The notes below the pieces were generated by a model. That model was not told the DNA's origin and did not search any database. It saw nothing but the letters and a program-made list of their open reading frames with translations. The translations under genes and the position numbers were made by a program. 64,000 nucleotides of DNA, from contig JAJZWM010000001.1 in NCBI GenBank assembly GCA_021846665.1, positions 13,598-77,597 of the forward strand, in the 5' to 3' direction. Numbering within the stretch: position 1 is the stretch's first letter; every line of letters starts with the position of its first letter. This document shows, one piece after another, positions 1 through 64,000 of this stretch. This DNA is from Nanobdellota archaeon (GTDB lineage: Archaea; Nanobdellota; Nanobdellia; Parvarchaeales; Parvarchaeaceae).

Positions 1-2319
1 ATTACCAGAATCAGAATGTACAAGCAAAGCATTAGAAGTTCTTACAACATTGTTTGGAATACCAGATCCAGGATCATATATCCACATTCCCAATAAAGAA
101 TTATTAAAAGGACCATTTTCATAGCCTTGAGCTGATGAGAAAAGAGATTCTATAGGGATAGGATTTAAAGGGTAACCCTTATCAAATACATACATGTTGG
201 TATCAAAATTATTATTGTAATTTACCTGTATTACTCCAGTAGTGGCTGACATAGAAGAAAGAAAGTCCTGATATAACTCATAGGTTATACTTTCACTATT
301 TTCAGAGTTATAAAAGATAGTGCTTAAATTATTATTTCCATATAATGCAACAAGATATGGATCTTTTATTTTTGTGTTACCTACATTTTTAACAGTTATA
401 ACAAGATTAACCGAAGAAGAATTTGCATTAAATTCTGGACAATTTGTACCTATATCCTGAAGGAAAAGAGTAGAATCGGCTTCTGGATTAGATGGATTTT
501 TCTGTCCCTTAAATAAACCACAGTAATCACCAGCATTATTAGCTACGTAGATTGAATTAATCCAAGCATCTGTAACGTTCTGTGCATGTATTCCTGTTGA
601 AGTACATTTTATGTTATTTGCAAATATTCCATCCTCAAAATTTAGATACTGACTTGCACTTTTACTAAAACAGTTTGTATTGTTGAAAAAAGCATTACAA
701 GTTCCAATTGCAGTTGTGTAATTTTCAGATACAGTTGAGGGTATTATTCTAGTATAACTTGGTGAAGTATAAACTCCACTATTAGTATTAAAGTTTTCTC
801 CATAAAAGCAAAAACTATTCAAAGCAGTCAATGTAAAACTATTCTCAGGAGAAGAACTTGAATAACCCGGAGTAAATGAAGCGTTATACAACTGATTATT
901 CTTTAGATTATTTGATAACCATAACCTCTCATAAGAAATATTATTTATTGTCGATGGATTTTCAAAAGTGCAGCTACTTAATGTATTACCAGTACTAGAA
1001 TTCCAGGCACATATAGGGAATATACCATCAGTCCTAAACTGAAGGTAGATACCATTGTCATAATTAGGATAGTAAACTCCTTCCAGATCTGGAGAGGTAA
1101 AAGTATCTGCAGTTTGAGTGGTTATTACATCTTGTCCATATCTTAAACATGCACCGTGTGGGCCTTCTTCAGTACATATAGTTTGAGATCTAGAGGTATT
1201 TAATAATGAGGAAATACCTTTATTTGAGACATAAATTTCAACATTTGTAGAGTTACCTCCATAATAAGATAGAGATAGCGGGGTTAAAAAATCTGTAGAA
1301 ACGTTTAGGTATTGGATATCTCCGTTATTTCCTTTAGGAAACTGAGCATAATCAACAGATGGCATAGTATACCTAAAAGCAGGGCTTATTGACTGAACTT
1401 GGTATGCCAAAAGCGAATTAAATGAATCCACCCATGGATCATTTCCTAAGTTAAGGAGATATCCAAGAGCATAATCTGCGCCATAGGCATTCTGATTAGA
1501 AGACGCTAGAAAAACAGAAGGAGTAAAGCCACTTAGAGTTGATATATTATATAAAGTCCCTACAAAACCTAGGAAAGGTATATAATTGTTTATGAAAGTG
1601 GAACCGCATGAAACTGCAGGTATTATCAATGTACTTTTTGGTATACTGCCAGCGATATCAGGATAACCTGTAAAAGAATTATTTATAGCATAAATAAAGT
1701 CAGTTCCATCATAAGAATGTATAGTTGAGCTGCTCCAATCTATAAAGTTTTGATAAGGAAATTTTGGTGAAGGCAATTGATAGATATTCTGCGAGCTACC
1801 ATTACTTGTTGCTGAATAAAGATTTGAAAAGTTTACACCACCATTCTTTGGAAAATTGTTATCAGCCTGTGGAAAACCAAGGTAACCTACTAAGTTATTA
1901 AATGTAGAAGTCTTTGGACCGCCTCCACATGAAAATAAAGTAAACAAACTTAGACATAAATGAGTAGCGGCTGTTATCTTATTAACTGCACTACAGGAAT
2001 AACTACCTGAATTATCTGATATATTTCCAGGATAAAATTTCTCATTAAACCAGAAATTACTTTTATAGTAAATAGAAGTAGAGAAGACATACTCATTATC
2101 TATTATAGAACTAGATAGGTAAGGGCCATTGTAACTAGATGCTAAATTCAATAAAGGATTAGGAACGCTTGATATATTTATTAAATTTAAATTTTGAGAG
2201 GGATTAATAGACAAATTGTTATTTGATAAAATGATTATCCATCTATGCGCAATAAGTATAGATAAAACAACTATTAAGCAAATCATCAAAACTTCAGCAT
2301 ACACTTTTCTTTTATCCAT
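1..2319 (-). CDS. Large secreted/surface glycoprotein, N-terminal ~770 aa (C-terminus lies beyond the window start); last gene of the giant pilin-like operon
   Basis: Minus-strand frame opening with ATG at 2317-2319 (MDKRKVYAEVLMICLIVVLSILIAHRW...) and running off the window edge, so absent from the ORF track. N-terminal hydrophobic anchor. Very Asn/Ser/Thr-rich with many N-x-S/T sequons. Start lies 4 nt after the stop of the upstream 1141-aa gene. Confidence 0.6.
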   Translation of the reverse strand, partial: MDKRKVYAEVLMICLIVVLSILIAHRWIIILSNNNLSINPSQNLNLINISSVPNPLLNLASSYNGPYLSSSIIDNEYVFSTSIYYKSNFWFNEKFYPGNISDNSGSYSCSAVNKITAATHLCLSLFTLFSCGGGPKTSTFNNLVGYLGFPQADNNFPKNGGVNFSNLYSATSNGSSQNIYQLPSPKFPYQNFIDWSSSTIHSYDGTDFIYAINNSFTGYPDIAGSIPKSTLIIPAVSCGSTFINNYIPFLGFVGTLYNISTLSGFTPSVFLASSNQNAYGADYALGYLLNLGNDPWVDSFNSLLAYQVQSISPAFRYTMPSVDYAQFPKGNNGDIQYLNVSTDFLTPLSLSYYGGNSTNVEIYVSNKGISSLLNTSRSQTICTEEGPHGACLRYGQDVITTQTADTFTSPDLEGVYYPNYDNGIYLQFRTDGIFPICAWNSSTGNTLSSCTFENPSTINNISYERLWLSNNLKNNQLYNASFTPGYSSSSPENSFTLTALNSFCFYGENFNTNSGVYTSPSYTRIIPSTVSENYTTAIGTCNAFFNNTNCFSKSASQYLNFEDGIFANNIKCTSTGIHAQNVTDAWINSIYVANNAGDYCGLFKGQKNPSNPEADSTLFLQDIGTNCPEFNANSSSVNLVITVKNVGNTKIKDPYLVALYGNNNLSTIFYNSENSESITYELYQDFLSSMSATTGVIQVNYNNNFDTNMYVFDKGYPLNPIPIESLFSSAQGYENGPFNNSLLGMWIYDPGSGIPNNVVRTSNALLVHSDSGN

Positions 2320-2322
2320 AAA

Positions 2323-5300
2323 TCATGGCCAATTTGTATAAGTTTTCTTTCCTATTATAGTTAAATTAGGGTATAATGTACTAAAATCATTATATAATTC
2401 ATTTATATTAAAGCTTGGAGGATAAGCTGAATAAGTTCCATTAAGAAGTGTTAGCTTAAATGGATTAATATTTATACACGCAAATTCCTCGGAATAAAGA
2501 TTTAAAGATGAATTATAGATATAAGGTGGTATAGGTTCTGTATTTGAAAGATTTAATCCTAAACTAGAGTAATGTGCATTGAAATTATGCTGTTCATTAT
2601 TTGGATAAAAAAATGTAAAAGGCTGACTATTTGTGTTTAAAGCATAAAAGAAGGGAAAAACTGAAGAGCCATTATCAGAGAACTTTCCGTTATAAGAAGC
2701 GCCTTGTCCATAAACTATGTACAATTCATTAGGTACATTTTTTGTAAGGTTAATCCACAATAAACCGCCATCTATTAGTGCTGTTTGATTCCACCAGTAA
2801 AGCTGTGAAACATTATTATTTGAATAGACACCAAATATCTTTAAGTAACCCGGGATTAAATAACCAAAATTAAAATTACTATTGAGATTAATCTCGAGCT
2901 GAAAACTATTAGAAAAGGAAGATTGATTTAGAATAATCTCATTAAAGTAGGTGTTATTATTAGTTTTAAGTCCAAATGAACTATTTAAAGAAGGATTAAG
3001 TTCTGATGATGGTGCATAAGCTAATTCCTTTTCTATAGGTTTATAAAATGGGATATAATTACTAACAAAGGCATAATTTATAAGATCAGAAGAAGACTTA
3101 GAAGTGGTTGATATACCTAATAGATTAATAGCAGAGGTAATCTGAGTAGAATTACTATAAAAGTTACTTTGAAGATTAGAATCTAGGTATGCAGTAAGAT
3201 TACAACCGTTGTTATCAATGCAATAACGATTAAAACTTAATTCATTTTGTGTATTAGGTGAGATATGATCATTAGAACCGCCTAGTAAAGTTGCCGAATC
3301 GGCCCTTATAGAATAGTTATATAATCCATCCGGATTTTGTACTGAATTAAATGATGCTGAAATAACATTATTTGATAAATCCTCTCCGTTAGAAAAGAAA
3401 GCACTTATGCCTGCGTAAGGGCCAGTTGAATTAAATCCAACATTAAAACTGAAATTTATAGGTAGATTTAAAGATCCATTATACAATACAAATGTTCTAT
3501 TATAAAATGAAAATTTAGCTAAATCTGCCCCACCCCCATAAACTGAAACAAGTCTATAGTTACTGCTTTGAGAAGTTGTGAAATTTTTGTTGTTTATTAC
3601 AAAGTAATCTGGGCAGGTATTACTACTCGTTATCCAGTTCTTATAAGAAAAGCTAGAAACTTTATAGTATGGGCAAAAATATTGACCATTTGACATTTTA
3701 GTGCAGTATTCTCCTCTTGGAGCTGAACTAGTGGAATTTAGGTATTTTTCCATTGTATAATTACTTGTCTGTAGACTAGTAATACAAGTATGATTTAAGA
3801 ATAACTGAGAGATAATGGGAGCACAATTAATATAAGTTAAGTTATTCGTTATCAGAGCCTCGGAAAACCCTGGATATCCGGTAGAATAAGGTGATTTTTG
3901 TATACCGCATGCTTCAGTTGGTGTTAAACTTAGATCATTTTGATAGCCAAAATCTAATGAGATGGGTATTCCGAGTATTTCTTCGGAGAAATTTCCACTT
4001 ATAGGTAAACTCTTTACTGAATATGAATAATTTGATTTTACAGTGTAATTACTCGCATTTGCACAGGAACTTACCTCACTTGCATTTATAGATAAGTTTA
4101 AAACATTTATGTTAAAATTAACGCCCGAAAGAAAAGTTAATTCCTGTGGCATCTGCTGCTGTAACAAAGCAATAATATCTTGAGATAAAGTAGAAGAGAG
4201 CAAATTCCTACAATAAGTTAAATCCGAGCTATTTTGCTCACAATTATATATATAAGTTCCATAATACGGCTCCTTTACTCTGTTTAATTTATTCAAGAGA
4301 TAACTTGTTCCCTGCGGAGATCCAAGCTGCAGAATTAATGCAGAATACCAGTCATATTTTGGTTTACCATTTACTGACACAGTTTTAAGATTTACAGCAT
4401 TTATAGCATTTGATATATAATTGTCTATTTCATATTGGGCAAAACCTTCTATTTTCTGGTTGCCAATTGGAAAACTTTGATTTACAAATGATATCCCCAA
4501 CTGCATTAACTGGCTAAGATAATTATCACCAGTTATAGAATCAGAAAGCGTAAGGCAATTTTGTAAATTGTACTGTCCTTCATTATAATTTACACAAACT
4601 TGCGGTGAGTACAATGGAAACAAAGAATACGAAACATAGAGATTCTGATCATTTGGGAATAAAAGATTCTGTGTGCCTGAATTCTGTATACTATTTAGGA
4701 TATATTTATAATAAACGAACTGAGGCTGTATCCCAAACATAACATAATTTGTAGGTTTTATTGTAAATATCCCACTTGTATTTGAAGTTACTGAAAAAGT
4801 ATAGTTTGTACCATCAAAAATAAATCCGCTCTTTGAATCATTAAAAAGTTGTATTTTACTAGGTATATTATTTGCTTTATCATAGGATATAACACTGTTA
4901 AATGTGTATAAATTTTCATTTGGCATAGGAGTTAGATAAAATGAAGTAATACCAGATATTGTATTTGTGTAGATTATTGCCACATTTCCATTTGGAAATG
5001 TAAGTAGGCTATATTGGCTTGATGGGGAAAGTCCAGATCCTTTGAAAAAAGCGCTAACCGCAGTTGCCTGACTTATTACTCCAGAAAGAACATCCTGCAA
5101 AGGCATAGAAGTAAATTCCATATTTGATAGGTTAAAATTAACTCCTAAAGGAACATTATGACTAACATAAACACAACTACTAAATATCCATTTACATACT
5201 GAAAAGGTAGCCGATGAAGTATTATACTGAAATTGATATTTATTGCTCAAAAACGGAGCAGAGAGATTACTGAAAAAAATAGTATTATTATGATTAGAAA

Positions 5301-5748
5301 GATTAAGCACAAGATTAGACTGTATAGTTATATTAGATGAATTTACAATTTCAAATGAATTTTCACTCAGCAGCGTTTCAAGGCCGTATTCTATTAAATT
5401 GTTATTTGGAAGACAGATTTGGCCTGCCAAATTTCTCCAATAATAAACTTTGGGGATAGGCACAAACGGTAATGATTGAGAAGTATTTATATAGCCACAG
5501 TCCAGAGTACTCGGTTGCAATGTCAAGCCATCAAAAAGCTCTGCTTTCTGAAAATTATAATTCGCTTCTTGCATAAGATAATCTTTTAAAGCGAGTGTTT
5601 GATAGATACTATTTTGAGCGGTTATCTCTATTTTTGAGCTAAGTCCAACATTTCCTATATAACCAAAGGCATTAAGTGTTATATATATTGTAGCAGCGAC
5701 CATCCCAAGAACCACAATCATGTTTGCCTGTCCTTTAGTATTTAGCAT
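2323..5748 (-). CDS. Giant (1141 aa) type IV pilin-like surface protein with class III signal peptide
   Basis: N-terminus MLNTKGQ/ANMIVVLGMVAATIYI: basic residue, then G-Q, then a hydrophobic stretch, as in archaeal prepilin signal peptides. Remainder Asn-rich with dense N-glycosylation sequons. Tightly packed in an operon (stop/start spacing of a few nt). Confidence 0.7.
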   Translation of the reverse strand: MLNTKGQANMIVVLGMVAATIYITLNAFGYIGNVGLSSKIEITAQNSIYQTLALKDYLMQEANYNFQKAELFDGLTLQPSTLDCGYINTSQSLPFVPIPKVYYWRNLAGQICLPNNNLIEYGLETLLSENSFEIVNSSNITIQSNLVLNLSNHNNTIFFSNLSAPFLSNKYQFQYNTSSATFSVCKWIFSSCVYVSHNVPLGVNFNLSNMEFTSMPLQDVLSGVISQATAVSAFFKGSGLSPSSQYSLLTFPNGNVAIIYTNTISGITSFYLTPMPNENLYTFNSVISYDKANNIPSKIQLFNDSKSGFIFDGTNYTFSVTSNTSGIFTIKPTNYVMFGIQPQFVYYKYILNSIQNSGTQNLLFPNDQNLYVSYSLFPLYSPQVCVNYNEGQYNLQNCLTLSDSITGDNYLSQLMQLGISFVNQSFPIGNQKIEGFAQYEIDNYISNAINAVNLKTVSVNGKPKYDWYSALILQLGSPQGTSYLLNKLNRVKEPYYGTYIYNCEQNSSDLTYCRNLLSSTLSQDIIALLQQQMPQELTFLSGVNFNINVLNLSINASEVSSCANASNYTVKSNYSYSVKSLPISGNFSEEILGIPISLDFGYQNDLSLTPTEACGIQKSPYSTGYPGFSEALITNNLTYINCAPIISQLFLNHTCITSLQTSNYTMEKYLNSTSSAPRGEYCTKMSNGQYFCPYYKVSSFSYKNWITSSNTCPDYFVINNKNFTTSQSSNYRLVSVYGGGADLAKFSFYNRTFVLYNGSLNLPINFSFNVGFNSTGPYAGISAFFSNGEDLSNNVISASFNSVQNPDGLYNYSIRADSATLLGGSNDHISPNTQNELSFNRYCIDNNGCNLTAYLDSNLQSNFYSNSTQITSAINLLGISTTSKSSSDLINYAFVSNYIPFYKPIEKELAYAPSSELNPSLNSSFGLKTNNNTYFNEIILNQSSFSNSFQLEINLNSNFNFGYLIPGYLKIFGVYSNNNVSQLYWWNQTALIDGGLLWINLTKNVPNELYIVYGQGASYNGKFSDNGSSVFPFFYALNTNSQPFTFFYPNNEQHNFNAHYSSLGLNLSNTEPIPPYIYNSSLNLYSEEFACININPFKLTLLNGTYSAYPPSFNINELYNDFSTLYPNLTIIGKKTYTNWP

Positions 5749-6333
5749 TTAATTTATCACCCCATAAATAGTATAAGGCTTCGAAGGATCTGCAGGGTTA
5801 TAAACCTGCATACTACACTTTGAACTACCTGTAACACCTGCAGGTATTTGATTTAAGAAGACCTGCATCCCGAGTGCTTTTAATGTAGCAGATTCCTGTC
5901 CTGTCAAAACCTTAAAATTACTTAGAGAAAACCCAGAAAAATAACCTATAAAATCGCTATAAAGAGAAGAAGAATTATAAAGAGAGGTTTGAATATAATT
6001 GTAATTTGAATCGCATGCCCCACTGCAATTTGTTGAAAGATACTGCTCTTTATTTGAATTTGCAAGAGCGTACTGACTTGAGGCATGTAATGCCAACTGA
6101 GACAAAGCAAACGCATTATGAACATAGTATGTACTGTACATTGTATCCAAAGCAAAATTACATGAAAATGAGACTGGCTGTTGACTTACTGCCGTTAACA
6201 GATTTGCAGTAGCACTGTGCAATAAAGCAGATGCTATTACTGCTAACACTACTGCAGCTAATGGTGCTAAAACTAGGTCCAGCATAGTAAGCTGGCCTTT
6301 TTTGCTCACTCTAACTGTAAGGTGGAATTCCAT
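5749..6333 (-). CDS. Small pilin-like protein (class III signal peptide); probable true start at the internal Met (MEFHLTVRVSKKGQ/LTMLDLV...)
   Basis: SKKGQ/LTMLDLVLAPLAAVVLAVIASALL matches the archaeal prepilin pattern [KR]-G-Q followed by a hydrophobic helix with an acidic residue near +5. Mature part ~170 aa with paired Cys. The ORF-track version (to 6390) extends upstream through an overlap with the preceding gene. The ATG at 6333 overlaps the upstream gene by only ~22 nt. Confidence 0.6.
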   Translation of the reverse strand: MEFHLTVRVSKKGQLTMLDLVLAPLAAVVLAVIASALLHSATANLLTAVSQQPVSFSCNFALDTMYSTYYVHNAFALSQLALHASSQYALANSNKEQYLSTNCSGACDSNYNYIQTSLYNSSSLYSDFIGYFSGFSLSNFKVLTGQESATLKALGMQVFLNQIPAGVTGSSKCSMQVYNPADPSKPYTIYGVIN

Positions 6334-7117
6334 AAGTAACCTGAACCTGTAATACGCCGCTGTTTTGAAAAGTCGGCTGTCCTTGTGCATTAGTAAATTG
6401 TATTTCTACGGGAAAACTTTCGGTATATGTATTTTCAGCGTAGAATATAGACGCTAAAGCATACTGTGGAGCTATTTCTGTAGTAGAATGTTGGCCTACT
6501 GCAAGGATTATATTAAACTGAATAGCTCCTCCCGTAGCAATCATAATTGCCAAACTAGAAGCTAAGCTTGCACCCATCGCAGCGTATTCTGCATTTTTTG
6601 CATATTTTTCTATTAAAGCTTCTGTCTGCTGAAAGCTTTCTCCAAAGTTAAATTGATTATAATTAGAAAGATACAAAGAACCAGTTGGACCAAGCTCGTT
6701 TGGATTTTGAGTATCAAACAAAGTTAATGAAACGCCCGTTGCAGCCTCAAGGTCTGACTGTAAGGCAGGTATATCTGTCGCTCCTCCAAAATAAATGTAT
6801 TGCATGCAAGAAAGAAAATAATTTTCAATGAATTTATTTATATTTACTACTCCAGGTTCGGTGTATGAAGATGAATATAATGGTCCGCCTGGAGCATCAA
6901 GACTTGAATTATAATAAGATATCGTATTTTTATAAGCAAAGCAATTTGGAGAAGTTATTAACCTTGTACCTATACCTGCCGCAACAGATTCCGAGTTTGC
7001 AAAAACACTTGTGCTATTTATCTGAGAAACGCTAAAAGATAATACCACTAATAAGAGAGCAAATGCAACTATTAGTATACCTGCATTCAAAAAAGCCATC
7101 ATCTCAACTAATGCCAT
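6311..7117 (-). CDS. Membrane-anchored protein of the pilin-like operon (N-terminal and C-terminal hydrophobic segments)
   Basis: 268 aa. N-terminus MALVEMMAFLNAGILIVAFALLLVVLSF is hydrophobic. A second hydrophobic stretch (ASLASSLAIMIATGGAIQFNIILAVG) lies near the C-terminus. Located between two pilin-like genes. Confidence 0.5.
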   Translation of the reverse strand: MALVEMMAFLNAGILIVAFALLLVVLSFSVSQINSTSVFANSESVAAGIGTRLITSPNCFAYKNTISYYNSSLDAPGGPLYSSSYTEPGVVNINKFIENYFLSCMQYIYFGGATDIPALQSDLEAATGVSLTLFDTQNPNELGPTGSLYLSNYNQFNFGESFQQTEALIEKYAKNAEYAAMGASLASSLAIMIATGGAIQFNIILAVGQHSTTEIAPQYALASIFYAENTYTESFPVEIQFTNAQGQPTFQNSGVLQVQVTYGIPPYS

Positions 7118-7123
7118 TTTTGC

Positions 7124-9568
7124 TCAACTCCTTGAAAAGTAAGTTCCTCCGGATGAATTTGGATTGTTCGGATAAACCCCGAAAACTAAACTATTATAAA
7201 CATTTCTTATATTATAATCTGTTGTATTAGCTTGTTGTGTTTTTGTAAATTCTAATGTTACATTTGAATAATCTGTTTCGTAGTATGAAAGATTCGTATC
7301 ATATGCAGATATAGCTATCATGGGAGAAATTAAGAAATTATCTAAAGATGTCGATGTACCAACTTGAAGTTTGGGGATACTTTTTCCAATAAAAGATGCA
7401 ATTAAGGAAGCCACTGGAAAATCTACACCGAAATCAACTTTCAGTTTTGGTTGACCGCCACCTATGAAATTACCTGCAGATAGAAAGCTGTTTTGCCCTA
7501 GAAGGTTAGTTGCAGTTAACTGATTTGGAAAATCCATTACAGGAACAGAAAAACCAAATAATGAACCATTGTTTATATAGAAATCCGAGTTATCTCCCAT
7601 ATTTTCCAATTCTGATAATTCATTTTGGGTTAAGTTTATATTAACTTTTCCATCGCTTAAATTTGTAATATTAACACATGATATTGGTGCACCATATTCA
7701 GTAACATTAAATGAGGGATTATTGAAATTGTTTGTATCTATTATTGGAGAGCCGAAAGAATCAATAAGCATCCTGTATATACAAAGATTTACATCGTTTT
7801 TCTGATTAGAGATAGCTAATGATTCTCCTGGTGGCAATAAAATTGTTATGTTTTTACTGCTTGCTTTTGAATTAAAAAGATTGTTGAGTTCTGTTTGAAG
7901 TGTATGTGGAAATAAGGCATTATTTTTTGAGCAAAGGGTATTGTAAAGCCCTTGAGATATAGAAAATGAGATAGAACCGTTACCACTTGGCTGTATAAGA
8001 GTCCTTAAATTCTGCCCTGAGTCTGCTGCAGTCTGTGCCAGTTCACACATATCATTCATATCTGTTATCAAAGGAGTAGTAACTTGTGTTGGTCTACCGC
8101 TTGACTGGCCGTTAAGGTATACCTCCCCGCCATATCCTACAAAATATGTCCCCAAAGGAAGAACGCTATTCACTTTTGTATATAAATTTATAAGCGTGGT
8201 AGCTGCACCTAGCTCAGATGATATCGAAGAAAATGCAGATCCAACTCCATTTGAGGTATAAGTCTTTAAATTTAAAGGCTGGGATGGAAGACTTAAGCAA
8301 CTAGCGGTTCTAGCATAAACTAGAAATGCATTCTGTGCAAGGAAAAATGGGATAGAAAGTAATGGATCTTTTCCACTTGATGACAACGCGACTGAACCTA
8401 TTAATGAACTTGAAGAACTTAAAGAACCTGGGGCTGAAACACCAGAAATTGGAGTTCCATAAAGATTATTTGAAGAAGCTGTAACTGCTGCATTAGAAAG
8501 TTCTGATAAGACATTCTGCTTTACAGTAACCTGCTTTGAAGTAAAGAGAATTAAAGTATCCTTTCCAATACCTGAAGGCAAAGAATTTAATGTCTGCTCG
8601 CTTGATAACAACTGAGAGTATTGCTGTAATACATAATCTGCTGCTGCGTACTTAAACGGTAATGGTGCCTGTGTAAGATATGCTGAAGCTATCTGTTGAC
8701 TTATTGATACAGATGGCCCTGTCAAAGCCCCGATTTGATGTCCATTTACATAAATTCCTTTAGTAACAAAGGTATTTAGGTTTCTACTATTAGTACCAAA
8801 CCAAGCCTCTATTATAGGAATAGATACTAAAGCTACAGAAAGAGATGCTACAGCGGTTGGTATAAGTATTTTCATACTTGGCAAAGCATCTCTTATATTT
8901 GAAAGACTACTAGAAAGAAGAGAATCCTCTGGAAGGTCTTGAAAAACCATTTCGTTTGCTTTACTACCTACAGCTATCAACCCATCAGATAATGCACTTT
9001 TTATCTTATATGATAAAATACCAAATTTTGTAAGTCCGGAGCTTTTTAAGTCGTCTGAAAGTTCTCCACGTAAGGCCGCGTCTGATAATTGAGCCTGTTC
9101 CTGCAAGATCGAATCTGCTTCCGTTGTCGCCTCATCTTTTGTGATCTGCGCAGCTTCATCGGTAGCTTCTTTTGCGGCATCTTCAGACCCGCCAACCCCC
9201 CCAAAACCGTATCCTATCATGAAACAAAGAGCAACACTAAAAACATTTTTACCCGAATCCAGAGTAGGGCCATTAGTGTATGATACATTATATACTTTAG
9301 ACCCGCCTGCACAGGTATAAGCGGATATTGATGGATCCCAAGTACACAATGAACTGTTTCCAGCTAGAGTAATAGACATTGAGGAAGGGGCACTATACAA
9401 AGAATTTATTGAAAAACCTATATTATTAGCGAATAACTGCAAAGATCTTGCGCCATTTTGAAAGAAAAGCCCCTGCAAATTAGCAAAATAAACTCCTACT
9501 AAAAGAAAGGCAGCAGATAAGATAATAACTCCTATACCTATAACTATCTGCGCCTTCTTAGTCAACAT
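7124..9568 (-). CDS. Giant (814 aa) type IV pilin-like surface protein with class III signal peptide; first gene of operon
   Basis: N-terminus MLTKKAQ/IVIGIGVIILSAAFLLVGVYFA (K-K-A-Q then hydrophobic helix). Contains an acidic low-complexity linker (DEAAQITKDEATTEADSILQEQAQLSDAALRGELSDD) and an internal hydrophobic segment (MKILIPTAVASLSVALVSIPII). Ser/Asn-rich. Confidence 0.7.
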   Translation of the reverse strand: MLTKKAQIVIGIGVIILSAAFLLVGVYFANLQGLFFQNGARSLQLFANNIGFSINSLYSAPSSMSITLAGNSSLCTWDPSISAYTCAGGSKVYNVSYTNGPTLDSGKNVFSVALCFMIGYGFGGVGGSEDAAKEATDEAAQITKDEATTEADSILQEQAQLSDAALRGELSDDLKSSGLTKFGILSYKIKSALSDGLIAVGSKANEMVFQDLPEDSLLSSSLSNIRDALPSMKILIPTAVASLSVALVSIPIIEAWFGTNSRNLNTFVTKGIYVNGHQIGALTGPSVSISQQIASAYLTQAPLPFKYAAADYVLQQYSQLLSSEQTLNSLPSGIGKDTLILFTSKQVTVKQNVLSELSNAAVTASSNNLYGTPISGVSAPGSLSSSSSLIGSVALSSSGKDPLLSIPFFLAQNAFLVYARTASCLSLPSQPLNLKTYTSNGVGSAFSSISSELGAATTLINLYTKVNSVLPLGTYFVGYGGEVYLNGQSSGRPTQVTTPLITDMNDMCELAQTAADSGQNLRTLIQPSGNGSISFSISQGLYNTLCSKNNALFPHTLQTELNNLFNSKASSKNITILLPPGESLAISNQKNDVNLCIYRMLIDSFGSPIIDTNNFNNPSFNVTEYGAPISCVNITNLSDGKVNINLTQNELSELENMGDNSDFYINNGSLFGFSVPVMDFPNQLTATNLLGQNSFLSAGNFIGGGQPKLKVDFGVDFPVASLIASFIGKSIPKLQVGTSTSLDNFLISPMIAISAYDTNLSYYETDYSNVTLEFTKTQQANTTDYNIRNVYNSLVFGVYPNNPNSSGGTYFSRS

Positions 9569-9587
9569 AAAGAATTATAATTATGTT

Positions 9588-9606
9588 TAATATTTATCCT
9601 TTTTTA
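9588..9606 (-). promoter_or_regulatory. Candidate archaeal BRE/TATA promoter for the pilin-like operon (leaderless or near-leaderless)
   Basis: Minus-strand sequence AAAAAAGGATAAATATTAAACATAATTATAATTCTTT-ATG. It has a purine-rich BRE-like run plus an ATAAATAT TATA-like box ~30 nt upstream of the ATG at 9568. No SD is visible. Confidence 0.35.
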
Positions 9607-9629
9607 GATATTAATTAGTTTTATAAAAA

Positions 9630-10335
9630 TTAGAAAGTGTATTCTATCTCACTTTTAGAGCCACATTTTTCCTGAAATTGTTTAAATGCATTTTCTAGAT
9701 TATTTTTATAGTAGCTTTTTAGTTCTTCTGCAACTTTATGTGAAAACATTTTTGCTCTATAATAAAAATTTGAAAGAATCTGTTCAAATTTTTCCAGATT
9801 ATCAACTTTTATCTTTCGATTTTATTGAACTCTTCAGAATTTGCCCTCTTTGATAATAGACTTTTCCAAGTTTTCTCATCTTTTATAAATCTTGGGATAG
9901 CCAGCATTGCCTTCTCTTTAGGTATATACAAAAATAAAGCAGTTATAGCTGGACTTGAACTGTATTTTGCTTTGTAATTTTTAGCAGGATCTGGATATTC
10001 TTTAATAATATTTTGATATAGATAACCAGACTTTTGATGTAAAGCTGCTTCATATACTTTATCATAATTTACAGGTATCCCTGATTTTAAAAGACAATCA
10101 GATGTTGTTAAAAAATAAGTTGGATTTGATTTAATTAACTCGTCTTTACTTAATCTATAAACCTTCCCTTTTATTTTGTGCGTATCCTGGCCTTCAGAAT
10201 AGGTAAAACTTCTATATTTATCGCTGTTGAATCTAAGGAATCTAAAATAGCATCCATTGCACTTTCTAATTTAGAATCTTTGTATTTATGATATGCTTTA
10301 TCTGCTGCAAAGTTTATCAAATCAAATAATCCCAT
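9630..10335 (-). pseudogene. Frameshifted gene remnant (three consecutive open frames A, B, C in three different reading frames, ~235 codons in total)
   Basis: Frame A (MGLFDLINFAADKAYHKYKDSKLESAMDAILDSLDSTAINIEVLPILKARIRTK, 10335 to 10171) stops. Frame B opens ~40 codons before that stop and stays open ~150 codons without any ATG until near its end (ending at 9820). Frame C (..KVDNLEKFEQILSNFYYRAKMFSHKVAEELKSYYKNNLENAFKQFQEKCGSKSEIEYTF, ending at 9630) opens 2 codons before the frame B stop. Both switch points lie in A-runs. Long ATG-less open frames are improbable by chance in 70% AT DNA. Confidence 0.4.
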
Positions 10336-10385
10336 ATTCACTACTCGATTAGTACTAATTCTAACAGTGTAAAAAAACTTTAAAG

Positions 10386-10457
10386 CGCCCGGGGCAGGAT
10401 TCGAACCTGCAACGCCTTGGTTAACAGCCAAGTGCTCTGCCGTTGAGCTACTCGGGC
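10386..10457 (-). tRNA. tRNA-Asn (anticodon GTT)
   Basis: Hand-folded cloverleaf. Acceptor GCCCGAG/CCCGGGC has one A-C mismatch at 6:67. D arm GCTC..GAGC. Anticodon stem CTTGG/CCAAG with loop CTGTTAA. T arm GCAGG-TTCGAAT-CCTGC. Discriminator G. No encoded CCA. Confidence 0.8.
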
Positions 10458-10458
10458 A

Positions 10459-11655
10459 TCAATTTATAGATATTGATTTTGGAGACATATATTCTTTTAT
10501 TTTAAGCAATATAAATTTATTGAAATTTTCAACATTGTATTTTTTATCATAACAAATGAATTTTCCCACAATAAATACCTTTTTATGTACATTAATAAAA
10601 TTTTTTATTATATCAGTAGCGGAAAAAACTTCTGGGCCATATACTATTTTAGTTTTTGTCTTAGGCACATTTTTAACTTGAAGAAACAGAATTGCACTTT
10701 TTTCATTAAAATCGACATCAAAGGAGTATATCTCTATATCTTCTGCTTTAAGTTCTTTTATCAGCTTATCTAAATTCTTTACGTACTTTGAAAGGAAAAC
10801 GTCTCTTGGTTCTATTATCTTTGTATTAAAAATAAATAATTTTGTTCCACGTTCTTTAACTTCTTTTAGTACATTTGTCTTAATGCTTTTCTTTATAAAA
10901 AAGTCAAATGAAGGGGAGAGATAAAAACGCTTCATAGCAAGAACAAACTTAGATAGATTTTCTTCATTTACAGAAGCGCAGATATTCCTTTTTATATTAG
11001 TTGGATCAGAAAGAAAAATAGGGTAAATATTTTTATTAGAAGTTTTTCCAATTAAGATAGGAGGTTTCCATGAATTAACTGCTTCCATCAAAGCAGCAAA
11101 GCTTCCAAATTCCTTTATAAGTACCTCCAATGAATAACCTGAAAAACCATGCATATACGTCTCAGAACCATAACAATTATTGGCCTTACAGAATGCCTTT
11201 AAAATTATTACATCCTTTTTCTGTGAATTAGACAAAGAGGAATTTATATAATTTGAATGGAGGGTGGATAGATCTATAGAATTCTCAACTAAGTTTATAT
11301 CAGAAAAACGAAGAACTGGAACAATTTCTACTTTTATTCCATTAAATAATCCTTTAAAATATTTCCTTGTGCCAAAAGCAGGAATAAAATTTTTTGGGAC
11401 TAAAAATGACAAATTTTTCATTTCGCCTTCGGAATTAAATATTGCAAATACATCTATATCACTTTCATTTTTTATCCATGTTCCCTTCGCATAAGAACCA
11501 CTAAATCTAAACTCAACATTCACTTTCTTATTGCTTGCATTTTTATTTAATAAGCCCATTAATTCTTCTGCTATTTTATCAAGCCTAGATTTTTCTCTTT
11601 GAGAAGACACAAAAATAGAATATGCCCTATCAAATACTTTTTTAAACTTATCCAT
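10459..11655 (-). CDS. cca: CCA-adding enzyme (archaeal class I tRNA nucleotidyltransferase)
   Basis: 398 aa. Nucleotidyltransferase motif GSYAKGTWIKNESDIDVF (GS..G...D.D). Size and architecture are typical of archaeal Cca. Its stop lies 2 nt upstream of the tRNA-Asn 5' end on the same strand. Confidence 0.75.
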   Translation of the reverse strand: MDKFKKVFDRAYSIFVSSQREKSRLDKIAEELMGLLNKNASNKKVNVEFRFSGSYAKGTWIKNESDIDVFAIFNSEGEMKNLSFLVPKNFIPAFGTRKYFKGLFNGIKVEIVPVLRFSDINLVENSIDLSTLHSNYINSSLSNSQKKDVIILKAFCKANNCYGSETYMHGFSGYSLEVLIKEFGSFAALMEAVNSWKPPILIGKTSNKNIYPIFLSDPTNIKRNICASVNEENLSKFVLAMKRFYLSPSFDFFIKKSIKTNVLKEVKERGTKLFIFNTKIIEPRDVFLSKYVKNLDKLIKELKAEDIEIYSFDVDFNEKSAILFLQVKNVPKTKTKIVYGPEVFSATDIIKNFINVHKKVFIVGKFICYDKKYNVENFNKFILLKIKEYMSPKSISIN

Positions 11656-11725
11656 AGCAATATATCATTTGAAAGGTATTAATAAATTATATACCGCATA
11701 AAGTTATCATATAATAAAACATATA

Positions 11726-14425
11726 ATGGAAAGCATATCAACAAAATTAGAAAAAGTACTAAAAGAAGTTGGATTCACTGATCTTACAGAAATACAAAAA
11801 ATAGTTATCCCCAAAATAAAAAATGGGAAAAATATAATATTTAGAGCACCTACTGGCTATGGAAAAACCCTCGCAGCGTTTTTACCATTACTTGATAAGT
11901 TAGATCCTGACTCAGATGGGATACAACTTCTTTACATAACACCATTAAAATCATTAAACAGAGACATATTCAAAAATATAATAACAATAAGCAATAAAAT
12001 GGGGATAGAAGTTGATATAAGACATGGTGACACAACTGCATATGAGAGAGCAAATCAGTCGCGTATGCCACCGCATTGTCTAATAACAACGCCAGAAACT
12101 GTTCAATCAATAATGCTTAGCAAAAAACTAGTGGAAAAATTGAAAAATTTAAAGTATGTTATTGTAGATGAAATCCAAAGCTTGATGGAATCCAAGAGAG
12201 GAACTCAATTTTCAGTTGGACTTGAAAGACTTCGTAGAATTTCGAATTTTCAAGTGGTGGGAATAAGTGCAACAATAGCAGATTTCAAGGAAACAAAAGA
12301 ATATCTATCTGCTGAAGAAAGCGTTGAATTTACTGGTGAAAAGAAGTATGACATCGAAGTTGCTTATCCTAGTTTCAACAAAGAAGATGAGGAGATGGCC
12401 TCAAAAGAAAATGTAAGCAAACTTGTTGCAAACTCATTAAGGTACATAAGTGACGAAATAAAAAACTCAAAATCAACTATAATATTTACAAATACTAGAG
12501 AAACCGCTGAACTTTTAGGTTCTAGATTAAGTAAATTTCTTAAAGATAAAAAAATGGAAGTGCATCACAGTTCTCTTTCAAAAGAGGTTAGAATGGAGAT
12601 TGAAAATGCATTCAAATTAGGCAAGATAGATGTAATGATAGCTACAAGTTCTCTGGAACTTGGTATAGACATAGGAAACGTTGATTTAGTAATACAATAC
12701 ATGTCCCCAAGACAAGTAGTTAAACTTATACAAAGAGTAGGTAGATCAAATCACAATCAGATGGGTATAGCAAAAGGAAAGCTTGTTACAATAAATATAG
12801 ATGATTACTTAGAAAGCAAATCAATAGACAATTGCAGATTAAAAGGAAAGCTTGAAGTAATCTCACTTCCAGTTGAAAGCCTTGATATCCTTGCACACCA
12901 GATAGTTGGTTTAATAATAGATGGAGTACAAAAAAAAGATGATATATTCAAAGTAATAAAAAAAAGCTATGCTTACAAAGAACTAAAAAAAGAGAAATTT
13001 GAAGAAGTAATTGATTTTCTGATAAAACATTACATGATTAGATATTACGGAGAAGGGCTTATAAGAACCAAGAAGGGTCTGCTTTTTTATATAAACAATA
13101 TATCATCAATTCCTGATAGAAAAACCTATATTGTTATAGACAGCCAACTCAACAAAAAAATAGGAGTATTAGATGAAGAATTCGTAGCTGAAAATGGAAA
13201 GGAAGGAAACAATTTTATAATGCGCGGAGAAAACTGGAAAATAATAAAAATAGAAAATCAAAAAATAGAAGTTGTAAGAACAAGCAGCAGCATAGGAGCT
13301 ATACCTGCATGGGAAGGAGAGCTAATGCCAGTACATAGATTCGTAGCAGAAGAAGCCGCTAATTTAAGAGAAAAATACTCTGATAAGTTTTCTGTTTTGA
13401 AGGAACAAAAAGAAAATTTTGTTATTCCAAACTCAAAAAGAATAGTTATAGAAAAAGTTGATGACTATATAATAATCCATTCTACCTTTGGAAATATGAC
13501 AAACGAAGCAATTTCAAAAGTAGTAACATCTAAGATAACAGAGATAATTGGTGAAAGTGTTGTAAGTAAAGTTGATCCTTATAGAATAATGATAAAAACA
13601 TTCATACCTGCAGAAAAAATAAAGAACATGCTTGTAAATTTAGATGATATTGAAAAAAGAATAAAAGAAAGCATAAAGCGAACATCTCTATATGAATATA
13701 GATTTCTTAATGTAGCAAAAAGATTCGGAATTATAAACAAATATGCCGATTTTACAAAGATGAGATTAAGAAGCCTTGTAGAAATGTATGATAACAGCAT
13801 AGTAGAAGAAGAAACATTTAAAGAGATTTTTTCTAGCAAGATAGATATAAAATCTGCCGAGGATTTACTTGATAGAATAAATAAAGGAGAGATAGAAATT
13901 ATTGTAAATAAAGGTGAAGCCTCGCCTCTTACTTATGAAGGACTAGAAAGTAGTTACGGTGGTTCTATAATAAAACCTGAAGAGGCAAAAAAGGTGCTAA
14001 GGCAGCTTGTTCTTGAAAGAATAGAAAATACGGAAATATTCATGCAGTGCATGAACTGCGGATATAAGATAGGTGGAATGCTAGTAAAAAACACAGAAGG
14101 GATAAAATGTCCTAAATGTAAAGCAAGATATATTGGGTTCTACAAAATAAAGCAGAAGGATATCTATGAAAAGGCATTAAAGAAGGCGCTTAAAAATAAA
14201 AAATTAAATAAAGAGGAGAGGTTATTATTTGAAAGTGTTAAACAAAATGGCGCATTATACCTTGGCTATGACAAAAAGGCATGTATAGTAAGTTCAGCTT
14301 ATGGAATAGGTGCAAAAACAGCAAGTAGAATTTTATCTTCATACAGCAAAAACGAAGATGAACTTATAGATAAGATAATTGAAGCAGAAAAAAATTATAT
14401 AGAAACAAAGGAATACTGGAAATAA
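11726..14425 (+). CDS. Lhr-like ATP-dependent DEAD/DEAH-box helicase (COG1201-type) with C-terminal zinc ribbon
   Basis: 899 aa. Walker A APTGYGKTLAAFLPLL. DExx box VIVDEIQSL. SAT-like ISAT. Helicase C motifs HHSSLSKEVR and QRVGRSNH. C-terminal CMNCGYK...CPKCK zinc ribbon. Confidence 0.6.
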   Translation: MESISTKLEKVLKEVGFTDLTEIQKIVIPKIKNGKNIIFRAPTGYGKTLAAFLPLLDKLDPDSDGIQLLYITPLKSLNRDIFKNIITISNKMGIEVDIRHGDTTAYERANQSRMPPHCLITTPETVQSIMLSKKLVEKLKNLKYVIVDEIQSLMESKRGTQFSVGLERLRRISNFQVVGISATIADFKETKEYLSAEESVEFTGEKKYDIEVAYPSFNKEDEEMASKENVSKLVANSLRYISDEIKNSKSTIIFTNTRETAELLGSRLSKFLKDKKMEVHHSSLSKEVRMEIENAFKLGKIDVMIATSSLELGIDIGNVDLVIQYMSPRQVVKLIQRVGRSNHNQMGIAKGKLVTINIDDYLESKSIDNCRLKGKLEVISLPVESLDILAHQIVGLIIDGVQKKDDIFKVIKKSYAYKELKKEKFEEVIDFLIKHYMIRYYGEGLIRTKKGLLFYINNISSIPDRKTYIVIDSQLNKKIGVLDEEFVAENGKEGNNFIMRGENWKIIKIENQKIEVVRTSSSIGAIPAWEGELMPVHRFVAEEAANLREKYSDKFSVLKEQKENFVIPNSKRIVIEKVDDYIIIHSTFGNMTNEAISKVVTSKITEIIGESVVSKVDPYRIMIKTFIPAEKIKNMLVNLDDIEKRIKESIKRTSLYEYRFLNVAKRFGIINKYADFTKMRLRSLVEMYDNSIVEEETFKEIFSSKIDIKSAEDLLDRINKGEIEIIVNKGEASPLTYEGLESSYGGSIIKPEEAKKVLRQLVLERIENTEIFMQCMNCGYKIGGMLVKNTEGIKCPKCKARYIGFYKIKQKDIYEKALKKALKNKKLNKEERLLFESVKQNGALYLGYDKKACIVSSAYGIGAKTASRILSSYSKNEDELIDKIIEAEKNYIETKEYWK

Positions 14426-14477
14426 ATAAAATTAATTTATACAAAAATAAATACGGATTTTCAATTATAATATAAAA

Positions 14478-15176
14478 TCAAACAAAGATATCATTTACAT
14501 TGTGATCTTTTCCATGAGAAACACATATTAAGTCTGGTGTTAATTCCTTTATTCTGTTAATACTATTTATAAGAGAGACATAATCTTCAAAGAATGGGGG
14601 TGTTTCAAGTCTTTTATCAGTTCCCTGTAATAAATCACCGACTATTACTATCTTTGAATCTACAAGGTATATAGATATAGAATCTTTTGTATGCCCTGGT
14701 GTTTCTATTATCTTTGCACTTATTCCAAGCTCTTTTGGGAATATCCCCTCTTTAAGCTTCATATCAGGCTTTACATACTTTGGTTTCATGAATTTAGCTA
14801 CTATAGGTAACAAATAAACAAAAAATTTATTCTTAAATGATTTTGAATTTGATACTGGCATTAAAATACCTTTAGTACCATCAACGTATGGTATACCTTT
14901 TTCACTTATCCCCAAGTGAGCATTACTCATCTTCTGCAAGACATAAGCACTTCCAAAATGGTCCATATGAGAATGTGTTAACAGGATATATTTTATATCA
15001 CTAACAGATCTGCCTATACTATTTATATATGTAATTATTTTTTTCTCACTGTTTGGCAAACCTGTATCTACTAATATCAGACCATCTTTAGATTCTATAA
15101 GAAAAACTTTAACATATCCAAGATTTATTTCATGCAACTGGTCGTTTATCTTTACTCCTAAAATTTTCTTAGCCAT
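14478..15176 (-). CDS. MBL-fold metallo-hydrolase
   Basis: 232 aa. Motif LLTHSHMDHFG (H-x-H-x-D-H) and downstream His/Asp ligands (TPGHTKDS, CVSHG). Confidence 0.7.
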   Translation of the reverse strand: MAKKILGVKINDQLHEINLGYVKVFLIESKDGLILVDTGLPNSEKKIITYINSIGRSVSDIKYILLTHSHMDHFGSAYVLQKMSNAHLGISEKGIPYVDGTKGILMPVSNSKSFKNKFFVYLLPIVAKFMKPKYVKPDMKLKEGIFPKELGISAKIIETPGHTKDSISIYLVDSKIVIVGDLLQGTDKRLETPPFFEDYVSLINSINRIKELTPDLICVSHGKDHNVNDIFV

Positions 15177-15309
15177 ATCTTATATATAAATAAAGTATAC
15201 CTCGATATATAACTTTGTTACAAAATAACTGTTGTATAGAAAGGATCTTAAAACTAATTCTTTCTATTTTTTTATTGAGAAAAGATCCGAATCTATATAC
15301 AATTAACAT
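15169..15309 (-). CDS. Small upstream ORF (46 aa, MLIVYRFGSFLNKKIERISF...) overlapping the start of the MBL hydrolase gene; paralogous to the uORF at 16088..16174
   Basis: ATG sits 26 nt downstream of the TATA-like box ATAAATAG, so it would be leaderless. Its N-terminal 14 aa are conserved with the second uORF, with synonymous third-position changes. Its stop overlaps the ATG-GCT-AAG start of the downstream gene. Confidence 0.35.
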   Translation of the reverse strand: MLIVYRFGSFLNKKIERISFKILSIQQLFCNKVIYRGILYLYIRYG

Positions 15310-15356
15310 ATCGTTATTTTATTTCTTCTGCTATTTATGTTTTCCAGTTTTAATTT
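15305..15356. repeat. Intergenic repeat copy A (aacatatcgttattttatttcttctgctatttatgttttccagttttaattt)
   Basis: Direct comparison with 16170..16219 (aacatattgttattttacctctcttgctatttatgtttttaatttttcag). ~85% identity over ~45 nt. Same orientation and same distance upstream of two adjacent minus-strand genes. Confidence 0.7.
15325..15345 (-). promoter_or_regulatory. Candidate BRE/TATA promoter (AAAACATAAATAGCA on minus strand), copy 1 of a duplicated element
   Basis: Near-identical ~40-nt element also at 16170..16209. TATA-like ATAAATAG is centred ~26 nt upstream of the uORF ATG. Confidence 0.4.
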
Positions 15357-15498
15357 AGTCCTATTCCGTTTACAACAAATCGATTTTAAAATGTTAATAG
15401 AAAGTTATTAATAAATTATTTATGAAATAAAAGCGCTCAGAAGCTACCCTAATCTTCATTGCAAAGCTCAGCAGGTGTTCATTTCATCATTGCGCAGA

Positions 15499-16044
15499 TT
15501 AATTCAAATTAATCCTCGGAATTGTAGTTGAATTATTTGAAGAATTTCCAGAGGTAAAAAATACTAGTATAAAAGTAGAATTTGAATCTATAGATGAAAA
15601 CTTAACATCTGAGGGTAATAAAGGTGTATTTGAACCATCTTGAATAAGAAACCATGAAGTACCTTCACTTGAATTAGCACATAATGGCCCAGTAAACTGT
15701 TTTGAAAACATACACTGTATGTTTCCATTTGATATATTATAAGTAATATTTTCCTGAGTTAACATACTTTCTGTTAACTGCAACATGTTTGAGATGTTGT
15801 CTGCTATTAAATTTGAAACCGGCACTGCTGATGAATAAGCTATCAGATCATCAGATACTCCACTTTGAACTGATATTGGATTGCCTAGATATGAGGAATT
15901 AGGATTTAATACACTAGCAGGAACTGCAATAGCATAAGTTATTGGCGCTGTACTCGATACATGTGGAAAGAAAAAAAAGATTGAGGATACAAAAGCTATC
16001 GCTATGAATAATGCTAATGCCTGTTTCAACCTTACATTTACCAT
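15499..16044 (-). CDS. Small secreted protein (Sec-type signal peptide), Asn/Ser-rich
   Basis: 181 aa. N-terminus MVNVRLKQALALFIAIAFVSSIFFFFPHVSS/TAP. Many N-x-S/T sequons. No recognisable domain. Confidence 0.5.
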   Translation of the reverse strand: MVNVRLKQALALFIAIAFVSSIFFFFPHVSSTAPITYAIAVPASVLNPNSSYLGNPISVQSGVSDDLIAYSSAVPVSNLIADNISNMLQLTESMLTQENITYNISNGNIQCMFSKQFTGPLCANSSEGTSWFLIQDGSNTPLLPSDVKFSSIDSNSTFILVFFTSGNSSNNSTTIPRINLN

Positions 16045-16087
16045 ATATTTACCTTATTTGAATTTATTTACTGCGACATCCAAAATT

Positions 16088-16174
16088 CTATAATGTGGGT
16101 TCTCGTATTGTACGCTGCAGAACTAGTTCCTGCTTCTCATTGAGATGCCCCCTAAATTTGTATGATGTCAACAT
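16088..16174 (-). CDS. Small upstream ORF (28 aa, MLTSYKFRGHLNEKQELVLQRTIREPTL), paralog of the uORF at 15169..15309
   Basis: ATG 26 nt downstream of the duplicated TATA-like element. An SD-like GAGAGGT lies upstream. N-terminus conserved with uORF A. Confidence 0.3.
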   Translation of the reverse strand: MLTSYKFRGHLNEKQELVLQRTIREPTL

Positions 16175-16219
16175 ATTGTTATTTTACCTCTCTTGCTATT
16201 TATGTTTTTAATTTTTCAG
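16170..16219. repeat. Intergenic repeat copy B
   Basis: See copy A (15305..15356). Confidence 0.7.
16190..16210 (-). promoter_or_regulatory. Candidate BRE/TATA promoter, copy 2 of the duplicated element
   Basis: Minus-strand AAAAACATAAATAGCAAGAGAGGTAAAATAACAAT-ATG. Same architecture as copy 1. Confidence 0.4.
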
Positions 16220-16278
16220 TTAGCTTTCTATTTCACAGTTAAAGCATACAGGTTTTCCGCTCAACTTTGATAAAAAAT

Positions 16279-17631
16279 TTATTTGATTAAAGCGTAACCT
16301 ATAAACGCAACTATAAGTATTATTATTAACCCTATTAAAAAGGGAATTGGAGAAAAGGCAATCATTGCTAATAGAACTGCAAATACAAAGAAACCAAACA
16401 ATGCTCGTGAATAATTCCTCTTCTTTGAATAAACGTAACCATATCCAAATGCAAAGAAAATGAATGCTGCTGCAAATGCAAGTGCACTTATTATTATGAG
16501 TGACAAATAACTGAAAACGCCTGAATTAACAATTACAGGCGCAAATATAGTTATTAAAATTATTGGAACGGCTGCAGTTATAAGAAGTTTAAGATTTTCA
16601 TCTCTCTGAAGAAAAGAAGGCATCAAACCATCTTTAGATACATTATCTAATGTTCTATTTGAAGCATTAATTAATGCGAATGCTGTTAACAGCATTACTA
16701 TTATTGACAAGGCTACCATAATGTATTCAACCCCTATTCCAAATGGTGCAGATATTATATTTGCTGTGAATATATTAGCGGTAGGAACACTTGATAATAT
16801 CGGATAAATCAGTTTACCAACTGCTGCTGAATTTTCTGCCGCATAAACGAAAGTCTGCACCAGCCCAAAAAGTACTATTGCCGTTATTATTATAGCCAAT
16901 AGAGCCTTAGCAACGTCAGTTCTCTTTTCGCCCTTGTAAACAATAGAGGCTCCTTCAAACCCTCCGTACATCCACAGTATAAGAAGTAAACCAAACAGGA
17001 ATAAAGGCGTTGAAACTGGTAAAACATAAGATATTTGCACTCCTGCAGGAGCAGTAGTCTTACTTGATAAGAAAGCTATTACCCCAAGAGCTATAAGAAG
17101 CAGAATGAAGAATATTTTTAATGCTCCAGCAAAATTTAAAGTTCTTCTTGCTTTATTATAGAACATTAATATCCACATTATAACAAATATAATATCAACA
17201 ATTGCTATTGAAGTGAAAGGGCTTAATCTAAAGAAAAGGGAAAGTTCGCCAACAGAAGCTATGCCAGCAGCTGTTATAGTTATTATAAATGAAACTAAAA
17301 GAAGAAATGCAAATATGAATGAATATTCTTTTGTAACCGTATTCTTAAGAAAATTATAAGGATCATGATTATGTGTTATACTTATATCATATATCAGCAT
17401 CCCAATCAAAAGAGCAAGGAATCCTGCGCCAATAACAAGATAAATTGAGAGAGCTCCTCCATAAACTAAAGCAATAAAAAGCGGGATAACTAATACTCCT
17501 AAACCGATTACACCAGCAAGACCATGCAGATACAGCTCGAAAAACGAATGAATTTTCTCTTTCTTTTTAACAACCTTAGTCGTGGCTTTGCTTCTACTTA
17601 TTTTTGTCTTCTTCTTTGTTTTTTTCTGCAT
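16279..17631 (-). CDS. APC-family amino acid/polyamine permease
   Basis: 450 aa with ~12 predicted TM helices. Lys-rich cytoplasmic N-terminus. Overall APC-transporter-like hydrophobicity pattern. Confidence 0.6.
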   Translation of the reverse strand: MQKKTKKKTKISRSKATTKVVKKKEKIHSFFELYLHGLAGVIGLGVLVIPLFIALVYGGALSIYLVIGAGFLALLIGMLIYDISITHNHDPYNFLKNTVTKEYSFIFAFLLLVSFIITITAAGIASVGELSLFFRLSPFTSIAIVDIIFVIMWILMFYNKARRTLNFAGALKIFFILLLIALGVIAFLSSKTTAPAGVQISYVLPVSTPLFLFGLLLILWMYGGFEGASIVYKGEKRTDVAKALLAIIITAIVLFGLVQTFVYAAENSAAVGKLIYPILSSVPTANIFTANIISAPFGIGVEYIMVALSIIVMLLTAFALINASNRTLDNVSKDGLMPSFLQRDENLKLLITAAVPIILITIFAPVIVNSGVFSYLSLIIISALAFAAAFIFFAFGYGYVYSKKRNYSRALFGFFVFAVLLAMIAFSPIPFLIGLIIILIVAFIGYALIK

Positions 17632-17660
17632 ATTATAATAATAATTATATGCTATTTAAA

Positions 17661-19049
17661 TCATTTGTATTTGCTTTCTCGTTTACTTGCATCTGTCAAA
17701 AGTACAAATTCTGCATTTCTCCTGAATTCCACTAAGTTTTTAGAATTAAGATAAGTCATTGAGGACCTTAACCCTCCAATAAGATTGTTTACTATCTTTA
17801 TAACACTCCCTTTATAGGGTATAAGGGTCTCAGTTCCTTCAGGTGTATAACCCTCTAAATCGGCCGCTTCCTCTGTTCTTAATACCTTGTCTGAAAAAGC
17901 GTTTATTGAAGCCATACCCCTATAAAACTTATAATTTGCATTCTCTTTTGTTATTACTATTCCAGGGCTTTCATCTGTTCCAGCGAACAGCCCTCCAATC
18001 ATTACACTATCTGCACCTGCAGCGATTGCCTTTGCAAAATCTGCTGACTTACTAACCCCCCCATCTGCTATTATATTAATACCATTTTTTGCACACTCTA
18101 TTATCGCACTTAATTGTGGGTAACCAACACCAGCTACAGGTCTAGTAAGACATGCGCCACCTGGCCCTATACCAACCTTTACACAGTCAGCGCCTGCTTT
18201 TTTAAGGTTCAGAACGCCCTCTTTAGTTGCAACGTTTCCTGCCACTACGGTTATACCTAATTTCTTAACTTCTTTCACTACTTCTGCAGTTTTCTGTAAA
18301 TAGCCGTTTGCAACATCAACTACTATAAAGTCAGCATCGGCTTCAACTAATGCCTTTGCTCTATCTAGATAATCACTTCCTATACCTATTGAGCCGCCAA
18401 CAATTAATCGGCCATTCTTATCCTTTGATGCTTTCGAATAACCATCCAAAAGCTTTACATCCTTTGAGGTTATCATTCCAGTTAAATTACCTTCTTTGTC
18501 TACTAAAGGCAACTTTTCTATCTTATTTTTATACATTAATTTCTTTGCATCATCTAATGAAATTCCCTTATGTGAGGTTATAACATCTTTTGTCATAAGC
18601 TCGCTTACCTTCTTATTCATGTCTTCCTCGAACTCAAAATCTCTTCTTGTTATTATTCCAATAAGTTTACCTTTTTCTACGACAGGAAAGCTGGTAACCT
18701 TTTTTTCGTTTACAAGCTCCCTTACTTTTCCTATTGGAAAATCCTTATCCACAACATAAGGCTTCTCTATGACTATGTTCTGCTCTCTCTTTACCCTTGT
18801 TATCTCAAGAACTTCATTTTCTATGGAATTAAAACGGTGTATTATGCCAACTCCTCCTATTTTAGCCATGGCTATTGCCATTGTATGCTCTGTAACAGTA
18901 TCCATATTTGAGCTTATTAACGGTATACTAAGTTTTATTTTATCGGATATATATGTGGAAGTATCTACCTGCCATCTTGAATTTACAGAAGAAACCTTTG
19001 GAACTAGCAGTACATCATCAAATGTGAATTTATCTTTAATAATCTTCAT
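17661..19049 (-). CDS. guaB: Inosine-5'-monophosphate dehydrogenase
   Basis: 462 aa. N-terminal [10 protein letters not shown]. Tandem CBS pair inserted in the TIM barrel. Catalytic loop [25 protein letters not shown]-terminal EGYTPEG...YKGS. Confidence 0.9.
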
Positions 19050-19269
19050 ACCAAAAAATATAAAGAAAGTATTAGGTTATAAAGCTTTAATTTATATAGT
19101 ATTAAACTAATCTTAAATCTAACTTCTATTTTTATATTAAATTTTATCCTATAATAATTCTAGAAACCTTATTCTTAACTAATAAAAGATAATTGTATTA
19201 AAAAATTACAATCTTATTATAAAAGTTAATAGTTTAAATGCAAAGCTTTTATTTTAGACTATTGTTAAA

Positions 19270-19342
19270 TATCATTTATGGGCCGATGGCGCAATTGGCA
19301 ACGCGCTCCCCTTGCACGGGAGAGACTGTGGGTTCAAATCCC
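19270..19342 (+). tRNA. tRNA-Ala (anticodon TGC)
   Basis: Acceptor GGGCCGA/TCGGTCC with the G3-U70 alanine identity pair. Anticodon stem CTCCC/GGGAG, loop CTTGCAC. T arm GTGGG-TTCAAAT-CCCAT. Discriminator A. Confidence 0.85.
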
Positions 19343-19401
19343 ATTCGGTCCACTTTTATTTCAAAGATAAAAACTTTAAAGGTTAACTGCTTACAAAATG
19401 A

Positions 19402-19992
19402 ATGGATTACTATAAAAAAGGAGAAGAAAGATTCGGTTTTATTTCATCTAGGATTTATTCTATCGGTTCTTCAAAAGCAATGAAGGGATTCTATTCTTTT
19501 GTAGCAAAGGACATAAAAAGATACAGGCCAAAAAGAATACTTGATGTAGGAGCTGGACCTGGAGATCTTGCTATTATTCTAAGTAAAATGAAAGACGTAG
19601 AGATATACTGCGTTGACCCTTCCTATTCGATGAAAAGAATAGCTAAAAAGAAATTTACAAGAGATAGAATAAAAAACGTAAGATATGAGCTTGGAAGTAG
19701 TCGTAATATTCCGTTTAATGAAAAATTTGATGTAATAGTTACAACAATATCTTTTCATCACTGGAAAGAAAAAGAGAAGAGCATAAATTATCTGCTAAAA
19801 AAACTGAATAAAAAAGGCATTTTTATAATATATGAATTCTGCTACGACAAGCTAAATTCTATACAAAAAATTTCAATAGGAAAGCACAGCCTTTCTATTA
19901 AGGAAGCCGAAAGCTATAGATTCAAAGGATACAAGAAAAGCAAAGAGATAATAAATAAAATTATAAAATTATCATTTGCAAAGCAGTCTTAA
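19402..19992 (+). CDS. Class I SAM-dependent methyltransferase
   Basis: 196 aa. Motif I ILDVGAGPGDLA. Acidic residue at the end of beta-2 (EIYCVDPS). Flanked by tRNA-Ala and tRNA-Ile. Confidence 0.65.
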   Translation: MDYYKKGEERFGFISSRIYSIGSSKAMKGFYSFVAKDIKRYRPKRILDVGAGPGDLAIILSKMKDVEIYCVDPSYSMKRIAKKKFTRDRIKNVRYELGSSRNIPFNEKFDVIVTTISFHHWKEKEKSINYLLKKLNKKGIFIIYEFCYDKLNSIQKISIGKHSLSIKEAESYRFKGYKKSKEIINKIIKLSFAKQS

Positions 19993-20017
19993 ACATATAA
20001 ATAATAAAGTGATAAAT

Positions 20018-20091
20018 TATAGTTTAAGGTCTGGTAGCTTAGCCCGGTGGAGCGTTCGACTGATAATCGAAAGGTCGGGAGTCCAAATCTC
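20018..20091 (+). tRNA. tRNA-Ile (anticodon GAT)
   Basis: Acceptor GGTCTGG/CCAGACC. D arm AGCTTAGCCCGGTGGAGCG. Anticodon stem TTCGA/TCGAA with loop CTGATAA. T arm GGGAG-TCCAAAT-CTCCC. Discriminator A. Confidence 0.85.
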
Positions 20092-20223
20092 CCCCAGACC
20101 ACTTTTTAAGTACAATAGTCTAAATTACAACTACAAAATAATGCTAGTTATTGGCTTTTTACAAATTTTTGAACTAAAACTGAATAAAAATAAGTTTAAA
20201 TCAGTTGAAAAATTAATATTGAA

Positions 20224-21441
20224 ATGAATTTCATAGCGATAGAAAAAAACACTGCAAAAAACATTGAAAAACAGGCTATAGAGATAGTAGAAAGAAAAGG
20301 GCTTGGTCATCCAGATTACTTAGCAGATTCGATAGCAGAGAAATTCTCAGTAAATCTTTCTAAGTATTACATTGAGCATTTTGGTAGGATATTACACCAT
20401 AACGTTGACAAATTAGAAGTAATAGGCGGTGAGACCCAGCCTGCGTTCAACGGAGGAAAAATAATAAAACCGATAACAATCCTTTTTTCCGGACGAGCAA
20501 CAGGTGTTGTAAACAATGAAAAAGTTCCATTAAAAGAACTTGCCGAAAAATCTGCAAAAGACTGGATAAAACAAAACATAAGATTTTTGGATCCGGAACA
20601 GTTAAGATATTTATTTGAAACAGACAATGGTTCTATTAATCTAACAGATGCCTTTAAAAGGAACGGAAAACCTGGTTCGAATGATACTTCATTTGCGGTT
20701 GGTTATTTCCCATATAGTGTACTAGAAAGCTTAGTATTGAAAACAGAGAACTATTTGAATTCAACTGAATTCAAATCAAAATTTCAGTTTTCTGGCGAAG
20801 ATATAAAGATAATGGGAGTAAGACTAAAAAACAAGATAAAAATAACTATAGCTATGGCAATGGTAGACCGTTTTATCTCATCAGAAGAGGATTATTTCAA
20901 GAAGAAAAATGAAGTTACCGAAGCAGCATTATCATACATTAAACAGTTGAATGAAAGATTAGAAAATGAAAACATTATAAATCAAAAAAGAAAGATAGAA
21001 CTTGCAGTAAATGGTATGGATAAAAAAGGTAGAGGCATAAACGGCTGTTACCTTACTGTTACAGGATTAAGCGCTGAAAGCGGAGATGACGGCGCTGTAG
21101 GCAGAGGAAATCGTGTAAATGGCCTGATAACCCCTAATAGAACCATGACATTAGAAGCTGCAGCTGGTAAGAACCCTGTGAACCATATAGGAAAAATATA
21201 CAGTATTTTTTCATTTGATATTGCTAAAAAAATATATGATAGATTTGGATTAAAAAGTCAGATAAAGATGGTTGGAAGAATAGGCAACGACTTAAGCAAA
21301 CCTCTAGCATTTTCCCTGATATTAGAAGAAAAAATTGATAAAGACAAGAAAAAAGAAATAATCAATTTTATAAACGAAGAACTGTCAGGTATAAATGAAA
21401 TTACAAACAAAATAGTAGAAGAGAAGTTTAGCGTTTGTTGA
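20224..21441 (+). CDS. mat: Archaeal-type S-adenosylmethionine synthetase (methionine adenosyltransferase)
   Basis: 405 aa. N-terminal [17 protein letters not shown] (GHPD motif of archaeal MAT). ~400 aa length typical of the archaeal family. Confidence 0.8.
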
Positions 21442-22529
21442 TTTTTATGGATGAATTTGAGATACTTAACCTTATAAACTACTTAGAGGGTATAAAAGGA
21501 AGACACACAGAGCTAGTAACTGTTTACGTACCTGGAGGTTTCAACTTAGATTTAATACGTTCACAATTGGCAGATGAAAAAAGCACTGCAACAAATATAA
21601 AGGACAGAAATAACAGAAAAAACGTAATAGATGCACTAGAAAAGATAATGAATGAACTTAAGCTTATAAAGAGTACTCCTGAGAATGGTCTAGTAATATT
21701 CTGCGGCAATACATCTGAAAGAGAGGGTGAACCTGACATAAAGATTTGGGATATAATCCCTCCTGTTAAATCGGACATAAGGCTTTACCGCTGCGACCAA
21801 AGATTTATAACAGAACCTTTAAAACAGATGTACCACCAGGAAAATGCATATGCCTTAATAGTTCTTGACTTAAGAGAAGCTACGTTTGGTACACTTGAAG
21901 GATCAAGAATAGATGTTCTAAAGCACATTAAATCTCTGGTTCCTGGAAAATTCTCAAAGGGAGGCCAGTCAGCAATGCGTTTCTCAAGAGAAAGAGAAGG
22001 ATTAATAAGAGACTTCTATAAGGAGATAGCTGATACTGCAAAAGACTTATTCTTTAACAAAGATCTTAAGGGGATAATAATAGGTGGACCCGGGCCTGCC
22101 AAAGATAATTTTATCGAAAGCGGCTATCTTATAACAAACCTTAAAAACTTGATAAAAGGGGTAAGAAGCATAAGCTATACAGATGAGAGTGGACTGCGTG
22201 AATTAGTTGAAAAAAGCAAGGATATACTTGCAAATGAAAGGATAACCATAGAAAAAGAGTATGTTCAGAAATTATTAAGTAGTATAGCAAGAAATGATAA
22301 CCTTTCAACTTATGGGGAAGAAGCAGTAAGGAAAGAGCTTGAAAGTGATAACGTTGATACTCTTTTAATTTCTACAGGAATAGAAGAAAACAAAAGAAAT
22401 GAATTTTATTATCTTGGGAAAGGAAAGAATATTAATGTTGAGCTTATATCAAAAGATTCAAGTGACGGACAGCAGCTTTTTAACTTAGGAGGAGTAGCTG
22501 CATTTCTTAAACGACCATCAAGACAGTGA
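21435..22529 (+). CDS. prf1: Peptide chain release factor aRF1 (eRF1 family)
   Basis: 364 aa. GGQ motif (KFSKGGQSAMRFSR). Domain 1 has NIKD where NIKS is expected (TATNIKDRNNRK). eRF1-like three-domain length. Confidence 0.75.
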   Translation: MLIFMDEFEILNLINYLEGIKGRHTELVTVYVPGGFNLDLIRSQLADEKSTATNIKDRNNRKNVIDALEKIMNELKLIKSTPENGLVIFCGNTSEREGEPDIKIWDIIPPVKSDIRLYRCDQRFITEPLKQMYHQENAYALIVLDLREATFGTLEGSRIDVLKHIKSLVPGKFSKGGQSAMRFSREREGLIRDFYKEIADTAKDLFFNKDLKGIIIGGPGPAKDNFIESGYLITNLKNLIKGVRSISYTDESGLRELVEKSKDILANERITIEKEYVQKLLSSIARNDNLSTYGEEAVRKELESDNVDTLLISTGIEENKRNEFYYLGKGKNINVELISKDSSDGQQLFNLGGVAAFLKRPSRQ

Positions 22530-22569
22530 TACACAAAAGGATTAAATATGTTTAGCTCCAGAAAAACTT

Positions 22570-23142
22570 ATGGATCTAACAATAAATGATAGCAAAAGCA
22601 TAAAAAGAATTATAAATGAAACGCTTTCAAAATATCTTGAACCAGAAGATAAAGAAAGAGTATATAATTATCTTTTAATGAAAAATGAAAGAACAGGTAA
22701 CCTAATACACGCATTAAATGATATTTTAATAAAAAGTGATTATTCCAGAAAAATAAAGGATATAGTAGAAAGAATAAATGATGAACTTTCATCAAAACTT
22801 ACAGTAGAAATGAACGCAAAGGATATACACTTAAAGGAAAATGAAAGTTTTATTTTAACAGTAAAAATAAAAAACAACTTTGATATCCCATTAGTTTTTG
22901 AAATAAAACTTGAGGATAGGGATAATTTCCTTCCTATAATATATGATAGAATACAGGATTCTTATTTCAATGAATTTTCTGAAGAAAGAATAATAGACAG
23001 TGATGAAACTAAAGAAATAAAATTTAAGATAGGAAGCAATGAAAAGGCAAAAATAGGATCTACCCTTCTTTTCTTAGTCATAAAATCAAAAGAGATAGAA
23101 GGTTTAAACCTTATATCAAGGATAAAGGTAGAAATCGCTTAA
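22570..23142 (+). CDS. Hypothetical protein
   Basis: 190-aa ORF, Lys/Glu/Ile-rich. No recognisable motif. Plausible by position and codon usage only. Confidence 0.35.
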   Translation: MDLTINDSKSIKRIINETLSKYLEPEDKERVYNYLLMKNERTGNLIHALNDILIKSDYSRKIKDIVERINDELSSKLTVEMNAKDIHLKENESFILTVKIKNNFDIPLVFEIKLEDRDNFLPIIYDRIQDSYFNEFSEERIIDSDETKEIKFKIGSNEKAKIGSTLLFLVIKSKEIEGLNLISRIKVEIA

Positions 23143-23256
23143 GCCTTTTGATTTATTATTCTATAAAGTGTTGTCTTAAATTTATTCTCATCTTTTCTAT
23201 CTTTTCTCGTGCTTTTTCTTTTCAAAGCCAGCTTTTTCCTTAAAAGATTTGCCATA

Positions 23257-23790
23257 TCACATCCTCACCCAATTAACCTCATAGTAGGTAACTGAACCTT
23301 CATCGTCAACTACCCCCATAAGGAGTCTTTTTCTTACACTGTGAGCTACCCTATTCATTGCCGAAAAATTCAGCATTGTCAGGCTCTCATGCTCATCAGA
23401 GCAGTACAGTATCCATTCCGCATGTTCTTTGCCCGGAATAGAACCTTTATTATACACTCTAAAATCGCCACCGTATTTAAATGCTGTCTTTGGTAGATAA
23501 CCCATGTTTCTAAGGTCTGTAAAAACTAAATATCTTATCCAGAACCTTTTTTGTTTCTTTTTTGCCATTTCTAGCAATTCGTGAAACTTCAATTCTTTTC
23601 CTTTCTTGTCGTATATTTTAAGCTCTTTTCTTTCATTCAAATAAACTGCTTCTTCTATTGATAATTCTAGTTTTCCATTTACAAAAGCTCCAAAATTACC
23701 TTTATTAGAAAAAGTAGAAGCTAAAGCCTGATCATTTATTATAACTTTGCTACCCACAAAAATAGTCTCTTTTTCTTTGGTTTTTTTCAT
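23257..23790 (-). CDS. endA: tRNA-splicing endonuclease
   Basis: 177 aa, homotetramer-type size. C-terminal catalytic domain motifs YLPKTAFKYGGDFRVY, HAEWILYC, NRVAHSVRKRLLMGVV. Confidence 0.75.
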   Translation of the reverse strand: MKKTKEKETIFVGSKVIINDQALASTFSNKGNFGAFVNGKLELSIEEAVYLNERKELKIYDKKGKELKFHELLEMAKKKQKRFWIRYLVFTDLRNMGYLPKTAFKYGGDFRVYNKGSIPGKEHAEWILYCSDEHESLTMLNFSAMNRVAHSVRKRLLMGVVDDEGSVTYYEVNWVRM

Positions 23791-23851
23791 ATGTATTATA
23801 AATAATAGCAGTATATTTATTTATATAAACAGAAACATTTAGCTGATAAAC

Positions 23852-24577
23852 ATGGAAATAAAAGAAGGAGATATATACATTTGCAAAGTAAGAAAACTAC
23901 TACAACATGGTATAATTGTAACAATAGGAAATGAAGAAAAGGAAGGATTTATTCACATATCAGAGCTAAGCAAGAGATGGGTAAGAGACGTTAAAGATAT
24001 TGCTAAGGAAGGAGATGTATTAGTCTGCAAAGTAATTACATTAGGTCAGTCTCCCGAGCTTTCTATAAAGAGAGTAACAGATAGTGAAAAGAGAGAAGCT
24101 TTAAGAGAATGGTCGATAGAGAACAGACTTATAAAATTAATTGAAAAATTCTACAAGAAAGATGATGATAAACTAAAGGAGCAGATTATCAAAAAATATG
24201 GTTCTATTTTCAATTTCTATGAAATGCTTTCAAAAAATGGAAAAGATGAACTAGAAAACTTAAAACTAAATAAAGAGGTTATCAATGAACTACTTGATTT
24301 CGTGAAAAAAACCAAAAAGAAAGTAATCATAAAAAACCAGCTTGAACTGAAAACATACGAAGAAAATGGCGTGGAGAAGATAAAAGAAGTATTAAACGAG
24401 TGTGCAAAAAATAAAGGTGTTTCCATAAAGTACATAAAAGCACCAGTTTATATGATGACAATAGATTTAGACGATACTAAAAAGACATTAAATGAGAATA
24501 AAAAGCTCCTTGAACTTATTAGTAAAAAAAGCAAGGCATCAAACATTGATTTCAAATACACAGAAATAAGGCAGTAA
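23852..24577 (+). CDS. eif2a: Translation initiation factor 2 alpha subunit (aIF2-alpha)
   Basis: 241 aa. N-terminal S1 domain (GDIYICKVRKLLQHGIIVTI...EGFIHISELSKRWVRDVKDIAKEGDVLVCKVI...LSIKRV) followed by a helical domain. Followed by Nop10 as in many archaea. Confidence 0.8.
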   Translation: MEIKEGDIYICKVRKLLQHGIIVTIGNEEKEGFIHISELSKRWVRDVKDIAKEGDVLVCKVITLGQSPELSIKRVTDSEKREALREWSIENRLIKLIEKFYKKDDDKLKEQIIKKYGSIFNFYEMLSKNGKDELENLKLNKEVINELLDFVKKTKKKVIIKNQLELKTYEENGVEKIKEVLNECAKNKGVSIKYIKAPVYMMTIDLDDTKKTLNENKKLLELISKKSKASNIDFKYTEIRQ

Positions 24578-24578
24578 T

Positions 24579-24746
24579 TATGGAAAGGATAAGATTCTGT
24601 ATCAATTGCAATAGATATACTCTTAAGAAAATCTGCCCAGTATGTGGTAATCAAACTGAAATAAATGCGCCACAGAAATACTCAAAAGATGAGACTGTTG
24701 CTTATTATAGAAGAAGAATAAAAAAGGAGTCATTAAATATACATGA
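24579..24746 (+). CDS. nop10: H/ACA ribonucleoprotein component Nop10 (not in the ORF track, <60 aa)
   Basis: 55 aa MERIRFCINCNRYTLKKICPVCGNQTEINAPQKYSKDETVAYYRRRIKK.., matching the Nop10 zinc-ribbon C-x2-C...C-P-x-C-G pattern. ATGA overlap with the next gene. Conserved aIF2alpha-Nop10 pairing. Confidence 0.7.
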
Positions 24747-25903
24747 AAGTAACTAATGTAAAATCTGTATATTACGAGATAGTAAAACACAAAAATGAAA
24801 TTAAAAAGGTAGTAGATTACGTTAAAAAAGGAGATATCAACGGATTTACTCCACCATCTGCACTTGTCGGAGAATATAATTATCCTAATATATCTGTTGG
24901 AGTAATATTCACTAACGACAATGAAGCACAGATATACGATGCACCTAAATTATGGTCCGCTAATAACTTTAAAGTAGAGGATGTTTTTTCACTTAGAACA
25001 AAACTTATAAACGCGTCTAAAAATTTCAATGTAAATAATACCAATTTAGAGGAACTTGAAAGAATAAGGCTTGCAGTAATATCCTCAAATGAACTAAATG
25101 TTGATCTAAAAGTATCCAGTGTAAATCTACCAAAAATAGATAACAATGACTTTTATCAGCACGGAGTAAAAACCAAACTAGAAAAGTTCAAAATAAATGA
25201 CAATTTCAAGATAGACAAAAGAATAGAAAAAATTTATTATGATAAGGATATGAAAGCGCAGGACGGAATAAAATTTCTGTACAATTCTGAAATAGACGAA
25301 AATAAAATAAGCAAAATATTAAGTGTCGGAGCAATGGGTGTAAAAAGAAAACTTGTTCCAACAAAATGGTCTATAACCGCAGTAGATGATTCGCTAGGAA
25401 AAGAAGAAATCGAAAAAATTAAAGAATTTAAGAAAGGAGAGGATTATCGTATACAGACTGGACAATTCCTTGGAAACCACTTCACATTTTTGTTTTTAAA
25501 AGGGCCTTGGTCATTTGAACTTATTGAAACATGGAATAGAGATTCTAACAATGTTTTTATGGGTAACGGAGACTATGAGTTTTATAATGGAAGAAAAGAA
25601 TATGTAAAGAACACTGCTGGAGCATACTACGCAATAAGACTTGCAGTTCTCGAAAAGCTTATGCAATTAAAAGAACAGTATTCTGTACTAGTTGTAAGAG
25701 AGATACTACCAGAGTACTTTGTTCCTTTAGGAGTTTGGGTAGTGAGAGAAGGCGCTAGAAAAGTGCTAGAAAATGAAAGTCTCTCTGTTTCAGATATGCA
25801 AACAGCTTTAGAAATTACTAAATCTAAAATTTTATTTCCAGCAAACTTGGAAAAAAGAAGCAAATTAATAACCATGCTTAAAACGCAAACTACTCTAATT
25901 TAA
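24743..25903 (+). CDS. Conserved hypothetical protein (function unknown), co-transcribed with aIF2-alpha and Nop10
   Basis: 386 aa ORF. Start overlaps the Nop10 stop (ATGA). No motif I can assign with confidence. Confidence 0.45.
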   Translation: MKVTNVKSVYYEIVKHKNEIKKVVDYVKKGDINGFTPPSALVGEYNYPNISVGVIFTNDNEAQIYDAPKLWSANNFKVEDVFSLRTKLINASKNFNVNNTNLEELERIRLAVISSNELNVDLKVSSVNLPKIDNNDFYQHGVKTKLEKFKINDNFKIDKRIEKIYYDKDMKAQDGIKFLYNSEIDENKISKILSVGAMGVKRKLVPTKWSITAVDDSLGKEEIEKIKEFKKGEDYRIQTGQFLGNHFTFLFLKGPWSFELIETWNRDSNNVFMGNGDYEFYNGRKEYVKNTAGAYYAIRLAVLEKLMQLKEQYSVLVVREILPEYFVPLGVWVVREGARKVLENESLSVSDMQTALEITKSKILFPANLEKRSKLITMLKTQTTLI

Positions 25904-26619
25904 GCTATTAGCTTAAAATGAACGAGTATCCTGTTAAGTGTTATCGATGTTATAAAAGTTATTATAAGGTAAGCCCAATACCAGTTAAGTTCGTTTCCTA
26001 TTAATGGCAAGCTAAATGGAAGCTTAGTAATTATAAATGTATTAGGTGTAAATTCCACCTTTGATGAATTAAGAGCTATTGTCTGTACTTTTGATTTACC
26101 AACTAATGAAAAGGATTTGTTGTATACTTTTCCGTTTGTTGAAAGAAAAAGAGTACACGGGCCAGTTTTTGTTACATTTGCGGTCATCTTAAGTGCCGTG
26201 TCATTCGAGAATATTGAAACATTACTATGGCCATTAAATGTTACGCAGTTATTTGTGGAAAAAAGTGTTCCGTTTATATTTCCAGAGAATACTGCTGTTA
26301 TCGGTGAGCCAATAGCTACTGGAGCATAACTAAAATATGAAGACATTAAAAGGAAAATTACCAGAAATGGAACAAAAGTTATAAAAGTTGGTTTCATTGA
26401 CTGCTTCATTATTTTCGAATTTTCAGCCATTAATTCACTGTAAGTTGGCTTGAATTCTGGATGATCAGGCTTCATTCCCTTCATTTTAACCTGCAATTCC
26501 TTTATTTTTGCTTTGCTAGTTCTAACCATCTCATGATCTACTATAAGAAGATAAGCTATCTGACCAGAGGCCCCTACAGCTATCGAAATTAATATTACAG
26601 CAATAACTCCTATATTCAT
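25900..26619 (-). CDS. YidC/Oxa1/EMC3-like membrane protein insertase (archaeal DUF106 family) with an enlarged glycosylated loop
   Basis: 239 aa. TM1 (NIGVIAVILISIAVGA). Amphipathic/coiled segment (KAKIKELQVKMKGMKPDHPEFKPTYSELMAENSKIMKQSMKP), then TM2 and TM3. ~110-aa Asn-rich insertion between TM2 and TM3. Sits immediately after secY, as DUF106 genes do in Euryarchaeota. Confidence 0.55.
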   Translation of the reverse strand: MNIGVIAVILISIAVGASGQIAYLLIVDHEMVRTSKAKIKELQVKMKGMKPDHPEFKPTYSELMAENSKIMKQSMKPTFITFVPFLVIFLLMSSYFSYAPVAIGSPITAVFSGNINGTLFSTNNCVTFNGHSNVSIFSNDTALKMTANVTKTGPCTLFLSTNGKVYNKSFSLVGKSKVQTIALNSSKVEFTPNTFIITKLPFSLPLIGNELNWYWAYLIITFITSITLNRILVHFKLIA

Positions 26620-26658
26620 ATCTTTTAACTTATTTTCTTATAGTAAATAAACTTATCC

Positions 26659-28068
26659 CTATTCTACTGTATTGCCGACTAGCTTGTCTTTTATAGGTTT
26701 GAATTCATCCCCATTGTCCTGCTGCAGTGAGAAGTAGAACTGGTATATTATCATTACTATAAGAAGTATTCCTATGCCTTCTGTTAATGTATCCAGAAAA
26801 GCTGCAAGAGCTGCGACTAATCCAGTAAGTGCTCCACCTAATATAGCCAAGGGAATTATATACCTCTTGAATATATCCACGAGCACCCTCTCATCTCTTC
26901 TAAAGCCAGGCATAGATAAACCTGATTCCATAAGCTGCTTTACTACAGATCTTGGATCCTGGCCACCCAGATACATCCATACATAAGAGAAGGCGGCAGC
27001 ACCAATAACTAGTATAACTGTGTAAATGATCATAGACTCTATTTCTAGTGCTGTTATTCCAGTAGTTACTGCACTTGTGTAAAGCTGTTGTATTGTCGGT
27101 GGTGAAAGATAAGCCGCTAAACCTCCTGTTGCAACTTCCTGTGTTCCAAATGCTGTTGATTCTGTAGTAAATGTTCCAAGGATATTTATTCCAGCATGAG
27201 ATAATGTCAAACCGAAAAACTGCACACCTGCAACCATTGAAACTATTAATACAATCGGTATTATGCTTGTATAAAACAATGATACTGGCCACCTTATGGA
27301 GTAACCTCTTAATCTTCCAAAAGAAAGAGGAAGCTCAACCTTTATTGATTGAAGCCATATAGCAACTGCAAACAATGCGACTGTGGATATAACTGTTATT
27401 ATTGGAAATACAGCATTCAATGGTATACCAGCAATAAATGCTTCTATTATTGAAGGTATTGCTCCTATGGGGGTTATAAATGGATTAAATGCGGTATTTA
27501 TTAGTTGTAACGATATACCCGCAAGTATGAAAAGACTTATTCCCGAACCTATTCCCCACTTACTTACCACTTCATCCATGAAAAGAAGTATCACACCTGC
27601 TATGAAAAGTTGAATAAACATGACTAATGGAAAGAATATTCCAGGACCTGCCGGTGTAAGTGCTCCGCTAAATACATAAACGCCATTCTCTATAGCTATA
27701 AAAGCAAAGGCGGCAAGCTTCTGTATCCCTTGGAAAGTGACTCTGCCTTCCTTAGTTGCTGTGTCTATATTTATTATCTTTGTTCCTTGAAGCATCTGTA
27801 TTATAATACTAGCACTTACTATTGGCCCTATACCCAAAGAAAGCAATGAACCAAAGTGTGAAGCTATAAGAACCTGAAGTATCTCAAAATTAAGACTGTA
27901 AGATTTGCTTACACCAAATAAAGGTACAAAGGACATTACTATAAAAAGAACAACTATGACAAAGGTCCACTCCATCTTTGTCTTCAGATCCAGTTTCTTT
28001 TCTGGAACTGTTACTGCTGGCAGATTCGAGATGAATTTCTTAACTTTCTCATTCATATACTTCGCCAC
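26659..28068 (-). CDS. secY: Preprotein translocase subunit SecY
   Basis: 469 aa with 10 TM helices. Position after L15 in the spc-like cluster. Characteristic SecY hydrophobicity pattern and conserved segments (GIGPIVSASIIIQ, GGLAAY). Confidence 0.9.
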   Translation of the reverse strand: MAKYMNEKVKKFISNLPAVTVPEKKLDLKTKMEWTFVIVVLFIVMSFVPLFGVSKSYSLNFEILQVLIASHFGSLLSLGIGPIVSASIIIQMLQGTKIINIDTATKEGRVTFQGIQKLAAFAFIAIENGVYVFSGALTPAGPGIFFPLVMFIQLFIAGVILLFMDEVVSKWGIGSGISLFILAGISLQLINTAFNPFITPIGAIPSIIEAFIAGIPLNAVFPIITVISTVALFAVAIWLQSIKVELPLSFGRLRGYSIRWPVSLFYTSIIPIVLIVSMVAGVQFFGLTLSHAGINILGTFTTESTAFGTQEVATGGLAAYLSPPTIQQLYTSAVTTGITALEIESMIIYTVILVIGAAAFSYVWMYLGGQDPRSVVKQLMESGLSMPGFRRDERVLVDIFKRYIIPLAILGGALTGLVAALAAFLDTLTEGIGILLIVMIIYQFYFSLQQDNGDEFKPIKDKLVGNTVE

Positions 28069-28450
28069 CGTTGGCTAATATATCATCCTTAGCCTTTACG
28101 GAGGCCTTTCCATACACAGCCAACTTAAATTTTTCATCCTTAAATTTACCACATATCTTAGAATATCCTAGGTCTCTAAGCCTTATTTCATATCTATCGT
28201 TATCCATCTTTATTTTTTCCTTCTTTTTAAGTGATTCTATTAAGCTACCAACATCTTTTAAATTCAAAGGAACTTTTTTAATACTTGAATAACTATAAGT
28301 GTGGGTATTTGTACGGAAAGAGATCATTTTCTGTTGTCCTCTTTTTCCTCCTCCTGCCTTTCCTACTCCTCCCCTGTTTCCAGCATGTCTAGTTCTTTTG
28401 CCGGATCCTCTTCCAGCAGTTGAACTTCCTCTCAAATGCTTTCTTTTCAT
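28049..28450 (-). CDS. rpl15: Ribosomal protein uL15
   Basis: Gly/Arg-rich N-terminus RGSSTAGRGSGKRTRHAGNRGGVGKAGGGKRG. Operon position. Confidence 0.85.
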   Translation of the reverse strand: MKRKHLRGSSTAGRGSGKRTRHAGNRGGVGKAGGGKRGQQKMISFRTNTHTYSYSSIKKVPLNLKDVGSLIESLKKKEKIKMDNDRYEIRLRDLGYSKICGKFKDEKFKLAVYGKASVKAKDDILANGGEVYE

Positions 28451-28896
28451 ATCATCCTATCCAAAAGTTCATTTATTTTATCTCCTCTATAGCCAAATAC
28501 ACCTTTTAAGGAGAATGGGGTTTTTTTGCCCTTTCTCTCAAAGCCTTTTATAGGCGGATGTAAATTAAATATATTCTTGATACCTAAATCTGCTACTTTT
28601 TTCTCTCCTTTTATAAAAGACTCTGAAAATGAATTTATTTCAGGTTCCTTCATCTCTATTCTTTTCTTATTACTTATCCTTCCTCTCTTAAGTAATAATT
28701 TAGATAATGTCTTAGCATCTATCTCACCATAGGTTACAACGCTATCTATTATATTTAGTATCCCTTTATTTTGAGGGGAATTATCAACTAGTACGCACGA
28801 GTAAAGTTTTTTTAGTCCAAATACCTTTAAGCCGTCCTTTATGGCCTTGTTCTTTCCTATATCTGTTCTTATCTTTATTACTGCAAGTTTTTCCAT
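28447..28896 (-). CDS. rpl30: Ribosomal protein uL30
   Basis: 149 aa. LAVIKIRTDIGKNKAIKDGLKVFGLKKLYSCVLV pattern and operon position. Confidence 0.8.
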   Translation of the reverse strand: MEKLAVIKIRTDIGKNKAIKDGLKVFGLKKLYSCVLVDNSPQNKGILNIIDSVVTYGEIDAKTLSKLLLKRGRISNKKRIEMKEPEINSFSESFIKGEKKVADLGIKNIFNLHPPIKGFERKGKKTPFSLKGVFGYRGDKINELLDRMI

Positions 28897-28897
28897 T

Positions 28898-29644
28898 TTA
28901 TCCTTTTATTCCCAAGTTTTCTTTTTCCTTATCAAAAAACCTATAATAATTAAGAGATTTTAATGCCTCAAAAGTTGCATAGCCTATATTTATTCTTGTA
29001 TTCGTCTGTCCATTTACCTTTGACCATACATCTTTTATCCCAGCAAGTTTCATTATAGTTTTTATATCGTCCATAACGCAAAAACTTATCCCCTTTGGGG
29101 CAGGTAGAAGAGTTACAACTACAGAACCACATTTTCCAGAAACTTTGAATGGAATTGAATGACTACCATGACATGCACACTCCCAGCTACCACATCCTCT
29201 CAGTATACTTATTATATTTAATTTAGCGTTCTTAAGTGCTTTCTCCTTTGCAATTACGGATTCCAGGCCTCTTCCTTTTCCTATACCTATATGACCATTT
29301 CCATCACCAATTACAGCCATTGCAGAAAAATGCTGTCTCTTAGCCTTTGCAGTTACCTTCTGTGTATTCCTTATTACCCTTCTTTTTCCTCCTCCGAGCT
29401 TACCTTTTGACTGACCAACATAAAGAAAATCTACCTGAAGATTTGGTATAAGGAAATCAACTATCTGTGGCTCAAGAATCTTAAGGTGCTTTTCCAGTAT
29501 TTCATCTATATCCTTTATCTCTCCGCTCTTAACCGCTTTCCCAAGTTCAGTTTTAAATTCGTAAGTCCTTCCAGCATAAACGGGATTTGCAGCTGCCTCT
29601 CTGCTCTCAACAACTTTTTTATCTACAACTTCTTCATTTTCCAT
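28898..29644 (-). CDS. rps5: Ribosomal protein uS5
   Basis: dsRBD and S5 domain motifs (VIGDGNGHIGIGKGRGLESVIAKEKA). Operon position. Confidence 0.85.
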   Translation of the reverse strand: MENEEVVDKKVVESREAAANPVYAGRTYEFKTELGKAVKSGEIKDIDEILEKHLKILEPQIVDFLIPNLQVDFLYVGQSKGKLGGGKRRVIRNTQKVTAKAKRQHFSAMAVIGDGNGHIGIGKGRGLESVIAKEKALKNAKLNIISILRGCGSWECACHGSHSIPFKVSGKCGSVVVTLLPAPKGISFCVMDDIKTIMKLAGIKDVWSKVNGQTNTRINIGYATFEALKSLNYYRFFDKEKENLGIKG

Positions 29645-30143
29645 TCTTTATATTCTCCAGTGTTTTATTAAAGTCTTCCCTTATATTTTTAATTTTATCT
29701 CCTACTGCTGAGAATTGATTTCCTTTTCTGTTATCGTAGTAACTGGATATATGTTCTCCATATAAACGTTTCTCATCGATTTTTATATCATCTGAATGAA
29801 CATCTACGCCAAAATCATGTAGGCCTTTCATTACGTAGTATATGAAACTATTTTCTTTTAAAGTTCTATTTCCTTTATCTAGTATAGCTTCCTTTACGTT
29901 TGATTTTTTACCTAATAAATAACCTATTAGATATGAAGCAGATGAATTTTTACTGCTAAAGTTCCAGCCAAACTTCTTTAAATCATTTCCTCTTACCATC
30001 GCTATCGTTTTATCCCCTTCTTCACTGTATTGTACAATATGCGCTATCACTGCTTTATCTGTCTTTCTGACTACTAATCTTGGTATGCCAGACTTTAGCA
30101 ATTCAAGCCTTTTTCTGTAATTAGTTCTTTTTGTATTTTTCAT
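29634..30143 (-). CDS. rpl18: Ribosomal protein uL18
   Basis: 169 aa. RLVVRKTDKAVIAHIV...GNDLKKFGW pattern. Operon position. Confidence 0.8.
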   Translation of the reverse strand: MKNTKRTNYRKRLELLKSGIPRLVVRKTDKAVIAHIVQYSEEGDKTIAMVRGNDLKKFGWNFSSKNSSASYLIGYLLGKKSNVKEAILDKGNRTLKENSFIYYVMKGLHDFGVDVHSDDIKIDEKRLYGEHISSYYDNRKGNQFSAVGDKIKNIREDFNKTLENIKNGK

Positions 30144-30589
30144 TGTCCTACCTTCTTCATTCCTTCAATATAATTTCTCATGTGGTTAACACTGTGAAAT
30201 GAATTTCCTTTTATCTTTTTATATAGCTGTCTGAATTCTTTCTTGTCTATCTTTCCCTGTTTCCTCTGCTTGAAAAGTTCATTTCTAAGCGCCCTTACTT
30301 TATCTATCCATTCAAAGTCCATTCTTGCAGATTTTTCTCCTTTCCTACTACCTATCCCTTTTCTATGTCCTCTTCTCTTCTTTTCATGGAGAACTCTGGC
30401 CCTTGCTCTGGACTGACCTACGAGTTCCTTTTTCTTTATTGTTCCCTTTGAGATAAGACTCTCTATATCTGCTCTTGTTATAGCTTCCTTTATGTCCTTA
30501 AACTTTGATGGATCTAGCCAAACTCTAGCTTCTCCAACATTTAAAACATTACTGGCTATCCTTCTTTGCGTTTTCAATTTCCCTTGCAT
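30140..30589 (-). CDS. rpl19e: Ribosomal protein eL19
   Basis: LKTQRRIASNVLNVGEARVWLDP N-terminus typical of L19e. Operon position. Confidence 0.85.
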   Translation of the reverse strand: MQGKLKTQRRIASNVLNVGEARVWLDPSKFKDIKEAITRADIESLISKGTIKKKELVGQSRARARVLHEKKRRGHRKGIGSRKGEKSARMDFEWIDKVRALRNELFKQRKQGKIDKKEFRQLYKKIKGNSFHSVNHMRNYIEGMKKVGQ

Positions 30590-30899
30590 AATTTATCACC
30601 ATTATCTTCTTTTCCTTGCATTTATTATATATTAATTTTCTCTTTAATGCACCTACTGATTTTCCGATTACAGCAATGTTTGTATCGTTTAATTTTTCAA
30701 CGTCTTTTAAGTTGAATATCCTTACTGGTATTTTACCTGCAATTCTGCCTCTCTTTGAAACAGGAGACATAAAACCTTTTGAAGGCATTTTTTTATGTCC
30801 TTTCTTACCTACTTTTGTCTTATTCTTCTTACCTGTTGGTTTTCTCCATGAATTACCAACTCTTTTAAGTTTTCTAGCATCGTGTTTTGTAAATTCCAT
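30549..30899 (-). CDS. rpl32e: Ribosomal protein eL32
   Basis: 116 aa, basic. KRVGNSWRKPTGKKNKTKVGKKGHKKMPSKGF pattern. Operon position. Confidence 0.8.
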   Translation of the reverse strand: MEFTKHDARKLKRVGNSWRKPTGKKNKTKVGKKGHKKMPSKGFMSPVSKRGRIAGKIPVRIFNLKDVEKLNDTNIAVIGKSVGALKRKLIYNKCKEKKIMVINYAREIENAKKDSQ

Positions 30900-30901
30900 A
30901 A

Positions 30902-31423
30902 TTAAGGTTTCTTAGTTATAAATACCCCATCCTTAAATACCCTTCTGTCTTTATTTTTTATCTGTATTTTAGATTCTATTGTGCCTGCTAATTGTCCTAC
31001 TTTATATTTGTCTATTCCAGATATTATTATTTTGTTTCCTTTTACCTCTACTTTTAAATCTTCTGGTACCTGTATCTCTCTTGGTTTTCTTTCTCCTACA
31101 AAATTTTCTACTGATATTTTATTTCCATTGAGCTTTAAAGAAGCTGGAAAGTGCATGTAAACTAACTCTAATTCTGCTGTATATCTTTCAGTTACTCCTT
31201 TTATCATATTTCTCACATTTGCTGCCAATGTTCCTGCAATGGATTTCTGAAACTTATTATCTTTTTCTGCTTCAATGAAAAGGGTATTGTCTTTCTTCTC
31301 TACTTTCAAAAAAGGATGTACTATTTCGGTATGCAATTCTCCTTCCTTTCCTTTAACAGTTATATTACTTCCGTTAAGTTCCAGATTTACTCCTGTTAAA
31401 TCAACCTTAAATTTAGTAGACAT
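30902..31423 (-). CDS. rpl6: Ribosomal protein uL6
   Basis: 173 aa. Two-repeat L6 fold pattern (VKGKEGELHTEIVHPFLKVEKKDN...). Operon position. Confidence 0.8.
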   Translation of the reverse strand: MSTKFKVDLTGVNLELNGSNITVKGKEGELHTEIVHPFLKVEKKDNTLFIEAEKDNKFQKSIAGTLAANVRNMIKGVTERYTAELELVYMHFPASLKLNGNKISVENFVGERKPREIQVPEDLKVEVKGNKIIISGIDKYKVGQLAGTIESKIQIKNKDRRVFKDGVFITKKP

Positions 31424-31799
31424 AAGCTAAAAGGCTACCTCCTATCATTAATCGTTTCGCTTCTTCGTTTGTGATTACTCCTTTATTTGTAGACAAAAGT
31501 ATTAAGCCAAAGCCCAAAGCAGGTAAGTACCTTTTCTCATATTTTACTATATCTCCTGCTTTTATTGGTATTCTAGGCCTTATAGCCTTACATTCATTTA
31601 AGTGCTCATTTATATCTATTTTTACGAATCCGCCTCTTACATCATTTATTATCTCGTAATTGTCAATGTATCCTCCTTTTTTGATAAGTTCCAAGAGATT
31701 AATTAAAAGCTTGCTATTTGGACTCACAACGCAGGATTTCTTACCTACTTTTCTTGCAACGTTTATAGTATTGAATATAGTTGAAAGTGAATCTACCAT
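31413..31799 (-). CDS. rps8: Ribosomal protein uS8
   Basis: 128 aa. LSTIFNTINVARKVGKKSCVV N-terminus. Operon position. Confidence 0.85.
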   Translation of the reverse strand: MVDSLSTIFNTINVARKVGKKSCVVSPNSKLLINLLELIKKGGYIDNYEIINDVRGGFVKIDINEHLNECKAIRPRIPIKAGDIVKYEKRYLPALGFGLILLSTNKGVITNEEAKRLMIGGSLLAYVY

Positions 31800-31801
31800 A
31801 A

Positions 31802-32038
31802 TTATGCCTCCTTTCCGTACTTTTTAAATCCAAGATCGGGAGCGATCTCTCTAAAGCACTGTCTACAGTAGTTAAGGCCATGTATCTTTATGTGGCCCTC
31901 TGCCCTATTACAACGTATACATAAATGTGCTCTTCTGTCATGCGGCTGCATCTTATGTTTGTTGAATTTTATAAATCTGGCTCTCTTTGCTGGATTGGTT
32001 GAATGTACCTTTAATATTTTTTCGAATTGAGTTTCCAT
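31802..32038 (-). CDS. rps14: Ribosomal protein uS14 (zinc-binding type); true start possibly at the internal Met
   Basis: C-terminal [35 protein letters not shown] zinc-ribbon motif. The 78-aa ORF is longer than a typical archaeal S14 (~50-60 aa). Confidence 0.8.
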
Positions 32039-32044
32039 GATTCT

Positions 32045-32596
32045 TTAAATAACCTTCACATTATATTTATTCTTTATGAATTCTACTGCCTCATCTTTTT
32101 TAATTAGATGTGACTTACCTATATTAGATTTATTCCTTCTTTTAGTTATACCAAATCCTCTTCTAGATAATGTAACATTTACTGAAAGTCCAACTATACC
32201 TATCGTATAATCATATTTAGCCCCAGGTATATGTATATATTCTTTTATTCCAAAAGATAAATTACCCTTTTCATCGAAATTAGAGTCCTTTATAGAGTTC
32301 TCAACCGCAGTAAACATTCTTTTTAATACTTCCTCAGCAGCCTGTTTTCTTAAAGTTGTCTTTACTCCTATCTCAAGCCCAGGCCTTAATCCCCATTCAG
32401 GTATTCTTTTTTTAGTCTCTGTCTTTACTACCTTCGAACCTGAAATCTGCTCTAACAAACTCCTTATTTTTTCAAGTCTTTCTCCAGGCTCTCCTACTCC
32501 TATGTTCAACGTAACCTTTTCAACAAAGATATCTCTCATTTTATTTTCCATATTATAAAACCATACAAGATTTAATTGATGAAACGAAGTCACCAT
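32045..32596 (-). CDS. rpl5: Ribosomal protein uL5 (probable true start at the internal MENKMRD.., ~32551)
   Basis: VKTTLRKQAAEEVLKRMF...FGIKEYIHIPGAKYD pattern. Operon position between S4e and S14. Confidence 0.85.
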   Translation of the reverse strand: MVTSFHQLNLVWFYNMENKMRDIFVEKVTLNIGVGEPGERLEKIRSLLEQISGSKVVKTETKKRIPEWGLRPGLEIGVKTTLRKQAAEEVLKRMFTAVENSIKDSNFDEKGNLSFGIKEYIHIPGAKYDYTIGIVGLSVNVTLSRRGFGITKRRNKSNIGKSHLIKKDEAVEFIKNKYNVKVI

Positions 32597-33215
32597 CTTT
32601 TCCAGAAACTAAAACAAAGTAACCATTAATCTCCTTTATTTTTCCTGTTCTTCCCGCATTTTTACCGTTAAAAATTATGACTTCTTTCCCCTGTTCAAAA
32701 GGTATTCTGTCTTTTATCTTACCACTAGAGAGGTCCAATACTATAGAGTCATTTATTTCTATGCCTCCCTTTTCAGCTACGATGTTCCTTGCATCACTCG
32801 TAAAAAGTATGTCCTTTGAGCCTTTTCCTTTGTACTTTGACATTATCTTTACTTTTTTACTGTCTACCTTTTCATCCTGCTTTACTGCAATTATTTTTCC
32901 TTTTTCATTTAGCCATACAAGAAAATAATCATCTTTGATGTTTACAATATCGGAGAAACCTACAGCATATTTCTCTTCCTTTATTTTTTTACCGTCTACC
33001 GAAACAAACCCTGCTTTTATCAAGTACCTAGCTTCTCTTGCATTTCCAGCTATATTTAGCACATCTCTTAAAAAGCCCAATATAGATACACCCTGTCTGG
33101 AACTATGTTTTCCTGGAAGTGGCTTTACATAATACTTGTATTTTTTCCTAGGTATAACTAAAGAATTGGTAACTGCACTTCTCTTAAGATGTTTCGATTC
33201 ACCGTGTCTTGCCAT
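32553..33215 (-). CDS. rps4e: Ribosomal protein eS4
   Basis: 220 aa. ARHGESKHLKRSAV N-terminus. S4 and KOW-like segments. Operon position. Confidence 0.85.
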   Translation of the reverse strand: MARHGESKHLKRSAVTNSLVIPRKKYKYYVKPLPGKHSSRQGVSILGFLRDVLNIAGNAREARYLIKAGFVSVDGKKIKEEKYAVGFSDIVNIKDDYFLVWLNEKGKIIAVKQDEKVDSKKVKIMSKYKGKGSKDILFTSDARNIVAEKGGIEINDSIVLDLSSGKIKDRIPFEQGKEVIIFNGKNAGRTGKIKEINGYFVLVSGKDGDFVSSIKSCMVL

Positions 33216-33591
33216 AAGACTCTATTTTCTCTAACCTCCTTGCATCGGACAGATTAAGATCTGTTATTATTAAAGCCGATGGTCTAATTTTAAAAGGAAC
33301 CTTATTTCCTTTCTTCGTTATGTTCTTAGCTGAATCAATACTTACTTTTAACTGTTTCGTATAGACTTTATCTACCTTTCCTTCCTTTCCCTTAAACTTT
33401 CCTCTTGTAATTAATACAGTATCTCCTTTTTTCAACAGTACATTCCTTGTTTTATATTTTGCTCTTAACTCCTTTGATAAATGAACAGAAATCATCTTTC
33501 TTTTTATATGCAAAGGAGCATTTGTTCTGTATTTTCTCTGCTTCTTAGGAGAAGTACTCGAAACCCAATGTCTGCTAAAATTATTTTTCAT
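33199..33591 (-). CDS. rpl24: Ribosomal protein uL24
   Basis: KOW motif KKGDTVLITRGKFKGKEGKVDKV. Operon position. Confidence 0.85.
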   Translation of the reverse strand: MKNNFSRHWVSSTSPKKQRKYRTNAPLHIKRKMISVHLSKELRAKYKTRNVLLKKGDTVLITRGKFKGKEGKVDKVYTKQLKVSIDSAKNITKKGNKVPFKIRPSALIITDLNLSDARRLEKIESYGKTR

Positions 33592-34019
33592 ACAATCTTC
33601 GAAGCTATCTTAGTTATATTAGGGAAACGTATAGAAATCTCCCTAGCTATCGGCCCTCTTATAATAGTGCCCTGAGGTTCATATTTGTCTATATCTTTAA
33701 CTATTGCACATGCATTATCCTCAAACGAAACTCTCGTACCATCATGCCTTCTATATTCTTTTCTTTGTCTTACGACTACTGCTGGAAACTTCTTATGAAC
33801 TGTATCAGGTGAACCTTTCTTTACAACAACAAATATTGTATCTCCGATTCCGCACTTTGGCTGCCTGTCTTTTACACCGTGATAATTCCTTATGTTTACG
33901 ACCTTTACTATCTTTGCTCCGGAATTATCAGCTACCATTATCCAACTTCCCACATTTATAGATTTAGAGATCTTTGCTCTTATTGCCTTTAAACCGGCTC
34001 CCTTCCTTCCTGTTCCCAT
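33588..34019 (-). CDS. rpl14: Ribosomal protein uL14
   Basis: ADNSGAKIVKVVNI...GDTIFVVVKKG pattern. Operon position. Confidence 0.9.
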   Translation of the reverse strand: MGTGRKGAGLKAIRAKISKSINVGSWIMVADNSGAKIVKVVNIRNYHGVKDRQPKCGIGDTIFVVVKKGSPDTVHKKFPAVVVRQRKEYRRHDGTRVSFEDNACAIVKDIDKYEPQGTIIRGPIAREISIRFPNITKIASKIV

Positions 34020-34020
34020 A

Positions 34021-34335
34021 TCACTCTAATTTCCTCACAACTACAAACCTTTTCCATCTACTTATTGGTCTTGTTTCATATATCACTACTTTATCATTTA
34101 ATTTTGCTGATATGCACTCTGGATTATGAGCAAGCACTCTACTTCTTATCTTTACATATCTATCGTATTTTCCTAACCTTCTAAAAACCGTCCAGCTTAC
34201 TGTAACGGTTTTATCAGCTTTAGCAGAAGTAACTATTCCTTCAAACCTTCTACCATGAACCCTTAACTGTCCATGATACGGGCAATGAATATCATTGCAG
34301 CTATTCTCTGGCTTCTTCAAATCTTCATAAAGCAT
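34021..34335 (-). CDS. rps17: Ribosomal protein uS17
   Basis: GIVTSAKADKTVTVSWTVFRRLGKYDRYVKIRSRVLAHNPE pattern. Operon position. Confidence 0.85.
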   Translation of the reverse strand: MLYEDLKKPENSCNDIHCPYHGQLRVHGRRFEGIVTSAKADKTVTVSWTVFRRLGKYDRYVKIRSRVLAHNPECISAKLNDKVVIYETRPISRWKRFVVVRKLE

Positions 34336-34534
34336 ATTCCCATGGCCTCATATTTATATCATTTCCATTCACTTTTATTTCTTTTTTATTCATATGTACT
34401 ATAAATCTGTTTCCATCCTTTATAACTCTTCTTATACCACTTACTGTTTCAAGTAGCAAAGTATTTTTCGTTTCATCTATTACTTTACCTTCCAAATTTT
34501 TCCCTATTACTTTCAATTTAAATCCTATCAGCAT
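34325..34534 (-). CDS. rnp1: RNase P protein component 1 (Rpp29/Pop4 family), unusually short (69 aa)
   Basis: GKVIDETKNTLLLETVSGIRRVIKDGNRFIVHMNKKEIKVNGNDINMRPWEYAL matches the Sm-like core of archaeal Rpp29 (G-K-I-I-D-E-T-x-N-T-L..). Canonical position upstream of S17. Confidence 0.65.
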   Translation of the reverse strand: MLIGFKLKVIGKNLEGKVIDETKNTLLLETVSGIRRVIKDGNRFIVHMNKKEIKVNGNDINMRPWEYAL

Positions 34535-34585
34535 TAGCTATCTTAAAATATTTAAATTTAAAAATGTTTTCAAACAGCAAATAAA

Positions 34586-34849
34586 TCAAATTAAACCTAG
34601 TTGTGTGGCAACATCCATGGCCTGGAATTCTGGCTTTAACTTTACTACTGCTACCTTTCTGGAATCCATCCTATTTATTATGTTTATGCTTTCAACCTTT
34701 GCTTTAAGCAAAGCTTCTACTTCTTTCTTTATTAATATCTTGTTTGAATCTTTTGATACTATAAATGAAAGCTTGTTTTCAGTCTGCATTAATCTTGTAG
34801 ATTTTTCACCACTTAAAACACTTATTAGATATTTTAAATTTTCTTCCAT
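34586..34849 (-). CDS. rpl23: Ribosomal protein uL23
   Basis: 87 aa. EKSTRLMQTENKLSFIVSKDSNKILIKKEVEALLKAKVESINIIN...KVAVVKLKPEFQAMDVATQLGLI matches uL23. Follows L4. Confidence 0.8.
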   Translation of the reverse strand: MEENLKYLISVLSGEKSTRLMQTENKLSFIVSKDSNKILIKKEVEALLKAKVESINIINRMDSRKVAVVKLKPEFQAMDVATQLGLI

Positions 34850-34851
34850 AT

Positions 34852-35637
34852 TTACCTGAGATTTTCAATTGCCCCTTTTGTCCATACAATCAGTCTTCCT
34901 GGCCTGCCTGCCTGTGAAACATCAATCATTGATAACGCCGATGGATTTGTAACCTTTATATTTAGATTTGAAAATGCACTTGGAGCCTTCTCATTTTCTT
35001 TCACAACAAGAACTATGCCTAATCTTTTTCTGTATTTTCTTCCTCTTAGTTTTCCCTTCCCACTCCTTATAGTTTTCTTCATTATTCTATCAAGCTCTGC
35101 ACTTAGACCTATAGAAGAGAGCAGATTTTTTGCTTCTTTTGTCTTTTTCACTGTTATTGCAGAATCATCTACAACTATTGGTAGTTCCTTTATTCCATCA
35201 ATAGAATGAAACATTGAAACCTGTTTTATATCGGCAGATGCTGCTATGCCCATTTTAATTGCAAGTTTTCTTTCCTTCTTATTTATTTCCTTTACCAGTC
35301 TTTTATCAGCTTGTGGAGGATGTGCTTCTCTTCCACCGACAGTATTTGGAGCAACTGCACCTACATAACTAAAATTAGTACCTACCCTAGAAAGAGTTTT
35401 TCTTGGTGTTCTATCTAAACCTCTTCCATAGCTTGTTTTAAAAGCTCTTCTTCTTTTTGTAAGCTCCGCTACATTTCTTTTACCTGCCATCGGATCTGTA
35501 TATTTTAGCTGGAACTTTTTAGACTGTTCTGCAAGAAATGCTTTTTTAAATGTAGTATAGTTGAACTCTGTGCTGAATACTTCTGGCAATTTAATCTCTC
35601 CACTTTCCTTACCGTCAGACGAAAATACTTTTACCAT
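34852..35637 (-). CDS. rpl4: Ribosomal protein uL4
   Basis: 261 aa. AGKRNVAELTKRRRAFKTSYGRGLDRTPRK...PPQADKRL pattern. Operon position. Confidence 0.85.
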   Translation of the reverse strand: MVKVFSSDGKESGEIKLPEVFSTEFNYTTFKKAFLAEQSKKFQLKYTDPMAGKRNVAELTKRRRAFKTSYGRGLDRTPRKTLSRVGTNFSYVGAVAPNTVGGREAHPPQADKRLVKEINKKERKLAIKMGIAASADIKQVSMFHSIDGIKELPIVVDDSAITVKKTKEAKNLLSSIGLSAELDRIMKKTIRSGKGKLRGRKYRKRLGIVLVVKENEKAPSAFSNLNIKVTNPSALSMIDVSQAGRPGRLIVWTKGAIENLR

Positions 35638-35638
35638 A

Positions 35639-36589
35639 TCACTTCAATAATGTTATTTTTACCGGTTCAGCCTTTCTTGTAGGTCTTATTGCTTTTCTCA
35701 TTATAATTAGTCTGCTAGCACTTCCTGGAACTGAACCCTTTAAGACTATAGCATTGCCCTTTAAGTTGCCATAGTTTTTATATCCACTAGGTATATTTAC
35801 TTCCTGGGGATCTTTTACAACCTTGAATACAAATTTATTATATTCAACCCTAGAATTAAAACCTAATCTACCATGCTGTGGGACTGTATACTGAACCTTT
35901 GCCATTGTTTCTGCACCCAGGTTACCAGCTTTTCTTCTAGATTTACTAGCATGCACAGGATATATCTTTACACCGTAACGCTTTACGGATCCCTGAAAAC
36001 CTTTACCTTTTGTTATTGCACCTACATCAACAAAAGTACCATCTTTTATGACTGAAGAAACTTCTATTGATTTACTTAAAAAATTCTTTGCGGTCTCTAA
36101 TTTTTCATCGAAATTTCCGCCTACTGCCAATTCGAATATCTCTGGTTTTTTCTTTAGGCCTATAGACCATGGCTGTGTAGCTACTAGTAAACGTAGATCA
36201 TTGGCTTTTCCTTTAAAATCATCTACACTTTTATTATTTTCTTTAAATTTCACCTTTCTCTGAACGTATTTGTTTATATTTGTTCCCCAGCTTTCTCCAA
36301 CAGTTATTCCATTATTGTAGAATCTTACTGCACAGACTAACAAAGGTGGACATTCAATTACAGTTGCATTTGTCATTACTTCCATTTTAAATGTAGGTGA
36401 ACTTTTGTTAGAATCAATATAAACGAGCTGTATCATTCCAGCTTTATAGCCGGCAAATCCCCCTATTTCCCCTTTTTCTAGATCCTTAAAATTGTTAACT
36501 GTATTATAAGGTCGTTTACTCTTTCTTATAGGGTAATACTGCAAACTTCCTCTTCTAGGAGTACTCTTCTTCGTTATCTGATGTCCCAT
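35639..36589 (-). CDS. rpl3: Ribosomal protein uL3
   Basis: 316 aa. FAGYKAGMIQLV...VTKGKGFQGSVKRYGV motifs. First gene of the cluster. Confidence 0.9.
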   Translation of the reverse strand: MGHQITKKSTPRRGSLQYYPIRKSKRPYNTVNNFKDLEKGEIGGFAGYKAGMIQLVYIDSNKSSPTFKMEVMTNATVIECPPLLVCAVRFYNNGITVGESWGTNINKYVQRKVKFKENNKSVDDFKGKANDLRLLVATQPWSIGLKKKPEIFELAVGGNFDEKLETAKNFLSKSIEVSSVIKDGTFVDVGAITKGKGFQGSVKRYGVKIYPVHASKSRRKAGNLGAETMAKVQYTVPQHGRLGFNSRVEYNKFVFKVVKDPQEVNIPSGYKNYGNLKGNAIVLKGSVPGSASRLIIMRKAIRPTRKAEPVKITLLK

Positions 36590-36728
36590 AATTTAATTGC
36601 AATTGTTTTATTTACTGATATAGATTTTTTACGTTTAAATAGATTAACATTTAAGCTTATATTTCATTTAACATATAAATTCTTTCAATTTCACCATTAT
36701 ATAGGTTTTTTTATTAAAAATCTTATAT

Positions 36729-38069
36729 TTAAAAACTTATTATCCTTATGTTCTCTGTTGAATTTTCACTCAATGATAGACCTGAAATAACTATAGCTTT
36801 TTTTATGCCGTACTCCTTAGCTATCTTAAGAAGGTTTCCCTCTGCTTTTTCCAGGCTTTCCACAGAGATACCTTTAACATTTTTGCTGAAGGATAACTTA
36901 GAGAAAGCCATTTTGTTGTTTGTAATAGCAAAGATATCCAATTGGAGGTGGTGTCTTGAAAGCCTAAATGCACTTCTACCAGAAGGAGTAAATGTTATTA
37001 TCTTGTTTATCTTAGTGTTTATGACTAGGTCTATCACTGAATTTAATATTGCGTCATGTATATCCTCTATCTTATATCTTTTTATAATACCAGAATAATG
37101 ATATTTTTCTATTATTCTTTTTAGCATTGATACAGCCTTTAAAGGATAAACCCCTATTGCTGTTTCTTCTGAAAGCATAACAGCATCTGTTCCTTCGTCT
37201 ATAGCAGTGAAAACGTCATCCGCCTCTGCTCTGGTTGGCATTACGTTATTTGTCATAGATTCAAGCATTTGCGTAGCCGTTATAACAGGCTTGCTATTTT
37301 CATTACATAGTGCTAAAAGTCTCTTTTGAACTTCCGGCAAATCCGCAATATCTATATTTAAACCTAGATCCCCTCTAGCAATCATTATAACATCGGCTAC
37401 TCTTACTATCTCTTTAAAATTTTTTACTGCTTCTATCCTTTCTATCTTTGCTATCAAAACGCTTTTTTCTCCTGCTATTTTCCTAGCATTCTCTATATCT
37501 TTTGCACTTGATATAAAAGACAAAGCAAAGGTATTTATACCCAAGCTTAGACCGAATTTTATTCCTTCTTCATCTTTCTTTGTTGGATATCTACCGGGAT
37601 AGGAAATTCCCTTAAAATTTATACTCTGCTCATTAAGTAAAACGCCATTATTTAAGGCCTTTGCAACTAAAAGACCCATCTCCTTTCTCATTGGCTTAAA
37701 TTCTATCTTGCCATCCGATAAAAGGAGCTTGCTTTTCATATTTATTCTTTTTATTATTTCGTCTGATACTTGTATCTGCCCATTCTTACCAAAGGTGTAT
37801 TCCGTTCCTTCCTTTATCTCTATTTTATCCCCATGAACTTTTCCTGTTCTAAGTTTAGGCCCTGGTAAATCAAAAAGCATTAGAACGTTCCTTTTTGTTT
37901 CTTCTTCTACTTTCCTAACGTTCGCAACTACTCTTGTAAAATACTCATTATCACCATGCGATAAATTAAATCTGAATACGTCTACTCCTTTAAGAACCAT
38001 CTTTTTAAGCATTTCGTAACTGTCACATGCTGGACCAATTGTTACTACTGTTTTAATCCTGCTTACCAT
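36729..38069 (-). CDS. pyk: Pyruvate kinase
   Basis: 446 aa. N-terminal KTVVTIGPACDSYEMLKKMVLKGVDVFRFNLSHG. MIARGDLG motif. Barrel and C-terminal domain arrangement. Confidence 0.85.
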   Translation of the reverse strand: MVSRIKTVVTIGPACDSYEMLKKMVLKGVDVFRFNLSHGDNEYFTRVVANVRKVEEETKRNVLMLFDLPGPKLRTGKVHGDKIEIKEGTEYTFGKNGQIQVSDEIIKRINMKSKLLLSDGKIEFKPMRKEMGLLVAKALNNGVLLNEQSINFKGISYPGRYPTKKDEEGIKFGLSLGINTFALSFISSAKDIENARKIAGEKSVLIAKIERIEAVKNFKEIVRVADVIMIARGDLGLNIDIADLPEVQKRLLALCNENSKPVITATQMLESMTNNVMPTRAEADDVFTAIDEGTDAVMLSEETAIGVYPLKAVSMLKRIIEKYHYSGIIKRYKIEDIHDAILNSVIDLVINTKINKIITFTPSGRSAFRLSRHHLQLDIFAITNNKMAFSKLSFSKNVKGISVESLEKAEGNLLKIAKEYGIKKAIVISGLSLSENSTENIRIISF

Positions 38070-38100
38070 AGTTATCTTAAAATCTACAAGAATTTATACA

Positions 38101-41100
38101 TTAATTTACCTGTCCATTCAATGGGCCGATACTTTGAACGGGCATGATTCCATTAGGAGGATATGCTCTTGCTATAAGCCACCTAACATAGTTATAATCG
38201 TAACCCCCCCCTGTTCCGGCTGCAACCATTAAAGTAGGATAATTAAAAGCGGAAGGTATAGAGCCACTCATCGAAATTGGGATGTTTATATCAGAGAAAT
38301 TAGAAATAGAAGAGGATTTATTAATTACCCCTGCTTCTACAGTTGTACTACTACTTACTATTAATTTTTCAGTATAAGTTTGTGGAGTTATTGAAGGTAA
38401 GTTATTAACTGTAGAGATAATTTTATTATTCACGTTGTCCAATATTGCCGGTAAATATTTACCTGAACAATTCATCCCAACAGGTTCTACCATTAACATA
38501 ACTGAATCAGCAGATGCAACATTTCCACCACCGCATGTAACAACCGGTGCTCCGGTAACTGATGAAGTATCACCAAATAAGGAAAGAATCTCTCCATCGG
38601 TTGGACTGTCTCCGCCATAGAAATTCCAAGAGTATTCAACAATTACCGGCTCTTCTGGTAATTGATTTGGAGGTAGTATATGAGTCCCCTCACTTGGTGT
38701 ATCATTTGTCATCTCTATACCATTAGGAGTAGCTACAGGAGTAAAGCTACCACCTGTTACATAAGGTGTCCAACCATCAAAACCAGAAGTATTAAGGAAA
38801 TCTCCATAGGATAAAAATACATTTTGTCCATCATCATATTCCCCATATATTGATGATAATTGAGGAGATTCACCATCATTAGTTTTATTAAACAGACTTA
38901 TATTTGGTAACGCAAAACCCATGAATGCAACATAAGATTCTCTAGGTTGTAGATTACCTAACTTCAGCCAATAATTTGTTGAAGTACTAGCAGACGAAAC
39001 GCCATTAAATGTAATATTGTTTATTGATAAAGTATTATGACCATTCTGCTGATTCCCATTTCCAGATAGAAGATACCATGCAATTAATCCAGAGCTATTT
39101 AAAGGTGATCCTGCAACGCCTTCATCATAAAGAAGAGCTACCTTTGAAGGTGAAAATACCTGATTATAAAACTGAACATTTGATATATACCCCTTGAAAT
39201 AGAAATTACTGTTATTTGTATTTGCCCAATTATTAGTATACCCTTCACCGATAGTCCAGTAAGTTGGAGAACAAGTTTGTGGTGTACCAGAATAAGTTGC
39301 TATTTCTATTCCATTTAAGTACAAAATCTGTTGTGAGGATGTTTGTACAATTGTGACAGAATTCCACTTTCCATTAGCTACAAAATGATTCGTATTAAAC
39401 GGCTGAGAACCTACCCAATCACCACCTGCCAAATCTCCGTTTTTATTTACATATATAATTGGGCTATAACAGCCTCCAGAAGAAACTTGCTTTAAATCAC
39501 CATTCCATAGAACAACACCATCACTGGTTGTCTTAAACCAAGCACTTATAGTAAATGTACCTGCTGTACCAAAAGGGTAATTCTCTGGTAGATTTGCATA
39601 GCTATTTGCGCCATTGAAATAAGCCAGGTCCCCTGAACTTAACCATGAAGGAATAACACTTCCACTTGGTGAGAAAAATTCAACGTTACTAAGGGTGTTA
39701 TTTTCAAAGATATTATAATCAAAAGAATTTATTGATAAGTTATCCTGGAATACATTAGGAGTTGCAGATGATTGAAGATTTGTTATAAATACCGGTACAA
39801 ATTCCTTCACATTTTTAGGTATATTAGCTACTGCCTCCCAGTAGGTTTGATTTGCCAGATTTGATTGATTAGAAAAAACAGTTATGTTATACAAACCTGC
39901 AGACAAAGGCTTTTGATAAGATAGACTTGCAGAACCTAAAGGGACTGCTACAGAACCGTTTATCATTAAACCTATATGACTAGCATGTATACCAAAAGCC
40001 GTTATATTCGTTATATCTCCAGAAGCTATACCATTATTTCCGTCTTTAACTCCATTTACAAAAACAGTAATCTGCGGTTCTATAGGACCAAAAGTTACAG
40101 AAGGCATAACTCCATTTGGAGGAGCGGAGGGAGAGTAATAATCTATTGCATTATTAGACCACATTGCCGTATAAGCGCCACCGCCATCTTCATAATAATC
40201 TAATTCTATTCTCTGTGTTCCAATTGAAGAGATAGTACCTAAATAAGTTGTAAAGCCTTCGGTATGCCATTGACTTACAAGATTATTTGGATTTGATGTT
40301 CCGCCTAACCAATAAGCTCCATTTCCTCCTGCAGGAGATGTTGAATAACCTAATGCTATACCATCGTCAGAACCTACGTAGAATGTTGTAGATGAATTAA
40401 CCTCAGCCCAGCCTATTGCCTTTATTATCCATGAATTTCCTGTATTTGATACGGGGGGATTTGGATAAGCTGCCCCGCCACTGTATCCTTCCTGATAATT
40501 CATTATTACATTACTTTCAGTTGTTCCATCTACATCTTGTGAACTGCCAATAGGGGAGGTATAAAATGGTTTAGTTGATGAAGACATTGGTGCACATGAA
40601 TTTATTGTAACGCCGTTGTTTAAGGCAGCTGCATACACATTATTCTGGTAACTTCCACTATTACAAGCCCCACTTGGATCGAAGTAAATTTGATACTCTA
40701 AGCCTTTATTCATAACGTTGCCTATATCATCATATTCACCATATGTTGAAGAAAGCTGCGGTGCTTCACCATCATTAACATTGTTAAATAAATTTGTGGA
40801 CTTGGATGCAAAACCCATATAAACTGTTATAGAAGACCTAACAGGTATACCACTGATTTTAAGCCAATAAACTGAACTTGTAGCTGTATTAGAATTTCCA
40901 GATTCTAGCCATGAATTTATAATTGTTCCATTGGGATAAAAGAATTCTACATTCTGTAGGTTAGACGCTTCATACTGCTGATAATTCGCAGAATTAACAA
41001 CTACTTCCTGCTGAAAAGGAGAAGAAGTTGAAATTGATTGATTATTTTTTATAGTCAAAGGAACAAAATTTAAAATACCTTTAGGAATCAGCAGAAGTTG

Positions 41101-41799
41101 TTGCGGAAGAAAACATGATGGGCTTATTATATTAAGAGAGCTAACATATATTTCAGCAACTGAATTTGGAGGGAATTGACCGCCATTACTAGGAGTTATA
41201 CTACCAGAGTAATAACCAGATAAAGTGCTTTCATTCTGCTCTGCCACCATTTTGTTATCATTATATATTATGATAGTAAAATTCACGTCACCAACTAAAT
41301 TACCGTTAGTATCAAGAAAAGAAACGTTATAAAGAATACTTGAAGGATTATAAATATAGGAAGTTGAAATGTAGGATATTGGTAAATCCATAGATATTTG
41401 TGCTTCTGGCCTACCGTTCTCTTTTACAAGTGTTACTCTACCAACGTAAGTTCCAGAACTTACTGGAAGTTCCCCCGTTGTATACAAAGATAATGATTGA
41501 GAGGCTTCTTCTCCCCCAAATGACAAAGATACAGATGTATTACAAATTGAAGAAACCAAATTTAAACCTGGAGAAGAAAAACTGAATTGCTGCGAGGAAC
41601 CAACAGCGCTTTCAGATAATGAATTTACTGCATTTGCTATGCTTTTAGCCGCCAATTGAAGATCTTGTGAAGTACCTGCTGAATTGTAACCTATCTGGTA
41701 GTATATAGCATATGATATAGCTGCACCAAGTATAAATATAGCTATACCCATTACTAACAGATATTCTAAGGAAGACTGGCTTTTTGATCCAATTTGCAT
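38101..41799 (-). CDS. Giant (1232 aa) class III signal-peptide surface protein. Internally duplicated. Two DUF2341-like modules, the second interrupted by a concanavalin A/LamG-like domain
   Basis: N-terminus MQIGSKSQ/SSLEYLLVMGIAIFILGAAISYAIYY (archaeal pilin-like Q-x-x-L-E-Y-L-L motif). Module 1 at ~aa 245-364 (PLTIKNNQSISTSSPFQQ...NVEFFYPNGTIINSWLESG...VYWLKISGIP...VYMGF...DGEAPQLSSTYGEYDD). Module 2 at ~aa 668-995 with an inserted FTISAWFKTTSDGVVLWNG LamG-like segment. Two occurrences of the PPNG-[VI]-MP-x-x-x-x-GP motif (aa ~560 and ~1215). Confidence 0.7.
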   Translation of the reverse strand: MQIGSKSQSSLEYLLVMGIAIFILGAAISYAIYYQIGYNSAGTSQDLQLAAKSIANAVNSLSESAVGSSQQFSFSSPGLNLVSSICNTSVSLSFGGEEASQSLSLYTTGELPVSSGTYVGRVTLVKENGRPEAQISMDLPISYISTSYIYNPSSILYNVSFLDTNGNLVGDVNFTIIIYNDNKMVAEQNESTLSGYYSGSITPSNGGQFPPNSVAEIYVSSLNIISPSCFLPQQLLLIPKGILNFVPLTIKNNQSISTSSPFQQEVVVNSANYQQYEASNLQNVEFFYPNGTIINSWLESGNSNTATSSVYWLKISGIPVRSSITVYMGFASKSTNLFNNVNDGEAPQLSSTYGEYDDIGNVMNKGLEYQIYFDPSGACNSGSYQNNVYAAALNNGVTINSCAPMSSSTKPFYTSPIGSSQDVDGTTESNVIMNYQEGYSGGAAYPNPPVSNTGNSWIIKAIGWAEVNSSTTFYVGSDDGIALGYSTSPAGGNGAYWLGGTSNPNNLVSQWHTEGFTTYLGTISSIGTQRIELDYYEDGGGAYTAMWSNNAIDYYSPSAPPNGVMPSVTFGPIEPQITVFVNGVKDGNNGIASGDITNITAFGIHASHIGLMINGSVAVPLGSASLSYQKPLSAGLYNITVFSNQSNLANQTYWEAVANIPKNVKEFVPVFITNLQSSATPNVFQDNLSINSFDYNIFENNTLSNVEFFSPSGSVIPSWLSSGDLAYFNGANSYANLPENYPFGTAGTFTISAWFKTTSDGVVLWNGDLKQVSSGGCYSPIIYVNKNGDLAGGDWVGSQPFNTNHFVANGKWNSVTIVQTSSQQILYLNGIEIATYSGTPQTCSPTYWTIGEGYTNNWANTNNSNFYFKGYISNVQFYNQVFSPSKVALLYDEGVAGSPLNSSGLIAWYLLSGNGNQQNGHNTLSINNITFNGVSSASTSTNYWLKLGNLQPRESYVAFMGFALPNISLFNKTNDGESPQLSSIYGEYDDGQNVFLSYGDFLNTSGFDGWTPYVTGGSFTPVATPNGIEMTNDTPSEGTHILPPNQLPEEPVIVEYSWNFYGGDSPTDGEILSLFGDTSSVTGAPVVTCGGGNVASADSVMLMVEPVGMNCSGKYLPAILDNVNNKIISTVNNLPSITPQTYTEKLIVSSSTTVEAGVINKSSSISNFSDINIPISMSGSIPSAFNYPTLMVAAGTGGGYDYNYVRWLIARAYPPNGIMPVQSIGPLNGQVN

Positions 41800-41803
41800 A
41801 AGA

Positions 41804-42409
41804 TTAATTATCCTTTATATTAAAGAACTTATCAACAATCTTATTTATTCTTTGACTTACCTCTTCGACTGTGCCTTTAGCATTCACTTTTTTGAGATGA
41901 AACTCCTTTGCTATTGACAGATATGCTTGTCTAACTTTTGATATCTTTTCAACGTTGCCAAAAAGCTGTATACCGTCTACTTGTTTTTCGGCTCTTAATA
42001 AGGAAGTTTTAGGATCTAAATCCAAATATATACCTAAATCTGGTTTCCTAAAACTTATGTTTACAGAACGAAGCCATTTATAATTTATATTAGACGCAAA
42101 ACCATATGCTAAAGTTGAGAAGAAATATCTGTCACATACTACAATAAAACCATCCTGCATTGCAGGCTCTATTTCCGTATCTAAATGATGCGCCCTATCG
42201 GCACAGAAAATAAGCTGCAGAGCTTTATCTGAAAGATTAAGTTCTTTGTTTAATGCCGCCTTTGATATTCCTCCTAAAATACCATTTGTTGGTTCCTTTG
42301 TCAAAAGAACCTTGAATCCTCTGGATCTTAAATACTCTGCCAGAAGAACTGACTGTGTGCCTTTTCCAGCATTATCTATTCCTTCTATTACTATAAATTT
42401 TCCTTTCAT
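41804..42409 (-). CDS. tmk: Thymidylate kinase
   Basis: 201 aa. P-loop IEGIDNAGKGTQS. DRYFFSTLAYG (DRY...S..AY). Lid region. PDLGIYLD. Confidence 0.75.
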   Translation of the reverse strand: MKGKFIVIEGIDNAGKGTQSVLLAEYLRSRGFKVLLTKEPTNGILGGISKAALNKELNLSDKALQLIFCADRAHHLDTEIEPAMQDGFIVVCDRYFFSTLAYGFASNINYKWLRSVNISFRKPDLGIYLDLDPKTSLLRAEKQVDGIQLFGNVEKISKVRQAYLSIAKEFHLKKVNAKGTVEEVSQRINKIVDKFFNIKDN

Positions 42410-42411
42410 AG

Positions 42412-43020
42412 TTAATCAATAGCTTTTTTTATTAAATAAGATATCTCTTCTATGCTTTTGCTCCCGTCTATCTCTTCCCAGGATTTAGCATAAAAACTCT
42501 CATTTTTTAATTTATCATAAAAAGTTGAAACATTGAAAAGAAAATTTTTATTGCTTTCAAATTTGTCGACATCCATCTTTCCCTTCTGTTTTTCCTTTCT
42601 CTGCATTGAGATATCAACAGGTACATTTACGTAAAACACTTTATCTACTACTGGCATATCTAAAAGCTTTACAATTTCTTTTCCATTTTCATAAGAAAAG
42701 CCACCTGCTGATTGATAAGCTATAGTAGAAAAGAAGAATCTATCTATTATAATATAACTTCCATTATTTACATCTTCTATTATATTACTTCTATCCTTTA
42801 CCATATCAATTATGTAAAGCATAAAAAGCTCATCTACTTTTAGGTTTATCTTTTTATATAGAAATGATTTTATCCTTTCCCCATAAATAGAAGAATAATC
42901 GGGATAAGAATATATTGAAACCTTCTTTCCTTCTTTTTCCAGTGTTTCTTTTAAAATTTTGGCTTGTGTAGCTTTCCCAGCACCATCTATTCCTTCTATT
43001 ACTATTATTTTTCCAGCCAT
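42412..43020 (-). CDS. Thymidylate kinase paralog (second Tmk-family nucleoside monophosphate kinase)
   Basis: 202 aa. P-loop IEGIDGAGKATQA. DRFFFSTIAYQ. Tandem with tmk and directly upstream of PolD DP1 (1-3 nt gaps). Confidence 0.65.
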   Translation of the reverse strand: MAGKIIVIEGIDGAGKATQAKILKETLEKEGKKVSIYSYPDYSSIYGERIKSFLYKKINLKVDELFMLYIIDMVKDRSNIIEDVNNGSYIIIDRFFFSTIAYQSAGGFSYENGKEIVKLLDMPVVDKVFYVNVPVDISMQRKEKQKGKMDVDKFESNKNFLFNVSTFYDKLKNESFYAKSWEEIDGSKSIEEISYLIKKAID

Positions 43021-43021
43021 C

Positions 43022-44458
43022 CTATACCTCCTTCAAACCCTTTTTATATGCCTGTACTTTATCCCCAAGAAAATCAAGTATCTGGAAACTTTTATCACGC
43101 ATGTTCACTACAGGAACCTTTGCTACATCTGGATCCATACCATATTTTTTCTGGTAAGAAGTTTGGTACTGCCAACATGATGAATTTATAAGCACTGTTC
43201 CTTTGTAAATAGACGCAAGAGTCTTATGTATGTGCCCAGTAGCATATATGTCTGGAGTTTCTTCTATAACAAGATAATCTCTTGGTAAAGGCATTAATTG
43301 CGTTGAGCCATGTGAAGGTGCTAAGTGCCTTGACTTAAGATGTATTTTCATTATGTTTTCTATATCCTCTGCATTCATTTTACTGTATTTCGGTATCTTA
43401 TTCGCATAGTAAGGTATACTAAAGCCATGATATGAAAGCAAATTAATCTTTGCTTTTCCCACAACTAGATTAACTTGATATGGATTTGAAAGGAAAACGG
43501 CATTTTTCAATTTGTACAGGCTTTCTGCAAAAGTTTTATCCAGTTTTGGTTGGGGCTCTGCAATATGTGTAGCATCGTGGTTACCTTGTGACAAAATCAA
43601 CTTTATGTTTTTTGGTATTCTGTCAAGAAAGCTATAAAGTTTATCATATTGACCTTTAAGGTCAGATATAGCAAGTTCTTTTTCCTGGTCAGGGTATACG
43701 CCTATACCATCTATCAAATCACCATTTAGAACAATAAATTTCACTAACTTAGCTATGTTTGAGTACTCAGGTATCTCTCCATTTATCCATTTTATAAACC
43801 TTTCAAAAGCATCATTTACAAATAGTTTTGAACCGACATGTATATCCGATAAGAATAATATAAACGTATCATCTATCTCTTGCTTTACTTTTTCTCTCAT
43901 TTGTATTTCTGGGAAAACTATATCCTTTACAAATATTGCATCATTGTATTTTCTTCCAGTTATCATCACAACCTGATCTTCAAGAATTTCCTGATTAGAA
44001 TTTGTTATTATAGCTTTATAACTACCGGTATTATCCTCTACATCTAATATTGTGTATTTTTTAATAGGACTAATAGAAACAGATGAAACCATAACTATTG
44101 ATTTTATATCAGAACTCTGTGGCATGTTCTTTATATTTGATAAGGATAGCAGTCCAGATCTGTCCTTGCTCATCAATATTGTCTTTAATCTGTTGAACCT
44201 GTCGTTAAAATAATTTACCCAGTTTGGAGGCTTTGACTCAGATATTTCCCCTTCATAGTTTTTTATTATCTCTATACTTGAATCTGTACTAGCTTCTCCG
44301 TCATATAAATTATGAAAAGTGTTTATATCCAGAAAATTTATATTTTTTTCTTTAAGTGAGCTTATTAGTCCACTAACGTCAGGAATATTGATATCCTTTA
44401 TTGATGAATCTACAAGTATTCCATTTGAAAATAGAGTATTTAGTTGATCTTCATCCAT
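43022..44458 (-). CDS. polB1/dp1: DNA polymerase II (PolD) small subunit DP1
   Basis: 478 aa. Calcineurin-like phosphoesterase motifs FLSDIHVGS, LNGDLIDG, QGNHDA, TGHIHK. OB-fold region upstream. Confidence 0.8.
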   Translation of the reverse strand: MDEDQLNTLFSNGILVDSSIKDINIPDVSGLISSLKEKNINFLDINTFHNLYDGEASTDSSIEIIKNYEGEISESKPPNWVNYFNDRFNRLKTILMSKDRSGLLSLSNIKNMPQSSDIKSIVMVSSVSISPIKKYTILDVEDNTGSYKAIITNSNQEILEDQVVMITGRKYNDAIFVKDIVFPEIQMREKVKQEIDDTFILFLSDIHVGSKLFVNDAFERFIKWINGEIPEYSNIAKLVKFIVLNGDLIDGIGVYPDQEKELAISDLKGQYDKLYSFLDRIPKNIKLILSQGNHDATHIAEPQPKLDKTFAESLYKLKNAVFLSNPYQVNLVVGKAKINLLSYHGFSIPYYANKIPKYSKMNAEDIENIMKIHLKSRHLAPSHGSTQLMPLPRDYLVIEETPDIYATGHIHKTLASIYKGTVLINSSCWQYQTSYQKKYGMDPDVAKVPVVNMRDKSFQILDFLGDKVQAYKKGLKEV

Positions 44459-44539
44459 AATATTTAACCACCAATCAATACTATCTCAACAGCAATAAAT
44501 ATATGTTTGCTCCTTTACTTTTTACAAAAATACAACGCA

Positions 44540-46309
44540 TTAAATTCTCTTAACTAGATCAATACCTAAAAAATAAGAAAGATTTTCTACAATTGTTTTA
44601 AATGATGACACCAGAAGCAGTCTTTCCTTCTCCCTTTTATCCCCTAATATCCTATTCTTTTCATAAAACGCATTGAAAACATCTGCTATTCTGTGCAAGT
44701 ATTCGCACACGAGATTAGGTTTAAGATTAGATATTGCATCGTCCAAAACATTTTCCCAAAGAAATATCTCCTTTATGAATTTTGCTTCATTTTCATCAAA
44801 TGAAATATTATCATAATCATTAGTATTTGCCTTATTAAGTATGCTCAATGCTCTTGAATAACTGTAATTTATGTAAACTGCGCTATCCCCTTTCAAAGAT
44901 GTAGCATCATTTATATCGAATACCACCATTTTTGACGGAGAAAATTTTAATACATAATACCTGATCACGTTTGATGCTATTGCCTTAGCGGAATCCTTAT
45001 CTATATTTCTGCCGCTTTTTTCTGCTTCTTCTATAACTCTATTTTTTATTTTTTCAACTAAGTCATCAAATTCAACTGTTATACCCTTTCTACCGCTCAT
45101 TCTCATGAACTTTTCGTCTGTACTTATCCCAAGATAAGATGCAGTATCCTTGGAAATTGAAACAGGCTCATAACTATAATGATTGTAGGAACCTTTCCCT
45201 GCAGATCTCTCTATTATGGACTTAACAGCATTCTGCTCTGCATTTTGAGCGGAGTCTGTCAAGGTAAATGACATATCTATTTTTTTAATGTCAAATTCAT
45301 TACCATCTTTATTTGAAATAAGAATATCAGTTCCATCAAAATTTGAAGAGAACTTTTTGTATCTTATCTTTTCTTCAAGTATGCTGTGCTTTATCATTGC
45401 ATATGCGATGTCTTTAGCTATGTATAGAGCAGTTCCATCTGATCTTGTAAATGTTATTTCATTACCATCTATATTACTTACTATGCAGCCTTTATTTTTC
45501 TCACTTTCAGAAACAGCTGCTATTCCGTCTTTTATAAGTTTGTCCAATGCCGCTTTTACTATACCTTCACCCAGTATATAACGCTCTAAATCTAGAAGAT
45601 CATACTTTATTTTTTCGCCAACCAATGTAGAAAGTTGTGCAAGCAAAACCTTGTTTACTATTGAATCCAAAAACTTCAAGGTATCATTATCCCCTTCTTC
45701 TATCTTTAGAAGCACTTCCTTTCTTTTTTCAAGTAAAGATTTATCCTTCTCATAGTCTTCATTAACTTCTTTGTATATCTTCGAGCAGTAAATATCGAAC
45801 TTCTCATCAGTTTCCTGTTTCTTGTTAAGATACTTAAAGCCAACAATTATATCGGCTACCTGTGCACCTGTATCCTCAATAAAATTTGATGTTATAACGT
45901 TTGCAGAGCTGTAAATAAGTGCTTTTCTAATGAATTCTCCTATATATGAATTTCTCATGTGGCCAATGTGCAAAGCCTTATTTGGGTTTACAGAAGTATG
46001 CTCAAGTCTTACTGTTTTACCAGAAAATGAATTTTTAACGTTTTTTAGTTCTATTTTACTTAGTATTTTTTCATTCTTTTCAAACTCATCAAAATCTAGA
46101 TCTATATTTATATATGAGTTCAACGCCACTACTTTCTTTATGTACTTTGATTCTATTTTCTTTGCGATTTCATCTGCAAATGATATTGGATCTTTACCAT
46201 TGCTCTTTGCATACTTTATACAACTAAATGATATATCAGAGAACTGGCTAGAAGTTATTTCTGCCCATTCAGGTAAATTCAGTTTTTCCTTTAATTCTTG
46301 AAATTTCAT
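44540..46309 (-). CDS. argS: Arginyl-tRNA synthetase
   Basis: 589 aa. Class I HIGH motif in the context SVNPNKALHIGHMRNSYIGEF typical of ArgRS. C-terminal anticodon-binding (DALR-like) helical domain. Confidence 0.8.
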   Translation of the reverse strand: MKFQELKEKLNLPEWAEITSSQFSDISFSCIKYAKSNGKDPISFADEIAKKIESKYIKKVVALNSYINIDLDFDEFEKNEKILSKIELKNVKNSFSGKTVRLEHTSVNPNKALHIGHMRNSYIGEFIRKALIYSSANVITSNFIEDTGAQVADIIVGFKYLNKKQETDEKFDIYCSKIYKEVNEDYEKDKSLLEKRKEVLLKIEEGDNDTLKFLDSIVNKVLLAQLSTLVGEKIKYDLLDLERYILGEGIVKAALDKLIKDGIAAVSESEKNKGCIVSNIDGNEITFTRSDGTALYIAKDIAYAMIKHSILEEKIRYKKFSSNFDGTDILISNKDGNEFDIKKIDMSFTLTDSAQNAEQNAVKSIIERSAGKGSYNHYSYEPVSISKDTASYLGISTDEKFMRMSGRKGITVEFDDLVEKIKNRVIEEAEKSGRNIDKDSAKAIASNVIRYYVLKFSPSKMVVFDINDATSLKGDSAVYINYSYSRALSILNKANTNDYDNISFDENEAKFIKEIFLWENVLDDAISNLKPNLVCEYLHRIADVFNAFYEKNRILGDKREKERLLLVSSFKTIVENLSYFLGIDLVKRI

Positions 46310-46471
46310 ATTTTATAGATGCTTTTTTCTTTATTTATAAAGTTTTAAAGCTTTACTACAATTATAACTAATAAAATAAACTTATGCTGCTTTATTATAG
46401 TAGCGATAATATCTGCTAAGAAAGGTTTATATAGGTATTTAATCATATATAGACTATAAATTTTAAAGGGG

Positions 46472-46792
46472 TTGAATAAAAAGATAAAAATGACAGAAGT
46501 TTGTCCAGTTTGTGGTCTTCCAAAAGACCTTTGTATCTGCGGGACCATTTCGCAGGAAACGCAGAAAATAAAAATTTACACTAAAAAAGTTTCTTTTAAA
46601 AAGATGGTTACTATTATAAGTGGCTTGGATCCAAAAGCCGTTAATATAAAAGATCTAACAAAAGTATTAAAGACAAAGATAGCCTGCGGCGGAACCTTTA
46701 AAGACGGTATTATAGAATTGCAGGGAGAACATGTAGATAAAGTAAAGGATATACTTATAAAACAGGGTTTTCCAGAGACTTCCTTTTCTTAG
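46472..46792 (+). CDS. sui1: Translation initiation factor SUI1 (aSUI1/eIF1); true start possibly at MTEVCP (46490)
   Basis: CPVCGLPKDLCIC...QKIKIYTKKVSFKKMVTIISGLD...KIACGGTFKDGIIELQGEHVDKVKDILIKQGF closely matches archaeal SUI1. Confidence 0.85.
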   Translation: MNKKIKMTEVCPVCGLPKDLCICGTISQETQKIKIYTKKVSFKKMVTIISGLDPKAVNIKDLTKVLKTKIACGGTFKDGIIELQGEHVDKVKDILIKQGFPETSFS

Positions 46793-48240
46793 ATTAACTT
46801 ATTAAATAAGTTTTCTCCACGTTCTACCTTTGTTGTAAATTCTCTGAAAACTGCATCTGATAATAACTGTGGTTTTATGCCTAATTTCTTTTCTATTTTC
46901 TCTGCAGTTGATGGCATAAACGGTTTTAAAAATATTGTAGATATCCTTATTGCCTCCAAGGAATTGTAAAGCACATTCGCCAAGTCCTTGCCTTGTAATT
47001 TCCAGGGTTCCTTATCATTTACGTATTTATTTATTCTTCTTATTCCTTCAAATATAAGATTTAATGCTGAGTACAAATCTTTTTTCTCAAAGCTTTCAAT
47101 TATCTCCTGCTTTTTTATAAAATCCTCTGTTTCTGTATTACCTTCTATTTTACCTTCGAACCTTTCAGCAATTGTCAAAACTCTAGCAACTAGATTACTT
47201 AAATCAGCCATTAGCTCTCCATTTATTCTTCCCTTTAATGCTGATTCTGAAAAATCCCCATCTTCCCACGTTGGTTTCTCTCTCAATAAAAAATACCTAA
47301 ATGCATCTGCAGAATATTTATCGGCCATTTCTATAGGATCTACAACATTTCCAATGGACTTACTCATTTTCCTACCTTCAACCGTCCACCAACCATGTGC
47401 CATTATATTCTTTGGCAGAGGTAAACCTGCAGATAGAAGCATTGCTGGCCATATTACTGAATGGAACCATACTATTTCTTTCCCTACTAAATGAATATCA
47501 GCTGGCCAAAATTCCTTAAATTCACTACCATCCGGCCAATTTAAGGCACTTAAATAATTAAGTAATGCATCAAACCACACATAAATAGAATGACTTTCAT
47601 CGAATGGAAATTTTATCCCCCAAGAAACACTCTTTCTTGTTATATCTAAATCCTTCAATTCCCCCTTAAGTCTGCTTAATATTTCATTTGCACTCTTTTC
47701 TGGTATTATTAAACCGTTTTCTATAAGATTCATTATCTGTTCCTTGTATTTGCTTAACCTAAAGAAGTAAGCCTCTTCCTTTATCTTTTGAACATCCCTG
47801 CCGCAGTCGGGGCATTTCCCATTTACAAGTTCACTTTCAGTTATATACCTTTCATCTGGCAAGCAGTAAAATCCCTCATATTCTCCCTTGTAAATATCTC
47901 CATTATCCCATACCTTTTTTATAAATTCCTTTACTGCTAATTCATGATATTCATCAGTAGTACGTATGAACTTGTCATAAGAGATATTGAGCTTTTCCCA
48001 GGAATCTTTATATCTCTGTGAATTTTCATCAACAAGCTCCTTCGGAGTTTTATGCTTGTCTGCTGCAGCTTTTTCTATCTTACCCCCATGCTCATCAGTT
48101 CCCGTCAGAAAAAAAACTTTTTCATTTTTTAATCTATGCCATCTTGCAAATACATCCGCAATTATAGTAGTATATGCATGCCCTATGTGCGGTTTGTCGT
48201 TGACATAGTAAATTGGAGTAGTTACGTAAAATTTTTCCAT
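46789..48240 (-). CDS. metG: Methionyl-tRNA synthetase (short form)
   Basis: 483 aa. HIGH (PHIGHAYT). KMSKS (KMSKSIGNVV). Zinc knuckle CPDCGRD. Anticodon-binding helical domain. Confidence 0.9.
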   Translation of the reverse strand: MEKFYVTTPIYYVNDKPHIGHAYTTIIADVFARWHRLKNEKVFFLTGTDEHGGKIEKAAADKHKTPKELVDENSQRYKDSWEKLNISYDKFIRTTDEYHELAVKEFIKKVWDNGDIYKGEYEGFYCLPDERYITESELVNGKCPDCGRDVQKIKEEAYFFRLSKYKEQIMNLIENGLIIPEKSANEILSRLKGELKDLDITRKSVSWGIKFPFDESHSIYVWFDALLNYLSALNWPDGSEFKEFWPADIHLVGKEIVWFHSVIWPAMLLSAGLPLPKNIMAHGWWTVEGRKMSKSIGNVVDPIEMADKYSADAFRYFLLREKPTWEDGDFSESALKGRINGELMADLSNLVARVLTIAERFEGKIEGNTETEDFIKKQEIIESFEKKDLYSALNLIFEGIRRINKYVNDKEPWKLQGKDLANVLYNSLEAIRISTIFLKPFMPSTAEKIEKKLGIKPQLLSDAVFREFTTKVERGENLFNKLI

Positions 48241-48257
48241 TATTCTTGATTTACCTA

Positions 48258-48333
48258 TAAATTATTATAGCGGAGGTGGGATTTGAACCACACGACCTCT
48301 GGGTTATGAGCCCAGCGAGCACTCCTGGCTGCT
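48258..48333 (-). tRNA. Initiator tRNA-Met (anticodon CAT)
   Basis: A1:U72 acceptor pair (AGCGGAG/CTCCGCT). Three consecutive G:C pairs closing the anticodon stem (CTGGG/CCCAG). Loop CTCATAA. Discriminator A. T stem GTG(T)GG/CCCAC carries one bulged U. Located 18 nt from the metG start. Confidence 0.65.
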
Positions 48334-48429
48334 CTACTCCGCTTTGATTTATTTAATAGTTTCTCTTTATTTAATAACTTTTACAAAACTATAAAATAGT
48401 TATTTAAACTATGCACTCTTTCTAATTTT

Positions 48430-49065
48430 ATGTCCATAGTCATATCTCTCGGTGGCTCGTTTATATTCGACAAAAAAAGAGATACGTCTTTACTTTTTAA
48501 TAAATTAAAAAAATTAAATGAAAAATTCCTTGTTATAACCGGCGGAGGGCCGATAGCACGAGAATATATTGACTTCTCTAAAGAGTTCAATCTTAATGAA
48601 AAGGAACTACATACCGTAGGCATAAAGTGCACACATATAAATGCATGGGTGATGTCAAAGGCCTTCAAGACAGATTATACAGATGAAGACCCTAGAAAGA
48701 TAAAGATAAACAAAAAAATAACACTTACAGGTGGTTACCTTCCAGGGTGGACAACTGATACTTGCTCAGCTTATGCCGCAGTTTCAACTCATTCTAATGT
48801 TATATTCAACATGTCAAAAGAAACAGGAGTTTACGATAAAGATCCTAGAAAATTTAAGGATGTAAAACTTCTAAAAAACGTAAGCTTTGAAAAGCTTTAT
48901 ACCCTTACAAGAGGAAAACGTGTACCTGGTATGAACTTTATATTTGATCCATTAGCAGCAAAGATATGCAAAAAGAACAATATAACTGTTATAGTTACAA
49001 ATGATATTGAAGATATAAAGAGATACCTTGAAAATAAGGAGATAAACGGAACTATTGTAAGATAG
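48430..49065 (+). CDS. pyrH: Uridylate (UMP) kinase, archaeal type
   Basis: 211 aa amino-acid-kinase fold. N-terminal IVISLGGSFIF. GGGPIAREYID. TGGYLPGWTTDTCSAYAA. Confidence 0.8.
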   Translation: MSIVISLGGSFIFDKKRDTSLLFNKLKKLNEKFLVITGGGPIAREYIDFSKEFNLNEKELHTVGIKCTHINAWVMSKAFKTDYTDEDPRKIKINKKITLTGGYLPGWTTDTCSAYAAVSTHSNVIFNMSKETGVYDKDPRKFKDVKLLKNVSFEKLYTLTRGKRVPGMNFIFDPLAAKICKKNNITVIVTNDIEDIKRYLENKEINGTIVR

Positions 49066-49096
49066 ACTTATATACTACTATATATATTATTCTAAA

Positions 49097-51145
49097 ATGC
49101 AACTGATAATAGCAGAAAAAAGCACTGCTGCAGAAACTATTGCAAAAAACCTTGCAGAAACAAAGATAAAAACAGAGGAATTTGGACCAGTAAAGGTTTG
49201 GTATACAAAGATAAACGGTGAAGAAACGGTTGTGATGCCATTAAAAGGCCACATTAAAAATGTAAGATATCCAGAGACATTCAAAAAATGGAATGAAGAA
49301 ACTTTAATGAAAATGATCGATGCAAAACTTGTTTATACTCCTGCTGCAGAGGAAAATATTGCTGTAATAAAAAAATTCGCCAAAAAAGCAGACAAAATAA
49401 TAATAGCAACAGACTATGATACTGAAGGTGAATCGATAGGATTTGAAGCAATTAATGTAGCAAGAGAAGAAAACGACAAAGCAAAAATATACCGAAGTGT
49501 ATTTTCATCACTTACTTCAAAGGAATTAACAGAGGCATTTAAAAACCTGCAAAAGCCAAATAAGAGCCTTTCAGATAGTGCAGATGCCAGAAGAGAAATT
49601 GATCTTATATTAGGTGCAGTTTTAACAAGATTTATATCGCTTGCAGCCGAAAGACTCGGAAATTCATTTTTATCTATAGGCAGGGTGCAAACCCCTACTC
49701 TTGCCCTTATAGTGAGCAGAGACGCTGAGAGAAGAGCATTTAAACCGGAGAAGTACTGGAGATTTGTAGCTACATTACAAAAAGGAGAGTCAACATTTAT
49801 AGCTGAATACAAAGATGGAAAAATATTTGATGAGAAAACCGCGGAAAAACTCAGAAAGATAAAAAAAGAGAAAAATGCTAATGTAACAAAGGTTGAAAAG
49901 AAAAGAAAGAAAGTAAGTCCTCCAAAGCCTTTTAACACGACTTCTTTCCTAAGAAGCGCAGCTGCAATAGGCTTTTCAGTACCAAATGCCATGCGTATAG
50001 TTCAAGGTTTGTACATGAAGGGTTATGTTTCTTACCCTAGAACAGACAGTGAGGTTTACCCACCTACTTTGGATTTAAGAGAGATACTTAATGAATTAAG
50101 CAATTCAAATGCATACTCAAAGACAGTAACAGAAATATTGAAAAAGCCTTTTAACCCTTCTAAGGGAAAAGAAGCAAAAGACCACCCACCAGTACATCCT
50201 GTAAAATTGCCTTCTGAAAAACTTAACCCACAGGAAGCAAAAATATTTGATTTAATAAGCAGGAGATTTCTTGCCACTTTATCTGAAGAATCTGAAGAAG
50301 AAGTAATATCTATAAAAATGGATATAAAAGGAAATGAATTTGCAGCTAGAGGTAGCAGGATACTTGAACCAGGATGGAGGTCGATTTATATCTTTTCAAA
50401 ATATGAAGAAAATATACTTCCAGAGATAAAAGAAGGAGAAAACTTAAAGATAAAAGGAATGGAAGAAATTGAGGACTTCACTACCCCTCCTGGAAATTAT
50501 TCTCAAGGTGCAATATTAAAAATAATGGAGGATCTAAACCTAGGTACGAAAGCTACGAGACCAGAAATTCTTAAGAAACTTATGGAGAGAAGGTACATCT
50601 CAGCAAGTAGAACTCTTATACCAAGTGAGGTAGCATTTGCCGTTATAGAAAACATGAAAAAAGTATCGAATGATATAACTGGGCCTGAACTAACTGCAAT
50701 TATTGAGAAAGAAATGAAAAAAGTGGAGGAAGGCCAGAAGAAAAAAGAAGAAGTAGTTGATGAATCTAGAGAGATGCTCAGAGAAGTACTGAAAAAACTA
50801 CAGAGTAAAAGGAAAGAGATAAAAGAGCTTATGCATAAGGCCCTTCTGCAGCAATATATATTCGGAACATGCCCAAAAAGTGGTGGAAAATTAAAACTAG
50901 TAGTATCAAAGAAAAGTCATAAACGTTTTGTAGGTTGTAGTGATTATCCAAAATGTCATTTCGGAATGCCTTTGCCACAGTCAGGCTATTTTTTCATATC
51001 TCCACAAACCTGTCCAAAATGCGGAATACACATGATAGAATGGCATGCAAAAGGAAGTAAGAGAACCTACATTTTCTGCGTAAACCCTGCATGCAAAGTT
51101 GAAAAGAAAGAAAAAGCTAGTGTAAAAGAAAAAGCTAAAAAATAA
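49097..51145 (+). CDS. topA: DNA topoisomerase I (type IA)
   Basis: 682 aa. Toprim N-terminus (LIIAEKSTAAETIAKNL...IIATDYDTEGESIGFE). Active-site region GRVQTPTLALIVSRD. C-terminal C4 zinc ribbons (CPKSGGK...CSDYPKC, CPKCG...C). Confidence 0.85.
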   Translation: MQLIIAEKSTAAETIAKNLAETKIKTEEFGPVKVWYTKINGEETVVMPLKGHIKNVRYPETFKKWNEETLMKMIDAKLVYTPAAEENIAVIKKFAKKADKIIIATDYDTEGESIGFEAINVAREENDKAKIYRSVFSSLTSKELTEAFKNLQKPNKSLSDSADARREIDLILGAVLTRFISLAAERLGNSFLSIGRVQTPTLALIVSRDAERRAFKPEKYWRFVATLQKGESTFIAEYKDGKIFDEKTAEKLRKIKKEKNANVTKVEKKRKKVSPPKPFNTTSFLRSAAAIGFSVPNAMRIVQGLYMKGYVSYPRTDSEVYPPTLDLREILNELSNSNAYSKTVTEILKKPFNPSKGKEAKDHPPVHPVKLPSEKLNPQEAKIFDLISRRFLATLSEESEEEVISIKMDIKGNEFAARGSRILEPGWRSIYIFSKYEENILPEIKEGENLKIKGMEEIEDFTTPPGNYSQGAILKIMEDLNLGTKATRPEILKKLMERRYISASRTLIPSEVAFAVIENMKKVSNDITGPELTAIIEKEMKKVEEGQKKKEEVVDESREMLREVLKKLQSKRKEIKELMHKALLQQYIFGTCPKSGGKLKLVVSKKSHKRFVGCSDYPKCHFGMPLPQSGYFFISPQTCPKCGIHMIEWHAKGSKRTYIFCVNPACKVEKKEKASVKEKAKK

Positions 51146-51180
51146 CTGATAGTAAAAAACTATCAGCATTAAAAAGTTCT

Positions 51181-52452
51181 TTAAGTTTTAGCTACGAGAT
51201 CTATGCATCTTCCAGCTGCTATTGTTAAACCCATGTCCCTAATTGCAAAACCGGCAAGTTGAGGTATAACATCAGCTTTCTCGATTGAAAGAGGTTTAAG
51301 AGGCTCCAAAACAACTATTGCAGCATCACCTTGCTTAATTGTTGCAGGATTCTCCTCTGCTGTTTGTCCTGTCTTAGGATCAAGTCTCTTAAGTATCTTC
51401 TTGAACTTTACTGGAACCTGTGCAGTATGTGCATGAAGTACCGGACTATATCCTGCAGATATAGCTGTTGGATGGTTAAGAACAATTATCTGGGCAGTAA
51501 ACTCAGTTGCAACTGTTGGTGGAGCTGACACTGATCCAACGACATCTCCTCTTTTTACCTGTTCTTTTTCAATGCCTCTGACGTTGAAACCTATATTGTC
51601 ACCAGGTATAGCTTGATCAAGATTCTGGTAGTGCATTTGTATCGACTTTACATCAGCTGTAACATGTGAAGGCTCGAATATTATCTTGTCTCCTGGTTTC
51701 ATAATACCACTTACAACTTTACCTACTGGAACTGTTCCTACCCCCTGTATTGAATAAACATCTTCTATTGGTATTCTTAATGGCAATTGTGTAGGTCTGT
51801 CTGGTAAAGGCAAATTATTCAAAGCTTCTAACAATGTTGGGCCTGTATACCAAGGCATCTTATCGCTTTTAACCTTAAGATTCTCACCATTCTTTGAGGA
51901 AATAGGTATATAGTTAAGACTTTCAGCATTAGGATACGATGCTTTAACGGTTTTTATTACTGATTCTTTTACTTCTTTGTACTTAGCCTCATCATAGTTC
52001 AAAAGATCCATCTTATTCATTGCAATTATAAGGTTCTTTATACCAAAGACTCTTGCCAAATAAACGTGCTCTCTAGTCTGCTGCATTACTCCTTCTTTAG
52101 CATCAACAACCAATACAGCTGCATCTGCTTCAGAAGCTCCTGTAATCATATTTTTAATAAAGTCAACGTGCCCTGGAGCATCGATTATGGTAAATTCATA
52201 TTTATCTGTAACAAATTTTTCGTGACTAAGGTCTATTGTTACTCCTTTCTTTCTTTCTTCACCAGAAGTATCTAAGAAATAAGCGAACTCGAAGTCTACT
52301 TTTCCTAAAGTTTCAATGTCCTTCTGAATTCTTGCTTTATCTTGCTCACTAAAGCTTCCTGTCTCATAAAGCAACCTTCCTACTGTTGTAGACTTACCTG
52401 AGTCTACGTGCCCTATGAAAATCAAATTCATGTGTGGTTTTGTTTCTGCCAT
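51181..52452 (-). CDS. tuf: Translation elongation factor 1-alpha
   Basis: 423 aa. G1 GHVDSGKST. G3 DAPGH. G4 NKMD. ERKKGVTIDLSHEKFVTDKYEFTIIDAPGHVDFIKNMITGASEADAAVLVV is near-canonical EF-1alpha. Confidence 0.9.
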   Translation of the reverse strand: MAETKPHMNLIFIGHVDSGKSTTVGRLLYETGSFSEQDKARIQKDIETLGKVDFEFAYFLDTSGEERKKGVTIDLSHEKFVTDKYEFTIIDAPGHVDFIKNMITGASEADAAVLVVDAKEGVMQQTREHVYLARVFGIKNLIIAMNKMDLLNYDEAKYKEVKESVIKTVKASYPNAESLNYIPISSKNGENLKVKSDKMPWYTGPTLLEALNNLPLPDRPTQLPLRIPIEDVYSIQGVGTVPVGKVVSGIMKPGDKIIFEPSHVTADVKSIQMHYQNLDQAIPGDNIGFNVRGIEKEQVKRGDVVGSVSAPPTVATEFTAQIIVLNHPTAISAGYSPVLHAHTAQVPVKFKKILKRLDPKTGQTAEENPATIKQGDAAIVVLEPLKPLSIEKADVIPQLAGFAIRDMGLTIAAGRCIDLVAKT

Positions 52453-52459
52453 GTTTTAT

Positions 52460-52465
52460 CCTCCT
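52460..52465 (-). promoter_or_regulatory. Shine-Dalgarno-like GGAGG ribosome binding site for tuf
   Basis: Minus strand AAAAGGAGGATAAAAC-ATG. GGAGG sits 7 nt upstream of the start codon. Most other genes here show no SD and look leaderless. Confidence 0.5.
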
Positions 52466-52757
52466 TTTATTAAATTTATCAAATTTTAATATACTATAAA
52501 GAAGTATTTATTATTTAAATCTTTTGGTATTACAAAATATCTTTTATATTTAAATTATAAAGATTAAAATAATAAAATTTTTCAACTAAATAAAAATTTA
52601 TATGTTAATTACCTAAATTTGTTTTACTTATAACAAATTAATTATAAACATTTAAAAGTAAATAAATCTCCTTTAATTATTAATTAGATTTCAAATATTA
52701 GAAACAACAGAAAAATATTATTATTTTATTCACAATAAAAATTTTATTAAATCTAAA

Positions 52758-55700
52758 TTAACTCTCTAAAGCAACAACTGCATCATTTGGTGAAGAACAT
52801 TGTCCTCCGCCGCTACCCGTTCCTCCTGAAACTGAATATATGCCGACAGGCAGGTTTATATTAGTTGCAGCTGAGGATATACACCAATTAGTAGTGCTTT
52901 CAGATGAGATACTTGTACCAGTTAAGGTATTTGTTAAATCATAAGTTATATAATCAGGTGAACCTGCTGCCCAATAAATATTCGCATTGCCTCCCGACCA
53001 AGTAACTGCAAAATCATAGTTCTGGTTATTATTACCAGTAATATCTGCATACCCTACTGGAGTTATTCCCCCAAAACTTGTAGATGGCATTGAACCACCT
53101 GGAGGATAATCCCTGGCGAATATCCAATTATAGAAAATTTTTTCTGCATACTTACCAGCTATTCCAGTATATGAAAGTGAAGCGAAGTAAAGTGGGCCAG
53201 ACAATGTAAACCCTGTATTTAAGGAAGTAGAATATCCTGTCCCACTATTAACGTATTCTGGTAAATTACCAACATAAGAAGCATAAGATGAACCACCAGT
53301 ATATGTTAGTTCTGCATAATCCCAATTTGAATTTGCTACACCATTTTCATTATTTCCTTCAGAATATGTACCTCCCCTAGCTACGCCGGTACAGTATGTA
53401 TGTATACCACATGAATACCTATATGTATACACATAATCATCTTTGGCATAATCTTGGTATTCTAGATAACATGTTGAAGAACTACAATCATTAACATTAA
53501 CTCCTCCAGACTGAGTACCTATACCATAATAAGAATTATAGTTTCCATTACTGTCATTAGTTAAACCTAATACACCATTATCTGAACCTAATGCGTTTTC
53601 TATATTAAAGTTAGTTTCTAATATCAATGGAGAATTTGAAAAACTAGAATCACTATAAGCCGTCATAACAGAACCTCCTGCAGGTGAACCTATAGAACCA
53701 TCTAAATAAATAGCGGTTATAGATTCACCTGAATTATAAGAAACAGAAGGATGACTAAAACTAATAGAAACGGAATCGAAATTAGTACTAAAACCAGATG
53801 TACTTGATTCACCATTCAAATAAAAGTTAAAAACATTTCCGCCATTATCATATTCTCCGTATGTACTGGATAATTGAGGAGCTTCTCCTACCTGACCAGG
53901 ATACTGTGAAAAGAAATTTGTTGATGGAAGACCAAAGCCCATATATATAACTGCAGTGGAGTATGAGCCTATAGAGAAGGGAAGACTAAGCCAGTAAGTT
54001 GTGCTGCTGTAAGTACTATTACCGAGTTCTAACCATGAAGATATTATCTGACCCGAAGATGTGAAGAAAAGAACATTCTGCATGTTATTACTTTCAAATT
54101 CACCGTAATTATTTGCATTAAATTCTATCCTCTGCTGAAAACCATTAGAAGTTGACTGAGATTGAGAATTATCTATAGTTATAGGAACATAAAAGATTAC
54201 TCCTGATGGAACGGAAGTTGGAGACTGCTGAGAATAATCTATATTGCTATTTGTACCTGCAAGAACTGAAGATGGAGAGTTTGACTGCGTGTACTTTTGA
54301 CCTGATGATGTTAATAAATCGCCAGGTATATATACACTTTCAGTTCCTGGAATTGAACTTGCAGACAAAGATGTTGAGCTTCCAGTAGGTTCATTTGAAC
54401 CAATTATCACTGCCCAGTTTGTCCCACTGCTTAGACCGCTCTCTGTAAATGTGGTAACACAGTCCCAGTAATTTACACTAAATATATTTATACTCCCTTC
54501 TAAATATCCTACGCTTGTAGCATTATAATTACACCCAGTATTTTCTACATTCGCCTGAGTCACAGGCTCATAAGAAACTGTAGTTATTCCTGTAGTAGTT
54601 ATTGGTATTGAATTTGTCACTGAAGAATATGAAGACTGTGCACCAGTATATGTTACTCTCCAATCATAAGAATTGTAGGAAGAAGGCAATCCTGAACTAA
54701 AGATAGTTACACATGTCCATGGTGTAAACTGTACTGTATCGCCCATCTGCACCGATGATAAAGCAGAACTGCAATCAAGATTATCACTTACTGCACTAGC
54801 AGAATAGCTTTCAACAGTAACTACATTATTTCTTTTAAATACAGCATTGCTGCCTACACTTAAAAATGAGTCTGTAGATCCATTATAAGATGCATTCCAT
54901 TTACCGCCTGATGGCAGAGCTGTTTCAGTGAATGTTGTAGTACAGCTCCATGGATTGAAGTTATTTCCTGATGAGCCCTGCTGAGCTGTTGTTGAACTTG
55001 TGCAATTCAATTCATTCAAAGGATAGCCTGATGATGAAGCTCTATAATAGGACACTACAGGTATATTTGTCTGTAATATTGATATTGCACCGCCTGTAGA
55101 AACCGTAGGACTAGAAGAACCATCATAATTTGTTATATACCACTGCTTTCCTGAAGGTAAGCCTGTTTCTGTAAAGGTTGTAGTACAGTTCCATGCGCTG
55201 AATGTGTAGCTGCTGCCTAATCTTACTGAAGGGTTATTATATGAAACACATGCAAGATTGTCACTTTTAGCAGTTGCAGTGTAATAAACCTGTGCATTAT
55301 TGATATTATCTGTCTTTATGTTTATTGCCGAGCCTGTGGAATTGCTTTTAGTTGTTCCATTGAATGTTACTTGCCAATTCTGATTGGAAGGCAATCCTGT
55401 TTCTGTAAAGGTTGTAGTACAGTTTGAAGTGAATGCTATTATATCCCTTACCCCCGTTGAATGATAGCCTGATGAAGGTACTGGCTTACTGATACAGCCC
55501 TGATATGTAACCGAGGGAACTGAAAAATAGTAATTACCAAAGGGTAAATTGAAGGAAACGTTGTCTTTTATGCTTGAAACTATTGTTGAATTTGTTGATG
55601 TATTGTAATTTACAGTAAATGTACTGCCATACGGCAATCCTTTCTCTATGAAATAAGTTAACTGGTTGTTTATTGGTATTGCGCCACTTACTAACGTAGA

Positions 55701-56165
55701 TGATACTGTACCGTTTGATACTTCATATATGCTTGATTTATAGGGTGTAAATGATATCTGTACCTTTGAAATATAACTTGTTGTAGGTATACTCACAGGT
55801 ACTCTGCACAGAGTAGATTGGCCGGTTGATATTATGCTATCCAGGCAGTAGAAGGTCGTATATGTATTTCCATTGACATTTACTGTTATACCTGTAACAT
55901 TTATAAACTGATTGTAATTGTTTGTTATCTTGACTACCATCATTGTTGAATTTGCTTCTGCCGCCTGCATTGTTATTCCTTTAAAACCGCTTATTATTGT
56001 AGGTGCTGCCGGTACTTTGAAAACTCCTAATGAGAAAAGTATTACCAATACTAACACTATTATGATTAGAACCCAGCCCCAGCTCATTAAATAATCCAGT
56101 GCTGCCTGAGCACTTCTTCCCTTACTAATAGTTTTTCTAGTTTTTTTATTTATAGTGGAAGGCAT
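52758..56165 (-). CDS. Giant (1135 aa) class III signal-peptide surface protein with 5-6 tandem Cys-bounded Ig-like repeats, one DUF2341-like module and a Cys-rich C-terminal region
   Basis: N-terminus ...SKGRSAQ/AALDYLMSWGWVLIIIVLVLVILFSLGVF matches the archaeal pilin N-terminal consensus (A-Q-x-A-[LM]-[ED]-Y-L-M-[ST]-[WY]-G-W..). Repeats contain W-[ND]-C-T-T-T-F-T-E-[TS]-G-L-P-S-G at aa ~170-620. Module PITIDNSQSQSTSNGFQQ...NVLFFTSSGQIISSWLELG...YWLSLP...IYMGF...GEAPQLSSTYGEYDNGGNVF at aa ~662-782. C-terminal FARDYPPGGSMP motif is shared with the 1232-aa protein. Confidence 0.7.
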   Translation of the reverse strand: MPSTINKKTRKTISKGRSAQAALDYLMSWGWVLIIIVLVLVILFSLGVFKVPAAPTIISGFKGITMQAAEANSTMMVVKITNNYNQFINVTGITVNVNGNTYTTFYCLDSIISTGQSTLCRVPVSIPTTSYISKVQISFTPYKSSIYEVSNGTVSSTLVSGAIPINNQLTYFIEKGLPYGSTFTVNYNTSTNSTIVSSIKDNVSFNLPFGNYYFSVPSVTYQGCISKPVPSSGYHSTGVRDIIAFTSNCTTTFTETGLPSNQNWQVTFNGTTKSNSTGSAINIKTDNINNAQVYYTATAKSDNLACVSYNNPSVRLGSSYTFSAWNCTTTFTETGLPSGKQWYITNYDGSSSPTVSTGGAISILQTNIPVVSYYRASSSGYPLNELNCTSSTTAQQGSSGNNFNPWSCTTTFTETALPSGGKWNASYNGSTDSFLSVGSNAVFKRNNVVTVESYSASAVSDNLDCSSALSSVQMGDTVQFTPWTCVTIFSSGLPSSYNSYDWRVTYTGAQSSYSSVTNSIPITTTGITTVSYEPVTQANVENTGCNYNATSVGYLEGSINIFSVNYWDCVTTFTESGLSSGTNWAVIIGSNEPTGSSTSLSASSIPGTESVYIPGDLLTSSGQKYTQSNSPSSVLAGTNSNIDYSQQSPTSVPSGVIFYVPITIDNSQSQSTSNGFQQRIEFNANNYGEFESNNMQNVLFFTSSGQIISSWLELGNSTYSSTTYWLSLPFSIGSYSTAVIYMGFGLPSTNFFSQYPGQVGEAPQLSSTYGEYDNGGNVFNFYLNGESSTSGFSTNFDSVSISFSHPSVSYNSGESITAIYLDGSIGSPAGGSVMTAYSDSSFSNSPLILETNFNIENALGSDNGVLGLTNDSNGNYNSYYGIGTQSGGVNVNDCSSSTCYLEYQDYAKDDYVYTYRYSCGIHTYCTGVARGGTYSEGNNENGVANSNWDYAELTYTGGSSYASYVGNLPEYVNSGTGYSTSLNTGFTLSGPLYFASLSYTGIAGKYAEKIFYNWIFARDYPPGGSMPSTSFGGITPVGYADITGNNNQNYDFAVTWSGGNANIYWAAGSPDYITYDLTNTLTGTSISSESTTNWCISSAATNINLPVGIYSVSGGTGSGGGQCSSPNDAVVALES
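54300..55660. repeat. Intragenic tandem repeats (~230-bp period) encoding the TFTETGLPSG Ig-like domains
   Basis: DNA-level recurrence of cctgtttctgtaaaggttgtagtacag (55167-55193, 55396-55422) and variant ctgtttcagtgaatgttgtagtacag (~54925-54950). Confidence 0.7.
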
Positions 56166-56261
56166 ATTATAATGATGTAATTTCCTCTATAAATAATTAT
56201 AATATATAAGATAATAAGTCATAGAGAAAAAGATAAAATACCTTGATTACTTAACATATGA

Positions 56262-57548
56262 ATGGAGTATTATATAAAAGACATAAAAAAAGCGGAATTT
56301 GAAGGCAAAGAAATTGAATTAAACGGTTTTGTAAATAGCATAAGAAAAGGCAAAAACAATTCTTTTCTAATATTAAGAGACCCCAGCGGAACTATACAAT
56401 GTGTAAGTCATTCAACAGATAAAAGTTTCCAAGATGTAAACAAAATAACAAGAGAATCAGCTATAAAAATAAAAGGAAAATTAAGAAAAGATGAGAGAGC
56501 TGAAGGTGGTTATGAGATTGCAATAGAGGATTTAAATATATACTCAATTGCTGAGCCTTATCCACTAAAAAAAGGCCATAAAAAAGTTTTTCTTTTTGAT
56601 AACCGTCACTTATGGCTTAGAAGTCCAAAAATGACTGCTATAATGAAAATAAGATCAACAGTATTTTCTTCAATACATGAATTTTTCTCATCGAATGGAT
56701 TCTATGAAATTCAATCACCGTCTTTCGTAGGAGGAAGCGTTGAAGGAGGTTCTACTTTATTTGAAACGAATTATTTTGAAAAGAAAGCATACTTAACACA
56801 GAGCTGGCAACTATACGCCGAAGCAATGGTTGATGCATTATGGAAAATTTATACTGTTGCTCCTTCATTTAGAGCAGAAAAAAGCAGAACTTGGCGTCAC
56901 TTGACTGAGTTTTGGCATGCCGAAGCCGAAGTTGCGTTTAAAACAAACGAAGAAGTCATGGATATAGAAGAAAAACTCATTAAATATATAGTAAAAAACG
57001 TTCTAATAAATAACGCAGATGAATTAAAATTACTAAAAAGAGATACTACTGTTCTTGAAAATGTTGTTAACAAGCCTTTTCTTAGAATGAAATACGAAGA
57101 AGTAATAGACCTAGCAAATAAAAATGGCCTTAAACTTGAGTACGGTGCTGATTTAGGAGCAGATGAAGAAAGAGCAATAACATCTAAACTTGATATACCT
57201 ATTTTTTCAATGAATTACCCTATAGAATTAAAACCGTTCTATCACAAACCAGACCCAAAAGACAATAAACATGTTTTATGCAATGATCTTTTAGCGCCAG
57301 AGGGTTATGGAGAGGTTATAGGCGGCGGACAAAGAGTTGATGATAAGGAAACTCTTCTTAAAAGATTGAAGGATGAAGGACTAAATGAAGAAGACTATGA
57401 ATGGTATATTGACATTAGAAGATATGGCGCAATACCACATTCAGGATTTGGGCTTGGAGTAGACCGGCTAGTAATGTGGATTTGCAAACTTCCACACATA
57501 ATGTATGCTGTCCCATTCCCAAGAACACCTAGAAGATTAAATCCATAG
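56262..57548 (+). CDS. asnS: Class IIb aminoacyl-tRNA synthetase, most likely asparaginyl-tRNA synthetase (AsnRS/AspRS family)
   Basis: 428 aa. N-terminal OB fold. Motif 2 region TVAPSFRAEKSRTWRHLTEFWHAEAEVAF (RHL-x-EFW as in AsnRS rather than AspRS). Motif 3 GFGLGVDRLVMWI. C-terminal FPRTPRRL. Confidence 0.6.
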   Translation: MEYYIKDIKKAEFEGKEIELNGFVNSIRKGKNNSFLILRDPSGTIQCVSHSTDKSFQDVNKITRESAIKIKGKLRKDERAEGGYEIAIEDLNIYSIAEPYPLKKGHKKVFLFDNRHLWLRSPKMTAIMKIRSTVFSSIHEFFSSNGFYEIQSPSFVGGSVEGGSTLFETNYFEKKAYLTQSWQLYAEAMVDALWKIYTVAPSFRAEKSRTWRHLTEFWHAEAEVAFKTNEEVMDIEEKLIKYIVKNVLINNADELKLLKRDTTVLENVVNKPFLRMKYEEVIDLANKNGLKLEYGADLGADEERAITSKLDIPIFSMNYPIELKPFYHKPDPKDNKHVLCNDLLAPEGYGEVIGGGQRVDDKETLLKRLKDEGLNEEDYEWYIDIRRYGAIPHSGFGLGVDRLVMWICKLPHIMYAVPFPRTPRRLNP

Positions 57549-57639
57549 TTACTTTTAATTGAAGCTAAGGTATACTTAACATTTAAATTTCTTATTTTGT
57601 AACAAAAAGTAATTTAAACTAGCCAATGCAATAAAATAT

Positions 57640-58197
57640 ATGGATAAAGCAAAAGAGAAAAATGAAAGTAAGTCAGAGCAAAACATTAAAAAAACGCCAA
57701 TTACTTTTATATTAGCTATTGTTTCTGGAGCAATAGCAGTAATATCCGGGATACTTACAATAGTAAAAAACCTTTCAATATTGACATTTAATTCACAAAG
57801 CGTTTTAAGTGCAGCAAATAGTACAGCAAATTCTACTACATTACAATATCTAAGTCTTGCATTAAATGGTGTTTCAGGCGTAAAAAATGGAATAATTGTC
57901 CTTGGCCCATTACTCATAATTGCAGGGATATTTATGATAATTGCAGCTTTTTACCTTAAATCAAAAAACAGAGAAACAAGAAACTTCGGAACATTTTTGG
58001 TTTTTCTTTTCAGTCTTTTTGCCATACTTGGATTATTAATATATGTTCCATTCGACTCTCTTTCTATTTTGGTTTTAGTCTATTTTCCACTTACTACAAT
58101 AGGAAGCATAACCTATGCTTTAATAGTCATATATATTATAATAGGGATAATAACAGGTGCACTTGCTTTACTAAAAGATAAAAGATATTTATCTTAA
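57640..58197 (+). CDS. Integral membrane protein (4 TM), function unknown
   Basis: 185 aa. Lys/Glu-rich N-terminus then four hydrophobic helices. Preferred over the overlapping antisense ORF 57576..57917 on hydropathy and orientation with the downstream gene. Confidence 0.5.
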   Translation: MDKAKEKNESKSEQNIKKTPITFILAIVSGAIAVISGILTIVKNLSILTFNSQSVLSAANSTANSTTLQYLSLALNGVSGVKNGIIVLGPLLIIAGIFMIIAAFYLKSKNRETRNFGTFLVFLFSLFAILGLLIYVPFDSLSILVLVYFPLTTIGSITYALIVIYIIIGIITGALALLKDKRYLS

Positions 58198-58217
58198 AAA
58201 ATACTTGAATAAAGACT

Positions 58218-59303
58218 ATGAACAACGCAAAGATAATGACGAAAAAGGTAGTAACAGTTGAAATTAACACTAGCATAGAAAAAGCTCTTGAGATAATGGA
58301 TTTAAGAAAGATAAAAGAATTGCCGGTAGTGCAGAATAAAAAATATGTAGGTTTAATAGTTTATTATGATATCCTGTCAAGAGACATTAACAAAAGCTTG
58401 AAAGCTGGAGATTTTATTAAAAAAGCACCGGCTATCCTGCCAAAGGACAGCATAGGCAGAACAATAAGCATAATGCAGGATTCTGGAGTCGGAGCTCTGC
58501 CAGTAGTAGATGAAGATAAAAAAGTAATAGGGATAGTTTCAGATTTTGATGTATTAAAGCTTTTGATAAATGATAGAATATTTGATTCATTTAAGGTTGA
58601 AGATGTAGTTATAAAGCGATTTCCAATACTTAGAACTGATGACACAATAGGAAGAGCACAAAAATTAGCGGCAATAAACCGTATTGATAATTTACCGATA
58701 GTAGATAATTTTGGCAAACTTGTTGGGCAAGTTTCAACGTCTGATATATTAAGTTATATCTTTGAGAAGAAACTGACTAGAACTAGGGGCAAAAAGGATC
58801 CGCATAGAGATGAAAAGTTACCTACTGAAAGAAACATAATGGAAATAGCTAAAGCAGAAATACCTAAACTAAATCTTACCCTGAATCTAAGAAGAGCGCT
58901 TGAACTCATGCTTAGCTCAAAAATAAAGAGTGGTATAGTTATAGATAATAATGGCAAACCTGTTGGTATACTGAGCAGGCTTAAGATTTTAGACTTACTA
59001 AATGGAAAAAACATAGGAGAAAACGTAGATTTAACAATTTCTGGGGATTATGATTGGGACTTTGTAATTTTAGTAAGAAATGAAATAAATAAAAGAGAAA
59101 GATTTCTTGTTAATTCGGTGGGTATAAAAAGCATAAGAATAAATGTGAAGAAAATAAAGAAAGCTGCGGATCAATATCAAATAAATATGCTTGCGATGGG
59201 CAAAAAGAGATATAATATAAAAGCAGATGGCATTTCTAAAGAGATGATATTCGAAGAGATAGTAGACAAACTTGATAGTGCTTTAGAAAGAATTAAGGAT
59301 TAA
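58218..59303 (+). CDS. CBS-domain protein (four CBS motifs in two Bateman pairs)
   Basis: 361 aa. Repeated CBS-like segments (MTKKVVTVEINTSIEKALEIM...LPVV..., GALPVVDEDKKVIGIVSDFDVLK, NLPIVDNFGKLVGQVSTSDIL, SGIVIDNNGKPVGILSRLKIL). Confidence 0.7.
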   Translation: MNNAKIMTKKVVTVEINTSIEKALEIMDLRKIKELPVVQNKKYVGLIVYYDILSRDINKSLKAGDFIKKAPAILPKDSIGRTISIMQDSGVGALPVVDEDKKVIGIVSDFDVLKLLINDRIFDSFKVEDVVIKRFPILRTDDTIGRAQKLAAINRIDNLPIVDNFGKLVGQVSTSDILSYIFEKKLTRTRGKKDPHRDEKLPTERNIMEIAKAEIPKLNLTLNLRRALELMLSSKIKSGIVIDNNGKPVGILSRLKILDLLNGKNIGENVDLTISGDYDWDFVILVRNEINKRERFLVNSVGIKSIRINVKKIKKAADQYQINMLAMGKKRYNIKADGISKEMIFEEIVDKLDSALERIKD

Positions 59304-62300
59304 AAAGAAAGAAGAGAGGTCTGTTTTTCTATCTTTTCTCCGAATATACTATTTAATTCGACATCGAGCAAATGAAGTTCATCTGCAAGATATGGAGAGA
59401 TGTGATATTTCTGTGCTATATCTAAAGAGATTGAAAGATACTTTTTTATGTTTCCCTCACTGGAAGTAAGCACAAGGTTACCCCCGCATTTCAAACATTT
59501 TCCAATAAGAGGCGCTCTTCTATATCTTTCATTGCATTTGACGCAACGAAACTCCTGAGTTCCGAATCTACGCAAATTTCCTTTTATATCTTTTATGAAA
59601 TGCTTATCTATTATTATTTTTGCAACGTCTGAAACATCTACTGCTCTTATTTTTTCCTGTAATGACATCTGTGCTGATACCTTTTCAAGCATTGTTCCTA
59701 GTGTTTTATAAGATGAAACGTTAACCCCGTCATTTATATCTTCCGTATCATGTGTAAAGAATATTGTTTTGTAAGGATCACTGAATATATCCTTTACCTG
59801 CATTATCTTAACGTCCGAAGGTTTTGCATAATTCAGTGTGGCTTCATAAAACTCTACAGGATATTTATCTACAATATCCAGATTATACGCTTCCGAATCT
59901 ATACTTTCAAGGTCAAGCTTTGATGAGATAACTAGGGGAGAGTCCATATATCTTGCACCCCTAGAGTCAGGAAGCAAGCCTCTATCAAAATTAAGCAACA
60001 TGTCTGTTAAAAGCATTAGTGCAGCTTCATCTCCATCGCAGTTCCTACGCATTGCAGCGTGGAAAAATGGGTGAGCAAATAAGCCCTGTGTTTTCGAGAA
60101 ACCTATTATTCTGCCAACCGTTCCAGAAGAGGTATGTGGAGCTAAACCTATAACTAGCTTTCCTACTAAATCCTCCTTAGAATTTACATTCATTATGCTA
60201 TCTACTTTATAGTACCTTGTTAAAAGTTCATCTATGAACTTAGATACTCTTGAAAAAACTTCGGCTGCGTTTTCATTCATGTTACCAAAAGTGGGAAGAA
60301 TTATATCCTGCTGCTTTAATTGTAGTATCTGTTCTTTATCCTCAAGCTCTTTACCATAAATATCATGGGTATACCCTAATTCTTTAAGTCTACTTATACT
60401 CGTACTAACTTCTTTTGGCTTGAAATGAGTTATTGGCACTTCTATTGCATCGAATCTAATTGTTCCGTCTTTGTTTACATTCAAATTATTAATTGCACGT
60501 AATATTCCTTTTTCCAATGGCTCTATATCTCCATTAGAATTAAAAACACCTTTAACTCCTTTTATTACAGCGGGTCTGTCTTTTATTTCAAGTTTATTAA
60601 ATGCCCTGTCAAGATATTCCTTTAAATTTATTTTTTGCTTTGCTTTTTGAACAGTAGGTTTACCATGATGAAACATATCTGTAGTTTTAGTCCCACATAT
60701 TCTGCAGTACCTTATTCTTTTTGTTTCTAAACCACATATATCACATTTTGCAAATATGCTTTCTCTTTTACAATTCTCACAGTAAAAAAGCCCATATTCT
60801 GCAAGGACAGTTTCTTTTTGAGCTGCAACAATTACGTTCCTTGATGCACCGCCGCTTTCTCCTATTGGAAATATAACATTTGGATTTGTATCCATCTCTC
60901 TCATCTTTGCCTTTTCAGGCCTACCTAACCTTCCACCTATGAAAGTACCAGCTATATCCATTATTTTTAATTTGGATATATTGCTTAAAAGCTCCAAATT
61001 TGAAAAATTTTGGCCAATTTTCAAAAGAATTGTATCAAAATTATAGTTTCCATACCCAATAGTAAACAGAAATGAGTCTGCATTGTCTATCACTATACTG
61101 TTTCCTTTTAAGTAATGCTCGATAGCTATAATTTCAAGTATTCTTTTTATTTCAGCATTAAATGGAAGTATAAGTATTTTATATGCAGATCCAGGTATTT
61201 CGTTTTGATACTCTATTTTTGCATTTGTATTGACATATTCTATAAGATCAGTTAATTGCTTGTAACTTATCTGTGACCAAAAATATAAGAATTTTGGATG
61301 TAATGGAATAGAGTATTTCAACGAGAAGTCCTTGTATTCTGAAAAACTACTAAGCTTTTTGGCTTCTTTTATTGCTTCTTCCCCTTTACTTTCAACTATC
61401 CTATCCCACCATTCGCTTACAAAAGGAGAAGGCATTAATAAATGTCCCTGCTCTGAAAAGTCTCCGTAATTAAACAGTATATCTCCTACGTATAATATTT
61501 CTTCTATTTCATTAAGGGATTGTTCTGCTTGTTTAACTGTATTTATTCTCTTTACAGAACCATTCTTTAGCTTTACTATCGGACCATCAATCGTTGAACA
61601 AGGAGTTACAGCACATGCTTTTCCAGGAAGCTCAACCCTTAATTGAGAGCCAGTAGCAATAAAATTAGAGAGTATCCTATTTGTAGCCGGATTTATTGAA
61701 GCGGCTGCAAGGCCTGAAGTTCTGCTCCTACCATAATGTAGTCTAAATCCACCGCTTGTAAGGGGATAAGAAAAAACTGGCCTACCTGCTGCTAATTCTT
61801 CAATATAACGATAATTTGGTAGCACTTTCTGTGTAGTATTATTCTCCTTTTCATTTGCGCTCTTTTCTGCATGTGAAAGTTCTTTCAATTTTAAGTAATC
61901 TGGTAAAAATGCAAAATCATCTTCTATATTATAGTTTTTTGCAAAACCTTTCATTAATTTATTTACTTTATTTGATTTTTGTGCAAAGCCTTCACAGAGT
62001 ACTAAACACATACCTCCTCTTATTCTATTAGTTTTTATCCTTGGTAAGTCTTTGTATGCAGACACTTCTCTTTCACTTGTCGGATCACCTTCGATCTCTA
62101 TAGGTATATTCTTAAGTAGAAAATCTAATTCATTCAAACTAGGAAGGTACTGTAACCTCGCTTCATAATCATTATAATCGGTAACTTCAACTTTTATCCT
62201 GCTTATCTCTTGTTCTGTTGCATCATATTTACCATAACCAAAGTTAGCTCTAAGAGCGTCTGCTATAACTACAACAGATGCTGCGGCCGTACCTCCTGCC

Positions 62301-62731
62301 CCTCGTATTGGGCCACCAAAATGACATGCAAAGTATTCTTTTCCATCCATCCTTTTCTTAAACTCGAGCTTTACAAAACCTTCTAGCGGTGCAGAAACTA
62401 TTCCAGAAGTTATATAAGCAAGCCCTACTCTTATTCCCATTTCTATTGCATCGTGTATATTTTCAAATTTAACGAACTTTGATTCAGCAGTCGCTATTGC
62501 ACTGTCAATTGCGACCCTCCAGTCATTTGGCCCGTATTTCTTCTCTTTTTCCCTTATAAAATCTGCAAGACCACTTTTTATCAGCTTTGAATTTAGAACA
62601 GAAAGCAAACCCTCTATCCTATCTGCAACATCCGAAGCTAAAGGTATGTTTATAGGTTTTAATCTTCCTATGATTTCATATTGTTTTTTAACCTCAGCAG
62701 TTATTTGGTTATGATAAGAATCTGTTTCCAT
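59300..62731 (-). CDS. polC/dp2: DNA polymerase II (PolD) large subunit DP2
   Basis: 1143 aa. N-terminal ...EYFACHFGGPIRGAGGTAAASVVVIADALR. Zinc-finger CENCKRES..CDICG and CRICGTKT. Catalytic region RNCDGDEAALMLLTDMLLNFDRGLLP. C-terminal CVKCNERYRRAPLIGKCLKCGG. No intein. Confidence 0.9.
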   Translation of the reverse strand: METDSYHNQITAEVKKQYEIIGRLKPINIPLASDVADRIEGLLSVLNSKLIKSGLADFIREKEKKYGPNDWRVAIDSAIATAESKFVKFENIHDAIEMGIRVGLAYITSGIVSAPLEGFVKLEFKKRMDGKEYFACHFGGPIRGAGGTAAASVVVIADALRANFGYGKYDATEQEISRIKVEVTDYNDYEARLQYLPSLNELDFLLKNIPIEIEGDPTSEREVSAYKDLPRIKTNRIRGGMCLVLCEGFAQKSNKVNKLMKGFAKNYNIEDDFAFLPDYLKLKELSHAEKSANEKENNTTQKVLPNYRYIEELAAGRPVFSYPLTSGGFRLHYGRSRTSGLAAASINPATNRILSNFIATGSQLRVELPGKACAVTPCSTIDGPIVKLKNGSVKRINTVKQAEQSLNEIEEILYVGDILFNYGDFSEQGHLLMPSPFVSEWWDRIVESKGEEAIKEAKKLSSFSEYKDFSLKYSIPLHPKFLYFWSQISYKQLTDLIEYVNTNAKIEYQNEIPGSAYKILILPFNAEIKRILEIIAIEHYLKGNSIVIDNADSFLFTIGYGNYNFDTILLKIGQNFSNLELLSNISKLKIMDIAGTFIGGRLGRPEKAKMREMDTNPNVIFPIGESGGASRNVIVAAQKETVLAEYGLFYCENCKRESIFAKCDICGLETKRIRYCRICGTKTTDMFHHGKPTVQKAKQKINLKEYLDRAFNKLEIKDRPAVIKGVKGVFNSNGDIEPLEKGILRAINNLNVNKDGTIRFDAIEVPITHFKPKEVSTSISRLKELGYTHDIYGKELEDKEQILQLKQQDIILPTFGNMNENAAEVFSRVSKFIDELLTRYYKVDSIMNVNSKEDLVGKLVIGLAPHTSSGTVGRIIGFSKTQGLFAHPFFHAAMRRNCDGDEAALMLLTDMLLNFDRGLLPDSRGARYMDSPLVISSKLDLESIDSEAYNLDIVDKYPVEFYEATLNYAKPSDVKIMQVKDIFSDPYKTIFFTHDTEDINDGVNVSSYKTLGTMLEKVSAQMSLQEKIRAVDVSDVAKIIIDKHFIKDIKGNLRRFGTQEFRCVKCNERYRRAPLIGKCLKCGGNLVLTSSEGNIKKYLSISLDIAQKYHISPYLADELHLLDVELNSIFGEKIEKQTSLLSF

Positions 62732-62791
62732 ATTTAACTAAAATTATATGACTTACACAATTAAAACATTATTGCTAAAAACAAAGAAGTG

Positions 62792-62865
62792 GGCCGCGAA
62801 GGGGATTTGAACCCCTGTCTAAAGGGCCACAGCCTTTTATTCTGCCTAGCTAAACTATCGCGGCC
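62792..62865 (-). tRNA. tRNA-His (anticodon GTG) with genomically encoded G-1
   Basis: 8-bp acceptor stem G(-1)GCCGCGA/TCGCGGCC. The extra 5' G pairs with discriminator C73. D stem GTTT/GAAT (two G-U pairs). Anticodon stem AAAGG/CCTTT with loop CTGTGGC. T arm AGGGG-TTCAAAT-CCCCT. Confidence 0.7.
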
Positions 62866-62946
62866 ATTTTGCATTAAATATATTAAATCAGTATTATATT
62901 ATTAATAGTTGATATATAATTATAGTTCAATAAGCTGGCAGATATT

Positions 62947-64000
62947 ATGGAAAAAAAGGAGGTAGAAGAGATAATTAAGAGAAAAATGAATGAAAACCCT
63001 AAAGAACTTATACCTATTGATTCGCTCATTGAATTAGGGTTAAAAAGATATAAATGCAAAGTCTGTGGCAAGAATTTTTGGAGTTTCACTGAAAAAGACA
63101 AATGCGGAGATGTTGACTGTATAGGTGAGTATACTTTCTTCAACAAAAATATATCCTCTTTAAAAGCAAGCTACGAGGAGATATGGAAAGATTTCTCATA
63201 TTTTTTTAAAAAAACAAAGCATAAAGAAATAAAACGCTATCCTGTTGTTGCCAGATGGAGAGATGATATATATTTTGTAGAAGCTGCTATAGATGATTTT
63301 GCACCATATGTAATAAAAGGCGTTGCAGAACCACCTGCGAACCCACTAGTTATACCACAGATATGTTTAAGATTCAATGATATAAACAACGTTGGATTAT
63401 CTGGTAGGCACCTTACAAGTTTCATAATGGCAGAAGAAGCTGCATTCAATACAAAAAAGAAGAAAACATACTTTGACAACGAAGCAATAAAATACATAAC
63501 AAATTGGATTTTAAATGGGCTTAAAATAAAAAAGGAAGAATTGACATTTATAGAAGATGCGTGGGCTGGAGCCGGATACGCTGGCAGCTGCCTTGAATAC
63601 TTTGCTGGCGGTCTTGAACTTGGAAACCAGGTTTACATGCGTTATGTTATAAATGATAACAAATTAGAAGGGATTCCTACAAAAACAATAGATATGGGCG
63701 CAGGTCTTGAGAGATGGTCTTGGGTTGTTAACAATACCCCTACAATATACGAGGCAACTTTTCCTAAAGTTATAGAATTCATTAAAAGTAAAGTAGGAGT
63801 AAATTATGACAATGAAAAGATAAAAAAAGCATATGAATACATTGGAAAAATGGACTTTGAAAAGACAAGAATAGAGGATGCGATAAAAGCCATAGCAGAA
63901 GAAACAAAAACTGACGAAGAAGAAATAAAAAAATTACTTAGTGATATGCAAGCGATTTATTCCATTGCAGATCACAGCAGAACTTTATTAGTAGCAATAC
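62947..64000 (+). CDS. alaS: Alanyl-tRNA synthetase, N-terminal part (runs off window end)
   Basis: Open frame from ATG 62947 to the window end, so not in the ORF track. Archaeal AlaRS N-terminal signature ...KRYKCKVCGKNFWSFTEKDKCGDVDCIGEYTF...RYPVVARWRDDIYFVEAAIDDF...HLTSFIMAEEAAFN...GAGLERWSWV. Confidence 0.85.
   Translation, partial: MEKKEVEEIIKRKMNENPKELIPIDSLIELGLKRYKCKVCGKNFWSFTEKDKCGDVDCIGEYTFFNKNISSLKASYEEIWKDFSYFFKKTKHKEIKRYPVVARWRDDIYFVEAAIDDFAPYVIKGVAEPPANPLVIPQICLRFNDINNVGLSGRHLTSFIMAEEAAFNTKKKKTYFDNEAIKYITNWILNGLKIKKEELTFIEDAWAGAGYAGSCLEYFAGGLELGNQVYMRYVINDNKLEGIPTKTIDMGAGLERWSWVVNNTPTIYEATFPKVIEFIKSKVGVNYDNEKIKKAYEYIGKMDFEKTRIEDAIKAIAEETKTDEEEIKKLLSDMQAIYSIADHSRTLLVAI

Follow-up and report, generated by a model that had tools for sequence, protein, structure and literature searches.

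A conserved candidate minor-pilin and giant-adhesin module for type IV filaments in Parvarchaeum and related Nanoarchaeia

What kind of surface structure is encoded by a run of five tightly packed genes in Parvarchaeum, a tiny archaeon of acid mines belonging to the ARMAN-4 group, and which machinery would assemble it? The question bears on host recognition and attachment in ARMAN and other DPANN archaea. VirB11 and TadC have been reported in Parvarchaeota (Luo 2020), and in earlier Parvarchaeota genome surveys these two were the only cell-cell interaction components noted, or PilA-type pilins were missing. The window referred to below is the whole stretch of DNA analysed, 64,000 nucleotides of contig JAJZWM010000001.1, and the genes lie at its beginning in the following arrangement.

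<1..2319, minus strand: gene E, N-terminal 773 aa within the window, whose edge cuts the gene
2323..5748, minus strand: gene D, 1141 aa, from the open reading frame call
5749..6333, minus strand: gene C, 194 aa, overlapping the end of B by 23 nt
6311..7117, minus strand: gene B, 268 aa, from the open reading frame call
7124..9568, minus strand: gene A, 814 aa, from the open reading frame call
9569..9629, minus strand: spacer 5' of A, AT-rich with TATA-like boxes, the same sequence in another strain
~9630-10335: decayed gene, which lacks 1 nt at each of two places when compared with an intact 238-aa gene of another strain
10385-10457: tRNA-Asn

The five genes follow one another on the minus strand with gaps of 6 nt (A-B), 0 nt (C-D) and 3 nt (D-E) and the single overlap between B and C, and the spacer upstream of A is the likely promoter region of the operon. 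For gene C the raw reading frame gives 213 aa from position 6390; the 194-aa form was taken because every homolog begins MEFH. The initial annotation of this DNA described a five-gene operon, and the five closely spaced genes bear this out, although its true extent is larger: full-length E is 3005 aa, as read from locus L001, and in close relatives the operon includes one more small gene, the sixth, termed F, whose product has 202-214 aa and a plain hydrophobic N-terminus. Adenosine-kinase-like and HIT genes lie downstream of E and F, and the gene order of a related MAG suggests that FlaK may follow them.

The products of A, C and D begin with a short basic leader, a [KR]-[GA]-Q motif and about 20 hydrophobic residues, in the form MLTKKAQ/IVIGIGVIILSAAFLLVGV for A, MEFHLTVRVSKKGQ/LTMLDLVLAPLAAVVLAV for the small pilin-like protein C, and MLNTKGQ/ANMIVVLGMVAATIYITL for D. 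Under a FlaFind-type definition of the archaeal class III signal (a basic leader ending in [KRDE][GA], followed by [ALIFQMVED][ILMVTAS]x3 and ~20 hydrophobic residues), A (K-A-Q-I-V-I) and C (K-G-Q-L-T-M) match the pattern, which is kept family-wide; D has the [KR][GA]Q but carries Asn at +3 and consequently fails the strict pattern. Neither B nor E fits this definition. B begins M-x-x-x-E and continues directly into a hydrophobic helix, and E begins with a variable Sec-type signal or anchor, MDKRKVYAEVLMICLIVVLSILIA. The operon can thus be called prepilin-like, as first proposed, with respect to the real and conserved N-termini of A, C and D, and not with respect to B, which has no basic leader, or to E with its Sec-type signal. 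The motif together with the hydrophobic helix is retained in 35 of 36 full-length D proteins, in all 18 C proteins and in all complete A homologs. Across ~40-50% divergence the D and C families hardly ever depart from Q at +1 or from G/A at -1; the A homologs conform to [KRN][A/T/G/S]Q[IV]VI, with T or S at -1 in about a quarter of them.

The tRNA-Asn and the decayed gene that had been noticed beside the locus are both present, and an arrangement of this kind could mark a genomic island or provirus inserted at the tRNA and carrying foreign surface or virion proteins, a reading to which the orphan status of every module gene and the long series of small orphan ORFs at the related locus L014 also lend themselves. 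The families are narrowly distributed: A to E are limited to Parvarchaeales and sister Nanoarchaeia, the A family consists of 47 proteins, every one from Parvarchaeota, and an exhaustive HMMER search of 1.84 billion representative proteins returned only 12 clusters for B, with named members in Rehaiarchaeum, Acidifodinimicrobium and Haiyanarchaeum. C has a homolog in ARMAN-4 (BJBARM4_0018); a literature search with the ARMAN-4 locus tags gave no paper. The five-gene module is kept in genomes of Acidifodinimicrobium, of Rehaiarchaeum and of Parvarchaeum-like archaea as well as in Nanoarchaeia that are more distant, and the order Lhr helicase, CCA enzyme, module is shared between Parvarchaeum-like genomes and Rehaiarchaeum at protein identities down to ~30-50%. 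Loci L016 and L009 have the module without a tRNA. The GC content of the module (0.31-0.37) lies inside the range of the window (0.29-0.37), a search for a direct repeat of the tRNA gave none, and there is no integrase among the called genes. The B family has no viral match in IMG/VR, and at L014 and L032 a T2SSE ATPase adjoins small ORFs that are pilin-like; a viral origin was also rejected on the first of these grounds and because the small ORFs of L014 and L026 proved to be pilin-like. Because its position is conserved across genera, its GC is normal, the tRNA is not repeated and the module does not always have the tRNA beside it, the genomic island suspected in the initial annotation does not hold. 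The island or provirus reading is largely refuted and retains next to no probability; the module is vertically inherited.

Family searches and structure models were among the checks that had been suggested for these proteins. No Pfam model, those of pilins and class III proteins included, matches A-E at E <= 1, and the sole NCBIfam match, TrbA for A, is at chance level (E 0.11), with no pilin or class III family found. S-layer family domains are likewise without a match to A-E in Pfam and NCBIfam, and PDB sequence and profile searches with A, B, D, E and the TadC-like protein described below gave nothing meaningful. Structure modelling yielded a lectin fold in D; for a pilin fold, in which a long alpha1 helix packs on a globular beta-sheet domain, the models of C and of the N-terminus of D are poor. 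In A the N-terminal domain of 120 aa is conserved, the acidic linker after it varies, and the C-terminal domain contains Cys; mean column conservation is 0.78 in the first 120 aa vs 0.49 in the remainder. Three hydrophobic stretches had made A a candidate polytopic membrane protein; this was ruled out, since the internal stretches are not conserved in the family, which leaves a single N-terminal helix. B has an S[PA][ND]CFAY motif, two invariant Cys and, from alignment and hydropathy, a second conserved hydrophobic stretch at ~175-205. In an alignment of 19 C sequences [KR][GA]Q is kept, and D19, P24 and four Cys are invariant; the AF2 model of C is poor (pLDDT 46) and shows a long helix at 18-50 followed by three C-terminal strands.

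D comprises ~70 aa of predicted N-terminal helix (helices 4-34 and 38-74 of the model, at pLDDT <50), a large conserved core, and two beta-rich domains modelled with confidence, at least one of which has a ConA/galectin-like lectin fold in the model. Conservation is highest in the N-terminal region, as in A, and lowest in the lectin-like domains. On the model, D has a candidate binding module C-terminal to its pilin-type N-terminus, the arrangement by which a modular pilin is recognised, and the adhesin role originally suggested is compatible with its lectin-like domains. D carries 42 N-x-S/T sequons, or 3.7 per 100 aa vs 0.72 in housekeeping genes, and exceeds its own shuffle. The Asn/Ser-rich E has 2.5 per 100 aa in the part within the window and 3.4 over its whole length of 3005 aa; A, at 1.6, shows mild enrichment, and B and C are at background level, so that dense sequon decoration, first ascribed to all five proteins, is confined to D and E. 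The module proteins seem extracellular in character, having Cys that do not vary, a low content of charged residues and numerous sequons. Beyond the window E continues into ~90-aa tandem repeats (C.T.F.E.GLP.G..W.V.Y) and ends without a hydrophobic segment or anchor; its orthologs in loci L007-L009 are 2663-3283 aa long, and more distant loci give partial matches.

No T2SSE, T2SSF or Peptidase_A24 protein is encoded among the called genes of the window, in agreement with the early remark that assembly machinery is lacking nearby. A 264-aa gene beside the module in L008 was considered as a divergent peptidase and was set aside for lack of Pfam support. That the machinery would be encoded elsewhere in the genome, as had been supposed, fits published tables, in which the arCOG01818 ATPase is scored 1 in 30 of 30 Parvarchaeales MAGs, ARMAN-4 and ARMAN-5 included (Rao 2023 Table S6), and FlaK (K07991) is present in 28 of 30. 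The PilA arCOGs are missing from 29 of the 30, and no major pilin is recognised in Parvarchaeales.

The main support for a link to type IV filament biology, anticipated from the N-termini, comes from the gene neighbourhood in Ca. Haiyanarchaeum of the sister order. Here the orthologous five-gene module forms the distal end of one same-strand array whose first gene encodes a T2SSE ATPase (Pfam E 1e-17, 64 bits vs a cut-off of 24.9), followed by a TadC-like gene, about 10 small Cys-rich pilin-like genes and then the module. The TadC-like protein gives sub-threshold T2SSF matches of 14-18 bits, which recur in two orthologs that are 45% identical and in both repeat halves. Several of the small array proteins have class III-like N-termini, two of them PilA-like (MKAQG/LP and MLAQE/LP). 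Homology to the module is found for A (hhalign probability 96.8% with a 674-aa protein), D (probability 96.7% with its counterpart) and B (counterpart found by phmmer); for C, the similarity to the C-like protein of Haiyanarchaeum falls short of significance. From Haiyanarchaeum and other distant relatives to Parvarchaeales the proteins are enlarged, A from 674 to 814-998 aa, D from 436-824 to 1127-1570 aa and E from 721 to ~3000 aa.

This array also bears on whether the proteins enter a filament at all. The five proteins could instead be ordinary surface glycoproteins of an N-terminally anchored coat, S-layer-like or of "Velcro" type, in which the signal anchors stay uncleaved, [KR][GA]Q serves as the positive-inside flank and no type IV filament (TFF) polymerisation takes place. 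The plain hydrophobic N-termini of B, E and F, the variable -1 residue of A, the absence of a basic leader from the Haiyanarchaeum A-like protein and the failure to obtain either a pilin fold or a pilin family match would all suit such a coat, as would cryo-ET of ARMAN, in which the cell wall is distinct and the densities at contacts resemble Velcro, and the listing of S-layer-like proteins among archaeal T4P locus components. Against this, a plain anchor flank would need neither the near-invariant Q+1 nor the G/A-1 that D and C preserve over their divergence, the orthologous module lies within a T2SSE/TadC/pilin gene array, and E lacks a C-terminal anchor; moreover, Parvarchaeales retain the peptidase and the ATPase, yet 29 of 30 genomes are without annotated recognised substrates for them. 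Archaeal S-layer proteins are recognised by known S-layer domains together with a C-terminal anchor or a SlaB-type partner. A coat of anchored proteins is on balance rather unlikely.

A different use of the same pathway is known from the Sulfolobus bindosome, in which sugar-binding proteins bear class III signals, and which would share with the present locus the prepilin pathway for surface display of large non-filament proteins. By analogy, class III signals might here tether lectin or binding proteins within a short surface structure, for the scavenging of sugars or glycoconjugates and not for host attachment. Big non-pilin class III proteins are widespread in archaea (preprint 10.64898/2026.04.22.720090), the model of D has carbohydrate-binding-type folds, and a recognised major pilin is lacking in Parvarchaeales. 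Unlike the bindosome, however, the locus has no solute-binding domains of the ABC type and no ABC or other transporter genes in or beside it, the sizes (1141 and 3005 aa) and repeat architecture are more those of adhesins than of solute binders, and Parvarchaeales are host-dependent. Scavenging is accordingly an improbable function for the module.

The locus is best explained, with a probability that we put at roughly 0.6, as a detached minor-pilin and giant-adhesin module of the TFF system of Nanoarchaeia-type DPANN, used for host attachment. The FlaK/PibD-type peptidase of the genome is predicted to cleave A, C and D behind [KR]-[GA], and the single TFF ATPase/TadC pair, whose genes lie elsewhere, would assemble their N-terminal helices. 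B may act as a fourth conserved partner with a membrane helix, and E would be exported via Sec. By analogy with known tips the products could form a filament-tip or short pseudopilus-like complex. With the lectin-like modules of D, which vary, and the repeats of E on display, such a complex would attach the cell to the surface of its Thermoplasmatales host, possibly by glycan binding. Counting against this explanation are the lack of a pilin family match and of a confident pilin fold, the variability of A at -1, the missing basic leader of the Haiyanarchaeum A-like protein, the Asn at +3 of D, the non-significant homology of C, the absence of machinery among the called genes of the window and the lack of a known major pilin in Parvarchaeales. 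A bolder version, which is distinctly unlikely, holds that after loss of the classical major pilins the one ATPase/TadC/FlaK set acts only on the module, so that giant modular subunits (814-1570 aa) alone build a short thick filament that displays E and is the basis of the Velcro- or string-like ARMAN-Thermoplasmatales contacts seen by cryo-ET. If true, an ultrasmall symbiont would have turned a type IV filament machine into a dedicated organelle for docking to its host. Under the detached-module explanation the module would supply concrete, conserved candidate substrates for an orphan filament machinery, with D and E as candidate host-recognition proteins, and its five uncharacterised families could be used in TFF-detection models.

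Among the closest known systems are modular type IV pilins such as those of Streptococcus sanguinis, PilC with a ConA-like lectin module and PilB with a vWA module (Raynaud 2021 PMC8179133; Shahin 2023 PMC9934059). The present proteins differ in being archaeal and without sequence homology to these, in that the pilin module is putative, and in that at least one lectin-like domain is arranged around a large conserved core. Their sizes of 814-1570 aa compare with a maximum of 860 aa in the bacterial modular-pilin survey, and the modular pilin idea would thus be extended to archaea at sizes above the largest protein of that survey. The Haiyanarchaeum array has the same layout as archaeal TFF loci in which class III arrays and large adhesin- or S-layer-like proteins lie beside a VirB11-type ATPase and TadC (Makarova 2016 PMC4858521; Sivabalasarma & Albers 2026 preprint); the Parvarchaeales module differs from these in that its five families are unmatched in the scanned library models, the motor genes are not beside it and its proteins are larger. 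A further resemblance, by analogy only, is to the bacterial minor-pilin priming or tip complex with the PilY1 adhesin (FimU-PilVWXE-PilY1) and to the GspH-K tip of the T2SS: in the operon about four proteins with pilin-like N-terminal helices adjoin one very large, Sec-exported non-pilin protein, and the proposed function would likewise be to present an adhesin at the tip of a filament. The differences from the PilY1 system are that B is without a leader, the operon lies apart from motor genes, and E has no Pfam match to PilY1/Neisseria_PilC or DUF2341 at E <= 1. DUF2341 is matched weakly by another protein of the window, 1232 aa long and not part of the module.

Open reading frame analysis of window positions 1-9568 gives five minus-strand genes in succession, here termed A to E; the operon described in the initial annotation is essentially right. 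A and B are separated by 6 nt, B and C overlap by 23 nt, C directly abuts D (0 nt), and 3 nt lie between D and E.

9568..7124, minus strand: A, 814 aa
7117..6311, minus strand: B, 268 aa
6333..5749, minus strand: C, 194 aa
5748..2323, minus strand: D, 1141 aa
2319 to beyond the window edge, minus strand: E, 3005 aa on longer public contigs
~9630-10335, minus strand: pseudogene lying between tRNA-Asn (10385-10457) and A

The C start was set at MEFH..., where all homologs begin; the mechanical ORF is 213 aa from 6390. Compared with an intact 238-aa gene of unknown function in another strain (L004 5403-6119), the pseudogene lacks a single nucleotide at two places; the adjoining sequence on both sides, the A promoter region among it, is almost the same in the window and L004. 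Exact-sequence look-up places D on 18 public contigs, and on the longer ones E is followed by a small gene F (202-214 aa) and then an adenosine-kinase-like gene. F is co-directional and lies beyond the window start (22425-23069 of related locus L001); its N-terminus is a hydrophobic helix, its sequon density is 6.1 per 100 aa, and it is confined to close relatives, being missing from L007, L008 and L009. The homologs carry the names Candidatus Parvarchaeota or Parvarchaeum; e.g. BJBARM4_0018 of Ca. Parvarchaeum acidiphilum ARMAN-4 is 75% identical to C. One contig encoding a 100% identical F (L013, JAKACK010000026.1) is deposited as "Candidatus Micrarchaeota archaeon", whereas every other relative bears the label Parvarchaeota; wrong taxonomy or a binning issue is the probable cause. 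The remainder of the window is housekeeping (Lhr helicase, CCA enzyme, ribosomal protein cluster, SecY, aminoacyl-tRNA synthetases, PolD), and none of its called genes matches T2SSE, T2SSF or Peptidase_A24.

With 38 housekeeping proteins encoded in the window as the reference, A-E are Ser/Thr-rich and poor in charged residues (8-12% vs 27%), and Asn is strongly enriched in D and E only (~13% vs 5.7%). D reaches 3.7 sequons per 100 aa against a background of 0.72, and also exceeds its own shuffle; the portion of E inside the window has 2.5 and the full 3005 aa 3.4, A is mildly enriched at 1.6, and B and C are at background level. A-E have no Pfam matches, and the sole NCBIfam match is TrbA for A at chance level (E 0.11); no pilin or class III (archaeal prepilin-type) signal model of either collection is matched, and PDB sequence and profile searches with A, B, D and E found nothing. 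All four families counted are small: clustered at 90% identity, they comprise 38 (D), 47 (A) and 19 (C) clusters, and for B only 12 clusters emerged when 1.84 billion representative proteins were scanned exhaustively with HMMER.

In the D family M-x(1-5)-[KR]-[GA]-Q-[AV]-N followed by ~20 hydrophobic residues is found in 35/36 full-length members, and all 18 complete C family members have [KR]-[GA]-Q-[LIV]-T/E-x-[LI]-D together with invariant D19, P24 and four cysteines. In the A family Q at +1 is invariant, -2 is as a rule K or R, and -1 is mostly A, with T in about one quarter and now and then G or S. Across the whole window a FlaFind-like scan picked up A, C and, apart from these, just two spurious ORFs that lie within other genes or antisense to them. 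Conservation in A is highest over the first 120 residues (0.78 vs 0.49 elsewhere), and the same span ranks among the best conserved parts of D; no hydrophobic stretch further inside A is conserved, which leaves it with a single N-terminal helix. B is without a basic leader, starting M-x-x-x-E and then a hydrophobic helix, and a second hydrophobic stretch at ~175-205 is kept family-wide. The Glu at position 5 of unprocessed B, present in nearly all homologs, recalls E5 of mature bacterial pilins. E has a Sec-type signal that varies among homologs. The serious, if unlikely, rival is that these are plain coat proteins anchored N-terminally: it draws on the variable -1 position of A, on B and E not being of class III type, and on pilin fold and cleavage being putative.

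The AF2 model of C, which shows a long helix at 18-50 and C-terminal strands, cannot be relied on (pLDDT 46). That of D (mean pLDDT 59.5) is confident for two beta-rich domains, ~145-345 and 750-1025, and shows N-terminal helices, 4-34 and 38-74, at low confidence; the fold search output for D does not assign each match to one of the two domains. Conservation of D is lowest in these domains and high in the unmodelled core, 350-550, a pattern that fits variable ligand-recognition modules on a conserved scaffold. Bindosome-like display of binding proteins for scavenging is a rather improbable explanation of the operon.

Gene context in the sister order strengthens the pilus-related interpretation of the initial annotation. 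Distant B homologs (21-31% identity) lead to loci in other Nanoarchaeia, among them L032 of Ca. Haiyanarchaeum thermophilum (order Jingweiarchaeales, sister to Parvarchaeales), where positions 2151-20495 hold a complete array of type IV filament (TFF) type, all on one strand, in the order:

First: T2SSE ATPase, 756 aa (Pfam E 1e-17, 64 bits vs cut-off 24.9)
Second: TadC-like polytopic protein, 671 aa, T2SSF matches sub-threshold
Third: ~10 small cysteine-rich proteins, several N-termini class III-like
Fourth: A-like 674 aa, B 278 aa, C-like 213 aa, D-like 824 aa, E-like 2537 aa (Laminin_G_3)

Two of the small proteins are PilA-like, starting MKAQG/LP... and MLAQE/LP..., and the Pfam matches on record for L032 are those of the ATPase and the E-like protein only. 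By profile comparison D is homologous to the D-like protein (537 columns, probability 96.7%, E 3e-10) and the N-terminal domain of A to the A-like protein (probability 96.8%, E 2e-10); C and its counterpart give a helix-only match that is not significant. Locus L014 has the same layout; its ortholog of the 671-aa protein is 45% identical, and there it is the other repeat half that gives the weak T2SSF match. L031 578-8949 is a compact module (374, 359, 174, 436 and 721 aa) with small pilin-like genes ahead of it, and its B homolog bears a canonical RKKGQ leader, which suggests that B was ancestrally class III and later lost the leader. On the basis of these three layouts the module belongs ancestrally to a type IV filament gene cluster; the Parvarchaeales version has apparently been split from the motor genes, and its proteins are enlarged.

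Candidate machinery is present in Parvarchaeales genomes. Among the 30 MAGs of Rao et al. 2023 Table S6 (PMC10134863), ARMAN-4 and ARMAN-5 included, the arCOG01818 VirB11-type ATPase occurs once in each (30/30), FlaK (K07991) in 28/30 and TadC arCOGs in many; PilA-type pilin arCOGs (02420, 03871) are missing from 29/30. The cell-cell interaction genes of Luo et al. 2020 (PMC7779479) are virB11 and TadC only. Machinery with no recognised substrates on one side, and substrates with no machinery on the other, is the pattern to be expected were A, C and D what this machinery acts on. The related MAG contig PWUQ01000069 has the order diphthine synthase, FlaK, HIT, K06953, an unannotated gene, CCA enzyme, Lhr (Rao 2023 supplementary annotation), which makes the prepilin peptidase a near neighbour of the CCA/Lhr backbone found beside the module in the window; FlaK may lie just past the window start in this genome.

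The favored reading, at a probability of roughly 60%, is that the operon supplies a TFF system with its pilin-like and adhesin module. On this view, A, C and D would be cut by the peptidase FlaK/PibD and assembled through their N-terminal helices by a single ATPase/TadC pair, with B an extra conserved partner having a membrane helix and E a giant Sec-exported adhesin held by the complex. Such action would be like that of the bacterial minor-pilin/PilY1 tip complex and of modular pilins, the largest of which in a bacterial survey is 860 aa (Raynaud 2021, PMC8179133). This kind of system is known, since large adhesin-like and class III proteins have already been described generally in archaeal TFF loci (Makarova 2016, PMC4858521; Sivabalasarma & Albers 2026 preprint); new here are these particular families, their extreme sizes and the detachment from motor genes. 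The relevance is to DPANN host-interaction biology: cryo-ET of ARMAN-Thermoplasmatales contacts reveals Velcro-like densities together with fibres that resemble pili (Comolli & Banfield 2014, PMC4110969), and it is speculation that these are products of the A-E operon.

The proposal of a tRNA-linked genomic island is wrong. The order Lhr helicase, CCA enzyme, A-B-C-D-E is found again in several genomes, including a 350-kb Parvarchaeota contig (proteins 44-48% identical) and Ca. Rehaiarchaeum fermentans (B 37-39%, A 30%), and the module occurs also in other lineages, at times with different neighbours. A nearby tRNA-Asn is present in some of these genomes and missing from others; its sequence has no copy at the far end of the gene cluster, the GC of A-E (31-37%) is within the window range, and no IMG/VR sequence matches the B family. 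An island or provirus is extremely improbable.

Two further giant surface proteins are encoded in the window:

38101-41799, minus strand: 1232-aa Asn-rich protein starting MQIGSKSQ/SSLEYLLVMGIAIFILGAAI, a QxSxE-type class III look-alike
52758-56165, minus strand: 1135-aa orphan protein starting ...SKGRSAQ/AALDYLMSWGWVLIIIVLVL, class III-like

The 1232-aa protein carries Laminin_G_3 (E 2e-14) and, below threshold, matches DUF2341, which has been described for PilY-like adhesins encoded at archaeal T4P loci. Residues 129-587 of the 1135-aa protein are homologous to the repeats at the C-terminus of E (E 1e-24), and a further module is common to the 1135-aa and 1232-aa proteins (E 6e-31); shuffled modules thus make up these giant surface proteins.

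Follow-up and report, generated by a model that had tools for sequence, protein, structure and literature searches.

A conserved split of the S10-spc ribosomal protein supercluster in Parvarchaeales

Gene order around the L23/Rpp29 junction

The window, that is, the whole 64-kb stretch of DNA analyzed here, carries a ribosomal protein cluster in which, according to the ORF listing and the sequence, uL23 is followed on the minus strand by a 51-nt spacer, Rpp29 and uS17. The features of the cluster and of its surroundings are as follows.

25900-26619, minus strand: EMC3/TMCO1-like membrane protein, directly after SecY (Pfam EMC3_TMCO1, 43.1 bits)
26659-28068, minus strand: SecY (Pfam SecY, 178.6 bits)
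28049-34019, minus strand: L14, L24, S4e, L5, S14, S8, L6, L32e, L19e, L18, S5, L30 and L15 (Pfam and precomputed annotation of identical contigs)
34021-34335, minus strand: uS17 (Pfam Ribosomal_S17, 70.5 bits)
34325-34534, minus strand: Rpp29, RNase P protein subunit of 69 aa, first gene of the spc-like unit (Pfam RNase_P-MRP_p29, 40.7 bits)
34535-34585, minus strand: 51-nt spacer at the breakpoint, read from the sequence, in the slot normally held by L2-S19-L22-S3-L29-SUI1
34557-34564, minus strand: putative TATA box TTTTTAAA, at -30 to -23 from the A of the Rpp29 ATG
34565-34570, minus strand: putative BRE AAAACA, at -36 to -31 from the A of the Rpp29 ATG
34586-34849, minus strand: uL23, last gene ahead of the breakpoint (Pfam Ribosomal_L23, 46.3 bits)
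34852-35637, minus strand: uL4 (Pfam Ribosomal_L4, 83.4 bits)
35639-36589, minus strand: uL3, first gene of the L3-L4-L23 remnant of the S10-like operon (Pfam Ribosomal_L3, 183.5 bits)
36729-38069, minus strand: pyruvate kinase (PK), conserved neighbor upstream of L3 (Pfam PK, 290 bits)
46472-46792, plus strand: SUI1 (aIF1), located by tblastn with an outgroup SUI1 (Pfam SUI1, 77 bits)

The co-directional L3-L4-L23 genes, identified with Pfam, head the cluster, the genes of which all lie on the minus strand, and beyond the spacer the full spc part is present in canonical order (Rpp29-S17-L14-L24-S4e-L5-S14-S8-L6-L32e-L19e-L18-S5-L30-L15-SecY; Pfam and annotation). The Pfam matches of L23, RNase_P-MRP_p29 and S17 are all above the gathering score, and that of L15 is weak (19.7 bits) and falls under the cut-off. 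The Rpp29 match, for which the cut-off is 27 bits, covers profile positions 25-80 of 84; the protein is a minimal form when set against the 90-99 aa of outgroups, its start codon is conserved in all relatives and its gene overlaps the start of uS17 by 11 nt. The contiguous run L2-S19-L22-S3-L29 (plus SUI1) is absent between L23 and Rpp29/S17. A preliminary description of this DNA had placed Rpp29-S17 directly after L23 at a distance of about 51 bp, which is correct to the base (34535-34585, ORF listing and Pfam), and had counted five genes gone from the slot; all five are indeed absent, but the count is too low, as SUI1 makes six.

SUI1 lies 12 kb from its usual L29/Rpp29 slot, as a solitary gene between those of ArgRS and MetRS and on the strand opposite to the ribosomal cluster; its true start is probably about six codons inside the listed ORF, because its homologs are 100 aa long. 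In addition, adk has no place between SecY and the EMC3-like gene, and EF-1alpha stands without S10, so that the str cluster is broken as well. Together with the displacement of SUI1, these features bear out the operon fragmentation proposed earlier for this genome.

With outgroup queries, no match to L2, S19, L22 or S3 was obtained in the six frames of the 64 kb, in a search that found its positive control, L23, at 1e-12. The L2, S19, L22, S3 and L29 proteins of congeneric Parvarchaeum gave nothing in the window at E<=1, and none of the five families appeared in Pfam scans of the window ORFs of at least 90 aa judged to be genes. The six-frame search with both sets of queries thus agrees with the earlier statement that no trace of the genes is seen in an alternative frame. 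That the five genes have been lost, have decayed to pseudogenes in a reduced genome or lie concealed at the junction in a different frame is extremely improbable and can be taken as refuted: the small genome size typical of DPANN speaks for it, and nothing more, but a 51-nt spacer is too short to hold five genes, the 64 kb show no six-frame similarity to them, the five proteins are, to our knowledge, universal and essential, and intact L2, S19, L22, S3 and L29 exist in the genus, ARMAN-4 included.

Distribution of the junction and the separate L2 operon

The S17 protein of the window is 97-98% identical to those of 'Candidatus Parvarchaeota archaeon FK_Sedi' MAGs and 83% identical to that of ARMAN-5, and uL4 homologs agree with S17 in placing the window in Parvarchaeales, which are monophyletic in a neighbor-joining (NJ) tree and have as neighbors Woesearchaeota-type loci with the standard order. 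S17 and L4 identity and the NJ tree thus support the assignment of the window to a fast-evolving Parvarchaeum-like archaeon of the DPANN order Parvarchaeales, in line with the earlier expectation of a fast-evolving or reduced archaeon. The source organism is a tiny acid-mine archaeon; the phylum Nanoarchaeota has been renamed Nanobdellota.

The L23/Rpp29 junction is present in relatives at 81%, 57% and 47% L4 identity as well as in some 30 species representatives of GTDB, among them ARMAN-5, Acidifodinimicrobium and Rehaiarchaeum, and PK-L3-L4-L23 is found in most Parvarchaeales loci. Rpp29 no longer adjoins L23 in four loci (L030, L038, L039 and L041), and two others (L028 and L029) carry inserted genes at the junction. 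No outgroup shows the junction, all outgroup loci in the gene-order comparison having an unbroken L22-S3-...-S17, and the comparison of gene order with relatives therefore sustains the lineage marker suggested in the preliminary description. In crown Parvarchaeales the spacer measures 47-132 nt, and in the deepest lineages (Rehaiarchaeum and L042) L23 and Rpp29 are 1 nt apart or overlap by 4 nt (ATGA).

The exact uL23 protein of the window occurs on at least 24 contigs from separate samples and assemblies, with the same downstream junction at 6 of the 6 listed places that carry it, and the arrangement recurs in ~35 loci of other Parvarchaeales species obtained with other assemblers, among them an ARMAN-5 scaffold of the Sanger era (2010). 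This agreement excludes the misassembly against which a check had been advised, and for practical purposes misassembly is refuted. A collapse or deletion at 34535-34585 that removed about 3.5 kb can draw on the general caution due to a metagenome-type assembly such as that of the window, and on GCA_025920465.1 (L012), in which a scaffold gap duplicates exactly this junction; it nevertheless has a vanishingly small probability, given not only the identical junction across samples, assemblers and species, but also the conservation of the spacer sequence itself and the finding of the missing genes as an operon with unrelated flanks, which are neither L23 nor Rpp29.

In Parvarchaeum genomes, L2-S19-L22-S3-L29 form a free-standing operon, with a TATA-like upstream region of its own, a divergent SMC/KsgA group on one side and nuo-like genes on the other. 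The prediction that the five genes are located elsewhere is thus confirmed in congeners, with a GC content of 37.6% as compared with 33.1% for the window. The corresponding L2 cluster (P0293) comprises ARMAN-4 and Parvarchaeum sequences and contains ARMAN-4 EEZ93183.1. Its member P0575 is found on 21 contigs, and at 8 of the 8 listed places L23, L4 and L3 are absent upstream of L2; loci with flanks retained read 217aa(-), 104 nt, L2-S19-L22-S3-L29-orf127. In sample ERZ27237492, a P0575 contig is accompanied by a contig (L005) bearing the exact uL23 of the window and the same gene order. Seven further contigs from other lineages, with a Parvarchaeales-type L2 that is 60-80% identical to P0575, have L2-S19-L22(-S3) standing alone at every place where flanks are retained, and L2 matches at 36-41% identity with flanks retained present the standard order. 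A search among representatives at 50% identity yielded about 60 archaeal L2 clusters of full length, among which neither amino-acid composition, predicted identity (43-47%) nor mirror-tree profile singled out that of Parvarchaeales; with an outgroup L2 (AH-315-M20) as database query, the best 120 of 6259 matches were without exception Woesearchaeota-like and at least 67% identical. Four candidates for the Parvarchaeales L2 (P0244, P0413, P0281 and P0392) were rejected, as they belong to other DPANN lineages, three with the standard order and one (L089) with a different gap.

A promoter-like motif upstream of Rpp29

Archaeal BRE/TATA promoters consist of an 8-bp A/T box, centered about 26-27 nt upstream of the transcription start, and of a purine-rich BRE directly upstream of it. 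The sequence pattern expected of such a promoter for a leaderless transcript is present at Rpp29 (TTTTTAAA plus AAAACA), with AAC[A/G]TTTTTAAA at exactly -34 to -23 from the Rpp29 ATG. Across 28 distinct upstream sequences, the TATA box is located exactly at -30 to -23 in 24 and displaced by 1-2 nt in the remaining four, and the information content of the BRE region, at -36 to -31, which we take to be the canonical archaeal BRE position, is 0.5-2.0 bits; positions -18 to -1 are also fairly conserved. Other first-in-operon genes of the window have TATA-like boxes at -27 to -32, leaderless-type spacing being the norm, and about 43-51 nt upstream of uL3 there is a TATA-like box (cTATTTAAAc) that is conserved in the relatives compared. 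The exact 12-mer AACRTTTTTAAA occurs once in the window and was discarded as a general strong-promoter motif on account of this single occurrence and of a frequency that, at one mismatch, is no higher than chance. A scan for sigma-70 promoters and intrinsic terminators, of a type not applicable to archaea, returned nothing. For RNase P RNA, the span looked at was 33900-36800.

On these grounds the spacer is not neutral filler but holds a conserved promoter-like motif, which matches a putative BRE/TATA promoter for a leaderless transcript. It could also be argued that a plain deletion-fusion took place, that L3...SecY are still one operon and that the motif has another role, for instance as translational operator, processing site or signal for pausing or termination. 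The earliest-branching relatives, with their ATGA overlap or 1-nt gap, indicate that co-transcription of L23 and Rpp29 works, and the conservation of positions -18 to -1 could mean a functional 5' leader. Moreover, no clear or convincing oligo-T terminator separates the L23 stop from the TATA box, so that read-through from the L3 promoter may still cover Rpp29. We nonetheless consider a single operon of this kind improbable, since the motif sits exactly at the canonical BRE and TATA positions, as for other first-in-operon genes, and the spacer shows neither RNA structure (z = -0.34) nor a match to any Rfam family. In addition, the motif persists unchanged in the four loci where Rpp29 has no L23 upstream and in the two with inserted genes, and in those genomes it must provide transcription.

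History of the split and comparison with known systems

A joint account of these observations, which we regard as likely, is that the block L2-S19-L22-S3-L29-SUI1 left the middle of the S10-spc supercluster in the ancestor of Parvarchaeales. The flanks PK-L3-L4-L23 and Rpp29-S17-...-L15-SecY would then have been joined, the five ribosomal genes being kept as a free-standing operon at another locus and SUI1 coming to lie upstream of L3 at a distance of a few kb. In the deepest branches, the abutting or overlapping L23 and Rpp29 are presumably co-transcribed; in the crown group, to which the window belongs, the spacer of roughly 50 nt with its BRE/TATA would direct initiation at the A of the Rpp29 ATG, yielding a leaderless mRNA, and expression of the supercluster would take place in three units or more (L3-L4-L23, Rpp29...SecY-EMC3 and L2...L29). 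As read from one NJ tree, the spacer and its putative promoter may have been gained in the crown or lost in the Rehaiarchaeum/L042 branch. A stepwise operon fission can be put forward tentatively, in which the seamless fusion seen in Rehaiarchaeum and L042 was followed by a crown spacer of ~50 nt with a BRE/TATA arisen de novo, after which the halves parted (L030, the L038/L039/L041 clade and GCA_025920305.1) or took insertions (L028 and L029). If this reading were true, the birth of a promoter would have preceded, and enabled, the physical break-up of an essential operon.

As to how the block left, PolD-small, tmk, tmk, PK, L3, L4 and L23 might have been swapped with the neighboring L2...SUI1, for instance by tandem duplication and reciprocal loss, L2-L29 parting from SUI1 later. 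In GCA_025920305.1 (L086), SUI1 directly precedes, on the same strand, the run PolD-small, tmk, tmk, x, PK, L3, L4 and L23, and in the window it occupies the same neighborhood, inverted; a single swap of adjacent blocks would explain both the abutment of L23 and Rpp29 and the position of SUI1. Nevertheless, L29 stands beside SUI1 in the upstream position in no genome examined, a ferredoxin gene and a 109-aa ORF preceding SUI1 in GCA_025920305.1, and outgroups differ in the gene that precedes L3, so that they point to no single ancestral left flank. Such an interchange, which we judge somewhat unlikely, refines the departure of the block proposed above and does not contradict it.

The split is a real and conserved synapomorphy of Parvarchaeales and of modest novelty; it is a variant and not a new principle, because cluster splits are already known in archaea, and no new molecular mechanism comes to light. 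No report of it in Parvarchaeota was found in the literature searched. The adjacency of L23 and Rpp29, together with the free-standing L2-S19-L22-S3-L29 operon, provides an unambiguous gene-order synapomorphy, useful for an order that long branches make difficult to place on sequence trees. Workflows that rely on 16 syntenic ribosomal proteins per scaffold will meet a partial set on any single Parvarchaeales contig, and, with rpS3 on a contig other than that of most ribosomal markers, both binning and estimates of abundance are affected. The order also offers a small natural series for operon fission, with genes that abut, a spacer bearing a putative promoter and halves that are unlinked; it could serve to investigate how an operon that is essential and stoichiometrically balanced comes to be divided and still functions.

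BRE/TATA promoters drive leaderless mRNAs in Sulfolobus, Haloferax and Methanocaldococcus. The putative Rpp29 promoter shares with them the 8-bp A/T box at -30 to -23 and the purine-rich element at -36 to -31 from the first base of the start codon, but it sits inside an operon that is continuous elsewhere. The canonical archaeal S10-spc order is L3-L4-L23-L2-S19-L22-S3-L29-SUI1-Rpp29-S17-L14-...-L15-SecY, as in the DPANN archaeon GW2011_AR10 (PMC10833476). The standard order is also found in the Woesearchaeota-type loci L013, L045-L047, L053, L080, L083 and L088. Within each surviving block the window has the same genes, internal order and orientation, but it lacks six consecutive middle genes (L2 to SUI1) and has the flanks joined, with SUI1 solitary and, in congeners, L2-L29 as a separate operon. 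Nanoarchaeum equitans, in which ribosomal protein genes are dispersed, likewise has a reduced, fast-evolving DPANN genome with eroded operons; in Parvarchaeales, by contrast, most ribosomal protein genes are not solitary, and the fragmentation is only partial, blocks of 3, 5 and about 18 genes plus SecY being kept. The DPANN lineage on JGI contig Ga0370355_1000518 (L089) is also fast-evolving and likewise has a gap inside this cluster, but there it is S3-L29-SUI1-Rpp29 that is absent, a 40-aa ORF and then S17 come after L22, and L2 still lies beside L23.

The preliminary description had attributed the canonical order to nearly all archaea. This is too strong, since split S10 parts are also found in several TACK and Asgard loci, in M. 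jannaschii and in a Heimdallarchaeote. In Nitrososphaeria, Bathyarchaeota, Geothermarchaeota and Asgard loci the stretch compared begins at L22 or S19, in M. jannaschii the L3-L4-L23-L2 section lies apart from the rest of the cluster and in Heimdallarchaeote bin6 the S10-spc cluster is in three segments (PMC10833476). In these splits, as in Parvarchaeales, the break falls within the S10-like part and the spc part is intact. The former, however, are simple separated pieces, whereas in Parvarchaeales the breakpoints differ (L23/L2 and SUI1/Rpp29) and an internal block has been removed, the outer pieces having stayed, or become, adjacent in the unique order L23/Rpp29.

The uL23-Rpp29 junction and its distribution

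The coordinates of uL23 and Rpp29 and the 51 bp placed between them in the preliminary description are exact according to both the ORF list and the sequence.

Features of the window at the uL23-Rpp29 junction and around SUI1
35639-36589, minus strand: uL3 (ORF list and sequence)
34852-35637, minus strand: uL4 (ORF list and sequence)
34586-34849, minus strand: uL23 (Pfam L23, 46.3 bits, above the curated cut-off)
34535-34585, minus strand: spacer of 51 nt (sequence)
34325-34534, minus strand: Rpp29 ORF, 69 aa (Pfam RNase_P-MRP_p29, 40.7 bits, above the curated cut-off)
34021-34335, minus strand: uS17 (Pfam S17, 70.5 bits, above the curated cut-off)
44540-46309, minus strand: ArgRS, flanking SUI1
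46472-46792, plus strand: SUI1
46789-48240, minus strand: MetRS, flanking SUI1

The Rpp29 ORF and uS17 overlap by 11 nt, and the order continues 3' of uS17 with L14, L24, S4e, L5, S14, S8, L6, L32e, L19e, L18, S5, L30, L15, SecY and an EMC3/TMCO1-like gene. The start of uL5 (32045-32596, minus strand) is ambiguous: its longest ORF, of 183 aa, shares 44 nt with S4e, and a 164-aa product is called from an internal ATG in other assemblies.

No trace of L2, S19, L22, S3 and L29 had been seen in an alternative frame, and this was borne out by six-frame tblastn and Pfam. None of the five domains was detected in Pfam scans of the window ORFs of at least 90 aa judged to be genes, and tblastn of the window in six frames with outgroup L2, S19, L22 and S3 gave no match at E<=10, with L23 as positive control scoring 1e-12. 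The L2, S19, L22, S3 and L29 of Parvarchaeum, from the same genus, gave no tblastn match in the window at E<=1, and its intergenic gaps contain tRNAs, Nop10 and short chance ORFs, with no L29 candidate.

Misassembly at the junction was ruled out by its recurrence in independent contigs and in relatives. The exact uL23 protein is found on at least 24 contigs (39 index blocks; four NCBI MAGs and several ENA assemblies) and is followed by Rpp29 in 6/6 places listed, and the same junction appears in relatives with 81%, 57% and 47% L4 identity. An S17-alignment scan with one genome per GTDB species returned 66 loci, about 30 of them from Parvarchaeales, including ARMAN-5, Candidatus Acidifodinimicrobium mancum and Candidatus Rehaiarchaeum fermentans. 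In the local annotation of these loci, L2, S19, L22 and S3 are within 10 kb of S17 in no Parvarchaeales locus, and every non-Parvarchaeales locus reads ...L22-S3-(L29-SUI1-Rpp29)-S17. The comparison of gene order with relatives, which the preliminary description had proposed, hence upholds its suggestion of a lineage marker, the junction being shared by Parvarchaeales loci.

Two side observations concern the compared assemblies. A scaffold gap (run of N) in L012 (GCA_025920465.1, JAPDLV010000003.1, 6050-6280) duplicates the L23 end and the Rpp29 start; in its gap-free sister assembly, L043, the two genes truly overlap by 4 nt. An archaeal S10-spc cluster is present in full on contigs L065 and L066, which are filed as 'Eggerthellaceae bacterium' and 'Bacteroides salyersiae'; its layout is almost identical to that of Candidatus Methanarcanum hacksteinii (L063), and these contigs are therefore probably bin contamination in gut MAGs.

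As for the host, the named L4 homologs of the window belong to 'Candidatus Parvarchaeota archaeon' and Rehaiarchaeum, and its S17 is 97-98% identical to that of AMD-sediment Parvarchaeota MAGs and 83% to that of ARMAN-5. In a neighbor-joining tree of S17, L14, L24 and S4e, the Parvarchaeales form a single clade in which Rehaiarchaeum (L043) and L042 are sister to the remainder, and the nearest neighbors of this clade are loci of the Woesearchaeota type, which without exception have the standard order.

The displaced genes

The search with outgroup L2 was dominated by Woesearchaeota, and the L2 cluster representative P0293 was reached through 50%-identity representatives and cluster look-ups. 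Its cluster contains the ARMAN-4 ribosomal protein L2 (EEZ93183.1), several 'Candidatus Parvarchaeum sp.' proteins and P0575, which lies on 21 contigs. In 8/8 listed places, where flanks are present, the P0575 operon comprises L2-S19-L22-S3, a short L29 and a 127-aa membrane protein, preceded by SMC, KsgA, a CPxCG zinc-finger gene and a 217-aa gene (the last three on the minus strand) and a 104-nt gap, and followed by a convergent 288-aa gene and nuoJKLMN-like genes. The Parvarchaeum L29 (L090, 12266-12439, plus strand) has about 57 aa, shares some 80 nt with the 3' end of S3 and passes the Pfam cut-off (PF00831, 27.6 bits); gene callers give it as an unannotated 47-aa ORF.

The JGI metagenome scan added seven contigs with a Parvarchaeales-type L2, 60-80% identical to P0575; an eighth, L100 (L2 identity 70%), is counted in the locus range L098-L105. 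L2-S19-L22(-S3) is free-standing in these contigs wherever flanks are present, and JGI matches with L2 at 36-41% and flanks retained all read L3-L4-L23-L2. In every lineage, L2 is preceded by TATA-like boxes at a distance of 27-45 nt. The five genes, which the preliminary description had reasoned must be located elsewhere, are therefore intact and form an operon of their own, seen on P0575 contigs of Parvarchaeum congeners. ENA sample ERZ27237492 yields one P0575 contig and a contig (L005) with the exact uL23 of the window in the same gene order; the GC content of the former (37.6%, versus 33.1% in the window) speaks for a congener like L016/L018, of a species other than that of the window.

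A sixth gene, in addition to the five named previously, is also displaced. SUI1 (aIF1) occupies the slot between L29 and Rpp29 in outgroups (outgroup loci here; PMC10833476); in the window it is a solitary gene flanked by ArgRS and MetRS, at a distance of 12 kb from the junction. The listed ORF begins with TTG and, since SUI1 homologs have 100 aa, the real start is probably some 6 codons inside it. In GCA_025920305.1, SUI1 immediately precedes PolD-small, tmk, tmk, x, PK, L3, L4 and L23 and is read in the same direction, a position which suggests that the original event was an adjacent block interchange.

Two tandem thymidylate-kinase genes (201 and 202 aa; 41804-43020, minus strand) adjoin the PolD small subunit in the window, and this trio also lies upstream of PK-L3 in the distant relative L086. 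The D-family polymerase genes are non-adjacent, DP2 large (59300-62731, minus strand) and DP1 small (43022-44458, minus strand) being 15 kb apart.

A putative promoter in the spacer and the erosion of operons

A further addition to the earlier reading is a putative promoter in the spacer. The 39 loci gave 28 distinct upstream sequences; aligned at the Rpp29 ATG, these have the consensus AaAACaTTTTTAAA, with TTTTTAAA exactly at -30..-23 in 24 of the 28 and displaced by 1-2 nt in the remaining four. The putative TATA box (-30..-23) has an information content of 1.5-2.0 bits and the putative BRE (-36..-31) one of 0.5-2.0 bits; most positions further upstream have 0.1-0.4 bits. With a transcription start at the A of the ATG, the two elements would lie at the textbook positions of an archaeal BRE and TATA box, and the Rpp29 mRNA would be leaderless. 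Other first-in-operon genes of the window have TATA-like boxes at -27..-32, and the exact 12-mer occurs once in the window. The motif is retained where Rpp29 no longer neighbors L23 (L030, L038, L039, L041) and despite a gene inserted between them (L028, L029). The spacer RNA is no more structured than expected by chance (z = -0.34) and matches no Rfam family. No clear oligo-T terminator was seen 3' of L23, and some read-through is therefore likely. The deepest relatives lack a spacer: in Rehaiarchaeum the Rpp29 start codon overlaps the L23 stop codon (ATGA), and in L042 a single nucleotide separates the two.

The L029 insert, a 382-aa pilin-like LamG protein located exactly at the junction, is a smaller relative of two proteins of about 1200 aa in the window (38101-41799 and 52758-56165, both minus strand), which have archaeal pilin-like N-termini (QSSLEYL and QAALDYL). 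A repeated DUF2341-like module and a LamG domain are common to these two. The first varies between strains and is missing between tmk and PK in L001. Positions 1-9568 (minus strand) hold five co-directional ORFs with hydrophobic N-termini (one open-ended, >774 aa, then 1141, 213, 268 and 814 aa); the four complete ones, to which the scan was confined, have no Pfam match, and the run possibly represents a cluster of cell-surface or pilus-like genes.

Most probably, an ancestral rearrangement in the Parvarchaeales removed L2...SUI1 from the supercluster, joining L23 to Rpp29; the crown group (Parvarchaeales other than Rehaiarchaeum and L042), window included, has a putative promoter where the two meet. 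Expression of the cluster would then proceed in three units: L3-L4-L23, Rpp29...SecY-EMC3 and, elsewhere, L2...L29. Other operons are also eroded. EF-1alpha (51181-52452, minus strand) is isolated, with an opposite-strand topoisomerase I in place of S10 downstream and no EF-2/S7/S12 upstream; the str-type cluster is therefore also broken in this genome. SecY is directly followed by the EMC3/TMCO1-like (DUF106-type) membrane protein gene (25900-28068, minus strand), and no adenylate kinase gene was found among the window ORFs scanned, as expected from the adk previously reported missing after secY. Together with the SUI1 displacement, these findings support the operon fragmentation proposed earlier.

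Comparison with known splits of the cluster

The observation is thus confirmed and its interpretation supported, with SUI1 and the putative promoter as additions. The junction can serve as a lineage marker, and in the Parvarchaeales caution is advisable with binning by rpS3 and with phylogenies built on ribosomal proteins from a single scaffold. No published report of the Parvarchaeales split was found in open-access text, the coverage of which may be incomplete. Splits of the archaeal S10-spc cluster are known in M. jannaschii, Heimdallarchaeota and ARMAN-2 (PMC10833476), and are also present in TACK and Asgard loci of the S17 scan. In another DPANN lineage, unrelated to the Parvarchaeales, L089 (JGI Ga0370355_1000518, 5657-10240) has a cluster without S3-L29-SUI1-Rpp29, reading L3-L4-L23-(77 aa)-L2-S19-L22-(40 aa)-S17, with many tiny ORFs interleaved among its ribosomal genes. 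Cluster splitting is hence already known, and the Parvarchaeales form is a further variant, mechanistically not new, that differs from the known splits in the removal of an internal block and rejoining of its flanks, in being conserved throughout the order, and in the promoter-like footprint at the scar.

Follow-up and report, generated by a model that had tools for sequence, protein, structure and literature searches.

A candidate modular-pilin adhesin with strain-variable head domains in Candidatus Parvarchaeum

RESULTS

We analyzed a gene at positions 38101 to 41799, on the minus strand, of a 64,000-nucleotide stretch of DNA (hereafter, the window). The source is an ultrasmall acid-mine archaeon, Candidatus Parvarchaeum (ARMAN-4/5 group). 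The product has 1,232 amino acids (aa), and an independently assembled protein (P0001) is 99% identical to it. The gene adjoins a ribosomal-protein operon, a position that is fixed in every genome examined, and Parvarchaeum lineages with as little as 53% identity, ARMAN-4 among them, have it in the same slot between tmk and pyk. GC content is 0.354-0.357 in the gene, similar to the 0.286-0.367 found elsewhere in the window. A preliminary description of this DNA held that the gene had been inserted into a strictly housekeeping setting. The setting is as described, but the position is the same in all orthologous loci examined, and the genus has retained the gene vertically and in synteny; it is not a recent insertion. 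No pilus assembly gene, prepilin peptidase gene, or major pilin gene adjoins it in the window or at any orthologous locus, and genes for a prepilin peptidase (PibD/EppA/FlaK) or a type IV pilus (T4P) ATPase/TadC are absent from the window. There are several paralogs per genome, and genes of the family lie singly, scattered among housekeeping genes.

The protein comprises a pilin-sized domain followed by two units of ~340 aa, which are separated by an Ig-like spacer of ~80 aa. Each unit runs from a DUF2341-like module through a head to a clasp with the motif PPNGxMP. Features of the gene, and one paralog in the window, are as follows:

38101..41799, minus strand: whole coding sequence, 1,232 aa, from the list of open reading frames; stop codon at 38101-38103
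41779..41799, minus strand: leader peptide, aa 1-7 (MQIGSKS), from in-register alignment with family N-termini; cleavage predicted before Q8
41623..41778, minus strand: pilin-type alpha-1 helix, aa 8-59, with QSSLE motif, ~24 hydrophobic residues, and an amphipathic part (AF2)
41089..41622, minus strand: beta-sandwich body, aa 60-237, ending in SPSCFLP, with Cys86 and Cys229; all-beta in the model
40720..41088, minus strand: DUF2341-like module 1, aa 238-360; PF10102 below cutoff, self-match to module 2, 52% identity to the paralog
40132..40719, minus strand: head 1, aa 361-556, variable cassette, probably PA14-fold and lectin-like; invariant D478-D479
40075..40131, minus strand: clasp 1, aa 557-575 (PSAPPNGVMPSVTFGPIEP); self-match to 1214-1231
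39838..40074, minus strand: Ig-like spacer, aa 576-654; beta strands in both models, ~81% conserved among orthologs
39619..39837, minus strand: DUF2341-like module 2, first half, aa 655-727; self-match to 238-302
39025..39618, minus strand: Laminin_G_3/ConA-like domain within module 2, aa 728-925 (PF13385; Foldseek)
38800..39024, minus strand: DUF2341-like module 2, second half, aa 926-1000; self-match to 294-377
38170..38799, minus strand: head 2, aa 1001-1210, variable cassette; orthologs 19-29% identical here
38104..38169, minus strand: clasp 2, aa 1211-1232 (ARAYPPNGIMPVQSIGPLNGQVN); self-match with clasp 1 (hhalign)
52758..56165, minus strand: paralog, 1,135 aa, with a class-III-like N-terminus, TFTETGLPS repeats, and one unit

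The amino acid composition differs from that of cytoplasmic neighbors, with 2.8% K+R versus 12-18%. N, S, and T make up 30% of residues, N-glycosylation sequons are enriched ~4-fold, and each domain has one Cys pair. We count this composition and the Cys pairs as support for a probable surface location.

Evidence for a pilin-like beginning comes from the protein itself and from its relatives. The N-terminus (MQIGSKS/QSSLEYLLVMGIAIFILGAAI) fits the QxSxExxxL motif of class III signals, and MQIGSKS/QSSLEYLLVMGIAIFILGAAISYAIYY has the corresponding short charged leader, Q at +1, S at +3, E at +5, and ~20 hydrophobic residues. Among 24 aligned family N-termini the motif is in register, with Q8 invariant and E12 nearly so (at least 90%), which bears out the pilin-like start proposed earlier. 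The Class_IIIsignal model (PF04021) matched 6 of these 24 N-termini (best E = 1.8e-6), and Arch_flagellin was also matched among relatives; the N-terminus of the 1,232-aa protein itself gave no PF04021 match at E ≤ 10 or E ≤ 1. Position -1 of the predicted cleavage site is Ser, not Gly or Ala. In the AF2 model, a helix of 50 residues (10-59; pLDDT 70-96) leads into a beta-sandwich, and the model covering both has a pLDDT of 84.6. Searched exhaustively, a set of 1.84 billion representatives yielded only 38 relatives of aa 1-237. Of these, 13 are stand-alone proteins of 226-237 aa that match over their full length and have N-termini of the form K[KR]AQFTTEY. Because aa 1-237 match stand-alone, pilin-sized proteins, we refer to the 1,232-aa protein as a putative modular pilin, that is, one whose N-terminal part would be a complete pilin to which extra domains are added; that the small proteins are true pilins is something we infer. 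A PilY1 beta-propeller was found neither in the whole-protein Pfam scan nor in either structure model.

The two modules were recovered by self-comparison. Residues 238-302 matched 660-724 (48% identity, E = 1.6e-14) and residues 294-377 matched 926-1006 (48% identity, E = 4e-17); module 2 is therefore interrupted by ~200 aa. The interruption contains a Laminin_G_3 domain (PF13385), which spans residues 729-888, matches the model over its full length (1-151/151), and scores 54.2 and 57.4 bits, above the gathering threshold of 27.6 bits. Foldseek aligned this segment with laminin LG, neurexin LNS, and pentraxins at a probability of 1.00. The preliminary description was thus right to place two copies of the module in the protein and a LamG-like segment inside the second, and the internal duplication is genuine, not compositional. 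It had also noted a repeated PPNG[VI]MP motif, which is present at 560 and 1214. The two clasps align with an hhalign probability of 83%; clasp 1 is 82% conserved among orthologs, and W, R, PP, and G of clasp 2 are invariant in the head-2-type alignment. The protein is not a tandem duplication of a ~600-aa unit, as had been proposed; the unit that repeats is ~340 aa long. Outside the modules, residues 361-556 and 1001-1210 had no similarity by BLAST or profile-profile comparison, with only the 18-residue clasp aligning, and the two heads are mutually non-homologous. The suggested comparison with the paralog at 52758..56165 revealed the same order of elements, with a module at 652-780 (52% identity to that of the 1,232-aa protein, E = 1e-31), then a head, and then ARDYPPGGSMP at 1021; the clasp motif occurs in both proteins.

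Assignment of the modules to DUF2341 is borderline. The 1,232-aa protein scored 18.5 bits as a whole and 21.1 bits for the excised region, each below the PF10102 gathering threshold of 23.4 bits and for one copy only. At the family level, 19 of 40 aligned fragments matched PF10102 at E ≤ 0.01 (best 4.3e-7), and PF10102 is precomputed for orthologs P0007, P0015-17, P0019, and P0021. Membership, which had been suggested earlier, falls short on the protein's own score and stands, as a probable assignment, on transitive evidence from its family. A Pfam scan of the whole protein returned Laminin_G_3, DUF2341, a weak 3keto-disac_hyd match, and nothing else.

Head 1 probably adopts the PA14 lectin fold, as judged from the fold and one profile match. 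It has a beta-sandwich and the conserved DD motif at the DcisD position; the Pfam models PA14 (PF07691) and GLEYA (PF10528) matched neither the excised head at E ≤ 10 nor any of 40 family members. Head 2 had no relative in profile searches of PDB or Pfam, and its model is poor (pLDDT 40-70). It does match the PHROG family phrog_7548 (E = 2.4e-17).

Both heads are replaced wholesale between strains while the scaffold is kept, a pattern that we report here as new. Among orthologs, the scaffold is 70-90% identical and the heads just 13-30%. The breakpoints in DNA alignments between loci fall precisely at aa 358/559 and 996/1210; at one locus (L007) the break covers aa 996-1210, corresponding to head 2, and at another (L008) nucleotide identity falls into three tiers of 83%, 58%, and 98%. 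The 23 orthologs carry 16 head types, of which types A, B, and D each occur at both positions. In P0011, the type D head occupies aa 979-1161, i.e., position 2. Units of module, head, and clasp also exist as separate proteins of ~300-335 aa. Metagenome assembly may itself have created some of the mosaic combinations, by joining sequences chimerically at the conserved scaffold.

DISCUSSION

We give about an even chance to the reading that this gene encodes a secreted, glycan-binding modular-pilin adhesin, either on a type-IV-pilus-like filament or held by its pilin helix. The core of the preliminary description, a predicted carbohydrate-binding surface adhesin with a pilin-like start, withstood all the tests made here. 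Carbohydrate binding and pilus association are both suggested by folds and motifs. An archaeal prepilin peptidase would cut off the 7-residue leader before Q8. The helix (aa 8-59) and body (aa 60-237) would then form a pilin-sized domain that caps or joins a T4P-like filament or, at minimum, anchors the protein in the membrane. A beta-sandwich stalk would present three lectin-type domains, namely the PA14-fold head, the LamG/ConA-like loop-out of module 2, and head 2; the ligands of these domains may be glycans of host cells (Thermoplasmatales), of other cells, or of the biofilm matrix. The heads would sit in a fixed socket of DUF2341 module and PPNGxMP and be replaced by recombination between strains, such that ligand specificity changes over a constant scaffold, which is presumably the selective reason for the exchange.

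A less probable but serious competitor is that the same extracellular lectin protein never polymerizes. It would instead be helix-tethered, or part of a pseudopilus- or bindosome-like structure, and act at the envelope as an adhesin or receptor that reaches out through the cell wall. This would fit the absence of pilus genes near every locus, the single scattered genes among housekeeping genes, and the size of the protein, which is very large for a pilin; a 1,232-aa subunit could not be a major pilin, which counts against the first reading. Moreover, Sulfolobus sugar-binding proteins have class III signals and are not known to form pili. The bindosome is mentioned in a census of T4P (PMC4858521). 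Pointing toward a filament, aa 1-237 correspond to a complete stand-alone family of pilin size, the conserved E at +5 is typical of filament-packing subunits, and bacterial modular pilins of comparable design sit at the tip. One study describes a VirB11-type ATPase and TadC in Parvarchaeota metagenome-assembled genomes (PMC7779479).

It is improbable that the gene encodes a structural protein of the Parvarchaeum cell wall or S-layer. A lattice-forming protein would hardly tolerate the wholesale exchange of two domains among closely related strains, there are several paralogs per genome, and no S-layer model in NCBIfam or Pfam matched; TIGR01564/TIGR01567 types, which have been described in the Micrarchaeum S-layer protein, are absent, and NCBIfam yields just TafC at 20.9 bits versus a cutoff of 410. 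In favor of such a protein are a composition typical of archaeal envelope glycoproteins (low charge, rich in N, S, and T, many sequons) and a fixed place beside the ribosomal-protein operon that would suit constitutive high expression. We consider it very improbable that the protein processes surface polysaccharides, with PA14 and LamG as carbohydrate-binding modules and head 2 as an unrecognized catalytic domain. Glycosidases commonly contain PA14 and ConA-like domains, structural matches include GH31, GH2, and GH43 enzymes, and head 2 is without an assigned fold, yet searches with Pfam, NCBIfam, and PDB profiles found no catalytic family, and a conserved catalytic core would not be expected to belong, as head 2 does, to a large set of interchangeable, non-homologous heads. 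Least credible is a virus-derived gene in a provirus remnant: despite the phrog_7548 match and the shared architecture of gp10 of Sulfolobus monocaudavirus SMV1 (see below), the gene occupies one locus in all genomes examined, is syntenic with core genes down to 53% identity, has a GC content close to the window's, and is flanked by no other viral genes. No related contigs were found in IMG/VR, and a transfer in the opposite direction, from the cell to the virus, is no less likely.

The modular-pilin adhesin reading bears on how these archaea recognize and attach to hosts. A pilin-like anchor combined with sugar-binding-type domains, two of which are swapped between strains, makes the protein a plausible candidate for attachment to a host or biofilm, and its gene family would supply concrete candidates for host recognition in ARMAN and other DPANN archaea, since candidate proteins for cell-cell interaction were few in one genomic survey of Parvarchaeota (PMC7779479). 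A specificity determinant would be expected to show just this signature, in which the putative binding domains are the parts replaced from strain to strain. If the module-head-clasp arrangement is read correctly, DUF2341 would be a socket presenting variable binding domains, which would give this domain of unknown function a structural role. Being small and disulfide-containing, the heads could be expressed and screened on glycan arrays, and the binding question can therefore be addressed without culturing the organism. A bolder proposal, which we regard as doubtful, is that the heads determine host range or ligand specificity as a set of at least 16 interchangeable cassettes, traded in the DUF2341-module/PPNGxMP socket among strains, positions, stand-alone unit genes, and archaeal viruses (SMV1 gp10). 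If true, archaeal viruses would share with DPANN symbionts and Thermoplasmatales a receptor-binding cassette system that resembles the swapping of phage tail-fiber tips.

The closest archaeal parallels are large DUF2341 (MJ1470-type) proteins of Methanococcus Epd pilus loci, which have been proposed as tip adhesins (Makarova, Koonin & Albers 2016, PMC4858521); one M. maripaludis DUF2341 gene was recovered in a screen for transformation defects (PMC10133366). By description, these are likewise large, secreted proteins with DUF2341-type modules and a link to class III signals (T4P). Their genes lie inside pilus operons, whereas the Parvarchaeum gene stands alone among housekeeping genes, and the Parvarchaeum protein differs in that its modules are joined to an entire pilin-sized domain and in having a strain-swapped PA14-like head plus LamG. 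Among bacteria, the modular type IV pilins PilB (PMC8179133) and PilC of Streptococcus sanguinis provide a similar design. PilC, which has a ConA-like lectin module, binds glycans, and is modeled at the pilus tip (PMC9934059), resembles the Parvarchaeum protein in having a class III signal and a pilin part ahead of Ig-like and ConA-like lectin modules. PilC and PilB have no sequence relationship to the Parvarchaeum protein, one lectin module versus three lectin-like domains, and neither DUF2341 socket nor PPNG clasp, and cassette exchange is not described for them. In the episymbiotic Saccharibacteria strain Nanosynbacter lyticus TM7x, the lectin-like minor pilins PilX1 and PilX2 mediate host binding (PMC11623550). 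Here too, the minor pilins of an ultrasmall episymbiont are large and have lectin-like domains at the C-terminus, and host cell-wall glycans matter; PilX1 and PilX2 are bacterial (Patescibacteria), have jelly-roll/beta-propeller folds, are encoded in pilus loci, and are backed by genetic evidence.

Head 1 is 8-19% identical to PA14 lectins (Candida Epa1/Epa6, yeast Flo1/Flo5, Marinomonas MpIBP, Lap RTX adhesins, and RsgI3). In yeast and bacterial PA14 adhesins, an Asp-Asp pair binds Ca2+ and sugar, and its counterpart in head 1 is the invariant D478-D479. Acid mine drainage has a very low pH, which would disfavor binding of Ca2+ and sugar through carboxylates, and this habitat may not allow Ca2+-dependent binding by the PA14-like head. 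Head 2 has its counterpart in SMV1 gp10 (CDF81337.1), which contains one complete unit, consisting of a DUF2341-like module, a head-2-type domain (36% identity to head 2 over 141 aa), and a PPNNVMP clasp. This protein differs in being viral, in its length (1,550 aa), in its crenarchaeal host, and in that no pilin-like N-terminus was detected in it. The gp10 gene is flanked by genes for abundant virion proteins. The module-head-clasp unit links these putative cellular adhesins with a large protein encoded by a spindle-shaped virus of archaea.

The gene and its locus

The adhesin gene, which encodes a putative pilin-fused lectin-type surface protein (the window protein), is uninterrupted, and a separately assembled protein (P0001) is 99% identical to its product. 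We refer to the following genes of the window:

38101..41799 (-): adhesin gene, 1232 aa
41804..43020 (-): tandem thymidylate kinase paralogs, directly upstream of the adhesin gene
52758..56165 (-): paralog of the adhesin, 1135 aa
2323..9568 (-): four co-directional open reading frames of 814, 268, 213, and 1141 aa

The housekeeping context noted in the preliminary description was confirmed. The adhesin gene is flanked by the small subunit of PolD and two thymidylate kinases (tmk) on one side, and by pyruvate kinase (pyk) and the L3-L4-L23 ribosomal operon on the other. Homologs come from sources named Candidatus Parvarchaeum, Parvarchaeota, Micrarchaeota, and Thermoplasmatales, among others, and a genome scan recovered an ortholog from ARMAN-4 (Ca. 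Parvarchaeum acidiphilum), 86% identical across aa 1-359, and further orthologs from many Parvarchaeota MAGs. Given these source names and the ARMAN-4 ortholog, the source organism is an ARMAN-4/5-type DPANN archaeon. One 3.3-kb contig (L013, JAKACK010000034.1) that agrees at 99% with aa 1-360 has been assigned to a "Candidatus Micrarchaeota" MAG; the other close orthologs are all from Parvarchaeota or Parvarchaeum, some labelled Nanoarchaeota, and the Micrarchaeota assignment is probably a binning or labelling discrepancy.

The gene order PolD-DP1, tmk, tmk, adhesin gene, pyk, L3-L4-L23 is the same at loci whose orthologs are 85%, 67%, 56%, and 53% identical, and the adhesin gene either overlaps the upstream tmk or is spaced 1 to 8 nt from it. 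Because order and close spacing are maintained, we conclude that this is a fixed gene of the genus, inherited vertically, and not one inserted among its neighbors as had been proposed. Other family members likewise sit singly, scattered among housekeeping genes. Where a homolog lies on a Thermoplasmatales contig, further large unknown proteins come after it.

The thymidylate kinase pair is kept at all Parvarchaeum loci examined. TATA-like AT-rich boxes, picked out by eye in DNA of ~33% GC, precede the start codons of both the adhesin gene (TTTAATATAAA) and pyk (TGTATAAATT) by ~15 to 30 nt (stretches read, window 41800..41830 and 38070..38100 (-)), and no Shine-Dalgarno sequence was obvious by eye upstream of either gene. 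This is compatible, if weakly, with each gene having its own leaderless transcript instead of both sharing an operon.

A pilin-sized N-terminal domain

The pilin-like N terminus seen in the preliminary description held up: a leader, MQIGSKS (aa 1-7), precedes QSSLEYLLV, which conforms to the class III signal motif QxSxExxxL. Among 24 aligned N-termini of the family, Q8 never varies and E12 reaches at least 90% conservation; six of the 24 match PF04021 (Class_IIIsignal; best E 1.8e-6) and two match Arch_flagellin. The window protein's own N-terminus had no match to PF04021, and neither the isolated N-terminus nor the isolated pilin-like domain matched Pfam. In the AlphaFold2 model covering residues 1-660 (mean pLDDT 84.6, pTM 0.65), a 50-residue helix (residues 10-59) leads into beta-sandwich domains. 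When 1.84 billion cluster representatives were searched exhaustively with HMMER, only 38 relatives of residues 1-237 emerged. Thirteen of them are stand-alone proteins of 226 to 237 aa that match end to end, start with K[KR]AQFTTEY, and finish with SSCF.P, as do residues 226-233 of the window protein. The first 237 residues therefore correspond to a complete pilin-sized protein onto which the remainder is grafted.

The composition fits that of an extracellular glycoprotein of an acidophile. Lysine and arginine make up 2.8% of residues (12 to 18% in cytoplasmic neighbors), asparagine, serine, and threonine make up 30%, and N-glycosylation sequons occur at 1.9 per 100 aa (~0.5 in neighbors). The 8 cysteines fall into four pairs, one per domain.

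Two units with unrelated heads

A repeated module was correctly recognized at the outset. Residues 238-302 align with 660-724 and residues 294-377 with 926-1006 (48% identity each, E 1e-14 to 1e-17), an insert of ~200 residues splits the second copy, and the motif PPNG[VI]MP recurs at residues 560 and 1214. The suggested kinship with DUF2341 (PF10102) stands for the family but not for the window protein as a formal member: its 18.5 to 21.1 bits fall below Pfam's gathering cutoff of 23.4 bits, by whose rule it is not a member. Since 19 of 40 aligned family fragments match PF10102 at E<=0.01 and several orthologs bear it as a precomputed annotation, family-level homology is sound.

The protein had also been described as a tandem duplication of a ~600-aa unit. 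Residues 361-556 (head 1) and 1001-1210 (head 2), however, have no similarity by BLAST or profile-profile comparison, and hhalign of the two heads aligned only the 18-residue clasp (prob 83%). With unrelated heads and an alignable clasp alone, the protein is not a duplicated ~600-aa unit. Its parts after the pilin-like domain are as follows:

aa 238-575: unit 1, DUF2341-like beta module, head 1, and clasp
aa 576-654: Ig-like spacer of ~80 residues
aa 655-1232: unit 2, LamG-split module, head 2, and clasp ARAYPPNGIMP

The paralog has the module in common with the window protein (52% identity, E 1e-31), in agreement with the relationship first suggested, and its counterpart of the clasp motif reads ARDYPPGGSMP. 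Its residues ~240-470 hold at least three repeats of ~80 aa marked C-TTTFTETGLPS(N/G)..W, which probably form Ig-like domains of a stalk, each with a single Cys, and a ~100-aa extension follows the PPGG clasp. The four open reading frames at 2323..9568 (-) encode N-terminal hydrophobic helices and had no match in Pfam. One carries a class-III-like KKGQLTMLDLVLAPL... signal, and the 814- and 1141-aa products, the two largest and the two measured, are low in charge and N/S/T-rich like the adhesin. They may represent a second cluster of pilins or surface proteins.

Folds of the lectin-type domains

Two of the three lectin-type domains could be assigned a fold. The insert in the second module, initially described as laminin-G-like, is a full-length Laminin_G_3 domain, which scores 54 to 57 bits (cutoff 27.6) and spans profile positions 1-151 of 151. 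Its end (aa ~905-925, window ~39025..39087) reads GLIAWYLLSGNGNQQNGHN, with W[WY]PL.GN..DYSGN.NNG in relatives, which resembles the usual lead-in of a Laminin_G_3 repeat; this resemblance suggests derivation from a tandem LamG array. In NCBIfam, the sole match was to TafC, far below threshold and within the LamG part, and we disregarded it. A reading of the window protein as an enzyme is less likely.

Head 1 has a PA14 fold. Foldseek matched it with probability 1.00 to the adhesin domains of Candida Epa1 and yeast Flo1/Flo5, and also to the PA14 domains of Marinomonas and Lap adhesins. A profile of 17 diverse heads searched against PDB sequences matched the RsgI3 PA14 dyad (E 6.8e-5), aligning the canonical PA14 motifs Y.F....DDG and Y.I...Y.....W. 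The Asp-Asp pair of head 1 (D478-D479) is invariant and occupies the position of the DcisD calcium/sugar site in Flo5 and Epa1. Neither isolated head matched Pfam, single-sequence queries of PDB sequences with either head gave nothing useful, and few proteins came back when one head at a time was used as query in word-indexed homolog searches.

For head 2, a profile found nothing in PDB and only residual DUF2341 in Pfam. In the model of aa 557-1232 (pLDDT 70.9), the LamG part is good and head 2 poor (40 to 70). The structural matches of this model in PDB are LG/LNS/pentraxin jelly-rolls, and Foldseek aligned the model to tandem LG pairs, but in the low-confidence region, a hint that head 2 may be a jelly-roll. 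Sequence lent no support to head 2 as a divergent LamG domain (hhalign against the LamG-insert profile, prob 0.1).

Heads are exchanged within a conserved scaffold

Across 22 aligned orthologs, the scaffold (aa 1-360 and 557-1000) is 70 to 90% identical to the window protein, whereas identity drops to 13 to 30% at residues 361-556 and 1001-1200. Head identities vary among orthologs in a mosaic fashion.

Identity of ortholog heads to those of the window protein
P0002: head 1, 56%; head 2, 98%
P0003: head 1, 87%; head 2, 30%
P0008: head 1, 16%; head 2, 68%
P0021: head 1, 74%; head 2, 17% (N-terminal domain only 47% identical)

The same boundaries are visible in DNA. Alignment with the P0008 locus ends at aa 358 and restarts at aa 559; with the P0003 locus, it ends at aa 996, restarts at aa 1210, and runs on into pyk. 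Nucleotide identity to the P0002 locus is 83% (aa 1-360), 58% (aa 361-560), and 98% (aa 561-1232). When all heads of 23 orthologs were clustered, we obtained 16 head types, which are combined in many ways. Each of the types A (PA14-like), B, and D occupies position 1 in some proteins and position 2 in others, type D at position 2 resting on P0011, whose single detected head is labelled "h1" but lies at aa 979-1161. Units also exist as stand-alone genes of ~300 to 335 aa, with the head 1 type (P0122, P0124) or the head 2 type (P0126, P0127; 93% and 82% identity). On one contig (L006:5283-6842; GCA_027369955.1, DAICLC010000032.1), a 159-aa canonical pilin gene (KRSQSALEYMMTYGWAILIIVIV...) is followed by P0126, a 332-aa stand-alone unit directly upstream of pyk. 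From aa 973 on, this contig, which comes from another MAG, agrees with the window at 98.1%, and upstream it is unrelated; the junction falls inside the repeated module and reflects either real recombination or an assembly chimera. Strain-mixed metagenome assemblies can yield chimeric head combinations at conserved scaffolds, which makes single combinations less secure. That many head types occupy one socket, the place between module and clasp, is robust, and heads are replaced in a cassette-like manner.

A viral protein contains the same unit

Residues 976-1223 matched PHROG family 7548 (function not known) at E 2.4e-17. Among GenBank phage records, only Sulfolobus monocaudavirus SMV1/SMV1a, a spindle-shaped virus, matched, and an IMG/VR scan found no viral relatives. 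SMV1 gp10 (CDF81337.1, 1550 aa; L011:2873-7525, HG322870.1 12117..16769) is 36% identical to the window protein over 141 residues and holds a whole unit, namely, a DUF2341-like module, a head-2-type domain, and a PPNNVMP clasp, with TNSQSIATPAPFDQ..., WVKLPNGIPASSS..., YDNGANVF..GWT..GSFTPTPTTNGLEMINN..., and PPNNVMP in that order. Pfam found no DUF2341 in gp10. In SMV1a (L012), the gene is split into gp10-1 and gp10-2. The SMV1 gene is located between gp09 and gp11, which a published paper lists among abundant virion proteins. A provirus origin of the window protein is a less likely reading.

Interpretation and precedents

The evidence best supports reading the window protein as a glycan-binding adhesin that is extracellular and has the build of a modular pilin. 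The analysis establishes how its domains are arranged, which folds two of its three lectin-type domains have, that its N-terminal domain is pilin-sized, that its composition is of the extracellular type, that its locus is conserved, and that its heads are replaced like cassettes. By inference, the signal would be cleaved, the protein would be incorporated into a filament, perhaps at the tip, its lectin-type domains may bind carbohydrate, and it could mediate attachment to Thermoplasmatales hosts or biofilm. In the strongest competing explanation, the protein is only tethered to the membrane or envelope and never polymerizes. Within the window, the surroundings of the adhesin gene contain no gene for a pilus ATPase, for TadC, for a peptidase, or for a small pilin; a VirB11-type ATPase and TadC have been reported from Parvarchaeota MAGs, in which few proteins for cell-cell interaction could be found (PMC7779479). 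An S-layer protein is less likely, as comparison with the Micrarchaeum S-layer paper provided no support.

Databases already contain the window protein, its orthologs go by the names "LamG-like jellyroll fold domain-containing protein" and "DUF2341 domain-containing protein," and the general idea of DUF2341 proteins as pilus adhesins was published in 2016 (PMC4858521). In the portions of the DUF2341 and DPANN literature that we consulted, we found neither the pilin-fusion architecture, the module-head-clasp socket and PA14-type head, the combinatorial head exchange in a syntenic core gene of Parvarchaeum, nor the unit in common with SMV1 gp10. The modular pilin adhesin is unsurprising in principle, yet it offers a concrete candidate, open to testing, for how DPANN archaea recognize hosts.

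Known systems offer precedents. The surface proteins of Nanoarchaeota have high non-synonymous diversity, a parallel for the head variability described here. DUF2341 proteins have been proposed as tip adhesins of Methanococcus Epd pili (PMC4858521), PilC of S. sanguinis is a lectin-bearing modular pilin (PMC9934059), and episymbiotic Saccharibacteria use lectin-like minor pilins for host binding (PMC11623550).
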